Assembly (NCBI GenBank): GCA_038087875.1
Contig: CM075977.1
Location: 224,192,001 to 224,256,000 of the forward strand
From: Malacoraja senta
Lineage: Eukaryota
DNA length: 64,000 nucleotides
Direction: 5' to 3'
In this document: piece after piece, positions 1-64,000 of the stretch
Layout of the letters: every line of letters begins with the position of its first letter
Position numbering within the stretch: the first letter of the stretch is position 1
Notes under the pieces: generated by a model
What the model saw: the letters and a program-made list of their open reading frames with translations, nothing else
Databases searched by the model: none
What the model was told of the DNA's origin: nothing
Translations under genes and position numbers: made by a program

Positions 1-3000
1 AGCTCTGCAAAATTCCATAAGAGTAGGTCAAGCTTTGCCCTCTCCGTATAGGAGCCCTTTGCATATTGCCAGCTTTTGACCTAAAGAATTAACTCTTGCT
101 TTTTTTCTCAATGTTTCCATCGTTTTTCTGTTTTATTTCACATTTCCATCTGTATGTTTTGATTTTTTTTGAGGTGTTGCTGGGGCACCTGACTTAAAGC
201 CATGTCAAGCAGGTATGTCATAAGGAGTGTAGGAGCCATTCTTGCTTAGGCTAGTTACAGTTAGCATATTTTATTATTTTGTCTCGATATTTCTTGCAGA
301 ATTATTTTGAACGCTTGGGCGTGGGCTTTTGATACGTAGATTAGTGCTACAATATAGCGTAGCCACAGGGAGTGGTCAGATCAACTGCAGCCGGCACGGG
401 AGAAGGAATACAGTTTTTACTAGTTCAGATAGTAAGAACGGAAAGCTACGATTTGTATAAGGATAAACAGGATCTGGTATGTTTACTTCTTTGTCTGCAC
501 AAATACTTCAATAAAAAATCAAAGAAACTGGAAAGAACGACTGAAAGATTCGTTTTTGCTTTCGGCTGCATACGATCAGTCCTCCCTGCCTGTGTAGTAA
601 TGGCAATGGAAAGCCGAAGCTTGGAATAGTTTGAAATTGACATTACAAGGAGTAATGAGATTTGAGTGGTATTAGATGGGGAATTGCAGAGATTAGGACA
701 TGGTCAACTAAGAGCAAAGCCACTAATGATGGGTTCATTAAATTGATGAATGATGAGAGGCCAGAATTAAAGGAGTGCAAAGATTATAAAGGTGAATGAT
801 TGGATGGCTCTAATCAGAGGAACGTGAATACCACGTATACATAATAACGAGATCAAATATATGTTTAGATACCAAGGTGATCGTGGGATACAGAATCAGT
901 AAGGAAAATAGATGGGCAGAAGCTTGGCAATGGCCTTTTAAATGGTAGAGCTTTTTGAAGAAACACTGTAGATGAGTCCAACACTGTTAAGTGTATTGTC
1001 TTTTCCTGTTGAGTTCACTGACGTTCAAAATGCTCAATCTTTTTGGCACATTGCCTCTGTAAATCTGGCAAGGGTTTGCTAGAAAGATTGAAAGTCGCCT
1101 GGGAGATGAACATGCCAGATCGTGGATTTGCACAGGAACCTCTGTAAACCTTGTAAGGAGTGGAGCCTCTGAGCATCCATTAGAATAACAAGGAAAACAG
1201 CTGGGTTTGGAGACTGTTTATATCAAGAATTCCCATGTCCCTGGCTTAACAGCAGATCAAGCCACGATGGATGGCTGTCAAAACAACAGCAATAACACCA
1301 GCCTGGAGGCAGAGCTAATTGGGGATTTGGACATTGAGGATAAAGTGGAATATTCATTTGTGCTAGCCAATTATATGAGGTTGTTCGGTTTACTCTTAAA
1401 TTATTTTGATGGAGATAGAGCAACTGCAGCACGGGATTTTTCAGCAGGTTTGGACTGGAACTGAACCAAGATGGGCATTTGCAGCTAATGCATCTACCCA
1501 AAACTCCTACGGGTTCCAGCAGGGTTAACAATAGAATTCAACATGAACCATTGTGACTTCTGGACTCAGATGAGCTTCTAATGATTTTTAACCCCATAAT
1601 TAACTCAGTCCACCATGGCTCATTTTATAAATCCCCACTTCACTCTCATTTCTAGGGTTATAACAGAGTGATCGTAACAGAGAAATTAGAATGAAGTAAA
1701 AACAACGGACTCTTTATTACACTGGTGTTCACTTATCATTGATGGAATAGAAACACTATCTTTGTTCACAAAAATAAAGAGCATTTTTATTGAGTGCATC
1801 GTGACTAAAAGTACTTTTTTGTATTTGAATCTTTAACATAACAAAACAATACAATGAGCATCATGTATGGCACCCCAGAAGGAGACAGATACAAGAACAG
1901 GTAACCACAAGCCTGGTTGAAGAAGCATGGTTCAGTTTTAGACCATGACAAAATGTAGGCCAAATGTGGGCTTAACATCACACCACAAACTCCCTGACAT
2001 GTTCCGTTGTTGTTTTCAACAATCATCAGTCAAATTCAGGATGTGAGCACTGTTGTTGTGCCATTAAATATAGAAAATAGTCACTCGAGATATTTACTTA
2101 TCTGATGAACTCTGGCCTTCCTTTAGTTTGCTTTTAAATGTTATCTTATTCTGTAGATTATGATAGCATTTCTGAATACAATAACTGCTGTCACAAACTT
2201 TAGTTTTAATGGTTTAATGCTTGGGAATGGGAAACTAAAGTTTCAGAAGCTTGCATTAAACAGTAACATATTAGTGAAAACTCACTGCACTTTGCTTCCA
2301 AAATTTCATCTAATGAAAGTGAATGGATTTCTTTAATATCAATGGGACAAACCACTAACGATGATTCATTTACTTTAAAACTACATTGCATAATTTTGAA
2401 TCAGGCTTGCTCACTTTTTGCTGACTCAAGCATATAATGAAACAAGCATATTGGCACGTAACAAATGTACATACTGTGGGCTGTTTTCTCAGATAGTGCT
2501 TTACTTGTTTAGAGCCTTAATATAGTTGGATATTTTTCAAATGGTTAAGTACACTGAATGCAAAATTATTTGCATGCTTAAACAGCATATTTGGATTGAT
2601 ATAATTTATACACTCATTCATGTCAATATTTGTACATGTTTTATGCCTTGGAGAAATAAATATATCTCCTTCTGTAAACTTACCATGCCTCTTATTGTTA
2701 AGTTAAAATCTCCAAGATATGTATGGTTAAAAAGATTTTTAAACTCAGACAATAATTAAACAAGCTCAATGCTTTTTAAAAGACTTTTAAAAGTCTTTAC
2801 TTTTGGGTACCGACCAAATGTCATCACTTTTGGGTATATCAGTAGGTACAAAGTGTGCTGTTTCTGCTGCGTGTAATCCACAATACACCAGATGTTAAGA
2901 TGATCAGTAAGGTGCCTTATGCTTGTCATTCATTATTTCCTCCAGTGAGCTCCCCAGCACCATACAGAAGGCTGCTCAACGCACCGGCTTTTCAACTGGA

Positions 3001-5689
3001 AACTGGCCCAACAACCAAATTCCACTGCTTTTCTGGATCAAGGTGACTTGATTCTTTCAAATTAATCAAACCGTTATTTAAGTAACATACTCCTTTTAAA
3101 AATATGCCACAGCAGATTTCATTAATTACTCATTTTTGTGAAAAGGTACATGTATTGCAGAACAAGCCAGAAAGACTAGAGAAAGTAGAGATTAAGAGGG
3201 CTACGGAGCATGTGGAGATTGCAAGGGAAAATAGAGATCAGGGTTCGGGGAGGTCAGAAGAATGGCGATCGGGAGAGATGAGGAATGAATGGAGGTTGGA
3301 GAGGAGAAGCTTGAGGCCAGAGGGTTAGAAAATAATATAGGTCAGGAGTGCTAGCAAATGTCCACTCTCATAACACTGGGAAAAAACCTCATAATTAAAT
3401 GTGAAGTGTGTCTACAAACTGCAGTTCACTAACTGGGAAATGCTTGCGAATGACCATCAAAAAGCTGTAAGTGCTTCTAAAACTAGCCTGTAGCTCCAGG
3501 CCATCTTGCAAAGAGCTCAAGTTACATGAGATTCTTGAACGGGGTTCCAAGCTTCATTCTGAGCTAGATCATGGTTATAAAATGAAGGGACACATGCACT
3601 GATGGGGAATTGGCAGCAGCAGATTGACTGCTCCACATACAATCTATTGTGTGGCTGTTTCAGTGCTGCTCAGGAAATATCATACAGCTAACTTGCATGT
3701 GATAGTGAGGCCCATGGAATGACACAATCAGAGCATGGTTTTAAACTAGTTTAAATGAGTTGGCCTCGCAATGTCTGCCGAGCCAGCTGCCGGCTTTATT
3801 CCAAGTGACGTAAACCTTCCCTTCAGTGTCCAGAGGCATCATTCCTGAATTTCAATATTGGTAATCTGATGTCAATGGGACAATCTCACTGTGTGAAATA
3901 GCTGAAACTGGATTGGCTGCCAGTTGTAAATCAGTCCATCTCCCAGGTCATTGGATACATGTACTGTGGAATTATTTTAGACATTAAGCACACAAAAGCT
4001 GATTTTATTCACATTAGTTGAGACTAGTTATTATTTCTGGGTGAAATCATGCCAACTGTGAAAGTAGATTAGGTATTTCTAGTTGCAATCCATGTTAGAG
4101 AGCCTGAGCATTTCCTAGCATCATGTCCATGCCCCATGCTCCCATTATTTATGCAAAACCAATTGCTCCATGTTCAGATAAAAATTAGAGCTAAGAGCTC
4201 TCAGCAGATATTGGAGCACATTTCAAAATTAGCTGCACACTGCTGTGTCACGTAATGATTTCAGCTACTTTGATTTTAGTGACGAACAGGTGCTATATTG
4301 GGCATTGGGATATGCCAACAATGCCTTCTTCACATAAGTACCACTGACTACTCTTTCTACGCAGATGGACCCAGATCTTTTCATAAACAAGGTTTCCAAT
4401 CAACATGTGCCTTGCTGTGGATCAGAAGAAGAATTTCCTCAGTGTGAAAGTTATACTTCCAGGAATTACTCAATTTCTTCATCATCAGGAAGTCCACTTT
4501 GCCAGATGATTTCAGTGACCAGCATTGCAGAGAGAGACAGACCTGGGATCAAGATCTGACCTTTGTTATCCAGGCCCCTGTCACAGTTCCCAATCCCTTG
4601 AGGGTAGCTGAGCGAACTGTCACAAAAGCCAATGCGAACACATGTATCATGAAGGAAAATGCACTTGACCATCTAAAAATCAGATTCCAGTGCCTGCAGC
4701 AGTCTCGTTAACAACAAGCAACAGAAATGTCATGTGTGCAGCTTGCTATGTAACCCAGCCAATTGAAGACATTAGCTGTTCTGGAGGAAGAGGTACATAC
4801 AGACTTGGGATGTGGCCTGAGGTACAGCTTGAAGCATCGCTGGAACAAGAGGATCTGTAGGATATGGAAGGCTACAACAGGGAAGACCAACTTGCACACT
4901 AGCAGCCTCATCTAGCAGAGTGGAGGAGGAAGGCATTGTCTGAAGAAGGGTCTCGACCCGAATCATCACCTATCCATGTTCTCCAGAGATGCTGCGTGAC
5001 CTGCTGAGTTACTCTAGCACTTTGCATCCTTGCGGTAATGTCTGGTGTAAGGGACACTCTCACAGAGAGATGCTGTGCATAGGACCATGCTCAATTACAG
5101 TCCCCACTTGAAAACCAAGTGACCTCCACTTTACAATTATTAACAACACAGTAGTCATTAAATAACCAATAGAGTCCAGATGACACAGTTTCCAAATACC
5201 CAAAAGCGGTCATCCATCTGCACTGAATATAAGATATTAAGAAATTATCCCTAATTGTATACTTTGAATGGCTTCTTAGAAAATCACTTGTTCCTGATGA
5301 GTAACACCTAGTTTACAGAACTCTGGCTTGGACAAAATCTAAATCTCATCTAAAATCTTGATCATTTTGAACGGTTGCTCAATATTGATGTTGGTTGGTT
5401 AATATTGTAGGGTAATACACATTACAATATATTGATCAAATTGTCATTCAATCGACAGACATACCAGTTAATTAAATCCATAATCATTTAGCAACAAGAA
5501 ATTCTTCATGAGATTCCAACTCAGTTGACCATTTCGAGATACACAATGTACACATAGCATGTACACATTGTTGAACTCTGCAGTCAAACCCACAGTTTCA
5601 TTTAGCTCACAATTAGTTCTTTCTTGTGAAGCAATCTGTTTTCACACCTATAATTACAATCTCCCAAAATACTCTTGCTAACATGCCTC

Positions 5690-5910
5690 TATTGCCAGCT
5701 CCAATGCAATTCCAACATCAGTCACATCTTCCCTTCTTTCCCACTCTCTTTATACTTTCCGCAGTGAGCACTCTCTCTGCAATTCTCTGGACCGCTCATA
5801 CCTCCTCATCCATCACTTCCCATCCCATGGCACTTTCCCCAGTAACCAATGGAGCTGTAATACTTGCCCCTTTACTTCCCCCCACCCTATATAAAGCTGA
5901 GGGTTTCCAA
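5690..5910 (+). mobile_element. Old Penelope-like ORF fragment (RT-EN linker)
   Basis: Degenerate match to the reverse complement of 56310-56500 (HIFPS...FR...SL...GTFPC). Confidence 0.6.
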
Positions 5911-8900
5911 TAGTTCGTACCAAACCACTGAGATCAAAACTTTGCTGTGATCTGATATATTTACTGGTTCTTCAACTTCAGCATTTGAGGTACGGAAAGA
6001 AGGAAGGAAGGTTCAAATTAAGGTTGGAAATTGCCATGAAACCTAGCAAGGTTGGATTCACTTTAATGGCAGGGCTTCACTATCCTCTTATATAAGAGTC
6101 TAGGCCACTTGCTTGTCAGAAAAAACAGTCACACCTGGATTCCTTGGCAATGATTCACATCAGCTTGGAGGGGAGAGCTCAACTGCAATTGCAGCATGGA
6201 AGGGCTTCAGGTGTAGAAAGCGAATCAAAGAAACTAGGAATTGAGAAGCTATTGATGCTGAGATTGGAGGTATGTCAAGACTCTGGTGAGGGGAAACAGA
6301 GTCTGGGATTGAGGGAACTCTTAAAGCCATGAAGTAAGGGCCATGAGATTTGAGAGAAAGAGAAATAAAGAATATTGTAATTATTGAGCCTGGAGAGAGC
6401 ATAGAATTGTGCAGAAACGGGATTGGAACCATTGAGGCTGAATAATTTGAGGCATACAGAGGCTGGAGAGAGGGAAGAAATGGAGAGAAAGATAGAGAAG
6501 CTGAGGAAGAGTGGCCTCAGGACTGGAAGGAAAGAATGGTTATGATTGCCAATGGGTGGTTCAAGGGCTTCGTTAATGAGCTGCAGAGGAAAAATCCACC
6601 TATTCCAAACCTACAAGGAATGCTTTAAAACCTTTTGATCCGTGCTGGTTTCCAGATCCTGTCTTAAATTGAAATCATGTCCTCTATTAACCTAGTCATC
6701 TGGAATATTATTCTAACAACAAAACCGCCTTCATGCAGCTGCATGGCAGGGAACCTGCAAGGAAGCGGGTTCCAGAACTGCAGTGGCATGGCAAATCAGC
6801 AAATCTTTAGTTCTAAATTTAGCCAATCACGGAAAATTCTCTATTTGTGGCTTGTGATAGAATCTTAACACTTCCAAGAGAGAATATTTTGGATAAAATT
6901 TGTGGCTAATATTTTATCGCAATTCAGCCTTATTTAGAATAACCCACAAAATGTTATATACGTTATCTAATGAGTCAGATAGACTTCTGCCAAGGCGTAA
7001 AGGTGTTTGTGGACATAGGTCCTTGTCTTCAGTGGGATTATTTAGTTTTAGTATAAAGAGATTCTGTGAGAATGCAAATGAGAAATGTATTGAGCCACAG
7101 ATTTTTTTCTGGAGCGTTAATCTGCCGATTATCATAAATGCAGTTTTTTGGTGTATGCAGAATGAGAATATTAAAAAAATGGCAACAGCAAGCGGAAGGC
7201 CAATCGGCTCGTCTTGCCTGCTCTACCATTTAATAATATTATGGCTTATCTTTCAGCAACTAAACCTCCACAGCTATTTCAGGTGGAGGATTCGAAAGAT
7301 TCACAAACCTCTGAGTGAAGACATTTCTTCTTCTCTCTATCCTGTACTGCTGGATCTTTATTTTTAAACTGTAGCCCCTGGTACTGGACAAAAATCAACT
7401 CTGTATCGAACCTGTCAACCCCTTTAATGATATACCATGTTTCAATGAGACCACCTCTCATTCTATCAAACTCTAAGGATTAAAAACCTGTCTGCTTAAC
7501 CTCTCCCCTTAATTCAGAGATTGATTTGGTGAACCTTCTTGGCACTCCCTCTTTTGCAACTGTCACCTTCTTAGTTAGGGAGATTAAGCTTTTACACAAT
7601 ATTCCAGGTGTGGCTTCATATAATTGTAGCAAGACATCGTTAAAGTTATATTCAGGTCCTCTTGCGCTAAACATGCCTTTTGCTGACCTAAGTGCTAATC
7701 TATGTTTTTTTTTTACTAAACAGGAAACGTACAGAGTATTTTTTAATTATTTGGATTTGTGTACAGCATGGGGAATTTATGTATTCTTCTTAAAATGCCG
7801 AGTGTTTCACAGATTTTATGTGTATACAAATAGAAGGAATACAAACAGTAATGGAGCCATTCTGTGTTAACAGCTTCTCCACCAGCAAAAAGTCAAAATT
7901 GCCATAAATCTGTGCAAACATGAAAGCTATATTGGAAATATGTATTTGTATATGGCGTCATTGTGAATAATTAAGTAATTCATCATTGCCCCCTAGTTAC
8001 TGGTTGCGAATGGTAGAAGCCTGGTCCCGTCTCTCTGAGACATGGCAAAAGATATAAAAGAATAAGCAAGATAAGTAAGGGAAGAATAAGATTATCCTGA
8101 ATAATGTTTCGAACTTATCGTGATGCAGGATTTTTACAATGCATTAAAGATTAGCAATAATGTATTTTTGAACCTGCAAATACTAAAAAGAAAAATGTGC
8201 TGCAATTTAATATGCAAGTATTTATGGTGTCATAGAAACATAGAAAATAGGTGCAGGAGTAGGCCATTCGGTCCTTCGAGCCTGCACCGCCATTTGATAT
8301 GATCATGGCTGATCATCCAACTCAGTATCCCATCCCTGCCTTCTCTCCATACCCCCTGATCCCTTTAGCCACATCTAACTCCCTCTTAAATATAGCCAAT
8401 GAACTGGCCTCAACTACCTTCTGTGGCAGAGAATTCCACAGATTCACCACTCTGTCATGGTAGCTGTGTGCAGTCAATCTTTTAGCAAAATAGAACCTCG
8501 GTAAGAATATCCTTTGAAATCTGCGTGTATGCAATTTGAACACCACACTAAATCCATCTTAAAGAAAAATGTTAAGGAAACTTATAAAAAAGATCAGGTC
8601 TTGCTTATGAACTTATTCATGATTAAATAACACAAATCTCTGACTGTTACAGGTGCTCGGGGTTTTTAAGTTAGACAAACACAATTACATGTGCTTATTA
8701 TCCACAGAGGAAGTACTGCAGTGAGTGAAAGTTCCTACAGTTATTCTTTCGCAAATCAAATTAGGTCCCAAGAACAAGCAGACTAGTCTCCTCTCACTAT
8801 GTCAACATAATGCTTGCCTAAAAACAGGACTGACTAGTCATACTGGTTATTATGTGATCTTTACCAAACGATGCATCAACAGAATATTAGCTTATGCTAT

Positions 8901-9121
8901 CTGTCATTTTCACAAACCTAGCTACAAGATATCTTCTGACCGACTTAAGTTAAAAAAAAATGTTGAATCTTAGCTGTATCTAACGAAGCCTTAAGGGCCT
9001 GTCCCACTTACGTGTCCTTGGCACGCAAATTACACAACCTCGTGGTCGTGTTGAGGTGCACGGGCATCGTATGGCCGCGCGGGGCTGGTCCCACTGAGAA
9101 GTGCGGAGGGGTATGTAGTGG

Positions 9122-10591
9122 ATGGTCACAAGGCCTTATAATTTTACCAGGGAACAAGAGGGAGACCTGGTAGAATGGTATCAGGCCCACCAAGAATTCT
9201 ACGATAAGGCACATCGTAATTTCAGGAGCACGGATCTTCGCAACGCGATGCTTGAAGGCAAGGCGAAGGAGTTCTCTGGCTGCTCTTGTAAGTACATACT
9301 TTGTACTTTGTCTACATTTCTGTGGTTGTAATTGCAGTTCCAATTAAGATTACAATTTGCTCAACACTGATCTTCATTTATTCTATGTTTTCCCAGATGA
9401 CCAACTGTGTCAATGGCTCAAGAGCCAGAGGACACGGTTCGGGAGGCTGTCTCACAGTCTTGGTAAGTCTGGCTCAGCCAGTAAGCCACTGACTGACAGA
9501 GAGCAATGGATAGTGGAGAAATGGGGGTTCGTGCTGAACCACATAGTTCAAGTGGAGAGGAAGGAGAGCGGCAAGAAGGTGAATAGTTAAGAAAAATATG
9601 TAACAATTATAATTTGTTCGAAAGTGAGATAGTTAAAATGATATTTGACAATGATAACTTGGTGGTCACCTTGCTTGCTACGTCCTGATGGCCTTGAACA
9701 TTTCTGATACACATTTACTTTCTTCCAGTTTACCATGGGGAAATCCTCATGCGCTACCTCGAGTGAGGGCGAGACGGATCCCCCAGAGGGATCCTCTGGG
9801 TCCGGCACTGCGGACAAACAGGTGCACGCCAAACGGAAGCCGGCCTGCACAACTGTGGCAGAATGCGACGCGCCTGTTGAACAACTTCAGCGGGAGATGT
9901 TCGCGGATGTAAGTGCTTTTGGGTGAACCATCAGCAAATTTCTCATTTACTCCACCCTACGTTCATGTTTCTCCATCGCCTCCCAAAAAATACTTACCAG
10001 GATTGCACTCTCTTTATTGCAGATCATGCGACAGGCTAAGACTACTGCTGACACAATAAACGTCTTGTCGCACCCAAGGACGGTGCACGAAAGAAACGTT
10101 TACGCCTACACAACGTACTTGAGGGAGGAGATGTTGCAGATCCCTGAATCGCAATGGCCCAGCTACTCCTTGGAGGCCTTAGTCTTGGCAAGGACGCACA
10201 GATTTCTTCAGCCAGTAAAATCTTTTAATCAAAGTTTATTGGATTTATAAAACGTTTGACTTTAATGCTTTTTATGAATTACTCACTACGAATTCCTTAG
10301 TGTTGCAGAGTCCGATGAAGCACATGCCATTCATGCCACACCAACATATGGGGACGATGGCACCACAGCATGCTCACCAGGTACACTGTGAAACCTTTCT
10401 GAGTCTTTAGTCTGACTCAAGATTGTCTGTGACACACAGCTTGTGAAAGGTTGTGATTTGTTTTATATGATTTGTTTGGCTCCCATATATATTGATACGT
10501 TTATGTGTTTTACCCACAGGCAATGATGGGATCCCGGCCTATGGCACACCCATGGATGGCAGGCCCGCCCAACGTCAGGGCAACTAGCTGA
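9122..10591 (+). CDS. Harbinger accessory Myb/SANT-MADF-like DNA-binding protein, six predicted exons
   Basis: Exons 9122-9287, 9397-9578, 9729-9908, 10023-10214, 10309-10380 and 10520-10591 all have GT-AG introns and join in frame. N-terminus has MADF-like spacing (LVEWYQAHQEFYDK...QWLKSQRTRFGRL...LTDREQWIVEKWGF). AATAAA signals near 10843 and 10926. The true N- and C-termini are uncertain. Confidence 0.8.
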
Positions 10592-10782
10592 ACGCCACAT
10601 CATGCGGCATCCGGCATGGATAGGCTCGGATCAACAGAGTTCCCGGCGCGATTGGAGAGTCACGACACAAGTGCCAACTTGAGCCTGAATCTCTCCGACT
10701 ATTTGATTGAGGATTGCCCAGTGCAAATTGGCTGTAAAGAATGATGCTCTCTAACCAACATTCCCAATTCTGTTTACTTGTA

Positions 10783-10934
10783 TTGCACATTAAAGTTTTA
10801 TTTCCTGTTGTTTTTCAATACGTCATTTGTTTGCTTGCACTAAATAAACAATATTCTGTTGACTTGTGTTGCACATTAAAAATTTGTTTCTTGTTTTTCA
10901 ATACGTTATTTGTTTGCTTGCACTAAATAAACAA
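10783..10934 (+). repeat. Two-copy tandem repeat containing AATAAA, 3' of the MADF-like gene
   Basis: TTGCACATTAAA...TTTGTTTGCTTGCACTAAATAAACAA occurs twice with a period of about 85 bp. Confidence 0.75.
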
Positions 10935-11410
10935 ATTAATTCTTATAAAGTCATGGGTCTTTGTATTTATCGCAAATAACTTCACCTACAACTTGATTAT
11001 TAAACTTCAGTGTAACCTTTTTGTGTAGTGGAAAAAGCAGTTAATTAATTAAAAGCAGTTAGTTAATCATGGCATTGATCTCACATATGGAAACCATGTC
11101 TAATCATGGAATGCATCTCACATATAAAAGCCTCGATTTATTAGATAGATAAAACACACACAGACATTGAACTGCATTGAATTGCAAAATGTGTCATGAA
11201 ACGTCATATAAAGCAGACAAAGGCATTTAACCACTTTTAAAATTATGGCATTTCAAAGAAAGTCCGATGTGTGAGGTATTATTATTATCACAGTATTACT
11301 AATTTCACATACAAAAATCCTCCATTAACATACATAGATCCTCCTTTTATTATATCAGTTCCTGCAGTGGTTTTCCTCTGTTTGTGGTGTGGGATTTTTG
11401 CTGCTGATCT

Positions 11411-13697
11411 TCAGCACATGTCATTCTGCCAGGGTACTCTGCTTCGCTCGGAGTTGTAGTAAGCACAGAGATGGCCACCATCGGTGCAGCCTGTCTTGCA
11501 GCTCTCCATGAACTTGGTGTGACGTCTCCTGTCTGTTTGTCCACCGTGTCACCCTCCACCATGGCTGCTGCTGCACCTCTGGTGCGGATCAGGTTGTGGA
11601 GGACTCATGCCGCGTAGACAATGGTCTGCACATTCTCGGGCTCCTGCTCCATTGTAGTCAGCAGGAATCTGAATCTGCTAGCAAAGATACCAAAAGCATT
11701 TTCCACGACCCTCCTAGCCCTGGACAGCCTGTAATTAAAGATCCTTCGCTCCCTTGACATCCACCTGTGAGGGTATGGCTTCATCATCCATGGCCTGAGT
11801 GCGAAGGCATCATCACCAATCAGTGCGTAGGGGATGTCAGGTTTGTCTTCTCCTGGCAGAGGTACTGAATCAGGAAGGCCTGCTCTCCCTTCTTCCAGTG
11901 CTTGCCCAAGGGAGGTTTCTCTCCAGATCCCTCCATCTGCGGCACTGGCAGGTGTGCCCACATCCACAAACAGGAAGTTGTAGTTTGCATTCACCACAGC
12001 TAACAGTAGGTATGTTACAATACTTACCTTCAGCGGCGCTGCAATTCTGCCACTGGCCGTGTGCGCGATTTTGGCGCCTTTAAGGGGGGGGCGGGGTTAA
12101 AACGCGGGGTTCTCCTACCTTGTCCTGGTTAATATTTCGTTGGAGTGCAAGCGTTTGCTGAAAAATCGTTCCGACGGGCGTTTTGTGTATTTTTTATTTT
12201 TATTTGATCGACAATTTCAGCGCTGGAGTTATTTTAAAATCAGCTTCTGAAGCTGTCAATGCCGACAACGGGGACGGATTTCACAGGTAAACGAAAGCAG
12301 TTTATTTTTTTGTATAAAAGTGCTTCTTAAGAAGCCTTTAATTCACATTTTTTAATGCGAAACGGTAATTCTTTTCCCCGAACTAACGGCAGAATTTTTC
12401 ATGCCGATACGGGGTTAAATTCACCGCAAATCAACGTTCCAAATGATCGCGTTCCAGAAAACCCCATTCGCAAGATTATTTAAATGGCCATTAATTTACA
12501 GGTATTAAACATTAAATTCCTTCCATTTGGCCTGTAAATCCATGACAATGAGATTTAAAAATTATGTTATATTGTGAATTCTTGTGTGAATGTTATTTGG
12601 ACACTTAGGCTATTTAAAAATGTTAATCTATTCTTAAGAAATTGATAGATGTTTAGATCTAGTAATTGAATTTTGTAATTAGCTACAATTAGGTAACTAA
12701 CTAATTATATGCTTTAATTTCATGTCATCTAAGTAAGATTGTTTCATACTTGTTTCAGAATGCTTCAATCTATAATAACTGAAAATTTCTTTCAGTTCTC
12801 TTAATTTTTAAGAAAGTTATGGGCTTTTGACTGTCCTCGATCACAGCTTTTGTGTTAAATCAATGGAAAAGCAATAGGGAACAAGATGCTAATTTCCGAG
12901 TATGAAAATGGCCATAACTTTTTTAATACTGAAGATATGAAGTGAATTAGGTGTCAAATTAAACTTCTTTTTATGCTTCATCTGATGGGATAAATTACAG
13001 ACTTTATTTTTAAAATCTCAAAATTTTGTAACATTGCTACTAACAGCACGATGGAATGGACCTTCTTGGAGTTATACATAGAACTTCCCCTGGGTGGACA
13101 CTGGATGGCCACATGGTTCCCGTCAACTGCCCCACATGTGTGCAGGAAGTTCCATCTGGTTTGAAAGCCGTGCGCCACTCTCCTCCACTCGTCAGGTGTA
13201 CTAGGGCAGTCAATCATTTCTTCATGTGCATTGTTGATGACGTCACAGGTCTCTCGGACAACCTTGCTGATGGTGTTGTGAGCCACATGGAAGTTGTAGG
13301 AGAGGCTCTTGTAGGAATACCCTGATGCAAGGAAGCGGAGGTTGATGGCCAGGCGTAGGCCTGGTTCCACTGCCTTCCTCATGAAGGTGTCCGTTTTCTG
13401 CAGAAGAGGACCGACTCGTGTCTTTAGCTCCTGAAACAGGTCAGGGGGGATCCTGGTGAAGTTTCTAAAGGCAGCCTCATCTTCCCGCTGCAGATCCGTC
13501 ATCATGATCTCATACTGGCCCAAAGTGGGTCTCATCCGGAACAAAGAACTCATCCACACACACCTCTTCTTGGGTTTCTTGATAGCCTACCTTGTTGTAC
13601 TCCTGCCTAGATGATTTGTAAGCATGAGGGCTGCTGCTAACAGAAGTCTCTGTTGCTGTTGTAGCAATGCAATCTGTATCTCTTCCATAATGATCAT
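11411..13697 (-). pseudogene. Harbinger (HARBI1-like) DDE transposase pseudogene
   Basis: Motifs GAVDG, GDDAF, FNYRLSRARRVVENAFG and A[C]VLHN. In-frame stops at 13587-13589 and 11605-11607, a C-terminal frameshift near 11470, and a 1033-bp insertion splitting HSIVLL/AVVNANY. Confidence 0.93.
12007..13039. mobile_element. Non-autonomous DNA transposon nested in the Harbinger transposase, superfamily uncertain
   Basis: Ends TAGGTATGTTACAA and TTGTAACATTGCTA form a 12/14 inverted match. Flanked by the direct repeat CTAACAG (12000-12006, 13040-13046). Removing it restores the transposase frame. Confidence 0.9.
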
Positions 13698-13720
13698 GGA
13701 ATAGCAGCCAGCAACCCCCC

Positions 13721-13728
13721 TTTATATG
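13721..13728 (-). promoter_or_regulatory. TATA-like box of the transposase gene
   Basis: CATATAAA about 25 bp upstream of the transposase ATG (13697), in the CpG-rich subterminal region. Confidence 0.4.
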
Positions 13729-14211
13729 CGTAAATGACGTCACGCGCGACCTCCGCTTCCGGCCGGTCGCGCCAAACGCACGCAATCGCATGCAAGTGGG
13801 ACAGGCCCTTTACTGCGTCTTTGAACAAGACATCAACTTACTCATTTAAAAGTCTCAGTATCACAATGTTCACAATCACATATGGTGTCTTAATTGTATT
13901 TTTACCAAGGAAAGACATTTAGCTGATTCCACCTAATTATCACTTAAAAGATTCAATATTTTTATGTTATTGATTTTGTCAAGATTTAATATACTATAAA
14001 TCAGCCGCAGCAGCAAATCATTACTGTAACCCAGCACACATCAATGTGTTTCCGCTGCGACCACAGAGCAGCCAAGTACTGGATAATACAGTGCTGGAAA
14101 CAACATTATCAGCAGTTTTTATGTTGTGGATCAATGTCTCATGAAATTATTGGTCTGGGAAAATAAATCTGTAAATAAGCATCTGTAAACATGAAGGCAA
14201 CGAATACTTAC

Positions 14212-14356
14212 TCATTGAATACCAAGTCTGGTGCAAAGTACAGCATTGTGCCATTGGTGTGTTTGTACGATCTCCAACTAAGGCTAAACGTCATTAAACA
14301 CATCCACGAGTACCGGAGCAGAGTCATTTGGTCATCAAGTGCCATTGTACGGAATC
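14212..14356 (-). CDS. NR3C2: Mineralocorticoid receptor LBD helices 4-5 (exon 6 equivalent)
   Basis: (G)[47 protein letters not shown](E). Acceptor tttgcag, donor gtaagt. 145 nt, the conserved length for this exon. Not in the ORF track. Confidence 0.96.
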
Positions 14357-16387
14357 CTGCAAAACAGAATATGATGGCCATAAAAAATTATTTAATTTTA
14401 CTCTTTGTACGTCTCAATTTTATTTTGTTTAACTGAATATTTAAATTTAACTTAGCATCATTAATTTGCTTGATACTCACCACCATACTTGATTCTGGAT
14501 CAATAAAACTGAAATCCCCTACATGGACCTGCTGGCTGTATTTTAATTTCCTATTGCAGGAAGAATGCTAGGGTATGTCAAATACATTTTCAGTGGACAC
14601 AAAGTGCTGGACTAACTCGATGTTTCGGTCAAGATCCAAAATGTCACCTCCAGGTTCTCCAGAGATGCTGCCTGACCTGCTGAGTTACTCCAGCACTTTG
14701 AGTCCTTTTGTGTATTAACCAGCATCTGCAGTTCTTTGTTTCTACATTTTCAGTGGCATTTTAATCGGTATTTAATTCTGGTGTGGGATCATGCTGAGGT
14801 TAAATTAATGGACAAGAAGCCAATGATTTACACATAGGAGTTTGAACTCCTCTATGGCAGCTGGGTAATTTCAATTCAAATAATCAAATAAACCATGAAA
14901 CTAGAAAAATACCCATAATTGTAACCGTCAAACAATCAAAATACTGTAAAAACCCATTTGGTCATCAATATCATTCCTAGAAGGAAATCTACCATCTGCA
15001 CGTGATTGACTCTTAACTAAGTCATTAGTGCAGAGGCATCTGGAGATAGGCAGTAACTGCCAGCAATGTCTGCAAAATAAATAAACAAGTATGAGCAAAT
15101 TAGTAAAATAAAATCACCTGTGTTTTGTGATCGATTTTACTTCGGAGTCACGTGAGTGACTACGTGAAGACCCCGCCAGCCCGCATGCGCATCATGTCGT
15201 CTAACGCATTGCGCAACAACGGTTGGTGGGAGCGCTGCTCCACTAGCGGTCAAACCTGAAGGTAAGTTTTAACTTTTTCCAGGTCTGTTTTCTCCTTGTA
15301 GGAAGCTCTTTACAGAGTTCCAGCTGGAAACGTTCCGGGGTCGAAATCCCGGCTTCCCGGCTCCCTTCTACAGGGACCATGGGGGGGGGATCACGGCTGC
15401 GAAAACTGCGGGGATCCGGCTTGGGGGAAGCCCGACCACAGACATTGCGGGGAAGCCCTTCTACAGGGACCGCAGAGGGAATCCCGGCTGCGAAAACTGC
15501 GGGGAAAACCCGACATGGACTTCGCGGGGAATCCCTTCTACAGGGACCATGGGGAACCCGCTACGGAGACCGCGGAATACGGGTAGCGGGCGGCGGTCGA
15601 ATTCGCCTTTTCGGGTCGCTGGCGGTGGAGCCAGCAGCTTCAGACTGGTGCTGGTATCACCCAGGCAACCCCGCTTGGAGGGTAAGCCACTACATTACCT
15701 ACAGAGATGCCGGCTACGGACCACGGGAGAGCGGATAGCCGGTGGCCGTCGGGTTTGCACGGTGGAGCAGGACTCAGGGTCAGCGACTTCGACTTGGATA
15801 GCCCAAAGGTAGGCAACCAAACAAAGTCGGAGAGGCCCGGGCTGGACGAGCCTGGCCAGGAGGGTTCCCCTCCGACATTCTAGGGTATGTCCTCGGACGT
15901 CTTACCCAGCCTGATATGGTCCACTAAAACAGGGCCATATCAGCACAAGGTCCACGGAGGTTTACGGCAGCACCTGTGTACAGAGCTGCTCACAGATCTC
16001 CCTCTCGGTAGAGAGGCGTGCATGGGTCAGTGTGTGACTGACCCCAACCCTGGAGGAATGTCCATGGCACATGCTGCCATTCATGAGCGTTACTAACGGC
16101 ATAAACTCCCCTATGCCTCCATGGCATTAGCAGTTATAGTGTATTCTTTCAAGTATATGGCTTTACAGGGTAGGCACCATTATGCTGATACCCTCTGATT
16201 AATTGTTTCAGTTCTACACATAGTGGTGTCATGGTAATTCCGCTCATTAAAGGGACTGTGGAAGATTCTTCCCCAAGACGCCGAGTTTATTCATATCAAT
16301 AAAGTAATCAAATCTTTGATTTAACTGGGTGGGCGTCTTCGTTTATGTAAACGTCTTTGCCCATGACAAATAACTGGCAGGTTTTAC

Positions 16388-16836
16388 ATAGATAGATACA
16401 TAGAAAATAGGTGCAGGAGTAGGCCATTCGGCCCTTCGAGCCTGCACCGCCATTCAATATGATCATGGCTGATCATCCAACTCAGTATCCCGTACCGGCC
16501 TTCTCTCCATACCCCCTGATCCCTTTAGCCACAAGGGCCACATCTAACTCCCTCTTAAATATAGCCAATGAACTGGCCTCAACTATCCTCTGTGGCAGAG
16601 AGTTCCAGAGATTCACCACTCTCTGTGTGAAAAAGTTTTTCCTCATCTCGGTCTTAAAGGATTTCCCCCTTATCCTTAAGCTGTGACCCCTTGTCCTGGA
16701 CTTCCCCAACATCGGGAACAATCTTCCTGCATCTAGCCTGTCCAACCCCATAAGAATTTTGTACGTTTCTATAAGATCCCCTCTCAATCTCCTAAATTCT
16801 AGCGAGTATAAGCCAAGTCTATCCAGTCTTTCTTCA
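16388..16836 (-). mobile_element. CR1-clade LINE 3' fragment nested in the DIRS element
   Basis: RGDLIETYKIL...TRGHSLRI...FTQRVVNLWNSLP plus 3' UTR and tail. Related fragments at about 7170-7680, 8231-8453, 36635-36840, 37598-37810, 41210-41310 and 55318-55440 (minus), and 38330-38630, 42972-43390 and 44030-44720 (plus). Confidence 0.9.
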
Positions 16837-17149
16837 ACATTTTTCCAACATTTCTCCCACTATGTCTAGTATACGGGGGCTAGAGGCACTCCAGTCCTTC
16901 CCTGTAGACTGCATTGGCATCGGAAAGGAGCAACTAGTCCTGGCGGCTGCTGAAGGAAGCATCCTGACAAACCCCAACTCAGAGTGAGTGCCAAGTCTTG
17001 GGCATCTATGTCAGACAAGATTGTGACTCGTCGCAGTCAAGAACGCTCCATCCTAAGGCATGTCAGGCAGCAGCTCCTGGTTCAGGGTTGCAGATTTCCT
17101 CCCACTCAAAGGAACGGAGTGGTAGAGGGTGCTATTCGGAGGTATGAAG

Positions 17150-18750
17150 GATGAAGATGGAGCCATATGATGCCTCCTGTCACGGATACAAGTTGGTAAT
17201 ATTTACACTTGGTTTTTGTACAGATGACAATGATAACATGAGATTAGTTTATACTGCACAGCATACAAGCAAGGGAGTTGCCTTTCAAGGCAGGCTCGCA
17301 ATTATGGCAGATGTGGCCTGTTCATTGTCAACAGGTTCAACTGGCATGTGCAGTATAGACATTTCTGAATAGGAAACTTCGTGACTGTTTAACTTCCATG
17401 GGATCAGTTTCCATTCACAGGGCACCGGAGATATTTGAAATTTAGCTGGATGGAGCAATGATACAGTTAGAAGCGTTGCAAAATGGGCTAACTTCAGCTC
17501 CCAGGTTATTTACCAAATTACTAAAACCAGTGCTTCAACTGCTCAGAGCTAAAAAACAATTGTTATGGCCTAGCGGGATGACATTCTAAACGCTGTATTT
17601 TGCTAAATTAGCTGTATCAGCCACCAAACTATATTTGAGAAATTGGGTTTCTCACCCATCCAGTTACATTTAAGTTGATACCAACTGAAATTATTGATTA
17701 TTGGGATTTACCTTTAACTCTTAATTTGTCTGGGACTCCGCCCTGAGGCAAGAGATTGGAATTAATTGAAGCCTGTAACAACCTTGTTGGTGTTATCAAG
17801 CAGCCTTCTATTCATCAATTATAATTGGCAATATATTGGCTTTCAACTGTGCTATTTGGCCTTTGCATTATCAGTATACACGTGCAAAGGAGCAAGCTCT
17901 CAAGTACCACGTAGGTCATTGTTACCAGACCTATGCTATTCCAGCTGAAACTATCAAAGTCACCATGGTGGACAAACAGTATTGAGCATTGCTCCACTAA
18001 CTTTTCAGCAGCAAATCTTCAGTTAATTACAAACTGATGCTATTGCTCAAGATGGAAAATTACTAATACCATCTCTAGTTACGGAGGCGGATGGGATTGC
18101 ATGAGTTGCCAATTCTTCAGTTATAAGGTATCAACTACCTATAGACACTAGGTGCATTCTATGGGTTAAAGGTTTGTGCGGATATGCATGATCTGCATGC
18201 TCAAGTCCAAGTTGATGCACTTTGGTGGAGGTATGTTAATCACATGGGTGAAACCAAGTTAAAGTATCCGGTGATAGTTTACCTACCCTCATTTGGCACT
18301 GGTGTACCATTATGTAAAATCAATGATAACACAGAATGGATGTTGGATCACAAAGTATTTAATGACATTGTGGCTCGATGGAACACTAAAAGATCCAGAT
18401 ATTTGCATCCAGGCTCAATCACTAGTTGCAAAAAATATGTGGCATATCAGTGGCGATGGATGCATTCTCGCTATACTGGGGAGGAATGTTCTTTTATGTC
18501 TCCATTTTGCCTCATCAGACGGGTCTTGCAAAAAAATTCAGCAAGTTCCCGCTTCAGGCTTCTTCGTAGTGCCTGACTGGCATTTACAGCCATGGTTCCT
18601 GCTGATGTGGGGAATGATAATAGAACTTTATATGGTTATTTCTAGACACAAAGATTTGCTGGTTTAGCCATGACTCGGTAAACCATCCTCTGCATGATAA
18701 AATCAATTCATTGACTTGCAGACTGAGAAGACCGTTCCTGTGGCTCGGGT
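17150..18750 (+). pseudogene. DIRS RT / RNase H / methyltransferase remnants
   Basis: NGLTSAPRLFTKLLKPV, IVMA*RDDIL (YLDD-like), LQTDA, INYL*TL, YVNHMG, EWMLDHKVF, PFCLIRRVLQK and VVPDWHLQPWF, spread over several frames. Confidence 0.85.
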
Positions 18751-18759
18751 TGTTAAACC

Positions 18760-20440
18760 AAACCATAGACATGCTCACTGCAGATTGCAGGGATAGCACC
18801 AAATAAGCTGTATTTTCCTCATAAGGAGATGGGAAGTAGTTGTTTTATGCTAATATTACATATGTTTCGGCACGGATGACTGACGTCTTGAAGTTCAGGT
18901 TATATGGGTTTTGACAAATATTAAGTTAAAGTGCCATTTATTGTGCCGAACGTGCCTTCTCATCATATTGGCTGCGGGGAGCAGAATCCACTATGTCGGG
19001 TCTCGCTCTCTGATATCTAAATTATGAAGGGTATCTTCAAACTCAAAACCTCCCAGGCCCAGGTACGCAGAAATATGGGATGTTAACATTGTGCTAACGC
19101 CGCTTTGCCGGTGGGATCCAGTTACATCCCTGTTCTTGGTCAAACTCACTTACAAAGTGGTTATGCTCATGGCGCTGAGTCCAGTGCAACGGGTCCAGTT
19201 ATTGCATAAGCTAGGGACTGGACAGGATGATTATATCTGCAAGCAAAATAACATTTTATGGTTATGTCTTAGTCAAGCAGAATAGACCAGGGGCATCAGG
19301 TCTTAAACTAGACTTGTTGGCATATCCCTTGGACCTTCGGTTGTTTGTGGTCACACATCTATACCAGTATGTTAAGGTCACTAAGAGCTTAAATACAATA
19401 CAATACAATTTATTTGTCATTTGGACGACGTTGAGGTCCAAACGAAATGTCGTTTCTGCAGCCATACATTACAAAACGAAGAAGACCCGAGACACAACAC
19501 AATTTACACATACATCCATCACAGCGCTGTGATGGAAGGCAAAAATAACGTATCTCTCCACTGCACTCCCCCCCCCCCCCCCGATGTCAGAGTCAAAGTC
19601 AAAGCCCCCGGCGGGCGATGGTGATTGTCCCGCGGCCATTAAAGCCACGTCGGGTAATGCAAGGTCGCGCACCGGGTCTTGGTGTTAGAGCCCCGGCTTG
19701 CGCTCGCAAAGTCCCGCGGCCATTCCAAGCTGCGCGAGGCGACGATGCAAAGCCCCGCTCCAGGTGCTCTTCAACCCCGCAACTCGGGCGGGATAAGTCG
19801 CCGCTGCGGAAGCCCCGAAAAGTGGTCTCCCACCAGGGACCCGCAGGCTTCCGGTGTTGCCGTCCGCCAGACCCGCAGTTGTAGCCTCCGAATCTCCGGG
19901 GGTCGGGTCGCAGCAGCGCTCCACCACAGCTCCACCCGCTCCGGACTCGGCCAGCCCCGCGACGGTGAGTAGTCCGCAGCTCCACGGGAGCCCCAGGTCG
20001 TTCCTGCTGGAGGCCGCTCCACGTTGCCCAGCCCCAACGACAACGGAGACCCGACAAAGAAAAGGTCGGGTCTCCCGTGCAGGGGAAAGATTTCAAAGTC
20101 CCCCCCCCACCCCCACACACATACCCCGACAAAAAAAATAATAAAAACTACATAGAAACGAGACAAAAATAATAAAAAGACAGACGGACTGCAGAGACTC
20201 TTAACTAGCAATATTTGTTAGTTACATAAAGCCTCATCAGTAGGTATCACTACAGACCATCTCCAGGTGGTTAACGGGTTCTGGCTTATACAGGAGTGAA
20301 CACCGACATTTTTAAGTCTCACTCCACCAGGGCTGCAACAACATCAGCAGCAGGGTTATGGACGTTTCGTGGGACCACATCCTAGCGGCTGCAGGATGGT
20401 CAAACGAACAATCTTCCAAACATTTTAGAACTAACCCATT
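18760..20440 (+). pseudogene. DIRS tyrosine recombinase remnant, interrupted by the insertion at 19393-20200
   Basis: MKGIF, PRYAEIWDV, KLTYKVVMLMAL...QRVQ, LVKQNRPG, TISRW, KSHSTRAA (H-x-x-R) and ILAAAGWS. Confidence 0.85.
19393..20200 (-). mobile_element. Non-autonomous GC-rich retroposon, copy A, with LINE-type 3' tail
   Basis: Interrupts the DIRS YR gene. The minus strand ends ATTTCGTT-hairpin-AATGACAAATAAA-(ATTGT)n. No recognisable protein. Confidence 0.8.
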
Positions 20441-20663
20441 GCCAGGCCTGGGGTATTTGCCAACTCTATGTTCGGTTCTGTTTATAGTTTCCTCCCGGTT
20501 GAGGGAGGTTACTATTATCATTAATTGTTCATTAAAAGCATCAACATGTCTATATCTATGTCATGTCTGAATGCATTATTAATGTTCACTCATCATTGGT
20601 CAACTGATGCAGTGTGTGACGCATGGACTCGTTTCCACGGCATGAAATCACAGAGCTTTGAAA

Positions 20664-20773
20664 TCTTCACGTAGTCACTCATGTGACTCCGAAGTAAAAT
20701 AGTAAGATTAAACGGGAACTTACCAGTTTGAAGTTTGATCTTTATTTTATGAGGAGTTACGTTGAGGGTTTAC
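20664..20773. other. DIRS internal complementary region (ICR)
   Basis: 20664-20700 is the reverse complement of the left terminus (15134-15170). 20698-20773 is the reverse complement of the right extension (20921-20996). Confidence 0.92.
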
Positions 20774-21849
20774 ATGCCCTCCACTCCCAACCCTCTATCA
20801 TAAAGGTCAGCTGGTATGCTAGTTCTCTTATCTTACTATGTTTAGTTCGACTACAGTTTTCTGTGATTTCACACCGCTGCTTTGAAGATTGATGCGCATG
20901 CGGGCTGGCGGGGTCTTCACGTAATCCCTCAACGTAACCCCTCATAAAATAAAGATCAAACTTCAAACTGGTAAGTTCTCGTTTAATCGTACTATTAACT
21001 TGCAAGGATGTTGATAACACACAACACAATTTCAACTGCACAATTTTAAATAATTAAAAACATAGGAGAATGAAAGAAAGGAATCAAGACAATGAAAGGC
21101 TTCTGCGTAAATGATACCTCAGTGGAGGAGATACATGAACATGAAGAAGAAGGTTGCTAATTAAATAAATAAGGTGCTGTTGAAGGTACCAAGTGAGCTC
21201 AGTACTGCGTGGATTTGGTGCGAATAGTAAGTTAATAATGATGCAGTGATAGAGCAGGTTTGATCATGGCCTCTGGTGCTTTGTGTGTGAACTTGACACG
21301 TTCACCCTGTGATTGAATGGGTTCACATGTGTGTGCTGGTTTCCTCCCATGTCTAAAAGAAGTGCTAGTGGTAACTGCCCACTGCAAATTATTCCCAGTG
21401 CTCATTGGTGCCTGGATAATCAGGGTGGAACTGATGGGTATGCAACAAAGAAGATATTTTACAGAAAAATAAAATACTTATTCATAGTCATCGAGAAATG
21501 TAGCATAGAAACAGGCCCTGTGCCCTGACAAATCCATGCTGACCATTAAAGACCCATTAAAACTGATCATATTTTATCCGATTTTTGAAATTCACATCTA
21601 TTCCATTTAAATTCCACTGCTCACTAGACACTGAGAGTGGCTAATTAGCCTACAACTCACACTTCATCTCCAATCCCTTCTAATAACATTCCCAGTCAAT
21701 ATTCATAATCAATTGCTACTCTCCATCCATTCAAAACATGCTATTATGCTCAATCTCAGGTCTGTTCATCCACAAAGGAAAGGCAGACACCCAGATTCAG
21801 CTCACAGGAGACCTGCAGAAGAGGTGACACGAGACATCAATGGATCCTT

Positions 21850-22100
21850 TGCCAACCCGTTCACTAGTTCTATGTTATCCCACTTTCACATCTACTCTCT
21901 ACACACTATTTTACAGATTACAATTCACCGAGAATCTCGCACGTCTTTGGGATGTGGGGGAATACCGGAGCATCCAGTGGAAACCCATGCGCTCACAGGG
22001 AGAATACGCTAACTCCACACAGACAGCACCCAAGGTCAAGATCGAACCCGGGTCTCTGGCGCTCTGAGGCAGCAGCTCTACCAATTGAGCCACCTCGCCA
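21850..22100 (-). mobile_element. tRNA-derived SINE, same family
   Basis: GATCGAACCCGGGTCTCTGGCGCT head on the opposite strand and ACAGACAGCACC body. Confidence 0.82.
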
Positions 22101-24545
22101 CTCTGGTAGCAATTATTCTCATACGAGGCCTAAAGTAACGCAGCATAAGCAGCACACAAGGTAATTTGATAGATCAGAACTCTAAAGCACAGATCAGATG
22201 TATAAATCTCCACAGTTGTCAAAGTAATTCTCAGTACAAGTACTGTGAACAAGTCTTTAACAGAAGCAGGCACGAAAGCAGCTGCGAGCTTTCAGTATTT
22301 CTTGGCATACATTTCTGTCGTGTTTTCAACCCTCTCAATTGCTGCTGTGTTCTCTCTCTGCTCTCACTGTCCAGTTCCAGGAAGCCTGGGAAACCAGTGG
22401 ACACAGATTAAATTGAAAAATTCATGAAATTATTGCTATACTTGAGTTAATAAAATACTGAAATTGGTAACTTACTTTCCCCAAATGTTTAGGCACATGC
22501 AGTCTAATACTCTCTATTTTAAAGCAAAATCTAGCAGTATGAAGCTGACTTTCTCTCAAGTTTCTTTGCTTTTAAACCCAATAGACTCCCAGGCCCACAC
22601 ATCTCTCTAAATTAAAATTCAGCTCTTTATTTATTCAAGACAGTGCAAATCAAGCTCCTTACTTCTATGTACCAGCCAAGGTTCACCACAGTTCACCACA
22701 GAGAAATAGGCCGTTGGGCCCATGACGACCATCAAGTATCCACGAACCCATTTACCAGCACTTAGTTTGTAGCGTTCTGAGCCTTGCTGATTCAAGTGTT
22801 TTTACAGATATGTTTAAAATGTTGTGAGAGTAGTTGTTTCCAACACCTTCTCAGGCACTGTGTACCACGTTCCACACACCCTCTGGGTGATAATCTTTTT
22901 CTCCAGATACTAATCAGAATCACCTTTTCTACCTGTGCCTTCAAGGATCTGTGAACGTACACCAAGGTTCCTCTGTTCCTAATACTTCCTGGGACCCTGC
23001 CATTCATGATGTATGTACTACCATCATTAGCTCGTCCAAAATAATTCACTGCACGTATCAGGATACATTTCACATTACATTGTTCTATTTAATTTAACAG
23101 CTGAAGAATATTATTATGTAGCTTAAGATATCGTCCACACTATTGACAATACCACCATTTTTGTGTCATCTGCAAGATTCCTATTCATACCCCCTACATT
23201 AATATCCAAATTGTTAATATATATATAAACACAAGGAAATGCACATACAGGTTTACAGGGAAAAAAATGCTGGATTAACTCAGCGGCTCAGGCAGAAACT
23301 CTGGAAGGTATGGATAGGTGACGTTTTGAGTTGGGACCTTTTGTCAGACTAGTCATGACCCAAAATGTCACCTTTTCATGTCTTCCAGAGATGCTGCCTG
23401 ACAACTTGTCTTCGATCCCATAGCCCTGTTGAACCAGCCTTACAAATGGGACTTTGTCAAAGACTCAAATTCTTCCGTCAACAACTTTTATTTTAAACAT
23501 GGTATTTATGAAACCATGAAAATCAGGTGAATGGGAGATAAAACTACGAACAGTGACTAGTTCTATAAAGCTGTTCACCTTTCTGAGCATAAGCACACAG
23601 TTATTATCTGGGAATAATATAATGAGGGCAATGAGGTTGTTCACTATTCCAGTAAAATACCAATTTTCCACATATTCCCCGAAAAACATCAAGTATGAAT
23701 GGTTTTACTTAGCTGCTTTCTGTTTTTGTGGTTTAAAATAACTATGAAGTATTTTGCCAGCAATTACTGCCACTGCTAAGATTACAACAATGGTTCCATT
23801 ACCTTAGGCTGCAGATAGAGCCAATCGAAATAATCATGTGATCATGGCTGCTCCAGAATGTGGATGAGAAGGGAATGAAAAAATAGAAAATGCACTTCAA
23901 AAAGAAGTTACCAGAATAAAAATGGGATGCATAAAATAAGTATGACTTTTTATTAAATAGCAATAATTTTATAAAAACAGTAGAGATTCCAGAACCCAAG
24001 TTTATAAATTATTTTTAAAAACTATGAGATAGGTACAAAACAGGACTGGAAAAAATATTGATGAGTGGAATGCAAAGATGGAGATATTACTGTGTTAAAA
24101 TCTTGATCAGAACCCCCAACATTTGGCAGTTACTCGCCTAAATGTAGTGAATGTGGTGGTAATTAAACATTTAAAATATGCGATTGGTATACTCTGTTGA
24201 AAAGGGCACTAGGAAATGTGGAGAAATGATGGATGAATGGAGTTAAGGTGCAGATCAGCCATGTTTTAATTTCAAGGTATATCAGGGTCAATGGCTTGTT
24301 TAGTTTAGTTTAGAGATACAGCGCGGAAACAGGCCCTTTGGCCCACCAAGTCCGCGCCGACCAGTGATCTACACACACTAGCACTATTCTACACTCAACA
24401 TTAGAGACAATTTACAATTTTACTGGCCAATTAACCAACAAACATGTACACCTCTGGAGTGTAGGAGGAAACCGGAGCACATGGAGAAAACCCAAGCAGT
24501 CGTAGGGAGAACATACAAACTCCATACAAACAGGACCCGAAGTCA

Positions 24546-25798
24546 TAGGCTGTGGGCCAAGCATCGAAAATGTGTCTAGAATTTTAACTTTCGTGACCCA
24601 TGTCTCAGAACTACATGAAATTTTTCACAGATTTAGATAAAATATAATTGAGAAGGATGTCATAACTCGCCAGTGCCAAATGTTGCACATTAATTAATTA
24701 AACTAATTAGAAAATGAGATCGAAAAAGTAAGCGCCATCTAGCGTCCAATGCCCATATTACACCATGGGGAGCCTAATTCCGTGCTGCGGTCTATTTAAA
24801 CCATATATTATTATACCGTATATATATATATATATATATATATATGATTTGTGAATTGGACTGAAATCATATATAATTATGTATAATTATATTATATAAA
24901 AATAATATAATGAATATAATTGTGAGTGTGTATTTTGAATGAGACTGCTGCAGAGGTCCGGCTCCTGAACCCACCTAATTAATGGGCGAGGGCAGTTCCT
25001 GTGGGTTCCCCCGTTTACTGAACCCCACTGACTGCCAGTGTGCAGAGTGGGGGTCACGGCCATAGTGGGACTGGAGCAGTGCCAGGCTGGGGGAAGACTA
25101 AGGCATCTTCCACTGACAGGAAAATGCCTAACCCTAACTCGCCCCCCTTCCAGAGCTGCCCACGGCTGGAGCTGGAGCCGCTTTGGGACCGGCTGCAGGC
25201 TCCATACGTGTGCCCCGCAGCGCGTCCATCTCGGCCAGCAATCCCTTCTGGATCATCGTGGTGATGATGGTGGGGAGCAGCACTGCCCTACATGACGCCC
25301 GGGCTGCCTTCAGCATCCCCATAGCGTCGGCTCCGTCAGTCCGCACGCTCGCTCGCTGCAACACCGGCCTACCGACAGCCCAACCGACCACTCGCAGCAC
25401 CCACAGGCCGTCCGACCTCTCTCAGCACCCATCGGCAGCCCGGCGGCCCGACCGATCCTCCACAGCATCCATCGGCCTACCGACAGCCCAAACGACAGAC
25501 TGATCGACTGATCGACTGATCGACTGATCGACTGATCGACTGATCGACTGACTGACTGACTGACCGACTGACCAACTGACTGACCACCCGACTGACTGAC
25601 TGACTGACTGAATAACTGACTGACCGACTAGCCGACTGACTGACCCTAATCCTAACCCTAGCTCTACATTTGTTATTTATCATTTGGTCTTGATGAGTTT
25701 CAGGTATGATTTATATAATATTTTTACACAATATGTTAAAAATTCAGGTAGTTCCGTGTCACGAACTTGAACAAAAAAGCTCCTCGGCCCACAGCCTA
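24546..25798. mobile_element. Non-autonomous DNA transposon with TAG...CTA termini and 3-bp TSD (Academ-like)
   Basis: TIR TAGGCTGTGGGCCRAG and TSD TCA (24543-24545, 25799-25801). It splits a SINE whose halves rejoin exactly. Internal (TA)n, a GC-rich block and (ACTG/GATCGACT)n. Confidence 0.85.
25496..25645. repeat. (GATCGACT)n/(GACT)n microsatellite
   Basis: Directly visible tandem units. Confidence 0.9.
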
Positions 25799-27389
25799 TC
25801 AGGATCGAACCCGTGTCTCTGGTGCTGTAAGGCAGCAACTCTACCGCAATGCCACCGTGCTGCCGTAGTTCCAGTCAGATAGTTGACTTGAGTCAGATAG
25901 TTGTTCTTCATTCGAGTATTTTGAAGTCCTGTCAGTCATCAGCTGGTCATTCATTGTTGCCCAATCTCCACTTTCTCCTCAATCCTCAGCACCTGCACCA
26001 ACATTCCTCCCCCACGCTCCCACCATCTGCCAAGTAATTCAAATTCAGCTGTACTTGCACAATTCACACCAGCGAGCTCAAAACAAGTACAAAAACTGTT
26101 GGTATACTGCTATCCTCTGGCAATGGTAATCAGGTCATGGAAATTGGCACTGCCCTCCGAATGGGAGATCCATGCTTTTCAGTACAAATAGCCTAGGGAA
26201 GCATGCAATGAATGAAACTAGACCACATCAGAAAGTGGAAGGGATGGCACCACAAAAGATCAGAGAGTGCGCATGTTTGGAGATCCCGAAGGTGGCCAGG
26301 CCTTAAAGTGAACATGCCTGTGAAATACCACAAGAATACCAAAATGAAAACTGCATACTTTGTGCATGAGAGAGATGCTGAAGCCATAACTCCCCTGGTC
26401 TGTGTGTAGTTGGATGACGTGAGTAGTTCTAATAAAAATGTATACTTGCATTTATATAGTCCCTTTAACCATCTCAAACTATTTTTAAAACATTTTACAA
26501 CCAATGACATACTTCCGCATTCAGTCACTGTGGACTGCACTGCACAGTGGATTTATACTTTATAGACAAAATTAGTGACACAAAATAATTAAAAAATATA
26601 ATTAATGTGTTGTCATTTTTATTGATATTGGCCTACTGTAAAGCAGCGTAATAACTGTGGCAAGCATTATTTGGGTATCTTGGTTTTCTGTCTTTAGAAT
26701 GGTTGGTTGCTCCTTCCTGACTAATAATGCCAGCAGGCAGATATTTGAGACTATCAGGATGATTAATCAACCAGATTCTGATTTTTTTATGGCATTTATT
26801 AGAATATGACACAAAAATCTGAGATTCAGTATGGACCATATGCCACATATAAGGCCATTATTTAATAAATCAATATATGAATATAAAGGTAGATGATGGG
26901 CAGATAGAAATGATAAATATGGTCTATTTAAATATAGTTCCTGTACAGTGACCATTTTCCTCTGTTTCCGTTGTGGCTTTCCTGGATACACACTCCTTGA
27001 ATCAAGATATCCAAACTATGTAAATGTTACTATTCTTACCCTGGCGTGTTCTAACTATTTCTTTCCATACTGTAAAATATACAGGAAACAGAAGAATGTA
27101 CAGAGAAACCACAAATGAAATAAATTATGACAACTAGGGAAACCTGTAGAATTGAAGTCTGATTATCTGTAATTTATCTTTTTATGAATTGCATTGTTAA
27201 ACCTGGGGTTCGGTGAGATTATCATTACAGAGATTCAGTGGCAAACATCACTGAACCTCCATAGGATTATTACATCAGATGGCAGCCATAGCTAACTAGC
27301 CAAACACACCTCTGAGTCAGATAGTTTGAATCTAGTGATTTTCCAGTGGTTTGAGCATATAATTCTATCTGACTTTTAAATGCAATATT

Positions 27390-27722
27390 TAGGGTCTGCT
27401 GCACTGCCTGAAGGCACTTTTTTGGAAGAATCGTTAGACTGAGGAACCTCAGCATTCGCAGGTGGATGTAAAAGATACCATGACAGCTTTAAAAGCATTG
27501 CATGAGAATTCTGTCAGGGATTTTAGCTGTTATTTATCCTCAATAAACATCAATAAAATGATTAGCAAGCAATTATAACCTTGCTGTGCATGGACTCTTA
27601 CAGTGCAGAGACCAGCTGCATTACCACAGTAACTACATTTCGAAAATACTTTGCTGGCCGTAAAGGTCTTTGATATGTTGAGGTCACAACAGCCACTATA
27701 TCAATACACATTTATTTTCTTT
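27390..27722 (+). mobile_element. Ancient Deu-domain SINE (SacSINE1/AmnSINE1-like)
   Basis: Collinear with the recalled Deu consensus: GCTGCACTG...CAGGTGGATGTAAAAGAT...TATTTATCCTCAA...ACTACA...TGGCYGTAAAG...CTATAT. A minus-strand tail fragment of the same type lies at about 26420-26545. Confidence 0.7.
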
Positions 27723-30700
27723 GAGCTTTCATTACGTGTCCAATCTCTACTGATTGCTGTATTCAGATAAAATTTCAATTTTTTTAATCAGTCATTAACT
27801 TGGTTACATTTAATGATTTAATGAATTAATTAATATGGTACTGAAGTATGTTATCAGAGACATATAGACTGTTAAAGTGGTATGGCACAATGGACCCACA
27901 GCATAATGAATTGTGTGGTGTGCCTAAGCAAGCAGACCTGAATGAATAATGTGAGGTCAACTGATTGCAATTGTTCTGTTTAAAAAAAATAAAAGCTGAG
28001 GCATTGTCATCCTATATTTCATAGTTTATGGACAGCAAGGTTATAATTGCTTGCAACATCATCATCCTATAGTTCGTAGCTTATGGACAGGTTAACAACA
28101 TGCTGCATGATGTCGCAGTGTAGAGGAAAACACTGTGTCCAACTAATACTCCTTAAACCTCTGGGCTCATTAGAACCCATGCTGACCCAACATTGCCGGA
28201 ATTGTACTTTGTCAGGTTTCTAAAATAACACCATAAGCTTTCAATATTATGTTTTAGGTCCCCAGAAGACACATGTAATGGAGTATTAGATGACTTTGTG
28301 GATACAAAACTTCTCAAAATAAACCACAAGAGGCTACCTACAAGTAAGAATAATTTATAAGAACATAAGAAATTTAAATGGAGTTCAAAGCCCATCAAGT
28401 CTGCTCTGCTGATCAATGAGATCATGACTTTTCTCCTACAGTCGATGTGCTCCTTGTGAGAAAAATGCTTTGCCACTTACTTCAAAATGGCATGTTTCAT
28501 TTAACATTTCTTCCTATGCTGACTGCCCAAAACAAATATGCAATTACAACTTAGATGAAAACATTCCAATATTTCAATTCTTCTTAAGTTCAATGCTTAC
28601 CAAGGCTGCCAACTGCTCTGCCTCTTCAAATATCATTCTCAAAGCTGCCATTTTGCTCCCTAAAAAGCCATCTTTGACACTCTGAATGCCTTAATTTCTC
28701 CCTTCTCTCTGAACTGCTGAGATCTTCCCTCTAACAAGTAAATTCCTATCCCTTCCTCTTTGAATTCCATTAATATAACCCTCACTAGTAGGCTGAGATG
28801 CATTTCATGTGTTAAATGCGCTTTTTATGCGAAAGAGCATACGTGCAAACAACATTAAGAATGTAGCAACCCACTTCAGATAATATCACAGATCATTTTA
28901 AAATTAGTGAAAGTGATATATTATCTCTGTCCACTCCTGTGTAGTTTAAGACTCAATTATTTCTACCACCTTTCTTCTCTATTATTCCATTATGACAGTT
29001 ACATTTCTAATGGCGCCTCCTCCCATGTTCTGCTGGTTGCTCCACTGTATCTCAACATGATATGCTTGTACCATTAAAAGAAACAGAAAATGCTGGAAAT
29101 GCACAGAACACAGAAGCACCAGTGGAGAGAAAAAGAGATTTAACATTTCAGGTTAATGACCTTTATCTAGAACAAGGAAAAGATCTTTTCAAGTTTTTAA
29201 TCCTTGGACTATTCTTCATTTATCCATTATTCCTTGACAACATTAATTGTATTAATAAGATAATAGAGACATATCTTTATCTTTCTGTCATCATAAAACA
29301 ATTTTCACTGTACAGCTTTTCTCTTGCAAATGAGCCAATTTATTTTAAAATTGTACTACTGCAATGAGTGAAGTTATCTTGTATAAAGCCTAACGAAAAT
29401 TCAATGTTATAGCTCGTTCCTATTTTCTAATTTTTGATCAAGATTCTAGTATCTGCAGTTTCTTCCTTCACCATCCCATTTGGTCCATGTTTTCTAGGAA
29501 AGATAACATTTATCTCAATTGGAAGCATTCTAGATGCTTACGTTGCAGCATGCAACTTCCAAGCATGTAAGGTGATTCATCAAACAGATTTGAAAGCTGT
29601 TTTAGAACAATGATTGGTCAGCAATGTTGAGTTAATGTGATTCATGTTCTGGCCAGTTGCTTTGCATCCGGCAGTTTAACCAGTTATACCTGAATAAAAA
29701 CATTTCTACTGCAAGGTAGGGGACACCTTATTCTTTCATTTTTCTAAGCTAGGAGGGAAAAGAGAAAATTGTCAACCACCATAGTGGCTTTAAGGGCATG
29801 TTGGCATCATTAAATATCACACTCTCTCTCCTCCAACATCCTATTTGGGGCTTAAAGAACCAACTTTCTAGAACACCATCAGTGAGTTGGCTAAGTTGTA
29901 CATTTCATATTGAAAAGTTATTATTTGTGGTATATTTTGAGGTTAATCTGTGGATTTTTCTATTCATTACTTATTTTGAAGGCTCCCATTCAAAATTGAC
30001 TTTTGTTTGTTCCATATTCCTTCCTACTTTATATCAAATAATAAATAAATGTAATATTTTATGACAAATACACTTTTGGGATTGAAACAGTACCAAGCAT
30101 TGCAATGTTTGGGAACAAAATGCCTCTATCAATAGCTTTGTAAGCTGCTTGCAATGATCTAACTATTGACTGTTATGTGTGTTCACAAAAAGGAAATGTA
30201 CTTCTATGAAATCTTCCTATATATTGAGCAAGGAGGGTTTGGATTATGTATAAGTGAACTGGAAAGAATGAATGTTTTCCATAATCAATAAATCATTAAT
30301 ATAAATGCAACATGAATATGAACAAGCATCAACCTGAAATGTTTACTCTGATGTATAGGAAAGAACTGCAGATGCTGGATTAAATATATTGAAGTTACTA
30401 TAAAATGCAAGCGATGTAGATAAATGAATTGTCTACCTAGATAAATTAATTGTGTAGGAAGGAACTGCAGGGGTTGGTTTAAACCGAAGATAGACACAAA
30501 ATGCTGGAGTAACTCAGTGGGACAGACAGCATCTCTGGAGAGAAGGAATGGGTGACGTTTCGGACCCGAAAACGTAACACATTCCTTCTCTCCAGAGATG
30601 TTGCCTGTCCCGCTGAGTTACTCCAGCATGTTGACTCTGATTATCTTTTCACAGATGCTGCCTGACCTGGTGGGCAGGTTCAAAGTGTTCTGCTTTTTTT

Positions 30701-31221
30701 AATTAGATTTCAAGTATCCATACTATTTTGTTTTCACTTGTTGATATTCAGATAGTTAGTGAATCAGTTGATTGCCCACTTAAACAAAAGCAGACCTTTT
30801 GGAAAAGATGGCCTAACAGACCACCACAAAGTCTTATAATGGAAGACAAATTTGCTGCAAGCAAGACAATTTTTATAGATTTACCTACCATACATTATCT
30901 ATAAATTCATGGCAGTCCCCTTTTATTTTCACCAATCTGGTTAATCTGAGATTTTACGCCTCCATTACCAACTTTGTATTTGGGGATGTGATACAAGCTG
31001 ACAATTCATAATGCAGTAGAATTCAAAGTATTTTCAGTATAAACTAAATTTAGCAAAAGCTTGTCAAAGCTTCTAGGATTTTGCAAGTCAGGGATGCCAC
31101 ATCACAAATATATTCACATCCAGCTCTGTTACAATTGCCTTTGAATCTTGAAAACTCGATTATCAAGCTTGCTTTGGAAGCATGCTTGTGGAAGCAAGAG
31201 TTCAAGAAAAGAGATGATTTA

Positions 31222-31446
31222 AGGGCCTGTCCCACTTGGCCGTCATTTGTGCGTCACGCAGATGACGCGCGAAGATTTTGTACATCACAAAATCCTGCGA
31301 CGTAGCGCGCGGCCACGCGTCACTGCCTATGTCATCGCGCACCATGCGCGCATCACGTGCATGTTACGACGCGCGGGTCGTGCGTGTGACGCGTAAATGA
31401 TGTTGCGTAAATTACGTGCAAATGATGGCCAAGTGGGACAGGCCCT
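31222..31446. mobile_element. Harbinger-derived MITE, 225 bp
   Basis: TIR AGGGCCTGTCCCACTTGGCCRTCATTTG with TTA TSD. Confidence 0.93.
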
Positions 31447-32850
31447 TTAGGAAACAATTTATCAAAACATAAACAAACGATCTGCTTTCTTGGCATCAAG
31501 TACAAAATCAAAATTATCCAGCTTGTTCAAACGTATATACCAACTCCTCAACTCAGGCCAATGATCTCAACTATTAAGCCAGAATTATTCAAATTTTCCC
31601 AGTTGACGTTGATTGGCCTGAGATGAATCAATTCAAACAAATTAAGGTCAGCTATGATTAGCAAATTAAGCTAAGTGATGTTCCCAAAGCTTGGAGCACT
31701 CATTTTTGATATTATTATCATCAACCCTACACGTGATATGGTAGAGTTACTCCTGTGCCCTGGTACTTGCTCTGAAGAAAATAAGCATGTTGAAATCTTC
31801 TCTTTGACAATCTGTTGCAAGACAATAAATTACCACTAAAGATCAGTAAAATAGATAATTGGAAGTGTGGAGGAATCAGGCCAATGTTCCTGATGGTTTC
31901 ATTGATCTCCTACCATACATTCACCAAGACACAAAGTGTGAAAGAAACCCCAGGAAATTCCACAGCATAGGCATCGTTAACTACAGTTCTCTTAAGTGCA
32001 TTATATGTTTTATTATATTGAAGTTACTATAAAATGCAAGCGATGTAGATAAATGAATTGTCTACCTAGATAAATTAATTGTGTAGGAAGGAACTGCAGG
32101 GGTTGGTTTAAACCGAAGATAGACACAAAATGCTGGAGTAACTCAGTGGGTCAGACAGCATCTCTGGAGAGAAGGAATGGGTGACGTTTCGGACCCGAAA
32201 ACGTAACACATTCCTTCTCTCCAGAGATGTTGCCTGTCCCGCTGAGTTACTCCAGCATGTTGACTCTGATTATCTTTTCACAGATGCTGCCTGACCTGGT
32301 GGGCAGGTTCAAAGTGTTCTGCTTTTTTAAATTAGATTTCAAGTATCCATACTATTTTGTTTTCACTTGTTGATATTCAGATAGTTAGTGAATCAGTTGA
32401 TTGCCCACTTAAACAAAAGCAGACCCTTTGGAAAAGATGGCCTAACAGACCACCACAAAGTATGATAATGGAAGACAAATTTGCTGCAAGCAAGACAATT
32501 TTTATAGATTTACCTACCATACATTATCTATAAATTCATGGCAGTCCCCTTTTATTTTCACCATTCTGGTTAATCTGAGATTTTACGCCTCCATTACCAA
32601 CTTTGTATTTGGGGATGTGATACAAGCTGACAATTCATAATGCAGTAGAATTCAAAGTATTTTCAGTATAAACTAAATTTAGCAAAAGCTTGTCAAAGCT
32701 TCTAGGATTTTGCAAGTCAGGGATGCCACATCACAAATATATTCACATCCAGCTCTGTTACAATTGCCTTTGAATCTTGAAAACTCGATTATCAAGCTTG
32801 CTTTGGAAGCATGCTTGTGGAAGCAAGAGTTCAAGAAAAGAGATGATTTA

Positions 32851-33075
32851 AGGGCCTGTCCCACTTGGCCGTCATTTGTGCGTCACGCAGATGACGCGCG
32901 AAGATTTTGTACATCACAAAATCCTGCGACGTAGCGCGCGGCCACGCGTCACTGCCTATGTCATCGCGCACCATGCGCGCATCACGTGCATGTTACAACG
33001 CGCGCGTCGTGCGTGTGACGCGTAAATGATGTTGCGTAAATTACGTGCAAATGATGGCCAAGTGGGACAGGCCCT
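32851..33075. mobile_element. Harbinger-derived MITE, second copy created by the tandem duplication
   Basis: Same element and same flanks as 31222-31446, offset by 1629 bp. Confidence 0.93.
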
Positions 33076-33810
33076 TTAGGAAACAATTTCTCAAAACATA
33101 AACAAACGATCTGCTTTCTTAGCATCAAGTACAAAATCAAAATTATCCAGCTTGTTCAAACTTATATACCAACTCCTCAACTCAGGCCAATGATCTCAAC
33201 TAATAAGCCAGAATTATTCAAATTTTCCCAGTTGACGTTGATTGGCCTGAGATGAATCAATTCAAACAAATTGAGGTGAGCTATGATTAGCAAATTAAGC
33301 TAAGTGATGTTCCCAAAGCTTGGAGCACTCATTTTTGATATTATTATCATCAACCCTACACGTGATATGGTAGAGTTACTCCTGTGCCCTGGTACTTGCT
33401 CTGAAGAAAATAAGCATGTTGAAATCTTCTCCTTGACAATCTGTTGCAAGACAATAAATTACCACTAAAGATCAGTAAAATAGATAATTGGAAGTGTGGA
33501 GGAATCAGGCCAATGTTCCTGATGGTTTCATTGATCTCCTACCATACATTCACCAAGACACAAAGTGTGAAAGAAACCCCAGGAAATTCCACAGCATATG
33601 CATCGTTAACTACAGTTCTCTTAAGTGCATTATATGTTTTATTATATTGAAGTTACTATAAAATGCAAGCGATGTAGATAAATGAATTGTCTACCTAGAT
33701 AAATTAATTGTGTAGGAAGGAACTGAAGTGTTGGTTTAAACCGAAAATAGACACAAAATGCTGGAGTAACTCAGTGGGACAGACAGCATCTCTGGAGAGA
33801 AGGAATGGGT

Positions 33811-33838
33811 GATGTTTCGGGTCGAGACCCTTCTTCAG
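33811..33838 (-). ncRNA. Minimal hammerhead core, AUC variant
   Basis: CUGAAGA-A-GGGU(CUCG)ACCC-GAAACAUC. The core is intact but the stem III palindrome is altered. Confidence 0.5.
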
Positions 33839-34316
33839 ACTGAAAGTCATGGGAAAGGGAAACGAGATGCAAACAATCCAAGTTTCTCCAACCACTATCT
33901 GAATATGTATCATTCTCTGAATATATGATTATGTCTTTCAATTATATAGAATTAGTATGCATAGATTTGGGAGCAAGACATCATCAGCTGAAGCAAAAAG
34001 CTACATTTCTTCTGAAATAAACTCCACATTTTAAATACAAATTTAGTGAATCAAAAGATTTTTTGAAATATTTGAACTTTAGTTCATCAAGTATGTATGT
34101 AGCATATGTTTAAATAAATGCCCATACAATCCCCATTAGTGTATTATCCCAATTCTACCTTTGACAGTTAATAATATTTTTGTTCTGTTTTTGTAAGGTA
34201 AACGGATACATCTGAGAAAATGTAGATCTATTATCTGTAAACATAAGCACCAGTTGCATGGCTAAATGTACGAATCCTTAACAGAAAGAAAAATAAATAT
34301 TTTTATGTAATCCTAC

Positions 34317-34637
34317 CTGGAAGACCTTTTGCCCACTTCACGATTCGAACCATCTGTTTCTCAGCCAACCTGTTCAAACTGGACAACAGGTAATTGGTTG
34401 TGTCTGCTTGACTGCTGTCGTAAGATGCATAAACGACCTCAGGTTCAATGGCTTCGAGAATGGTGATCAGCGACGGGTTCACATGGGGTGGCATAAGTGA
34501 GAAATGGGGAACAAGAGTGGTGCTTCCACTTGGTTCTGGCAAAGTAGCAGTGAACATGATCCCTTCTTTAGGGCTGTGCGGAGGTTGCTGCTCTTCATGC
34601 AGCCCTTTCACCTTTCCCAGTTTCTTAGACTTCCGTG
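34317..34637 (-). CDS. NR3C2: Mineralocorticoid receptor hinge and LBD helices 1-3 (exon 5 equivalent)
   Basis: [17 protein letters not shown]...[44 protein letters not shown](G). The ARKSKKLGK and LNRLA motifs match MR rather than GR, PR or AR. Acceptor ccctcag, donor gtagga. 321 nt, phase 1-1. Confidence 0.96.
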
Positions 34638-34746
34638 CTGAGGGAAAAGAAAATAAATATATTTTGTTAGCATTTCGACTTTGACCGCAGAAACTGTACA
34701 TCTAAACTTCTGTGCATGTAGATTAAAAGTCAGTCCATTTTCATGT

Positions 34747-34963
34747 GTTGGAGAGAACTGCAGATGCTGGTTTGAATAGAAGGTAGACACAAAATGCTGG
34801 AGGAACTCAGCGGGATAGGCAGCATCTCTAGAGAGAAGGAATGGGTGACGTTTCAGATTAGACACTTCAGACTGAAGAAGTGTCTCGAACTGAAACGTCA
34901 CCCATTCCTTCCTCTCCAGAGATGCTGCCTGTCCCGCTGAGTTACTCCAGCATTTTGTGCCAA
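34747..34963. mobile_element. Penelope pLTR-derived palindromic insert
   Basis: Inverted arms centred on TTCAGACTGAA and a flanking duplication CAGTCCATTT(T)CATGT. Related inserts at about 4940-5030, 14597-14742, 23260-23402, 30451-30632, 32080-32261, 33709-33860, 36044-36240, 43478-43607, 50556-50700, 52843-52935, 57612-57703, 57772-57861 and 60451-61049. Confidence 0.88.
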
Positions 34964-35678
34964 CAGTCCATTTCATGTTGATTTAGTATTTACAGACAGT
35001 ACACCAAACAGATCATTTATTATCTCTCTGAAATCTCTTACACCAAGAGATCTATTTGGAAACAGAGCAATTCAGGGCACATAACCACTGCTCTCTCACT
35101 TTCTCTCCAGCAGTCTTTCAGAGAGACACTTTGGGGTGTGGTAATAGTGAGGTCCATCAGAATGGGATGCACTGGGCAAACAAGAAAGTGAGCAACCAGA
35201 AATAATTTGTAGAAGGGAAGACCAGAGCATGATGGATGCTCTTCAAAACTACAACCTATTTCACAATGTCTCCTTGTAAAATAATGCTTATTGAACTGTG
35301 GGTGCCAGTGGCAACCTTTGATGGAATCCAGTGCCTCACAGAACATTGCTGGATCGGGTTGCCTACCAAAGATTTATATTTATCTTTGGGAAACACATTC
35401 CCCACTCAAATATTCCATCATCAGCCAATTACACAAAACCTGCCCTCACCCACTATGGAAAATCCAATACACCTCAACAGAATGGCTGCACATTGGTACT
35501 AATTATTAATCTGGTGCTCCCCTCCCCTTCTAAAGTAATATGGCATTCTTGATTCCCAGTATGTTCATAAGAAGTTTTGATTTACTTCTTATTTCAAAAA
35601 CTGCTTGGCCTATTTTCCCTTAAACTGCCTTATTCTTCCATCGTTTTTGATCTATCCCACCATCTAGTTTAGGTCTAA

Positions 35679-36373
35679 AGGGCCTGCCCACTTACGTGTC
35701 CTTGGCACGCAAATTACGCGACCTCGTCGTCGCGTTGAGGCGCATGGGCATCGTATGGCCGCACGGGGCCGGTCCCACTGAGAAGCGCGGAGGGGTATGT
35801 AGTTGTGCGCGATATCGCACGGCGCTCCGAAATTTTGTAGCGAACGAAATCTACACGTGCCAACGGCCTGTCGCGTAACTGACGGCCAAAGTGGGACAGG
35901 CCCAAGACCCTGGCGCAACGCAACGTCTCACCTCCAACAGCGGCAGAAGCAGGCAAACGATCGCCGAACTCGGCCTGGGGCTCATGGCCGTTGTGGATCC
36001 GGATCCGCCCCCAACTTCTACTCCCAGAGCGGGGCCAAGAAAATTGAAGATAGACACAAAATGCTGGAATAACTCAGCGGGACCGGCAGCATCTCTGAGA
36101 GAAGCAATGGGTGACGTTTCGGGTCAAGACCCTTCTTTCAGACTGAAGAAGAGTCTCGACACGAAACGTCACCCATTGCTTCTCTCCAGAGATGCTGCCG
36201 GTCCCGCTGAGTTACTCCTGCATTTTGTGTCCATCTTCAAATGACTTCACGCGCTCCAGACGGCTGTGCGGGCGCATGAAATCGCGCGCGACCTTCGCGG
36301 GACCGTCGCGCCTCAACGCGACCACGAGGTCGTGTAATTAGCGTGCCAAGGACACGTAAGTGGGACAGGGGCT
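35679..36373. mobile_element. Composite Harbinger MITE with ~70-bp TIRs
   Basis: TAA TSD. Left end nearly identical to 8994-9119. Extra internal right TIR at about 35888-35903. Carries a Penelope-derived palindrome at about 36044-36240. Confidence 0.9.
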
Positions 36374-36967
36374 TAAAGGTGTTCAGCAGATGGACATCAG
36401 TTCAGGCTCAACATTCGTAGGGCAAATTTCCATCCCAATGTTAGCCTCCCGAATTAATTTTATTCCGAAGCACATTCACACTTGAACATTGGGGCCTTGA
36501 GAGCTCTCTAGTGGGGGAAGTCTTGTCAAATATTCTTTGGTTATATGCAGAACAATAAAACAGATACATCTGACATGATTCACATTATAGTCACATACAG
36601 TCATTTCAGCAGAGAGGATTTACTTGATAAACCTAGAAATAGAAACACAGAAAACATGTACAAGAGTAGGCCATTCAGCCCTTCGAGCCCGCACCGCCAC
36701 TCAACATGATCATGGTTGATCATCGTAAATCAGTACCCCATTCCTGCTTTCTCCCCCATATCCTTGGATTCCGTTAGCCCTAAGAGCTATATCTAACACT
36801 CTCTTGAAAACTTCCAGTGAATTGGCCTCCACTGCCTCTGTGAAAAAGAAAAGGAAGTTTCAGTAGAGTGAAAACTTACGTTCCAAATCAGATGGCCATG
36901 TATAATAGTGGATCAAAGGGCAACTGGAAACGTAAGCAACTAAAATTGGCTCTGACTGTTGTGGGAG

Positions 36968-37432
<465 letters not shown>

Positions 37433-38982
37433 TTATGTAAAAAAATTCACAAAAATATTTCAGCAGAGATAAGGGATCTAACCAGTTTAAGTTTATAGTT
37501 CCAAGAATTCCATGGACATTCAATACAATACAAAAATACATATATATACCATGTGCAATATTGAAATATGCACCAAAAACAGAATACATAGAATTAAATA
37601 GACAATAGACAATAGGTGCAGGCCCTTCGAGCCAGCACCGCCATTCAATATGATCATGGCTGATCATCAACAATCAGTACCCCATTCCTGCCTTCTCCCC
37701 ATATCCCTGACTCCGCTATCTTAAGAGCCCTATCTAGCTCTCTCTTGAAAGTATCCAGAGAACCGGCCTCCACTGAGGCAGAGAATTCCACACTCACAAC
37801 TCTGTGTGTGAATATTTGAGAGGCATTGAATATTTGACAGGCGACCCCCGCATTACAGCTGTCCAGGTTATGGAGATTCATCCTTTCACAAATCACTGCT
37901 CAAAGATTTGAGATACAGACCAAAATTCGCTCTCGAGGAATTTATGTTAATTAATTAACACTTTTTTTTCCAATTTCCATCACGTCACATGCTCAGAATT
38001 AGGTTGGCTTGTCATTAAGGAAAATTGCAACATGTACCATTTTTTAAGAATGTAACTCCCCTTAATCCAAGGTCACCTTTATTGTGCACAACCAATATTG
38101 GATTCATCAAAGTGATTGATTGTATTGTTAGAGAATGGAATCTTTCCATTCCTTTACATATTTCCAGATTCAATTTCCAATTTCCTTATCAAATATTCCT
38201 TAGCCAGCTACAGAGCATGCAGATGATGGATGAGGCTTGCTCTCCGCTTTCAATGAATGAAACCTTTACTTTGTTTATACCCTCAAACTCTTTCCTTCTG
38301 CTATAGTTTAAATGAGACTGGATTGAAAAAAATGATCTTCAGGGGCTTGATAGAGTGGATGTGGAGTGGATGTTAGCTATTATGGGAGAATCCACAATGA
38401 AGGGTATCCACTGAAGACTAAGATGCGGTGAGCTTTTGGAATTCGCTTCTTCAAAGGACTGTGAGTCTTCGAATATTTTTAAAGTCAAGGTGGATAGATG
38501 CTAGATAGGAAAAGGGTCTATAAGTTACCTTGACTATGACCTTTAATGTGTAGTTGAGGTTACGGTCAGATCAGTCATGATATGATTGAGTACGTTGAAG
38601 GTGCCAACACATACTCTTCTTCCATATGTTAGTTTAGATGTTTGTACACAGTCAATGAGCAAAAAAACAGGTCTCCAATGCCTATAGCCTAATTTGGCAG
38701 CTGTATAGTAAATATGCAAAAATGAGGGAAACAGAGGTCACTTGATTACATTTTAATAGTGAGGGAACAATAGTGTGTCACCCTGATGCTTTTGTTTAAA
38801 GATCCTGTAAACATTCTCAAGTGTGCAGTTCCGAGAACAGTGTTGTCCGTTTTCCCTTACACTGATGTCCACTGTCAGTTTTAGTATGATTCACTCTGAA
38901 GTCAGCAGCTTCAAATTCCTGGGCGTTAACATCTCAGATTACCAGTCCTGGACCTCGCCATCCCTCTTCACCCTCCCTCTTC

Positions 38983-39971
38983 ATGGAAGTGGCGGCGCGG
39001 CACTGGCTGCAGCGGCTCGTCGGCAGTCCCGTTTGTTTGTGTTTTTTGTGTTGTTTATTTTGTTTTGGTTAGTCTAGTTTTGGTTTTTAGTTTGTGTTTT
39101 GGGGGGGGTGGGGGGGTTGTAACGGGGTTTGCAGTCTCTCCCTGCGGGGGAATGCGACTTTTTTGTCGTATTCCCCTTCTCTGCCTCCGTCTGCGTGAGG
39201 CCTAATGGAGCTGATGACCTCGAGGCTCCGGAGGCAGAGCCCGTCAGGACTCGCCCTGAGCTCGCTCCCGTGAGGGTGGTCCGGCTCAGGGCTGGAACAG
39301 TGCTCCCGTGAGAGGTTGTGGCGCTCTCGTGAGGGCGGCCAGCCCAAGGGTGCAATGAGGCTCCGTTGGAGTGGCCGAGCTCGGGGAGGTGCGGCGCTCG
39401 CAGCCCGAGGGAAGTTCGGCGCCCATGTCGGGGCGGCCCGGCCCGAGGGAGAAGCGATGCCCATGTCGGGGCGGCCCGGCCCCGAGGGAGGTTCGGCGCC
39501 CATGTCGGGGCGGCCCGGCCGGGGGGAGAAGCGACACCCATGTCGGGGCGGCCCGGCCCGGGGGGAGAGGCGACGCCCATGTCGGGGCGGCCCAGCCCGA
39601 GGCTGAAGATGGTACTCATGTGAGAGTGGCTGGGACGGTGTTCTGGCGGTGGTGGCCTGAGTCCGGGGATCGGCCGTGGGCCAGCGGCTGCGTTTGCAGG
39701 ACTGGTGGGCGGCAGCTTCGACCACCCCGGGCCGCGGTGTTTGAGCCGCGGGAAACATCGCCCGGGGGGTATCGCCTCAGCGCAGAGGGAGAAGAGGAGG
39801 GAAGAGACTGTAGACCTAAGACTTTGCCTCCATCACAGTGAGGAGATGTTGGGTGGATCACTGTGGGTGGATGTTCATGTGTGTTTATTGTGTGTTTATG
39901 TACTGACTGCTTCAATTTCGTTCAGACTTCGGTCTGAATGACAATAAAAGGCTATTCTATTCTATTCTATT
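38983..39971 (+). mobile_element. Non-autonomous GC-rich retroposon, copy B, with LINE-type 3' tail and internal ~39-bp tandem repeats
   Basis: Starts GGAAGTGGCGGCG. About five GCCCATGTCGGGGCGGCCCGGCCC units at about 39404-39602. Ends ATTTCGTT-hairpin-AATGACAATAAA-(CTATT)n. Confidence 0.8.
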
Positions 39972-40420
39972 CCCCTCTCCCCCTCCCCTCCCCCACTCCT
40001 CCCTCACCGCTCCTTCCCACTCCTATCCCCTACCCTCAGTCACTCCTCTCTCCCATAACCCATCTCCCTCCCTACCCTCCTGTCCCCCACTCTATCTCCC
40101 TGCTCCCCCACTCCTCACCTCTATCCAACTCCCACCTCACCTCCCCACTGCCCTCCTCTTCCTCTACCCCCCCTCCTCCCCCACTCCACCCCATCTCCCC
40201 TTCCTACCCCCTCCTCTCCTTCTATCCTCCTGCTCCCCCACTCCTCACCTTCCCCTATCCCACTCCCCCACACTCCTCCTCACCTCCTCCACTGCTCTCC
40301 TCTCCCACTATCCCCCACTCCCTACCTCCCCCACACCCCCTCCTCTCTTTCTATCCCCCTCCCTCCCCCACTCTCCCTCCTCACCTCCCCCACTCCTCAC
40401 CTCCCTATCCTACCCCACCC
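39972..40420. repeat. C/T-rich low-complexity tract
   Basis: Degenerate CCCCACTCCTC units; purine-poor plus strand. Confidence 0.9.
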
Positions 40421-40423
40421 CAC

Positions 40424-41009
40424 AATAAAAACAGTGATGTTTTTTGTAAATGAAACCTATCCCCTATCACACCCCCTCACGCCCCCTAACAATGAAAACC
40501 GTTTGTTTTTTTGTAAATCAAACCTCCCCCCAAAATTTGATTAAAACAGATTTTTTTTAAAAATAGCAATTTTTTATGTAAATGAGATTCGGGATCCCAT
40601 TGTGATGTCATAAGCTGCTAACGGGCAGTGCAAGTGGAACTGATTTTTGTCAAAGTGGTTTATGTAAAGTTTAAAATGTGAATAACTTGTAAAATATACC
40701 ATAAATCTGAACGAAACTTGCCACAACGCACCACAGGACAATAGTGAGTAAGATGGGCCCAAAACTAGCACTATCGTGTACGTTTTGGCGTAGTATCGGG
40801 ATCACACACATACAAACAAACAAGATGAGAGTTTTAGTAATATACTAGACCAAGTGCAGACCCACTGGGTCTGTTCCTCCCAACGCAGGGTGGGGGGGAG
40901 GGGTGGTTGCTGCGGCTTCACACGCACACTAACCACCCCCCCACACACCAAGGGGGGTTAGGGGGTAGGGGGAGACAGGGTGGGCGAGGGGAGGGATGGG
41001 AGACTGCTG
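40424..41009 (-). mobile_element. Non-autonomous Helitron-like element, head-to-tail junction
   Basis: Minus strand: hairpin CAGACCC-AGT-GGGTCTG (40857-40873), 8 nt, then CTAG (40845-40848), followed directly by a TATATTACTAAAAC 5'-type end. Confidence 0.65.
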
Positions 41010-41209
41010 NNNNNNNNNNNNNNNNNNNNNNNNNNNNNNNNNNNNNNNNNNNNNNNNNNNNNNNNNNNNNNNNNNNNNNNNNNNNNNNNNNNNNNNNNNN
41101 NNNNNNNNNNNNNNNNNNNNNNNNNNNNNNNNNNNNNNNNNNNNNNNNNNNNNNNNNNNNNNNNNNNNNNNNNNNNNNNNNNNNNNNNNNNNNNNNNNNN
41201 NNNNNNNNN
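41010..41209. other. Assembly gap (200 N)
   Basis: Fixed-length N run inside NR3C2 intron 3. Confidence 0.99.
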
Positions 41210-42284
41210 GGCCATTCGGCCCATCAGGTCTACTCCACCATTCAATCATGGCTGGTCTATCTCTCCCTCCTAACCCCATTCTCCTGCCTTCTCCCCATAA
41301 CCCCTGACACCTGTCAGATGAGTTATGGTCACTCATCCCCAAAAGATCATTTACTACACTTCCTATTACACAAAGCCTTATGTACCTTAACTTGTTCTAC
41401 GGTTGTGTTCACAGCCTATTGCACTAGTAAAATGTCTCATTATACAAACTCAATATCATCTTTGCCACTTTAAATTGCTCAATCTATGAGAAAATTAAAG
41501 TCTTTTGTAATTATTGCATTATGTATATTTTAAATTATCTTTATTTTTTAACACTGCTCAACAATATAGTTACTCTTAAAAGACCTATTATCAACCTCTG
41601 CCAATGATTTATTTATTTTCTACTTAACTTTTTCATTTTCCCAAGAAAGGTCACTATTCTGTTATCCTTAAGATAGGTCTACCCTACTTCCCTTTTCATT
41701 CTACTTATTTTTCTAACTGTCATGAATGCAGAATGTGTGGCAGGCTCAAACACAACAGCTTTGGTCTTCCTGAGCTGAATCAGAAGATATTATGAGTCTA
41801 TTTGCCTCTGCCACCCAGGCAGCCTGCATTGCCATCATGGTTATGTGGTTGAGCAAACCGGTGGAGTAACACAGGTGTTGCCAGCTCAAATAACCAGAGA
41901 AGGAAAACACATATTGAGCTTAAAAGCTGAGTATCATGTTGTGAAAGTCAACAACAAAACGAAATATTAAAGCAGCTCCAGTGTCTACCCTAAAATCCCT
42001 CTGAAGGTTCAAATTTGCAGGAATCATTCCCTGAAAATTAATCCCCCTCAGTTGGGGTAAATTCATCATAAAGTAGCATTAATCTGTTGCACTCTATTTT
42101 AAAAAATAATTCAATGGACAATCAAACAAATGAATTGGCTGTGTCCCAACTTCTGTCCACTCAAGTGCATTCATCACCATTCACACGTTGGCCTCAGTGA
42201 CAGGGTACTAATGTCTGATCTGGTCATTGCCACAGTGCTGAAAGTTACATTTTACCCCAGTTTAATGTATATTATGTTGTTAAT

Positions 42285-42378
42285 GTATCTTGTGTTTGCT
42301 TCATGTATCTTGTGTTTGTTTCATGTATCTTGTGTTTGTTTCATGCTTCTTGTGTTTGCTTTATGTATCTTGTGTTTT
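42285..42378. repeat. 20-bp minisatellite, about 5 units
   Basis: TGTATCTTGTGTTTGYTTCA repeated. Confidence 0.85.
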
Positions 42379-42729
42379 ATGACTGTCGGCACATCAATTT
42401 CCCTCCTGGGATAAATAAAATTCTACCATATCGTATTGTATCATAGAGCCCAATGTTGGGTTTGGGTGGTGAGCAGCCCCTTGCTATGGCTGGAATGGTA
42501 GTGGGCCCAGCATCCAGTGGTGTGGGTTGGCAAGAAGAGTGGATGGATGGTAGTACAGCTTCATCCCTCCCCCCCCCCCGTTCATCAGACTTCTGAAAAG
42601 TCCTTCCGGAAGCTACGGTATATTCCCAATTCTCCAACCTACCTATTGCAGACTTTGGACTTTTTCTCTGGAACTGTTACTCTACAAGGCTGATAACTAT
42701 ATTCTGCACTTTGTATCTTTCTCTTACAA

Positions 42730-42969
42730 ACGCCTGTGAAGCCATGTGTCCCAAACATTATGGTACCCTGAAATGGGGGGACTATGTATAAACACAGCTG
42801 TAATTTCTACATGGTGAAACCAAAATGTATAAAAATGGTGTTTACTAAAATCTGACAATGTGCACTTTAACCACATGTGATTATTTTCTATTACAAATCT
42901 CAAATTGTGGAGTACAGAGATAAATAAATAAATGATGGGTCTTTGTCCCAAACATTATGGAGGACACTG
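42730..42969. mobile_element. Solitary right IR/DR end of a Tc1-like transposon
   Basis: Ends CACTG followed by TA. Direct repeat GTCCCAAACATTATGG at 42748-42763 and 42945-42960. Confidence 0.75.
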
Positions 42970-45935
42970 TATATGGAGGCTTCAGAAAGGATGCAGAGGA
43001 GGTTTACGAAAACAATGCCTGTATTAGGGGACATTAGCTACAGCCAGAGGTTGTCAGGCATTGCTTTTTTTCTCTCGAATGCTGGAACGAGGCGAGACCT
43101 AATAGAAATATATACAATTATGCGAGGCATAGAGAAGACAGATAGTCAGAACCTTTGGAAATACCAAATTCTAGAGGGGCAAAGTTTAAAGGAGATATCC
43201 AGGGCATGTTTTTTTGTGAGACCCTGGAACACACTGTCAGGGGTGATGATGGAGGCAGGTATGATAGTGGTATTTAAGAGACTTTTGGATAGGCACATAG
43301 ACATGCAGGGAATGGAGGGATATGGTTTAGGTGTACGCAGAGACGTTGTGGGCCAATGGATCTGTTCCTGTGCTGTACTCTACTCCGTTCTAATTTACTT
43401 ATCTGGAGTACCTGGCATTGTGCTGGTAGAACCTTGTTGTCCTGGGAACACTTGCAGGACAACCAGGTCCAAATACTTGTAGAAACAAGGAACTGCAGAA
43501 GCTGGTTTACAAAACCCCCCCACAAAGAGCTGGATTAACTCATTGAGTCAGGCAGCATCTCTGGAGAACATGGATAGCTGACATTTTCAGTTGGGACCCT
43601 TCTTCAACTTTGTACACTTACATTGCCCCAAAAGGTATGATGCATGGAGAATTTCCTCACCCTGCATGTCTCTGATGTATCATTGTGTCCGGCAAACCTG
43701 GCAGTACACACCACATTCTCACCATATGGAAAACTACCCAGAAATTAGTGCTGCCATATTTAACAGCAGAAAAGCAACCGACCTTCAGTTGCACACCATT
43801 GAAAACAAATAGCATTATGCTATTGAATTTCTTGACAGCTGGTGCTTTGCCCACCGGTGATGAATATATGTGCATATATTCAAATTTAAATTAAGTTTCT
43901 CAGAAGTACAGCAGATGATTTTTAAAAAATCAAAAAACATATTATTTTCCAATTTGTAATGTTAATTAGTACAAACAATCGATTAAGATGCATGGGACTC
44001 ATGGTGATTTTGGTAGTTTACCCTCAGAAGACATAGTTGGGATGGAAGGGTGTTATACTGGCAAGATATAGGTGATCAGTGGTGTTCCTCAGGGATCAGT
44101 GCTCTGACCTCTGTTGATTGTGATATGTATAAACAACTTGGACGGAAATGTAAATGAGTTAGTTTGTAAGTTTGCAAACAACACAAAATTGTTGCAGATA
44201 ATGAAGCAGCCTGCCAAAGGGCACAGCAGGTTATAATCAGTACCAAATATGGGCAGAGAAATAGCAGATGGTCATTGGTGAGACAAGCCGTTGGTGAGAC
44301 CTCAAATGGAGCACTGTGCACAGTTCCGGTTCCCTGCGATAGGAGGAATGTCATTAAGCTTGAAAGGGTGTCGAAAAAGTTCATGAAGTTGTTACTGGGA
44401 CTGGAGTGCTTGAGTTATAAGGAGAGGCTGGATAGCCTGGGACTTTTTTTATCGGGAGCTTTGGAGGCTGAGGAGTGATTTTATAGAAATATATAAAATT
44501 ATGAGGGGTGCAAATAAGCTGGATGATAATAGTTTTTTTTCTCCAGGGTAGGGGAGACTGAAACTAGCGGACATAGATTTAAATTGGAAGGAGAAAGATT
44601 TAAAAGAGACCTAAGGCACAATGTTTTCACATGGAGGGTAGAGGCCATATGGATGAGCTGCCAGAGAAAGCTGTAGAGACTTGCAAAATCAGAATGGTTA
44701 AAAGGCATTTGGATATGACTACAAAAGGTAGAAATTGATGGGCAGACTGTTGAAGAAATTGCTGTACTTCCTATCCACATTCCCATCTATCCCATAAAGT
44801 CAAGCATTATTCCAGGCCCCACAGGATGACAGGTACCTGGGATATTACAATGTTGTATAAAACCATTACTGACTGTGATGCTGTGAATAAAAAATAACAC
44901 CCCCCTTAATTACATTTAGATTTTTAAGTCTGTCTAAGATTCCCAAAGTGAACAAACCAACGTTGTTATTCAGTTAGAATAAACTGCACTGGATGAATTT
45001 TTTTTCCGACGTTTTGATGTCTGGCTTTTGATGTAAATATCAAGGCCACAGAATAATTCTCAGCATTTTTTTGTGGTTTAAAATGGGCTTTCATAAGAGC
45101 AAGCAATGACGGTGCAGCCATGTGTTTTGGTGTACATCTGTGCAGCATCACAAGAGATAAAGCAAAGGGAAATTTTACATCCGTCCATGCCCTACCAGTG
45201 ATGAGTTAAGCAATCCTTTAGAATTATCAGTACCACTGGAATCAGATGCACAAGTCACATAAACACTTGCCGATATAATTCTCATCTAGGGCCACCTAGA
45301 CATTGGCCAAGAAAACATCACAGGCAAAAAAAATAATTCTACAACTGGAGAACATGCAGTATATGCATAAATCACACGGAGTCTGCGTACCAGTTTCTTT
45401 TTGTGAAATAGACTATACACGGATGACTATCAGGAATGAGATTACCACAAAATCAGCAAGGAAATATTCTCAATTGGATAACTTAGTACAGGCAGGATCA
45501 TACTTCACCATGAATAACTAAAGAAACAAACACTTGCTTTGATAAAGCTTAATAACAACTAAGAAGGAAACATTAGGCTCATATGTAGTTGGCAGTTTTC
45601 TTTATTTTATGTTTTATGGTACCATATGGAAACAGATGGTGGACGGTCAGTTTCCTTAGCTCCACCACCAAGTCCCCTACTCCTCCTTCCCCTCCGACAA
45701 CCCTTCAGAAAGCCCTCCACCAATGATGCTGGCCAAGAAAAGGAATTGAAATGCAGTTTAAAATTTGGCAGTCCTTGAGCTCACGTGCTGGTTTCTCTGA
45801 GAGCAACAATGTAACTGGTGCAAAGTCAAGCTCAGAAATGAAAAGGTTTATTGAACTGCTTTTAGCATTGAAGTGAACATCTGAAAGAGTGGTGAATGCC
45901 AGTAGGGAAAGGCCTACACATGGTTTAAACATTGG

Positions 45936-46246
45936 GTGGCACTTTGGCGCAACGGCAGAGCTACTGCCTTACAACGCTGGAGACCTGGGTTCGATCCTGA
46001 CTACAGGTGCTGTCTGTACGGAGTTTGTACGTTGTCCCCGTGACGTGCGTGGGTTTCCTCCGAGATCTTCGGTTTCCTCCCACACTCCAAAGATGTACAG
46101 GTTTGTAGGTTAATTGGCTTGATATAATTGTAAATTGTCCCGAGTGTGTGTAAGATAGTGTTAATATGCGGGCATCGCTGGCTGGTGCAGACTCGGTGGG
46201 CCGAAAAAACGTGCTGTATCTCTAAACTAAACTAAACTAAACTAAA
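45936..46246 (+). mobile_element. tRNA-derived SINE, same family
   Basis: GGTTCGATCC B box, conserved body and (AAACT)n tail. Confidence 0.88.
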
Positions 46247-46906
46247 CACAGCTTTCACATAATTTATTTTCTTTCATTTGCTATTTGGGTAAATGAGCAA
46301 GTGACCATCTGTACAATCTGTTCACATGATGCCAAAATAAATCATTACAAACACTGGACAAGCGAAGATTTTCCATCTTGTTACCAAATACATTAACACA
46401 TTGACTGGCTAAAAACATCGGTTGAAGGGTAAGATAATCAATTAAGTGAAATTGATGAAGGCTTCCAAAGAAATGTACAACATCATACTGGGAACTGACC
46501 ACCTTGGGCCACACTTTGAAGGAACAAAAAAAATCAGCAGCGATGAAGTATAAACAAGGTTAACACCAAATTGCTTTTTTGTTGTAAAATTAATCCTTAA
46601 TTCCCCCACAGCAGAGAGCATCCAGACAACTCTACAGGAAAGCACAGCTGCTTATCCTGATTGTGTATTAATTGCAGTATTGTACTATTCACCAAGTACC
46701 GATAAATTATATCGATACAATAATGTCTGAAGAAGAATCTCGACCACGTCACCTGGAATACCTGCTGTTACTCCAGGACTTTGTGTCCCTTTGCTGATCA
46801 ATAATTAGATATGCAGGTCAGACAGAAGCAGCAGCTGATGAGGTTAAATGAAAAACAATCAGACTATAAAAGAGATGATCCCAGAGGGAGTAAAAGAGAT
46901 GATTAC

Positions 46907-47055
46907 CTTCCACAGCTCTTTTGAAGAAAACTTTGCAACTGCCGCAGGTAAGGACACCGTAATGACATCCTGATGCCTCATCTGCACAAACCAAACACAC
47001 CTTTGAAGGTGTTGTGGTCACTGATGAACAGCTCCGATCCAGTCTCATCGGGGAG
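46907..47055 (-). CDS. NR3C2: Mineralocorticoid receptor, first zinc-finger exon (human exon 3 equivalent)
   Basis: Translates [49 protein letters not shown](G), with the 3-ketosteroid receptor P-box GSCKV. Acceptor tttcag and donor gtaatc are canonical. 149 nt, phase compatible with the human exon. Confidence 0.96.
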
Positions 47056-48469
47056 CTGAAACAGATGACATTTTCCAACTTTAGAAATATGGTATGAATC
47101 TCTTTTTTTAATGGACTTTAACAATCAAGGTGCTCATACATGCTGTTCAAGGTGAATACTGCACAAAATAAAACATGACTATTTCAGATCATAAGAAGAA
47201 TCCATCAATACATTTCATATTGTAATACACTGTAATACACACTTTATATAAAACTTTCACGACAGTTCAGCTTCATGATTCATTAATCTCCTGGTTTACT
47301 TTAGGAGATTTTGTACCCACTACACTACAGTCATTCCATCAAAGTTCACCTTTGCCAATTGGAGTCAAATGGGTTCTATCTTTTAGACTATGTTCAAGTA
47401 GGGGGAATCATACAATAGCAGTTCAGACATTTATACTTCTGAAATCACCTGCATCAAATAACCTTGCAGCAGCGTAGCTTCTCATATATTAGTGCCATTT
47501 AAAAAAATAACCTGTTATTCTTCCATGGCTGTACGTGTTTGTCACAGTACAAGGGACCTTTTAATATTTCTTACATGGGGAATGTTCTCAGATGTCTAAA
47601 TAGTGCAAAATAAAATAGTGTCTTGCAGGCTCAGGAATCTCTGATCAACTCTGAATAAGTGCTAAGATTGCTTTTCTTGTTGGAAATATTATTTATTCAC
47701 CTTGATTTGTTCTTATCTTTTCTACAGTTTACCTTAATGATGCTCAAATTACCTAGTGCACAGGCATCTCAGCTCTATACGGAAACTTTGCTGTCCACTG
47801 GTGAATCCCAGAACACAGAAAGCTGGCCAGAAAGACTAACCCAAAATGAGATTAAATTACCACAGTAACCACTGTTAAAAATGCAGGAGCAAACCTTTGT
47901 TTGAAAGGCTTCCTTTGGAACCACCAGCTAGTTAGTTTAGTTTATTGTCACATGTACTGAGGTACATTGAAAAGCTTTTTTGTTGCATGCTATCCAGTCA
48001 GCGAAAAGACTATACATGATTACAGTCAAGCTGCCCACAGTGTGCGGACACAGGCTAAAGGGTATAACGTTTAATGCAAGATAAAAAGTCAGTATAGTCC
48101 AATTAAAGATAGCTCGAAGGTCCCCAATGTGGTAGATGGGTGGTCAAGGACCGCTCTTTAGTCGGTGGGAGGACTTTTCAGTTGTTTGATAACAGCTGGG
48201 CAGAAACTGACCCTGATTTGTACCAGTGTCATTTCTGAGGTGATATGCAGTGCAGAGAAAGGTTTGAGAATACAATACACTTCCATAATCACATTAGGAC
48301 AAATCTTCCTGGCTGTGACTGGTGGTTCCACAGCAGCCATTTTAACAGCAAGACTAATTTAAGCACTAGTGCATAGTGTTTTGAAGAAGATACAAAACAT
48401 ACATACAACATACAGACATACTTACAAGATGAGACCTTTATAGATATATAGATAGATTGACAAGTACTT

Positions 48470-48785
48470 GAAGTTTTAATTTTAGTTTTAGAGATACAGC
48501 GTAGAAACAGGCTCTTCAGCCCAGAGTCTGTGTCGACTAACATTCACCTGTACACTGGTTCTATCCATACACTGGGTGTAGATTAACCCTTATTATTCAC
48601 AGAATTCAATTAATCTACAAATTTGTATGTCTTTGGAATGTGAGAGGAAACTGGAGCACCCGACGAAAATCCATGCGGTCACAGGGAGAACGTACAAATT
48701 CCTTACAGACAGCACCCGTAGTCATGATCAAACCTGAGTTTCTGGTGCTGTAAGAGCAACTTGATCACTGTGCCACTGTGCCGCC
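48470..48785 (-). mobile_element. tRNA-derived SINE, same family
   Basis: Reverse-complement match to the 36968-37270 copy. Confidence 0.82.
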
Positions 48786-50899
48786 CAGGAATTGGTACAG
48801 ATAAGTACTTAATTATCAGTATGGACATGGTGGGCCAAAGGACCCACCTGTGTGACTCGATAACTCTATGAACCCTACAATTTCCTCAGTCTTCTCAGAC
48901 ATGGCAGAAATAAGTAAACTTAAATAAGTCATTACAGTTAGAATGGATTTTATTTAAGGTTTCATTTGATCAAGATATTTTTACCAACTGTTACCTTAAA
49001 TGAACCTTTGAGGCAATCATAATAAAATTGAAAATGTTTTAACTTGAAATTATTGTGCAACTCTGCCCTGCCCCACATTCTGGCAAAGGTCTGTGGGTGT
49101 ACATTTTTCAAGTTGTTTGAAAATTTCTGCTTAGTTCCATTTTCTCTAAATAAAGAATCAAACAATAGAGCGAGTGAAATCATGAAATCTCAAGTATCAA
49201 GTGATCTCTTTTTTTTAAATCTCTACCTCAATAAGTAAATCTTGCGCTTTCATACATGCATTACATCTCTGGAACCACAGCAAAAGAATCTTGAAACATA
49301 TGTAGAAGACATGAAAACGAATGGAAAAATATCATAGCAAGGAGCAGCTGGAAAATAGGCAGACAAAGACCGGCAGGAATACATCAATACTGAAGCAGCT
49401 TAGGTGGTAGAAATGTGATGTGGGTCTGCTGTAATCACAAAGAACTACTGTGCCCCATTAATTATTCTCAAATGTTATTAACTTAAGAGTCCAGGAGGCA
49501 GCAAACAGATTTCCACTCATTTGTATTGAAGAAAGGGAGGTCATTTTCCACAAACCTCCATAGCAGCATTAAAGTTAAGGTTTGGTCTCCTGCCTAGTAC
49601 TGGCTTGCTATAATGTTTTATCATTGTCTGCTGGATTCAGCTTAGTCCATTTACAAACACAAAACAAGTGACTAGTATAATCAACTGGTGCCTCTGAAGT
49701 CAAAGATAATCCAGAAATTATTAAAGCAACAAGTTAAGCTATTTTTTCCTAGTGAACAGTAAAAATGTAATGGTTTATTTTACCATTTTCTCAAACTGGC
49801 ATTCTTCCACAGACATGTTGAGCGTTCACCGTTTTTTTACTGAACGAGCTACAACTCACAATGCTTCTATTTTCTGTTGAGAACAGCTGTGCCTTTGCAA
49901 CTACACTGCAAGGCCTGTGAGGAAGAGCTACATATGGCTGGTAAACCTTCACATCTAAGACACAAGGGGTGAAGAATTTAGTAGCTATCTTCTTTAAAGT
50001 CCCACGATGTTTTGGGGAAAAAAAGATATATAAACATAATGGGTTATGAATAACAATATGCATTATCTTGCCACTATACTGTTATAAAGTGGTCAAACAG
50101 AACACCAGTAGCCACTAAAGTGATGGTATTTTATTGTGACACGCACCTGTGCTTTGGAGTTTTATAATAGGTAACCTGGTTGCAGAATCTTTGGATCAAA
50201 GCCGACCAGATGGTTGAGCAGACTCATAAGGTCAGAGAGTTACATGCCTAACATTTAAACAATTTACGAATGGCCAGACTGGGAATTAAAAATCGAAATC
50301 CCAATTTCAAATGCTTCATAAATTCCTTTTCAAGATTAGACAATTTAAAAAAGGGGGAGGGTGGGGAGAGTGAAAATATCTGATGCAATAGCAGCCCTTG
50401 ATAGGCTGCAGATGGCAATTATAGAATTACACCACCCAATTAGTTGGCAAATGTGGGAATCAACATGATTACAGTAAACTCTCTTTATAATAGACTATGG
50501 AGGGGAAATGGTGTCCGTTATTGCCGATTGTCCACAGAAACAGAGTAACTGAGTAATAGAAACAAAGAACTGCAGATTCTGGTTAATACACAAAAGGACA
50601 CAAAGTGCTGGAGTAACTCAGCGGGTCAGGCAGCATCTCTGTAGAGTGTGGATAGGTGACGTTTCAGCTCGAGACCCTTCTTCAGACTCTCAGTCTGAAA
50701 CTGGGCCTGGAATCCAGGTGAGTCGACGGCCCCGGCCTGCTGGTGGCTGGGGGGAGATGTGAGATGTGAGATGTGAGGATCAGCGGAGTCACTGATCGTG
50801 ACCTGGAAGCGGCCGAGGAAGCTGTGTGGACCGGTGCTAGCGGCAGTAGGCAGTAGGGAGGCCTGGAAGCAGCTGTATAGTATGCAGTCACACCATACT

Positions 50900-51800
50900 A
50901 TACATGAATAGAATCAAGCCACACACAAGTAAGTCATGTAGACTTACCAGAGTACAGAATACAGTGTTACAGTATTAGCATTACTGTTACAAAGAAAGCA
51001 CAGATTGTTTTTACATGTGCAAAGGCCACGATGTGGTATGTTGGGTAACCAGGACTACACCTTTAGCTTATGAGAGGTCTGTTCATTGATCTGATGATAG
51101 CGGGGAAGCTGTTCTTGAATCTAGTGGTACGTGCTTTCAAATTTTTGTATCTTTCGTGCAACGGGAGAGGGGTAAATATTGAAGGACGGGTGTTTACATG
51201 GTACTTCATTATAGTAGCTGTTTTCCCGAGGTAGCATGAAATGTTGATGGAGTTGATGGGGATGGGTTGGGTTTGGACTTGTATGTAGGATGGACTGGAC
51301 TACATCTACAAATCTGCAATTTCATTCGGTCTTGGCTGTTGTCAAACCATGGTGTGATGATCCCAATACGGTGTTTCTTACATTGCATCTGTAGTACTTA
51401 ATAAGAGTTATTGGAGGCGTACCAAATTTCCTTAGTCTTCAGAGGAAGTAGAGGCATTGGTGTGCTTTCTTAGCCATGGCTTCAATGTGATTGATCCAAG
51501 ACAAATTGTTGGTGACATTTACGCTGGGAACTTGAAGCTCCCAACCATCTCCACTTTGGCACCATTGATGCTTCCTGTGGTGTGTACTCCACCTTGTTTC
51601 CTGCAGCTGATAACTAGCTCCTCCCTCTTCTTGGCATTGATGGAAAGGTTGTTGTCTTGACACCATGTTACTAAGCTCTTTATCTTCTTTCTGAACTTTA
51701 TTCTGTCATTGATCGAGATCTGGCCCACTAAGGGGGTGTCAATTGCAAACTTGTAAATGGAGTTAGAGCAGAACAGACATGCAGTCATGAGCGTATAGTT
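50900..51800 (-). mobile_element. Rex1/Babar- or L2-like LINE RT 3' fragment
   Basis: SIYKFAIDT...WCQDNNLSINAKK...VEMVGSFKF...NLSW...KKAHQCLYFL. A related 3' tail lies at about 47930-48220 (minus) and a Rex1-like tail at about 42380-42445 (plus). Confidence 0.75.
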
Positions 51801-52364
51801 TCATTTATAATACATCCTATATGTGTTTGAATGTCAGTGAATGCCATTGACAGCTTTGCTAATTGATTCAGCCTGGTAAGATGAGGATCATAAGTATGTG
51901 AATGTAGCGTTTCACTGATCAGATTGGAACAGGCTGGAGGACGTTTGTACGCTGAGACCAGCTCAAGGTAAAAGTGGGTTTATCGGGCAGGTGGCCAGAG
52001 AATGCACAGCTTACAATTCAAAAGAAAATTCAACCTGAACACTTTGACAATTTTGATAGCTAGTAAATCTGAGGTCAAGATTTAGCCGGTTGACAAAGCC
52101 ACTCTGTTGGCAGAGATTGCAGAAAATTTTCAATAGCTTCTGTGCTGGTCAGGTCAAACATGACTTCCAAGAGGAAGTTCACACCTAGGAAGCTGTGCCA
52201 AGTAAAAACTAGATTCAAAGGGTATGTTATCAGTGAGTGCAAACAGAGAGCTAGCCTGAATATGATTTGGAACAATGGATTGAAAATATTCTTAAGAAAA
52301 ATGTAATGTTGATCAGTTGTTTAAAGTCTTTAGACAATAATTTGAATGTAACATTTTGATGGCA

Positions 52365-52450
52365 AACTTAAACCGTGTGAATTTCAGACAGCGCTCCCCT
52401 GCTTTCCCTGGCCCCCGCCTTTGTGGTGTGTGTGTGTGGGGTGCGTGTGC

Positions 52451-52482
<32 letters not shown>

Positions 52483-52656
52483 GTGCGTGTGTGTGTGCGT
52501 GCGTGCGTGCGTGCGTGCGTGCGTGTGTGTGTGTGTGTGGATTCGGTTTGCGGTCTCATCGCTGACGGTCGATGCAGCTCGCGGTCTTTCAGGCGAGTGC
52601 CCCGAGCTTGAAGGTCCAAGACAGTCGCTGAAAAGTCGCGTAAGTGGGCCAGGCCC
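52365..52656. mobile_element. Probable right-end fragment of a Harbinger MITE with a (GT/GCGT)n tract
   Basis: Ends CGTAAGTGGGCCAGGCCC, similar to the family TIR. No left TIR found. Microsatellite at about 52425-52540. Confidence 0.55.
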
Positions 52657-53344
52657 GTCACGAGGAAGTTGCCAGGACTTGAAGGGCTGAGCTGTGGGGA
52701 GAGGTTGGCCAGGCTAGGACTTTATTCCTTGGAACACAGGAGGCAGCGGGTTGATATTATACAGGTGAATAAGGTGAATAAAAATATGAGGGGAATAGAT
52801 AGGGTGAATTTTACCTATGGTAGGGGAATCATAAACAAGAGGATAGACACAAAATGCTGGAATAAGTCAGTGGGACTGGCAGCATCTCTAGAGAGGAAAG
52901 GGTGGCGCTTTGGGTCGAGACCCTTCTTCAGACTCTAGAGGACAAAACTAGACAACATAGGTTTAAGGTGGGAGGGGAAAGGCGTAATAAGAATCTGAGG
53001 GGCAACGTTTTCACACGGTGGATATATGGATTGAGCTGCTAGTTAAGGTCGTTGAGGCAAAAACTATAACAGTTTGCTGAGTTTTCTATCCCACATCTAA
53101 TTAATTACAAACAACACGCCTGAGGCTGCTGCCTGGGGTGGACGCTATGGGCACTTACATTCCACTGATTTTGTGCCACAAAGTTGCTAATCTTGTTTTT
53201 TTCATTTGGCGAGGAAATTTGGCAAATAAATGTTTAATATTGCTTAAGCAGGAACTAAAGAGTAAACATTATGAAACTCAGCAACCAAAGCCTTACTTAA
53301 AAAAAACTATCCATCTATCCCAAGGGAACAAGGACACGAGGAAT

Positions 53345-54331
53345 GAGATAAACACAAAGTGCTGGAGTAACTCAGTGAGTTGAGGAAAAAGCTCTGCTCG
53401 GAGGAGGAGTGCGTTCGTAGAAGGAAATTGGCAGTCGAGGAAGAAACGGAGGACATTAAGACCTTCCTGGTGGGGGATGGAGGTGTAGAGCCACTGAATG
53501 TCCCTGGAAAAGATGAGGGAATGGAAGCCTGGAAACCGAGTCATTAAAGAGTCAAAGGGCATGTGAGGGATCTTGGACAGAGGTGGGAAGGGATTGGACC
53601 AGGAGGCATAGGATGGAATCGAGGTATGTGGAAAAGATTTCAGTGGGTAGGAGCAGGCACTCTGACAGTCCTTTCAAGTGAGGAAGAGCTTCACTTGAAC
53701 CTCCTCCAGCCTCATTTACTGTATCCGTTTTTCTCAGTGGGCTCCTATCTATCGGTGAGACCAAGCGCAGACTGGGCGATGGTTTCACTGGAGACGTACG
53801 CTCAGTCCGCCTTGGCCTACACGATCTCCTGGTTGCCAAACATTTTAACCCTCTTTCCCATTCCCATACTGACCTTTCTGTCCTGGGCCTCCTCCCCTGT
53901 CATTGTGAAGCTACATGCAAATTGGAGAAACAGCACCTCATATTTTGCTTGGGCAGCTTACGACCCAGTCGTATAAACGTTGATTTCTCTAATATGAAGT
54001 AACCCCTGCATTCCCTCTCTTCCCCCTACCCCCCACCCGAGTCATCCTACTAGTTCCACTTTGCATCCCTTTATTCCTTGGTTATTACCTCTTCCCCAGC
54101 CAACAATGGGCCATTATGGGCTCTATCTTACCTTGGTCATCTGTTGGCGGCAATGATTTGTTTTTGCCGTTTCCTATCTCCAATGCCCCATCTACTTTCA
54201 GTCTGAAGAAGGGTTCAACACGAAATGTCACTATCCTTTTTCTCCAGAGATGCCATCTGACCCACTGAGTTACTCCAGCACTTTGTGTCTATCATCGGTA
54301 TAAACCAGCATCTGCTGTTCCTTCCTACACC
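53345..54331 (+). mobile_element. Rearranged Penelope-like element fragment
   Basis: Inverted pLTR end, an antisense RT piece (about 53381-53660), a degenerate endonuclease (about 53660-53990) and a pLTR to 54330. Flanked by a 14-bp imperfect duplication. Confidence 0.85.
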
Positions 54332-55736
54332 AGGACATGAAGCATAGTGGAGTGTTTTTCCTCGCAACAATATTATTTGTGATTTTGTTTTAGTATGTTA
54401 ATTTTATCTAGTTCAGCTAATTCAGTGAAACAAATGGTTGTGATCCTCTGTTGCCAATTCTGAAAGCCTACCCAATTGTGCGGAAGATTCTAACCTGTAT
54501 TCATCAGGAAAGGGTAACATTATAGCTAGGTCGATGTGATTGGGAGCATTTGAACACAAGCTTTCCTCAAGGTCACACACCTTACTGACTTGCAAATGTA
54601 CCCCAGTGTGTCTTCGTCGTCGTTACATCTAAATCTTGATATTCCCTACTTAACATTCATGGGAGTGACTTCACCATTGAACTGGTGAGGCATAATATTA
54701 GTGAAAGTTTTCAGTGACTTGAATTATCTAAGAACACTGAAGCTGTAGTAATCTTCGATGATTTTCTTCTTATTAGTTCATTGTAGTCATCTCCAGTACT
54801 CTTACCATTGGCTGAGGAAACATTTTCAACAGAGACCAAGAATGAAACCTAATGTTGAAGTGCCCTCTACATTATTTTCTTAGGTCACTTAAGAAGTCAC
54901 TTACAAGTGACTTACATCTTTAAAATAATTCACTATTATCATGTTAAAATAAAATAAATGACAGAAAGGAAATGACAGTAACAATATATATATTGGGCCA
55001 TCTCTAACTTTTGTTATGCCTCCCAAATTGATGTAAGGGAAATAAACAAACATAATTATTTTAAAATAATAAATGGAGTACATATTCAAGATTTGAGAGT
55101 TGGGGTAATCATAAATAATCATGACTACAATGAAGAAATCAGAGCCTGCTGGCAAAGACTTGTATTGATGCAGTTAAATGTCATTGCAATAATATACAAG
55201 CAAAGATATGAGAGTTTGAAAAGGCATATAATCAGCCTAAAAGAGATTAAACAAAGGATATGCCAGAATTTCAAATATGCCATTTAAGGTGTTTGAAATG
55301 GACATGTATAATGAATTAGAAACACAGAAAATAGGTGCAGGAGGAGGCCATTTGACCTTTCGAGCCTGCACCGCCATTCATTGTGATCATGGCTGAACAT
55401 CCACAATCAGTAACCCGTGCCTGCCTTCTCCCCTCTCCCCATTGAATGCATTACACTCCTAATCAATGAGTATCAGATGATTTACCGGTTAAGAGAAAGA
55501 TTTAAGTCAAATGAAGAGGAAACTAAAAGTAGTTGATTAACTTACTTTAACATGTGGATAACTGGCGGAAAAGTTTGATGCCTTTATAAAGATGATGACG
55601 CCTTGTTGAGGCAAGCACAAAATGGTTTATATATTTATGTTCAGATTTTCTTTATCATCAACATTATCAACAGAAACAATGAGCCTCGTCGATAAATGGG
55701 AAGGCACGGAGAAGAATGATCTTAATTATAAAGGTT

Positions 55737-56803
55737 TAAGAAAGAACTGCAGATGCTGGAAAAATCGAAGGTAGACAAAAATGCTGGAGAAACTCAGCGG
55801 GTGAGGCAGCATCTATGGAGCAAAGGAATATGCGATGTTTCGGGTCGAGACCCTTCTTCGGAATGATGTGGGGGGGAGCAGGAAAAAGAAAGGAAGAGGG
55901 GAGACAGTAGGCTGTGGGAGAGCTGGGAAGGGGAGGGGAAAGAGGGAGAAGGCAAGGACTACCTGAAATTGGAGAAGTCAATGTTCATACCGTTGGGGTG
56001 TAAATTAACCAAGCAAAATATGAGGTGCTGCTCCTCCAATTTGTGGTGGGACTCACTCTGGCCATGGAGGAGGCCCAGGACAGAAAGGTCGGATTTGGAA
56101 TGGGAGTGAGAGTTAAAGTGCAGAGCCACCGGGAGATCAGGTTGGTTATTGCGAACTGAGCGGAGGTGTTGGGCGAAGCGATCACCAAGCCTGTGCTTGG
56201 TCTCACCGATGTAGAGCAGTTGACACCTTGAACAGCGGATGCAATAGATGAGGTTGGAGGAGGTGCAGGTGAACCTCTGCCTCACCTGGAAAGAGTGCTT
56301 GGGTCCTTGGATGGAGTCGAGGGGGGAGGTAAAGCGACAAGTGTAGCATTTCCTGCGGATGCAAGGGAAAGTACCGGGGAGGGAGTGGTTGGGTGGGAAG
56401 GGACGAATTGACCAGGGAGTTACGGAGGGAACGGTCTCTGTGGAAAGCCGAAAGGGGAGAAGATGGGAAGATGTGGCCAGTGGTGGGATCCCGTTGGAGG
56501 TGCCGAAAATGTCGGAGGATTATATGTTGTATGCGACGGCTGGTAGGGTGGAAGGTGAGGACAAGAGGGACTCCGTCCTTGTTACGAGTGGGGGGATGGG
56601 GAGTGAGAGAGGAGCTGCGGGATATAGAGGAGACCCAGTGAGAACCCCATCTATAGTCAAAGAGCAGGAAGCAGGGTGGGAAGAAGTATAGTCCAGATAG
56701 CCATGTGAGTCAGTGGGTTTGTAGTAGATGGGGTTGTACTCCAAACCCACTTCCTCCATAGATGCTGCCTCACCCACTGAGTTTCTCCAGCACTTTAGTC
56801 TAC
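55737..56803 (-). mobile_element. 5'-truncated Penelope-like element with inverted partial pseudo-LTR
   Basis: RT C-terminus IYYKPTDSHGYLDYTSSHPASC, GIY-YIG endonuclease, 3' pLTR with a hammerhead-like core, and an inverted pLTR piece at 56750-56803. Flanked by a 16-bp duplication with 1 mismatch. Confidence 0.92.
55959..56285 (-). pseudogene. Penelope GIY-YIG endonuclease domain
   Basis: FTCTSSNLIYCIRCSRCQLLYIGETKHRLGDRFAQH...HF...E.HLIF...HPNGMN. Confidence 0.92.
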
Positions 56804-57673
56804 CTTAATTATAAAAGTTGTTTATTACTGTAATATTCCTGGCATGCGCTTTGCTCATTAGTGACCAAGACTGAGATCAAAAGATTTTTGGAGTTAGGAC
56901 ATTTGATTTGGGTGGGAACACTTTTGAGGTGAGAACAATCATTTGACAGAGTGTGCTTAAGGGGCCACAGGGCCTGCTCCTGCTTCTGTTTCCTTTGGCC
57001 CTGTATTGCAAAAGGATCTAAATTTGAATCCTGTACCTCTCCACCAGTAAAAATGCCACTGCCTTGGTTCTTCAATGCATTTGGCTGACTGCAATTTGCC
57101 CTCGACTCTGCAGAAGACTGCAAATGCCATCCTATTAATGTTAAATGCTTCACAACCCTCTGAAGCATAAGCTAGGGCAATGTGTTCTGCACAGCATGTG
57201 AACACCTGAAAGGATGTTACACATATATTGAATGTACTTTTTATACCAGGTGACCCATAATAGTTCTGCTTTGAAACAGAAGCCTATGCTAGATTTAAAA
57301 GCTTGGCATAAACCTTTCAGGGTTGCAAGTGAGTGCTCAGTTCCATGACCTTTTCAAATTACAGCTCTTTAAAATAACAGCATACTTCAATTACATAGAA
57401 ATAACTTTGATCTTTTTCAAACAATGTGGTCTCGCTAAGAACCAGCAACTCTGCTGTTGTTTTCTCCTTAGATACAATACAATGGACAGTTACAAAACAT
57501 TGATATATTTGATGTCTTTTTTTGAGTATTGTCTGTACAAAGCCACATACATTCTTCAAAATATTTCCCCATACAGTTCCTAAAGAGGTGAGGAGGCATT
57601 TTATTTCTGGTAGACACAAATTGCTGGAGTAACTCAGCGGTCGAGGCAGCATCTTTGGAGAGAAGGAATGGGT

Positions 57674-57701
57674 GACGTTTCGGGTCGAGACCCTTCTTCA
57701 G
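57674..57701 (-). ncRNA. Minimal Penelope-type hammerhead ribozyme core, intact consensus, on the NR3C2 pre-mRNA strand
   Basis: CUGAAGA-A-GGGU(CUCG)ACCC-GAAA-C-GUC: conserved core, 4-bp stem II, palindromic ACGU at stem III and a GUC cleavage triplet. Stem I is weak or absent at this truncated copy. Confidence 0.7.
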
Positions 57702-57771
57702 AAATTTTATTTCTGGTTATCCGCTAACAATATTACCAACCCAACTACAACGAAACACATGGATGTACAGT

Positions 57772-57799
57772 CTGAAGATGGGTCTCGAGCCGAAACGTC
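57772..57799 (+). ncRNA. Minimal hammerhead core, antisense to NR3C2
   Basis: CUGAAGA-U-GGGU(CUCG)AGCC-GAAACGUC with one stem II mismatch. A similar plus-strand core lies at 36143-36170. Confidence 0.5.
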
Positions 57800-58499
57800 A
57801 CCCATTCCTTCTCTCCAGAGATGCTGCCTGTCCCGCTGAGTTACTCCAGCTTTTTGTGTCTATAGATGTTCAGTCATTTGAGTCCTTTTTTGCTTAAGTA
57901 CACCCTCCACCACCTCCAATTTAAATTCCATTTGGAATATTTTGGAGGACCAAAAACCAAGAAGTAGAAGAAGCAGAAGGTGTAATCAATGGAACTTAGG
58001 AACAACCCCAGCAATACCAGCTGAAATCCTTATTCACTGCATCTGCTTGCAGCTTCTGCCAAACACTATGCATAATTAATTAGGTCAATCCCATGAAATC
58101 TGATGAAGGCAATCCAGAATAACGTATGAATCTAAAACTAGTGAACTCTTATGCTGTCACTTCAGCCCAGACACCAAAACATGTATCAGTTTAAATTTTA
58201 TTTAATTTTGTTTCGTAATGCAAATCGTTGATGCTAAATACATCTACCATGATGTTTTTCCACATTACATGGCATTTAATCAACTGAATCCGACATCAAT
58301 CCCACATCATTAGCAAAATCAATAAATGATACATATTGATAATATGTGACAATTAAATAACAAACTGGTAGATTTCTTTGTAATATTAGAATGCAATCTG
58401 TTCTATAGAATATTGTGAAAGTCCGAGCAAAAGGTATTCAATTTTTATTTGATTTTCACTGCGATATGTTTGTTTTGGATGTATTGCATAATGTCTTAT

Positions 58500-59849
58500 G
58501 GACCCTTCTTGGTGATCATTTTCCAATGTTCTATAGATTCAGGATCAGTTCCTGTGGATTGGAGGGTAGCTAATGTTATCCCACTTTTTAAGAAAGGCGG
58601 GAGAGAGGGAATTATAGACCACTTAGCCTGACATCGGTGGTAGGAAAGATGCTGGAGTCAATTATAAAAGATGAAATAGCGGCACATTTGGATAGCAGTA
58701 ACAGGATTTACGAAGGGGAAATCATGCTTGACTAATGTTCTGGAATTTTTTGAGGATGTAACTAGGAAAATGGACAAGGGAGAGCCAGTGGATATAGTGT
58801 ACCTGGACTTTCAGAAAGCATTCGATAAGGTTCCACATAGGAGATTAGTGGGTAAAATTAGAGCACATAGGATTGGGGGTAGGGTACTAACACGGATAGA
58901 AAATTGGTTGGCAGACAGGAAACAAAGAGAAGGGATTAATGGCAGGCAGTGAATGGTGGGGTACCGCAAGGCTCGGTGCTGGGACCGCAGCTATTTACAA
59001 TATACATCAATGATTTAGATGAAGGGATTTAAAGTAACATTAGCAAATTTGCAGATGACACAAAGCTGGGTGGCAGTGTGAACTGTGAGGAGGATGCTAT
59101 GAGGATGCAGGGTGACTTGGACAGGTTGGGTGAGTGGGCAGATGCATGGCAGATGCAGTTTAATGTGGATAAATATGAGGTTATCCACTTTGGTGGCAAA
59201 AACAGGGAGGCAGATTATTATCTGAATGGTGTCAATTGGGAAAAGGGGAAGTACAAAGAGATCTGGAGGTCCTTGTTCATCACTCACTGAAGGTAAGCAT
59301 GCAGGTACAGCTGGCAGCGAAGAAAGCTAATGGCATGTTGGCCTTCCTAACAATTTGAGGAAGAACATTCTTGCTATTGAGGGAGTGCAGCGTAGGTTCA
59401 CGAGGTTAATTCCCGGGATGGCCGGACTGTCATATGTGGATAGATGGGAGCGGCTGGGCTTGTATACTCTGGAATTTAGGATGAGAGGGATTCTTATTGA
59501 AACATATAAGATTAATAAGGGATTGCACACGCTTGAGGCAGGAAACATGTTCCCGATGTTGGGGGAGTCCAGAACCAGGGGACGCAGTTTAAGATTAAGG
59601 GGTAGGCCATTTAGAACGGAGATGAGGGAAAACGTTTTCACCCAGTGAATCTGTGGAATTCCCTGCCTCAGAAGGCAGTCGAGGCCAATTCTCTGGATGC
59701 TTTCAAGAGAGAGCTAGATAGAGCTCTTAAAGATAGCGGAGTCAGGGGATATGGTGAGAAGTCAGGAACGGGGTACTGAATGTGGATGGCTCGAAGGACC
59801 GAATGGCCTACTCCTGCACCGATTGTCTATTGTCTATTGTCTATTGTCT
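58500..59849 (+). mobile_element. CR1-clade LINE, 3' portion with degenerate RT
   Basis: PVDWRVANVIPLFKKG, VYLDFQKAFDKVPH, KFADDTK, QRRFTRLIPG, 3' stem-loop and (CTATTGT)n tail. Confidence 0.93.
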
Positions 59850-60547
59850 TCTTAGGAACATCAGGAGATTCCTGATACCTGTCGTGTGAGAGAGCTCAAA
59901 AGAGTAGACTTAATTAACAGTGATTCCATTGCTGACCCAGCATTGCATTCAATTTTAAAAATATTTTTTTAAACCATTTTCTTCTTACAATTTAACTCAG
60001 TGTAATTTAATTTATGCTCCAATTTGCTCCAACCCTGAATGTTTCAAAAACTAGTGGAAAGTGGTCTCATTGTAACAAATCTATGCAATCTGGCAGGAGA
60101 GGAGCCTGGATCCCTTCTTCAGGCGAGTTTGTTTTACTGAGTTTCCACCCCTTACTCCATCCTTACAGCACAGACCAGCATCAATATCATTAAAGGGCAG
60201 TAACCATCTGTTACTACAGTGGCCGTTAATTGCAAAAGCATCTCTTAAAATGTAATAAGCACAGTTTTAAACAGAATGCTGGCTAAAATCACGTTTAAGA
60301 TGTTTCAATCAGTTGTTTTTTTCATCGATAAGTTTCAGATCAAATCTTGGCAATTATGATACGCAGTTGCTATACATTGCCATTTAATTTTATTGTCCCT
60401 TGCCTTCTGTGGACTAACTGCATTGTGCCAATATGCTTACTATGAGTAATAACAAGGAACTGCATATGCTGGTTTATACCAAAGAAAGATACAAAATGCT
60501 GGAGTATCTCGCCAGGTCAGGCTGCATCTCTGAGAACATGGATAGGT

Positions 60548-60575
60548 GACGTTTCAGGTTGGGACCCTTCTTCAG
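60548..60575 (-). ncRNA. Minimal hammerhead core, near intact
   Basis: CUGAAGA-A-GGGU(CCCA)ACCU-GAAACGUC, with a G-U pair at the base of stem II. Confidence 0.55.
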
Positions 60576-62840
60576 ACTTATTGCATGGGGTGGGGTTGGG
60601 AAAGAGGAGGGGCAGGGCAGAGCATGGGCTGTAATAGGTGAGCAGAGGCAAGGAGGTTTTATAATACGCAGATTGTTGAACAAAGGCCAGAGATGTAAAG
60701 ACATCTTTCGCTGACCTTGCACCGGTTTTCCCCTCCCCCTCCAACCGCATCCTTCCAATGGCGACACAATTCACAACTATTCTGCCTCGAGTTTCACAAT
60801 TCACAACCCTTTATCCTTTTTAGGCTTGCACCTGTCTTTTCATCTCCAGCCTTTGTCCAACAACATGCCTATCAAAATCCCCCCTTGCCTGTGTTTACCT
60901 ATCACTGAGCATGCTCTGTCCTGGCACTCTTTTCCAGCTTTCTTTCCCATCCCCCCTGCAGTTTGTCTGAAGGAGGGTCTCGACCTATGCATGTTCTCCA
61001 GAGATGCTGCCTGACCCACTGGGTTTCACCAGCATTTCGTGTCTTTTCTTGCTTACAATGAGTAATGGAAACTGTACTGAGTCTCCTTTTGAATCTATGT
61101 CTGAAATAAATGAAAACATTTTGTTTTCGTTCAGATCTTTCATTGAAACCTGTGGGCTCATAAGGACATGTTTTGAGAAACAAGAAGACCTGAGAAGTAA
61201 TGCCAGGATGGTTGGATTATTGAAGGTTTGGCACCCTCCTGGTGGCACTTGTGTTCTACCATCGCAGAGCGAAAACAATCTACTTCCAACAATGAAAGCA
61301 GACACATCTCTGACATACGATCACTTTGCAGGAGCTAACAGAAATAGGTCATTTCTAATTCTGCTTGGTTTTAAAAAGGCACTCTGACAGTAAAAGTAGC
61401 TCCTTACATTGAAATTACTACTTATTACCTAAAGGATCAAAAGGAAGGTATTAATTCAGAACATTACAGAACTTCATTAGTACCAGTTCTTGTCAAATGA
61501 TTCATTATTTATCCCCATTTCCCATTGCTAAGACTAATGGGTTGGCTGATGTTTAAAAAAAAAAGTAGCCTGGTGTAATAAAAGTCCAAGTGTCAGCTAA
61601 TTAGTGCAGCTTTCATTCCAACAGTGGATTTAAGCAGTGGTTTTATAGTAATGTTTATTATTCTACAGGGACGGGACATAGTATTAGTTTTTTGTTATTA
61701 GTTATTAGTTATTAGTAAATTGAAACAGACAGTTTCCAGACATCGGGCATCTAGATTGAAAGTATGTGAGTTTTGGGACAGAAGGTTATGAGGATTTGCA
61801 ATGCTCTGGAAGGCCTATTGATCAAAGCATAGATCATTTCAACTTCCAATGGCGACACTATTCACTGGTAATCGCTCGTAAGCGGATGAAGAGATACAGC
61901 AACAGTATAAAATGTATAACTTGCATATAAGATAAATGACAACAAATTATTACATTTACAGCTGTGAGGACAAATTGGATCAGTTTGTTTTCTTTGGAAC
62001 AGAGGAGCTGATGGGGAACATAATTGTGATAAACAAAATTATAAAGAGCTAAGATAGTGTAAGTAAGGAATGATTAATTTTCTTCCGTAGATGGGCCAAA
62101 AAACAGAAGGCACGGGTTCAAATAAATGCTTGAAAGATTGATGAAGGTGAAGAACATCTTAGGTGGTGGAGGTTTGGGACTCGAGCCCTGGAAGGGTGGG
62201 AGAAGATCATAAGGTCATGAGTGATAGGAGTAGAATTAGGCCAATCAGCCCATCAAGTCTACTCCGCCATTCAATCACACCATAAAAAATATCCACTGAC
62301 TTGGCCTCCACAGCCTTCTCATAGTCATAGAGTCATACAGTGTGGAAACAGACCCTTCGGCCGAACTTGCCCACAGCGGTCAACATGTCCCAGCTACACT
62401 AGTGCCACCTGCCTGCACTTGCAGGTACCCCCAGCAGGACCAAAAACAAGACCTGTCAAAGAGCGGATGAGTTTCTAGCGAGCCAACGGCCATCCACACT
62501 TCAGTAGAAGTTGCGATCACTGTCGTACATAGCATTGTAAAGAATGATGATAAAGCACATACACCAAAATCCTATACTTCCAACGGCGGAAGTCCGCAGG
62601 AAGTGCAGGACAGAGATGTGTGGTGCATCCGTCACCGTTCCCGTCGGAAATCAGCACCACTGTCTGATGTCTTCAATGTCTGAGAGATGTTCCTTGATCA
62701 ATTACATGGCTACTGGAACTGGCCAGAACTGTAGACCTATTTCATGCCTCATCAAAGCCCTCCCACCATGTGCAATGGACGTCATGACTGTGCCAAAGAG
62801 GTACAAAATATTCAAGAAGGATGGTTGAGCTGCTGCCTTA

Positions 62841-63234
62841 AGGGCCTGTCCCACTTACACGACCTTTTCAGCAACTGCCGGCACCCGTCATAGGTCGCCG
62901 AAAATTTTCAACATGTTAAAAATTCAGTGGCAACCAAAAAGACACTACAACTCTTTGGGTGACTAGGAGACCTCTCACGACCATACAGGGACCCCTGGCG
63001 ACATGTTGCGTGTGCCGCAGGGTGTCACCAGGGGGCATGTCGCCAGGGGGTCGCCTGTATCATCGCGAGAGGTCGCCAGGGGTCGCCTGTATGGTCGTGA
63101 GAGGTCTCCTAGTCACCCAAAGAGTCATAGCGTCTTTCTGGTCGCCGCTGAATTTTCAACATGTTGAAAATTTTCGGCGACCTATGACAGGTGCCAGCAG
63201 TTGTCGAAAAAGTTGCGTAAGTGCGCCAGGCCCT
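62841..63234. mobile_element. Foldback-type Harbinger MITE inserted in a SINE head
   Basis: AGGGCCTGTCCCACTT...AAGTGCGCCAGGCCCT with TTA TSD and inverted arms of about 160 bp. The flanks rejoin as GAGCTGCTGCCTTA/CAGC, the tRNA-SINE head. Confidence 0.92.
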
Positions 63235-64000
63235 TTACAGCAGCAGAAACCCGTGTTTGATCCTGACCTCGGGTGTTGTCCGTGTGGAGTTTGCATGTTC
63301 ACCCTGTGACCACATAGGCTTCCTCCAGGTGCTCTGGCTCCCACCCACATCCCAAACACATTGTCCAGTGCTGAGTGATGTTCTACCTAGATCTTTTCAG
63401 CGTACTACATCCAGATCCAGATCCAGCTTCAGACCCATGGCTGTTCATCTTCTTGTCCAAATATTGTGACATGGAAATTTGTCACCTTTTCTTGACAGTT
63501 GCCAGCTCACAACCTTGGAACTCCTTATTAATTAACAAGGATTACAACACTTCAAGAAAGCAGCTCAAGTCACCACCACTTCTGAGGGATAGGCATTAAA
63601 TGAACGCTTTTACAGTGACCCTCAAGTTGCACAAGAAACAAAAAGTTCACTACGGATGGCAGAATTCCAAAATATCTTATGTTATGGTGGTGCAACAGTC
63701 TGGATTTTGTAAAGTCAAACTGAATTTCACAATCAGTATTCCATTCTTGAGCTGTTATGCAATATTATCATTAGCTTTTAATATTAGTTTATTTTGTTTG
63801 GTAATGTGGCTGCATGAGATAAATTATTCTTTCTTTATCTTGATGTCTACTTATTTCTTCACATTTCATTTGCAGATAGAAATCATGCAACATACTGTTT
63901 TCCTACTCTCTAAGGCTCTGTTCTGATAGTTGCTGGCATATTCCCTCAAACATGTTGTTCTTTCACATCTCAGATCCTCGGGAACTTGCTTTTTAACATA

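What the first reader, a model, noticed from the sequence alone, without database searches (positions are those of the whole stretch)
38983..39971. Divergent non-coding retroposon pair with three covarying hairpins: candidate structured-RNA element family
Seen: copy B (38983-39971, plus) and copy A (19393-20200, minus) have dissimilar GC-rich interiors but the same layout: GCAGTCC-GT, a T-rich tract, a G-run, CCCTGC, then three hairpins. Hairpin 1 is GGAGACCCGAC-T-rich-GTCGGGTCTCC in A and GGGGAATGCGAC-T6-GTCGTATTCCCC in B. Hairpin 2 is TCCATCACAG..CTGTGATGGA in A and TCCATCACAGTGA..TCACTGTGGGTGGA in B. Hairpin 3 sits between ATTTCG and TGACAA(A)TAAA: TTTGGAC..GTCCAAA in A and TTCAGAC-TTCG-GTCTGAA in B (a cUUCGg tetraloop). 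Both end in a pentamer tail. Stem sequences differ but pairing is kept. No Pol III A/B boxes or protein homology are evident. Inference: a non-autonomous ~1-kb retroposon class whose RNA structure is under selection, probably mobilised by a Rex/Babar-type LINE whose tail (hairpin plus TGACAATAAA, about 47935-47980, minus) has the same design.
Basis: partly seen in the sequence, partly recalled or inferred. Interest (0 to 1): 0.75.

Follow-up and report, generated by a model that had tools for sequence, protein, structure and literature searches.

The report
Abundant non-coding LINE-dependent skate retroposons
Two GC-rich, protein-less jumping-gene copies of about 0.8 and 1 kb in introns of a skate gene belong to a very abundant family that most likely borrows a LINE's copying enzyme through an RNA hairpin and short-repeat tail; this is a familiar kind of genomic parasite in a less usual form.

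Summary
Copy A (19393-20199, minus) and copy B (38988-39971, plus) share only their ends: about 160 nt at the 5' end (64% identity) and about 245 nt at the 3' end (61%). The landmarks fall in the same order, and all three hairpins fold as described. Pairing is kept through double changes in hairpin 1 (3 pairs) and hairpin 3 (2 pairs).

B is not half of a "pair". Thousands of contigs from two skate species lie on it along its whole length, and first-stage readers flagged the same kind of element at least 20 times elsewhere in this genome.

Neither copy has a coding frame, a Pfam or Rfam match, a ribozyme or a Pol III head. Both are CpG-rich, and B carries a 38/77-bp VNTR.

My best reading is a Pol III-less, LINE-dependent non-autonomous retroposon superfamily. 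Its 3' hairpin, AAUAAA and pentamer tail form the usual "stringent" recognition module of CR1-group LINEs.

A model of that module finds the window's LINE tail (47940-47975) as its best non-self hit, but only marginally (E about 0.16). The partner LINE is therefore not identified.

Interest is moderate to low.

The parts
38988..39971 (+). Copy B, whole element (984 nt).
   Evidence: Family contigs begin at 38988-38990 and depth ends near 39955, at the tail. CT-rich low-complexity DNA lies on both sides, which marks this as one insertion unit.
38988..39022 (+). GC-rich 5' leader of B, absent from A
   Evidence: This stretch is covered at family depth, 5-8e4 summed word depth. In the same place A has only AGTCTCT before GCAGTCC.
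39023..39145 (+). Shared 5' layout in B: GCAGTCCCGT (39023-39032), a T/G-rich tract, G-runs (39101-39117) and TCTCTCCCTGC (39135-39145)
   Evidence: It aligns to A at 64% identity, 110 of 172 positions.
39146..39177 (+). Hairpin 1 of B: a 13-bp stem with a U6 loop
   Evidence: -23.7 kcal/mol, z -6.8. It is kept in the minimum-energy and centroid folds of the 213-nt 5' module.
39403..39602 (+). GC-rich VNTR, period 38/77 bp, about 5 copies, inside the unique interior (39178-39744)
   Evidence: TRF. Contigs show joints that skip or repeat units (table 5).
39745..39769 (+). Conserved block GCCGCGGGA..CATCGCCCGGGGGG, which opens the shared 3' module
   Evidence: Start of the 3' blastn alignment. 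It lies in the region of highest family depth.
39829..39871 (+). Hairpin 2 of B: TCCATCACAGTGA..TCACTGTGGGTGGA, with a bulged G and a U.G pair
   Evidence: z -1.2. Most family contigs lack one G at 39865, and loose-end consensus sequences read TCCACCACAGTGAG..CTCACTGTGGTGGA, a perfect 14-bp stem.
39918..39941 (+). Hairpin 3 of B: a 10-bp stem with a UUCG loop
   Evidence: -13.8 kcal/mol, z -4.9. All 10 pairs are standard pairs.
39937..39972 (+). AATGACAATAAAA (AATAAA at 39943-39948) followed by the (CTATT)4.2 tail
19393..20199 (-). Copy A, whole element (807 nt)
   Evidence: A candidate 5-bp target-site duplication, TTAAG, lies at 20200-20204 and 19388-19392.
20079..20192 (-). Shared 5' layout in A: GCAGTCCGT (20184-20192), a T-rich tract, G-runs (20100-20127) and TCTTTCCCCTGC (20079-20090)
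20045..20075 (-). Hairpin 1 of A: an 11-bp stem with a 9-nt U-rich loop
   Evidence: -24.4 kcal/mol, z -5.5. It is kept in the fold of the 179-nt module.
19605..19636 (-). Conserved block GCCGCGGGA..CATCGCCCGCCGGGGG in A, followed by a G15 run at 19568-19582
19515..19536 (-). Hairpin 2 of A: the perfect palindrome TCCATCACAGC/GCTGTGATGGA
   Evidence: z -3.4
19417..19445 (-). Hairpin 3 of A: a 10-bp stem with a 9-nt loop
   Evidence: z -2.3. One search shows 10 of 10 pairs, two of them changed on both sides relative to B.
19393..19421 (-). AATGACAAATAAA followed by the (ATTGT)n tail
47938..48175 (-). 3' UTR of a LINE copy, ending in a weak hairpin, TGACAATAAA and a CTAAA-type tail. It serves as a comparator and possible relative of the partner LINE.
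   Evidence: It is the best non-self hit of the hairpin-3 model (18.1 bits, E about 0.16). Its UTR is homologous to the UTR after the ORF2 remnant at 50880-51065 (z 9.4).

Best explanation
A and B are copies from two deeply diverged subfamilies of one abundant superfamily of non-coding, non-autonomous retroposons in skates. Each unit is 0.8-1 kb.

The unit has four parts:
- a conserved 5' module with a T/G-rich tract, G-runs, a pyrimidine motif and a very stable hairpin;
- a fast-evolving, CpG-rich interior that can hold a VNTR;
- a conserved 3' module with a GC block, hairpin 2, a GU-rich spacer and hairpin 3;
- AAUGACAAUAAA and a pentamer microsatellite tail.

Inferred mechanism: the element is transcribed by Pol II rather than Pol III, because it has T-runs, no A or B boxes, an AAUAAA signal and a CpG-island-like body. 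Hairpin 3 and the repeat tail are then bound in trans by the reverse transcriptase of a 'stringent-type' CR1-group LINE (L2- or Rex1-like). The RNA is copied into the genome by target-primed reverse transcription, mostly at full length.

The hairpins persist because only master copies that keep them go on multiplying. That is selection on the parasite, not on a host function. Hairpins 1 and 2 are probably further cis elements for RNP assembly, RNA stability or promoter activity.

Shown here: the shared architecture, the lack of coding capacity, the high copy number of B, the hairpins and the compensated differences. Inferred: the polymerase, the partner LINE and the roles of hairpins 1 and 2.
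For: - Only the ends are homologous, and they are collinear.
- All three hairpins fold in both copies.
- Hairpin 3 has 10 of 10 pairs in both copies, with 2 double changes.
- Hairpin 1 has 3 double changes and one inserted pair, read from the folds.
- At one position of hairpin 2, A has U-A, the B-family consensus has C-G and B itself has U.G.
- 4069 and 5541 contigs from two species lie on B along its whole length. Summed depth is 1e4-8e5, and the 5' end is about as deep as the 3' end.
- Twenty runs from 4 organism labels and 8 studies hold its 31-mers.
- There are no ORF relatives, no Pfam, Rfam or tRNA matches, and no A box.
- Microsatellite tails are present.
- CpG observed/expected is 0.99 in A and 0.86 in B, against 0.47 for the window.
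- The covariance model of hairpin 3 picks the LINE tail at 47940-47975 as its best non-self hit.
- The literature describes stringent 3' stem-loops with compensatory changes and repeat tails (PMC3747384). Rex1 has a conserved 3' UTR followed by oligonucleotide repeats (PMC6274825). CR1-group LINEs make up 22-34% of elasmobranch genomes (PMC13343379).
Against: - Only two full sequences were available, so no family-level covariation statistic exists.
- The shuffle control on hairpin 3 is uninformative with two rows (110 of 500).
- The 5' and 3' modules as wholes do not fold significantly better than shuffles.
- No partner LINE with the same tail was found. The window's LINE has a different tail unit and no significant plain sequence similarity.
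- Target-site duplications are weak: 5 bp for A and ambiguous for B.
- The copy number of A's subfamily was not measured.
- Transcription is not shown, because the 'RNA?' runs are only guessed to be RNA.
Confidence: 0.7

Rival explanations
1. A and B are deletion derivatives of autonomous CR1-group LINEs, made of LINE 5' UTR joined to 3' UTR. Alternatively they are 5'-truncated copies of a LINE with a 3' UTR of about 1 kb, the truncation falling at a hot spot such as the G-run or U-tract. On this reading they are 'simple LINE UTR fragments' with no separate identity.
For: - The skate genome is dominated by recently expanded LINEs (PMC10115646).
- Chondrichthyan L2 and Rex1 elements lack ORF1, and some ORF1-less elements carry tandem subunits near the 5' UTR (PMC13343379). 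That recalls B's VNTR.
- The 3' end has LINE design.
- Depth on B cannot distinguish the two readings, because contigs can only be laid on B itself.
Against: - Two very diverged subfamilies start at the same homologous landmark, within about 35 nt. Random truncation would not do this.
- No ORF2 C-terminal remnant lies upstream of either copy.
- The 5' end of B is about as deep as its 3' end in family contigs, which is a SINE-like profile rather than a LINE-like one.
- Contigs show variants that join hairpin 1 directly to the 3' module (39193 to 39768), which points to a modular short element.
- The window's LINE 3' UTRs are only about 230 nt long and are unlike A and B.
Confidence: 0.2
2. The hairpins are not RNA elements under selection. 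They would be DNA palindromes kept perfect by intrastrand template switching or gene conversion, or promoter or transcription-factor sites, or chance features of two lineages.
For: - Hairpin 2 of A is a perfect 22-nt palindrome.
- Whole-module fold z-scores are not significant.
- With two sequences the shuffle control cannot separate structure from chance.
Against: - Three hairpins sit at homologous positions in copies whose neighbouring sequence is only about 62% identical.
- Five pairs are changed on both sides and none is broken in hairpins 1 and 3. A simple count puts the chance of this near 1e-6.
- Hairpin 3 lies exactly where stringent LINEs and SINEs carry their recognition stem (PMC3747384).
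Confidence: 0.07
3. The elements are retro-copies or paralogues of a host structured non-coding RNA gene, or carry a self-cleaving ribozyme that defines the 5' end. Other short retroposons noted in this genome are read that way.
For: Earlier notes of this scan report HDV-like ribozymes at the heads of SINEs in this genome (s1-140058, s1-184352; unverified leads).
Against: - Rfam finds nothing at the gathering threshold in the window.
- With E up to 10 on A and B it returns only noise, and no HDV-like, hammerhead or other self-cleaving ribozyme family among the hits.
- The interiors of A and B are unrelated.
- The very high copy number points to a transposable element.
Confidence: 0.03

Closest known systems
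UnaSINE1 / UnaL2 (eel) and other 'stringent-type' SINE/LINE pairs, including HE1 SINE / HER1 LINE of sharks and rays (PMC3747384)
   Same: A non-autonomous element ends in a conserved stem-loop next to short tandem repeats (TGTAA in UnaL2). The partner LINE's reverse transcriptase recognises this module. Stems vary through compensatory changes.
   Different: Those SINEs are under about 400 bp and have a tRNA-derived Pol III head. A and B are 0.8-1 kb and have no A box, B box or tRNA part. They have T-runs that would stop Pol III and carry an AAUAAA signal. No partner LINE with an identical tail was identified here.
SVA and related composite retroposons of hominoids
   Same: Non-coding, Pol II-type, about 1 kb or more, with a GC/CpG-rich body and a VNTR (B). 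They are mobilised in trans by a LINE, mostly as full-length copies.
   Different: SVA uses L1 and a poly(A) tail ('relaxed' recognition) and is built from Alu and HERV pieces. A and B use a hairpin with a microsatellite tail. A has no detectable VNTR. There is no sequence relation.
Sadhu elements of Arabidopsis (PMC2848041) and 'SINE-like' elements with a head of unknown origin listed in Table 1 of PMC3747384
   Same: Non-autonomous, non-coding retroposons without a recognisable small-RNA head, split into deeply diverged subfamilies and mobilised by LINEs. My recollection, not checked in the paper, is that Sadhu elements are about 0.9 kb.
   Different: Different kingdom and partner clade. Sadhu is moderate in copy number, whereas the B family is extremely abundant.
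Rex1/Babar and L2 LINEs (CR1 group)
   Same: A conserved terminal 3' UTR followed by oligonucleotide repeats of variable unit and length (PMC6274825). These LINEs are dominant in elasmobranch genomes (PMC13343379).
   Different: A and B encode no endonuclease or reverse transcriptase. The clade of the window's LINE remnants was not determined here.

Membership tests
Classical SINE (Pol III-transcribed) | Head derived from tRNA, 5S or 7SL RNA, with internal A and B boxes | tested here: not met
   ARAGORN finds no tRNA-like sequence in the window. No A-box match lies in A or B. The only B-box-like match has one mismatch and lies inside B's VNTR at 39490. T5-T8 runs lie in the 5' part.
Classical SINE (Pol III-transcribed) | Length of roughly 100-600 bp | tested here: not met
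   A is 807 nt and B is 984 nt.
Stringent-type LINE-dependent non-autonomous retroposon | A stem-loop directly upstream of the 3' terminal repeats, kept through compensatory changes | tested here: met
   Hairpin 3 folds in both copies. All 10 pairs form in both, and 2 pairs are changed on both sides.
Stringent-type LINE-dependent non-autonomous retroposon | A 3' tail of short tandem repeats rather than poly(A) | tested here: met
   (ATTGT)n in A and (CTATT)n in B.
Stringent-type LINE-dependent non-autonomous retroposon | The 3' end is shared with an identified autonomous partner LINE | tested here: inconclusive
   The model of hairpin 3 hits the LINE tail at 47940-47975 as its best non-self match, but at 18.1 bits and E about 0.16. 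Local alignment is not significant for B (z 0.7) and marginal for A (z 2.4). The tail units differ. More skate DNA could not be fetched.
Stringent-type LINE-dependent non-autonomous retroposon | Dispersed in many copies with differing flanks | tested here: met
   This is met for B: thousands of contigs in two species, with similarity ending at 38988.
Stringent-type LINE-dependent non-autonomous retroposon | Target-site duplication or other insertion signature | tested here: inconclusive
   A is flanked by TTAAG, only 5 bp. B lies inside CT-rich low-complexity DNA that continues on both sides, so its duplication is ambiguous.
Autonomous CR1-group LINE (L2/Rex1/CR1) | An ORF2 with AP endonuclease and reverse transcriptase domains | tested here: not met
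   The ORFs in A and B are GC-rich artefacts on both strands with no Pfam hit and no relatives in the word search.
SVA-like composite retroposon | An internal GC-rich VNTR | tested here: inconclusive
   Present in B (38/77-bp units) with copy-number variants in contigs. No internal repeat was detected in A.
SVA-like composite retroposon | Poly(A) tail and L1-type mobilisation | tested here: not met
   The tails are pentamer repeats after AATAAA, not poly(A).
Ribozyme-headed retroposon (HDV-like, hammerhead) | A recognisable self-cleaving ribozyme fold at or near the 5' end | tested here: not met
   There are no Rfam matches at the gathering threshold. With E up to 10 only unrelated weak hits appear.

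The most novel reading that the evidence does not exclude
Skates harbour a previously uncharacterised class of Pol II-type, SVA-like modular retroposons. A conserved structured 5' head and a 3' hairpin core are combined with interchangeable LINE tails, so that the elements can exploit several CR1-group LINE lineages at once. The class would have reached perhaps 1e4-1e5 copies and would scatter CpG-island-like sequence through the genome. This would make it a major shaper of elasmobranch genome and methylation landscapes, outside the tRNA, 5S and 7SL SINE paradigm.
Probability: 0.3. Interest if true: 0.55.

Novelty: new variant of a known kind. Interest (0 to 1): 0.35.

Why it matters
If the family is as abundant as the contig data suggest, it is one of the main repeats of skate genomes. 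It would also be a clear case of a long LINE parasite without a Pol III head that relies on 'stringent' hairpin-and-tail recognition, a combination mostly known from short tRNA-derived SINEs.

Its CpG-rich, G-run-bearing bodies inside introns could affect methylation, transcription and assembly quality. The diverged subfamilies with compensated stems would give a natural data set for mapping which RNA features a CR1-group reverse transcriptase reads.

It is not a new principle. The 3' module is textbook LINE/SINE biology, and the element may already sit unnamed in automated repeat libraries.

Tried and rejected
- **Known RNA families or ribozymes.** Rfam at the gathering threshold on the whole window gave nothing. 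E up to 10 on both copies gave only noise.
- **Coding capacity.** The ORF lists show only GC-rich frames on both strands. The word-based protein search of the 223-aa ORF of B found nothing, and Pfam on eight ORFs found nothing.
- **More copies in the window.** Sensitive blastn of the six modules found none. Motif searches found none beyond A and B.
- **More copies elsewhere.** A degenerate pattern for hairpin 3 and its tail found 0 matches in metagenome contigs. Searching this scan's findings by sequence came back blank.
- **Sampling skate DNA through TE proteins.** The LINE RT fragment found no candidates. No further skate loci, no full-length LINE and no family alignment could be obtained.
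- **The large representative protein search.** I did not run it.
- **Global MAFFT alignments of A and B.** These misplace the hairpins. Only the hairpin-3 alignment was usable. Hairpin-1 pair counts are therefore manual.
- **Other GC-rich islands in the window** (15140-16350, 25200-25650, 35660-36380). They are different elements.
- The N gap (200 N within about 41000-41220) was left untouched.
Full report
**Setting**

The window is skate DNA. It holds part of NR3C2 on the minus strand: the ligand-binding-domain exon is readable in ORF 34303-34701, and a first-stage note on this window (s1-213425) names the gene. Copy A (minus) is therefore sense-oriented and copy B (plus) antisense. Both appear to be intronic, judged from their positions around the readable exon and from the absence of any coding frame in them. 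The rest of the window is the usual mix of LINE, SINE, Penelope-like and DNA-transposon debris.

Yes. Reading both copies shows the same order of landmarks:
- GCAGTCC(C)GT;
- a T/G-rich tract of about 70-80 nt;
- G-runs;
- TCTYTCCC(C)TGC;
- a very stable hairpin;
- a GC-rich interior;
- a GCCGCGGGA..CATCGCCCG..GGGGG block;
- hairpin 2;
- a GU-rich spacer;
- ATTTCG, then hairpin 3, then AATGACAA(A)TAAA;
- a pentamer repeat.

Sensitive blastn finds only two collinear similarities between the copies. One covers about 160 nt at the 5' end (64% identity, E 2e-8). The other covers about 245 nt at the 3' end (61%, E 5e-8). The interiors do not align, and nothing else in the 64 kb resembles either module.

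Folding confirms the hairpins:

| Hairpin | Copy | Energy (kcal/mol) | z-score | Note |
|---|---|---|---|---|
| 1 | A | -24.4 | -5.5 | |
| 1 | B | -23.7 | -6.8 | |
| 2 | A | -14.2 | -3.4 | perfect 22-nt palindrome |
| 2 | B | -18.1 | -1.2 | bulged G and a U.G pair |
| 3 | A | -11.9 | -2.3 | |
| 3 | B | -13.8 | -4.9 | C(UUCG)G loop |

TRF confirms the tails, (AATAC)3.6 on the plus strand for A and (CTATT)4.2 for B.

**Compensated differences**

On a clean alignment of hairpin 3, all 10 pairs form in both copies. Two adjacent pairs differ on both sides: U-A against C-G, and G-C against A-U. Sliding the partner strand drops pairing to 47% or less. With two rows the shuffle control says nothing (110 of 500).

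MAFFT could not align hairpin 1, so I compared the folded stems by hand. Eight pairs are identical, three are changed on both sides (A-U to G-C, C-G to A-U, C-G to U-A), and B has one extra G.U pair. No pair is broken.

Most of hairpin 2's stem is conserved in sequence. At its one variable position A has U-A. B has U.G. The B-family consensus, recovered from contig loose ends, has C-G in a perfect 14-bp stem, and most contigs lack B's extra G at 39865.

A simple combinatorial estimate puts five exactly compensated pairs and no broken ones in hairpins 1 and 3 at roughly 1e-6 under independent change. That figure is my inference, not a tool statistic. The modules taken whole do not fold better than shuffles (z -0.5 to -2.5). 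The evidence is therefore for local stems, not for a large global fold.

**It is a big family, not a pair**

The 31-mers of B occur in 20 runs from four organism labels and eight studies. I laid contigs of two DNA runs from different species on B at 80% likeness or more. They placed 4069 and 5541 contigs along the entire element.

Summed word depth was 1e4-8e5, against 20-50 in the upstream flank. Similarity starts at 38988-38990 and ends at the tail. Three points follow:
- The roughly 35 nt before GCAGTCC in B belong to the element.
- The 5' end is about as deep as the 3' end, which is a SINE-like profile rather than a LINE-like one.
- Joints show VNTR length variants, and also a form joining hairpin 1 directly to the 3' module (39193 to 39768). 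The element is therefore modular.

Depth is not a copy number, but hundreds of distinct contigs per 100 nt imply at least thousands of copies. Many positions where B differs from the family majority are T or A where the family has C or G, as expected from CpG decay.

Two small runs guessed to be RNA also hold most of the element. This does not prove transcription.

First-stage readers flagged similar 'GC-rich non-coding retroposons' of about 750-900 nt with differing LINE tails at least 20 times elsewhere in this genome. None of the notes shown in these look-ups carried a follow-up. I treat them as leads only.

**What it is not**

- *Not coding.* The ORFs are GC-rich frames open on both strands, and they differ between A and B. 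They have no Pfam hit and no relative in the word search.
- *Not a Pol III SINE.* There is no tRNA-like part and no A box. The only B-box-like match has one mismatch and lies in B's VNTR. T5-T8 runs lie in the 5' part.
- *Not a known RNA family or ribozyme*. I checked this because earlier notes report HDV-like heads on SINEs in this genome.

Both copies are CpG-island-like. CpG observed/expected is 0.99 in A and 0.86 in B, against 0.47 for the window. Interior GC is 68% in A and 72% in B.

**Relation to LINEs**

The window holds remnants of a LINE on the minus strand. Reading the sequence, an ORF2 tail lies at 51065-51788, with motifs such as FKF(L/P)..., KKAHQCLYFL and ...FKNSFPAIIRSMN. A second copy's 3' UTR at 47938-48175 ends in a weak hairpin, TGACAATAAA and a CTAAA-type tail. 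The two UTRs are homologous (z 9.4).

Plain local alignment of the 3' modules of A and B to this UTR is not significant for B (z 0.7) and marginal for A (z 2.4). I then built a covariance model from the hairpin-3 alignment of A and B and searched all 64 kb with filters off. Its best non-self hit is exactly that LINE tail (47940-47975, 18.1 bits, rough E 0.16).

Its tail unit differs, and a tRNA-type SINE at about 45935-46247 carries the matching (CTAAA)5 tail instead. I did not test whether the LINE is Rex1/Babar or L2.

**How it most likely works**

The 3' hairpin next to a short-repeat tail is the standard recognition module of 'stringent' LINEs and their SINEs. Its stems are known to drift through compensatory changes, and its repeats support template slippage (PMC3747384). 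Rex1 is described as having a conserved 3' UTR followed by oligonucleotide repeats (PMC6274825). CR1-group LINEs make up 22-34% of elasmobranch genomes (PMC13343379), and LINE expansion dominates the little skate assembly (PMC10115646).

I therefore read A and B as non-autonomous parasites of such LINEs. They would be transcribed by Pol II, given the AAUAAA signal, the T-runs and the CpG-rich body. A LINE reverse transcriptase would capture them in trans through hairpin 3 and the tail, and they would insert by target-primed reverse transcription.

A is flanked by a 5-bp TTAAG repeat. B sits inside CT-rich low-complexity DNA that continues on both sides.

Hairpins 1 and 2 and the T-tract/G-run head are conserved cis features of unknown role. 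RNP assembly, RNA stability, possible G-quadruplex formation and promoter function are all candidates. Selection here acts on the element's own propagation.

**Rivals**

The main one is that these are LINE UTR derivatives, either 5' UTR fused to 3' UTR or truncated copies of a LINE with a long 3' UTR. Some ORF1-less CR1-group LINEs carry tandem subunits near the 5' UTR (PMC13343379), which recalls B's VNTR.

Three things argue against simple truncation: the shared 5' landmark in two very diverged subfamilies, the absence of ORF2 remnants upstream and the even depth profile.

An origin as a 5'UTR+3'UTR derivative cannot be excluded without full-length skate LINEs. A pattern scan of metagenome contigs found nothing.

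**Verdict**

The retroposon family and the kept stems stand. Family-level covariation, the partner LINE and any ribozyme activity do not.
- The 3' module is well-known biology.
- The long body without a Pol III head, the structured 5' head and the apparent abundance make this a variant worth describing, not a new principle.
- It may already exist unnamed in automated repeat libraries, which I could not check.

Noticed in passing
window 15140-16350 (+): Another GC-rich (about 59%) segment. It has an NRF1-like GCGCATGCGC and a CACGTG near its start, a possible splice donor and acceptor (ctgaagGTAAGT ... ttgtagGA), internal repeats of about 60 bp (15330-15560), and an end reading ...GCCCATGACAAATAA. 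It is unrelated in sequence to A and B. It could be a different retroposon or a promoter with a first exon.
   Followed up: no
window 35660-36380: An element with terminal inverted repeats of about 70 nt (CTAAAGGGCCTGCCCACTTACGTGTCCTTGGCACGC...). It carries a nested, nearly perfect palindrome of about 200 nt (36030-36240). It looks like a MITE inserted into a MITE or DNA transposon.
   Followed up: no
window about 30500-33800: Motif hits recur at offsets of 1628-1629 bp (for example 30922/32551, 31820/33449, 31165/32794 and 30510/32139/33767). This indicates a tandem duplication of about 1.63 kb in two to three copies.
   Followed up: no
window 45935-46247 (+) and 47938-48175 (-): A tRNA-type SINE with a B box at 45988 ends in (CTAAA)5. 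A nearby LINE 3' UTR has the same tail unit. This is a likely classical SINE/LINE pair in the same window.
   Followed up: partly
window 55959-56285 (-): A 108-aa ORF with a CxxC...YIGET...H pattern that, from memory, is typical of the GIY-YIG endonuclease of Penelope-like elements. It was not checked against Pfam.
   Followed up: no
window 11605-13559 (-): A PIF/Harbinger transposase remnant. The 130-aa ORF matches DDE_Tnp_4 (E 2e-18). The 193-aa ORF is 70% identical to an annotated protein of the skate Rhinoraja longicauda.
   Followed up: partly
window 38864-38960 (+): A short LINE reverse-transcriptase fragment (..SSFKFLGVNISDYQSW..) lies directly upstream of B. It is itself a high-copy piece, with depth 7e4 at 38906-47. 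It is not contiguous with B.
   Followed up: partly
window 39972-40423 (+), also 38955-38982: A CT-rich low-complexity array of about 450 nt (periods 53-150) into which B inserted. The reads tool skipped 39943-40010 as a repeat.
   Followed up: no
window 58400-59850 (+): A 5'-truncated LINE of another type (RT motifs VYLDFQKAFDKVPH...; C-terminus GRPFRTEMR...) that ends in (ATTGTCT)4. It shows that several LINE tail types coexist in this locus.
   Followed up: no
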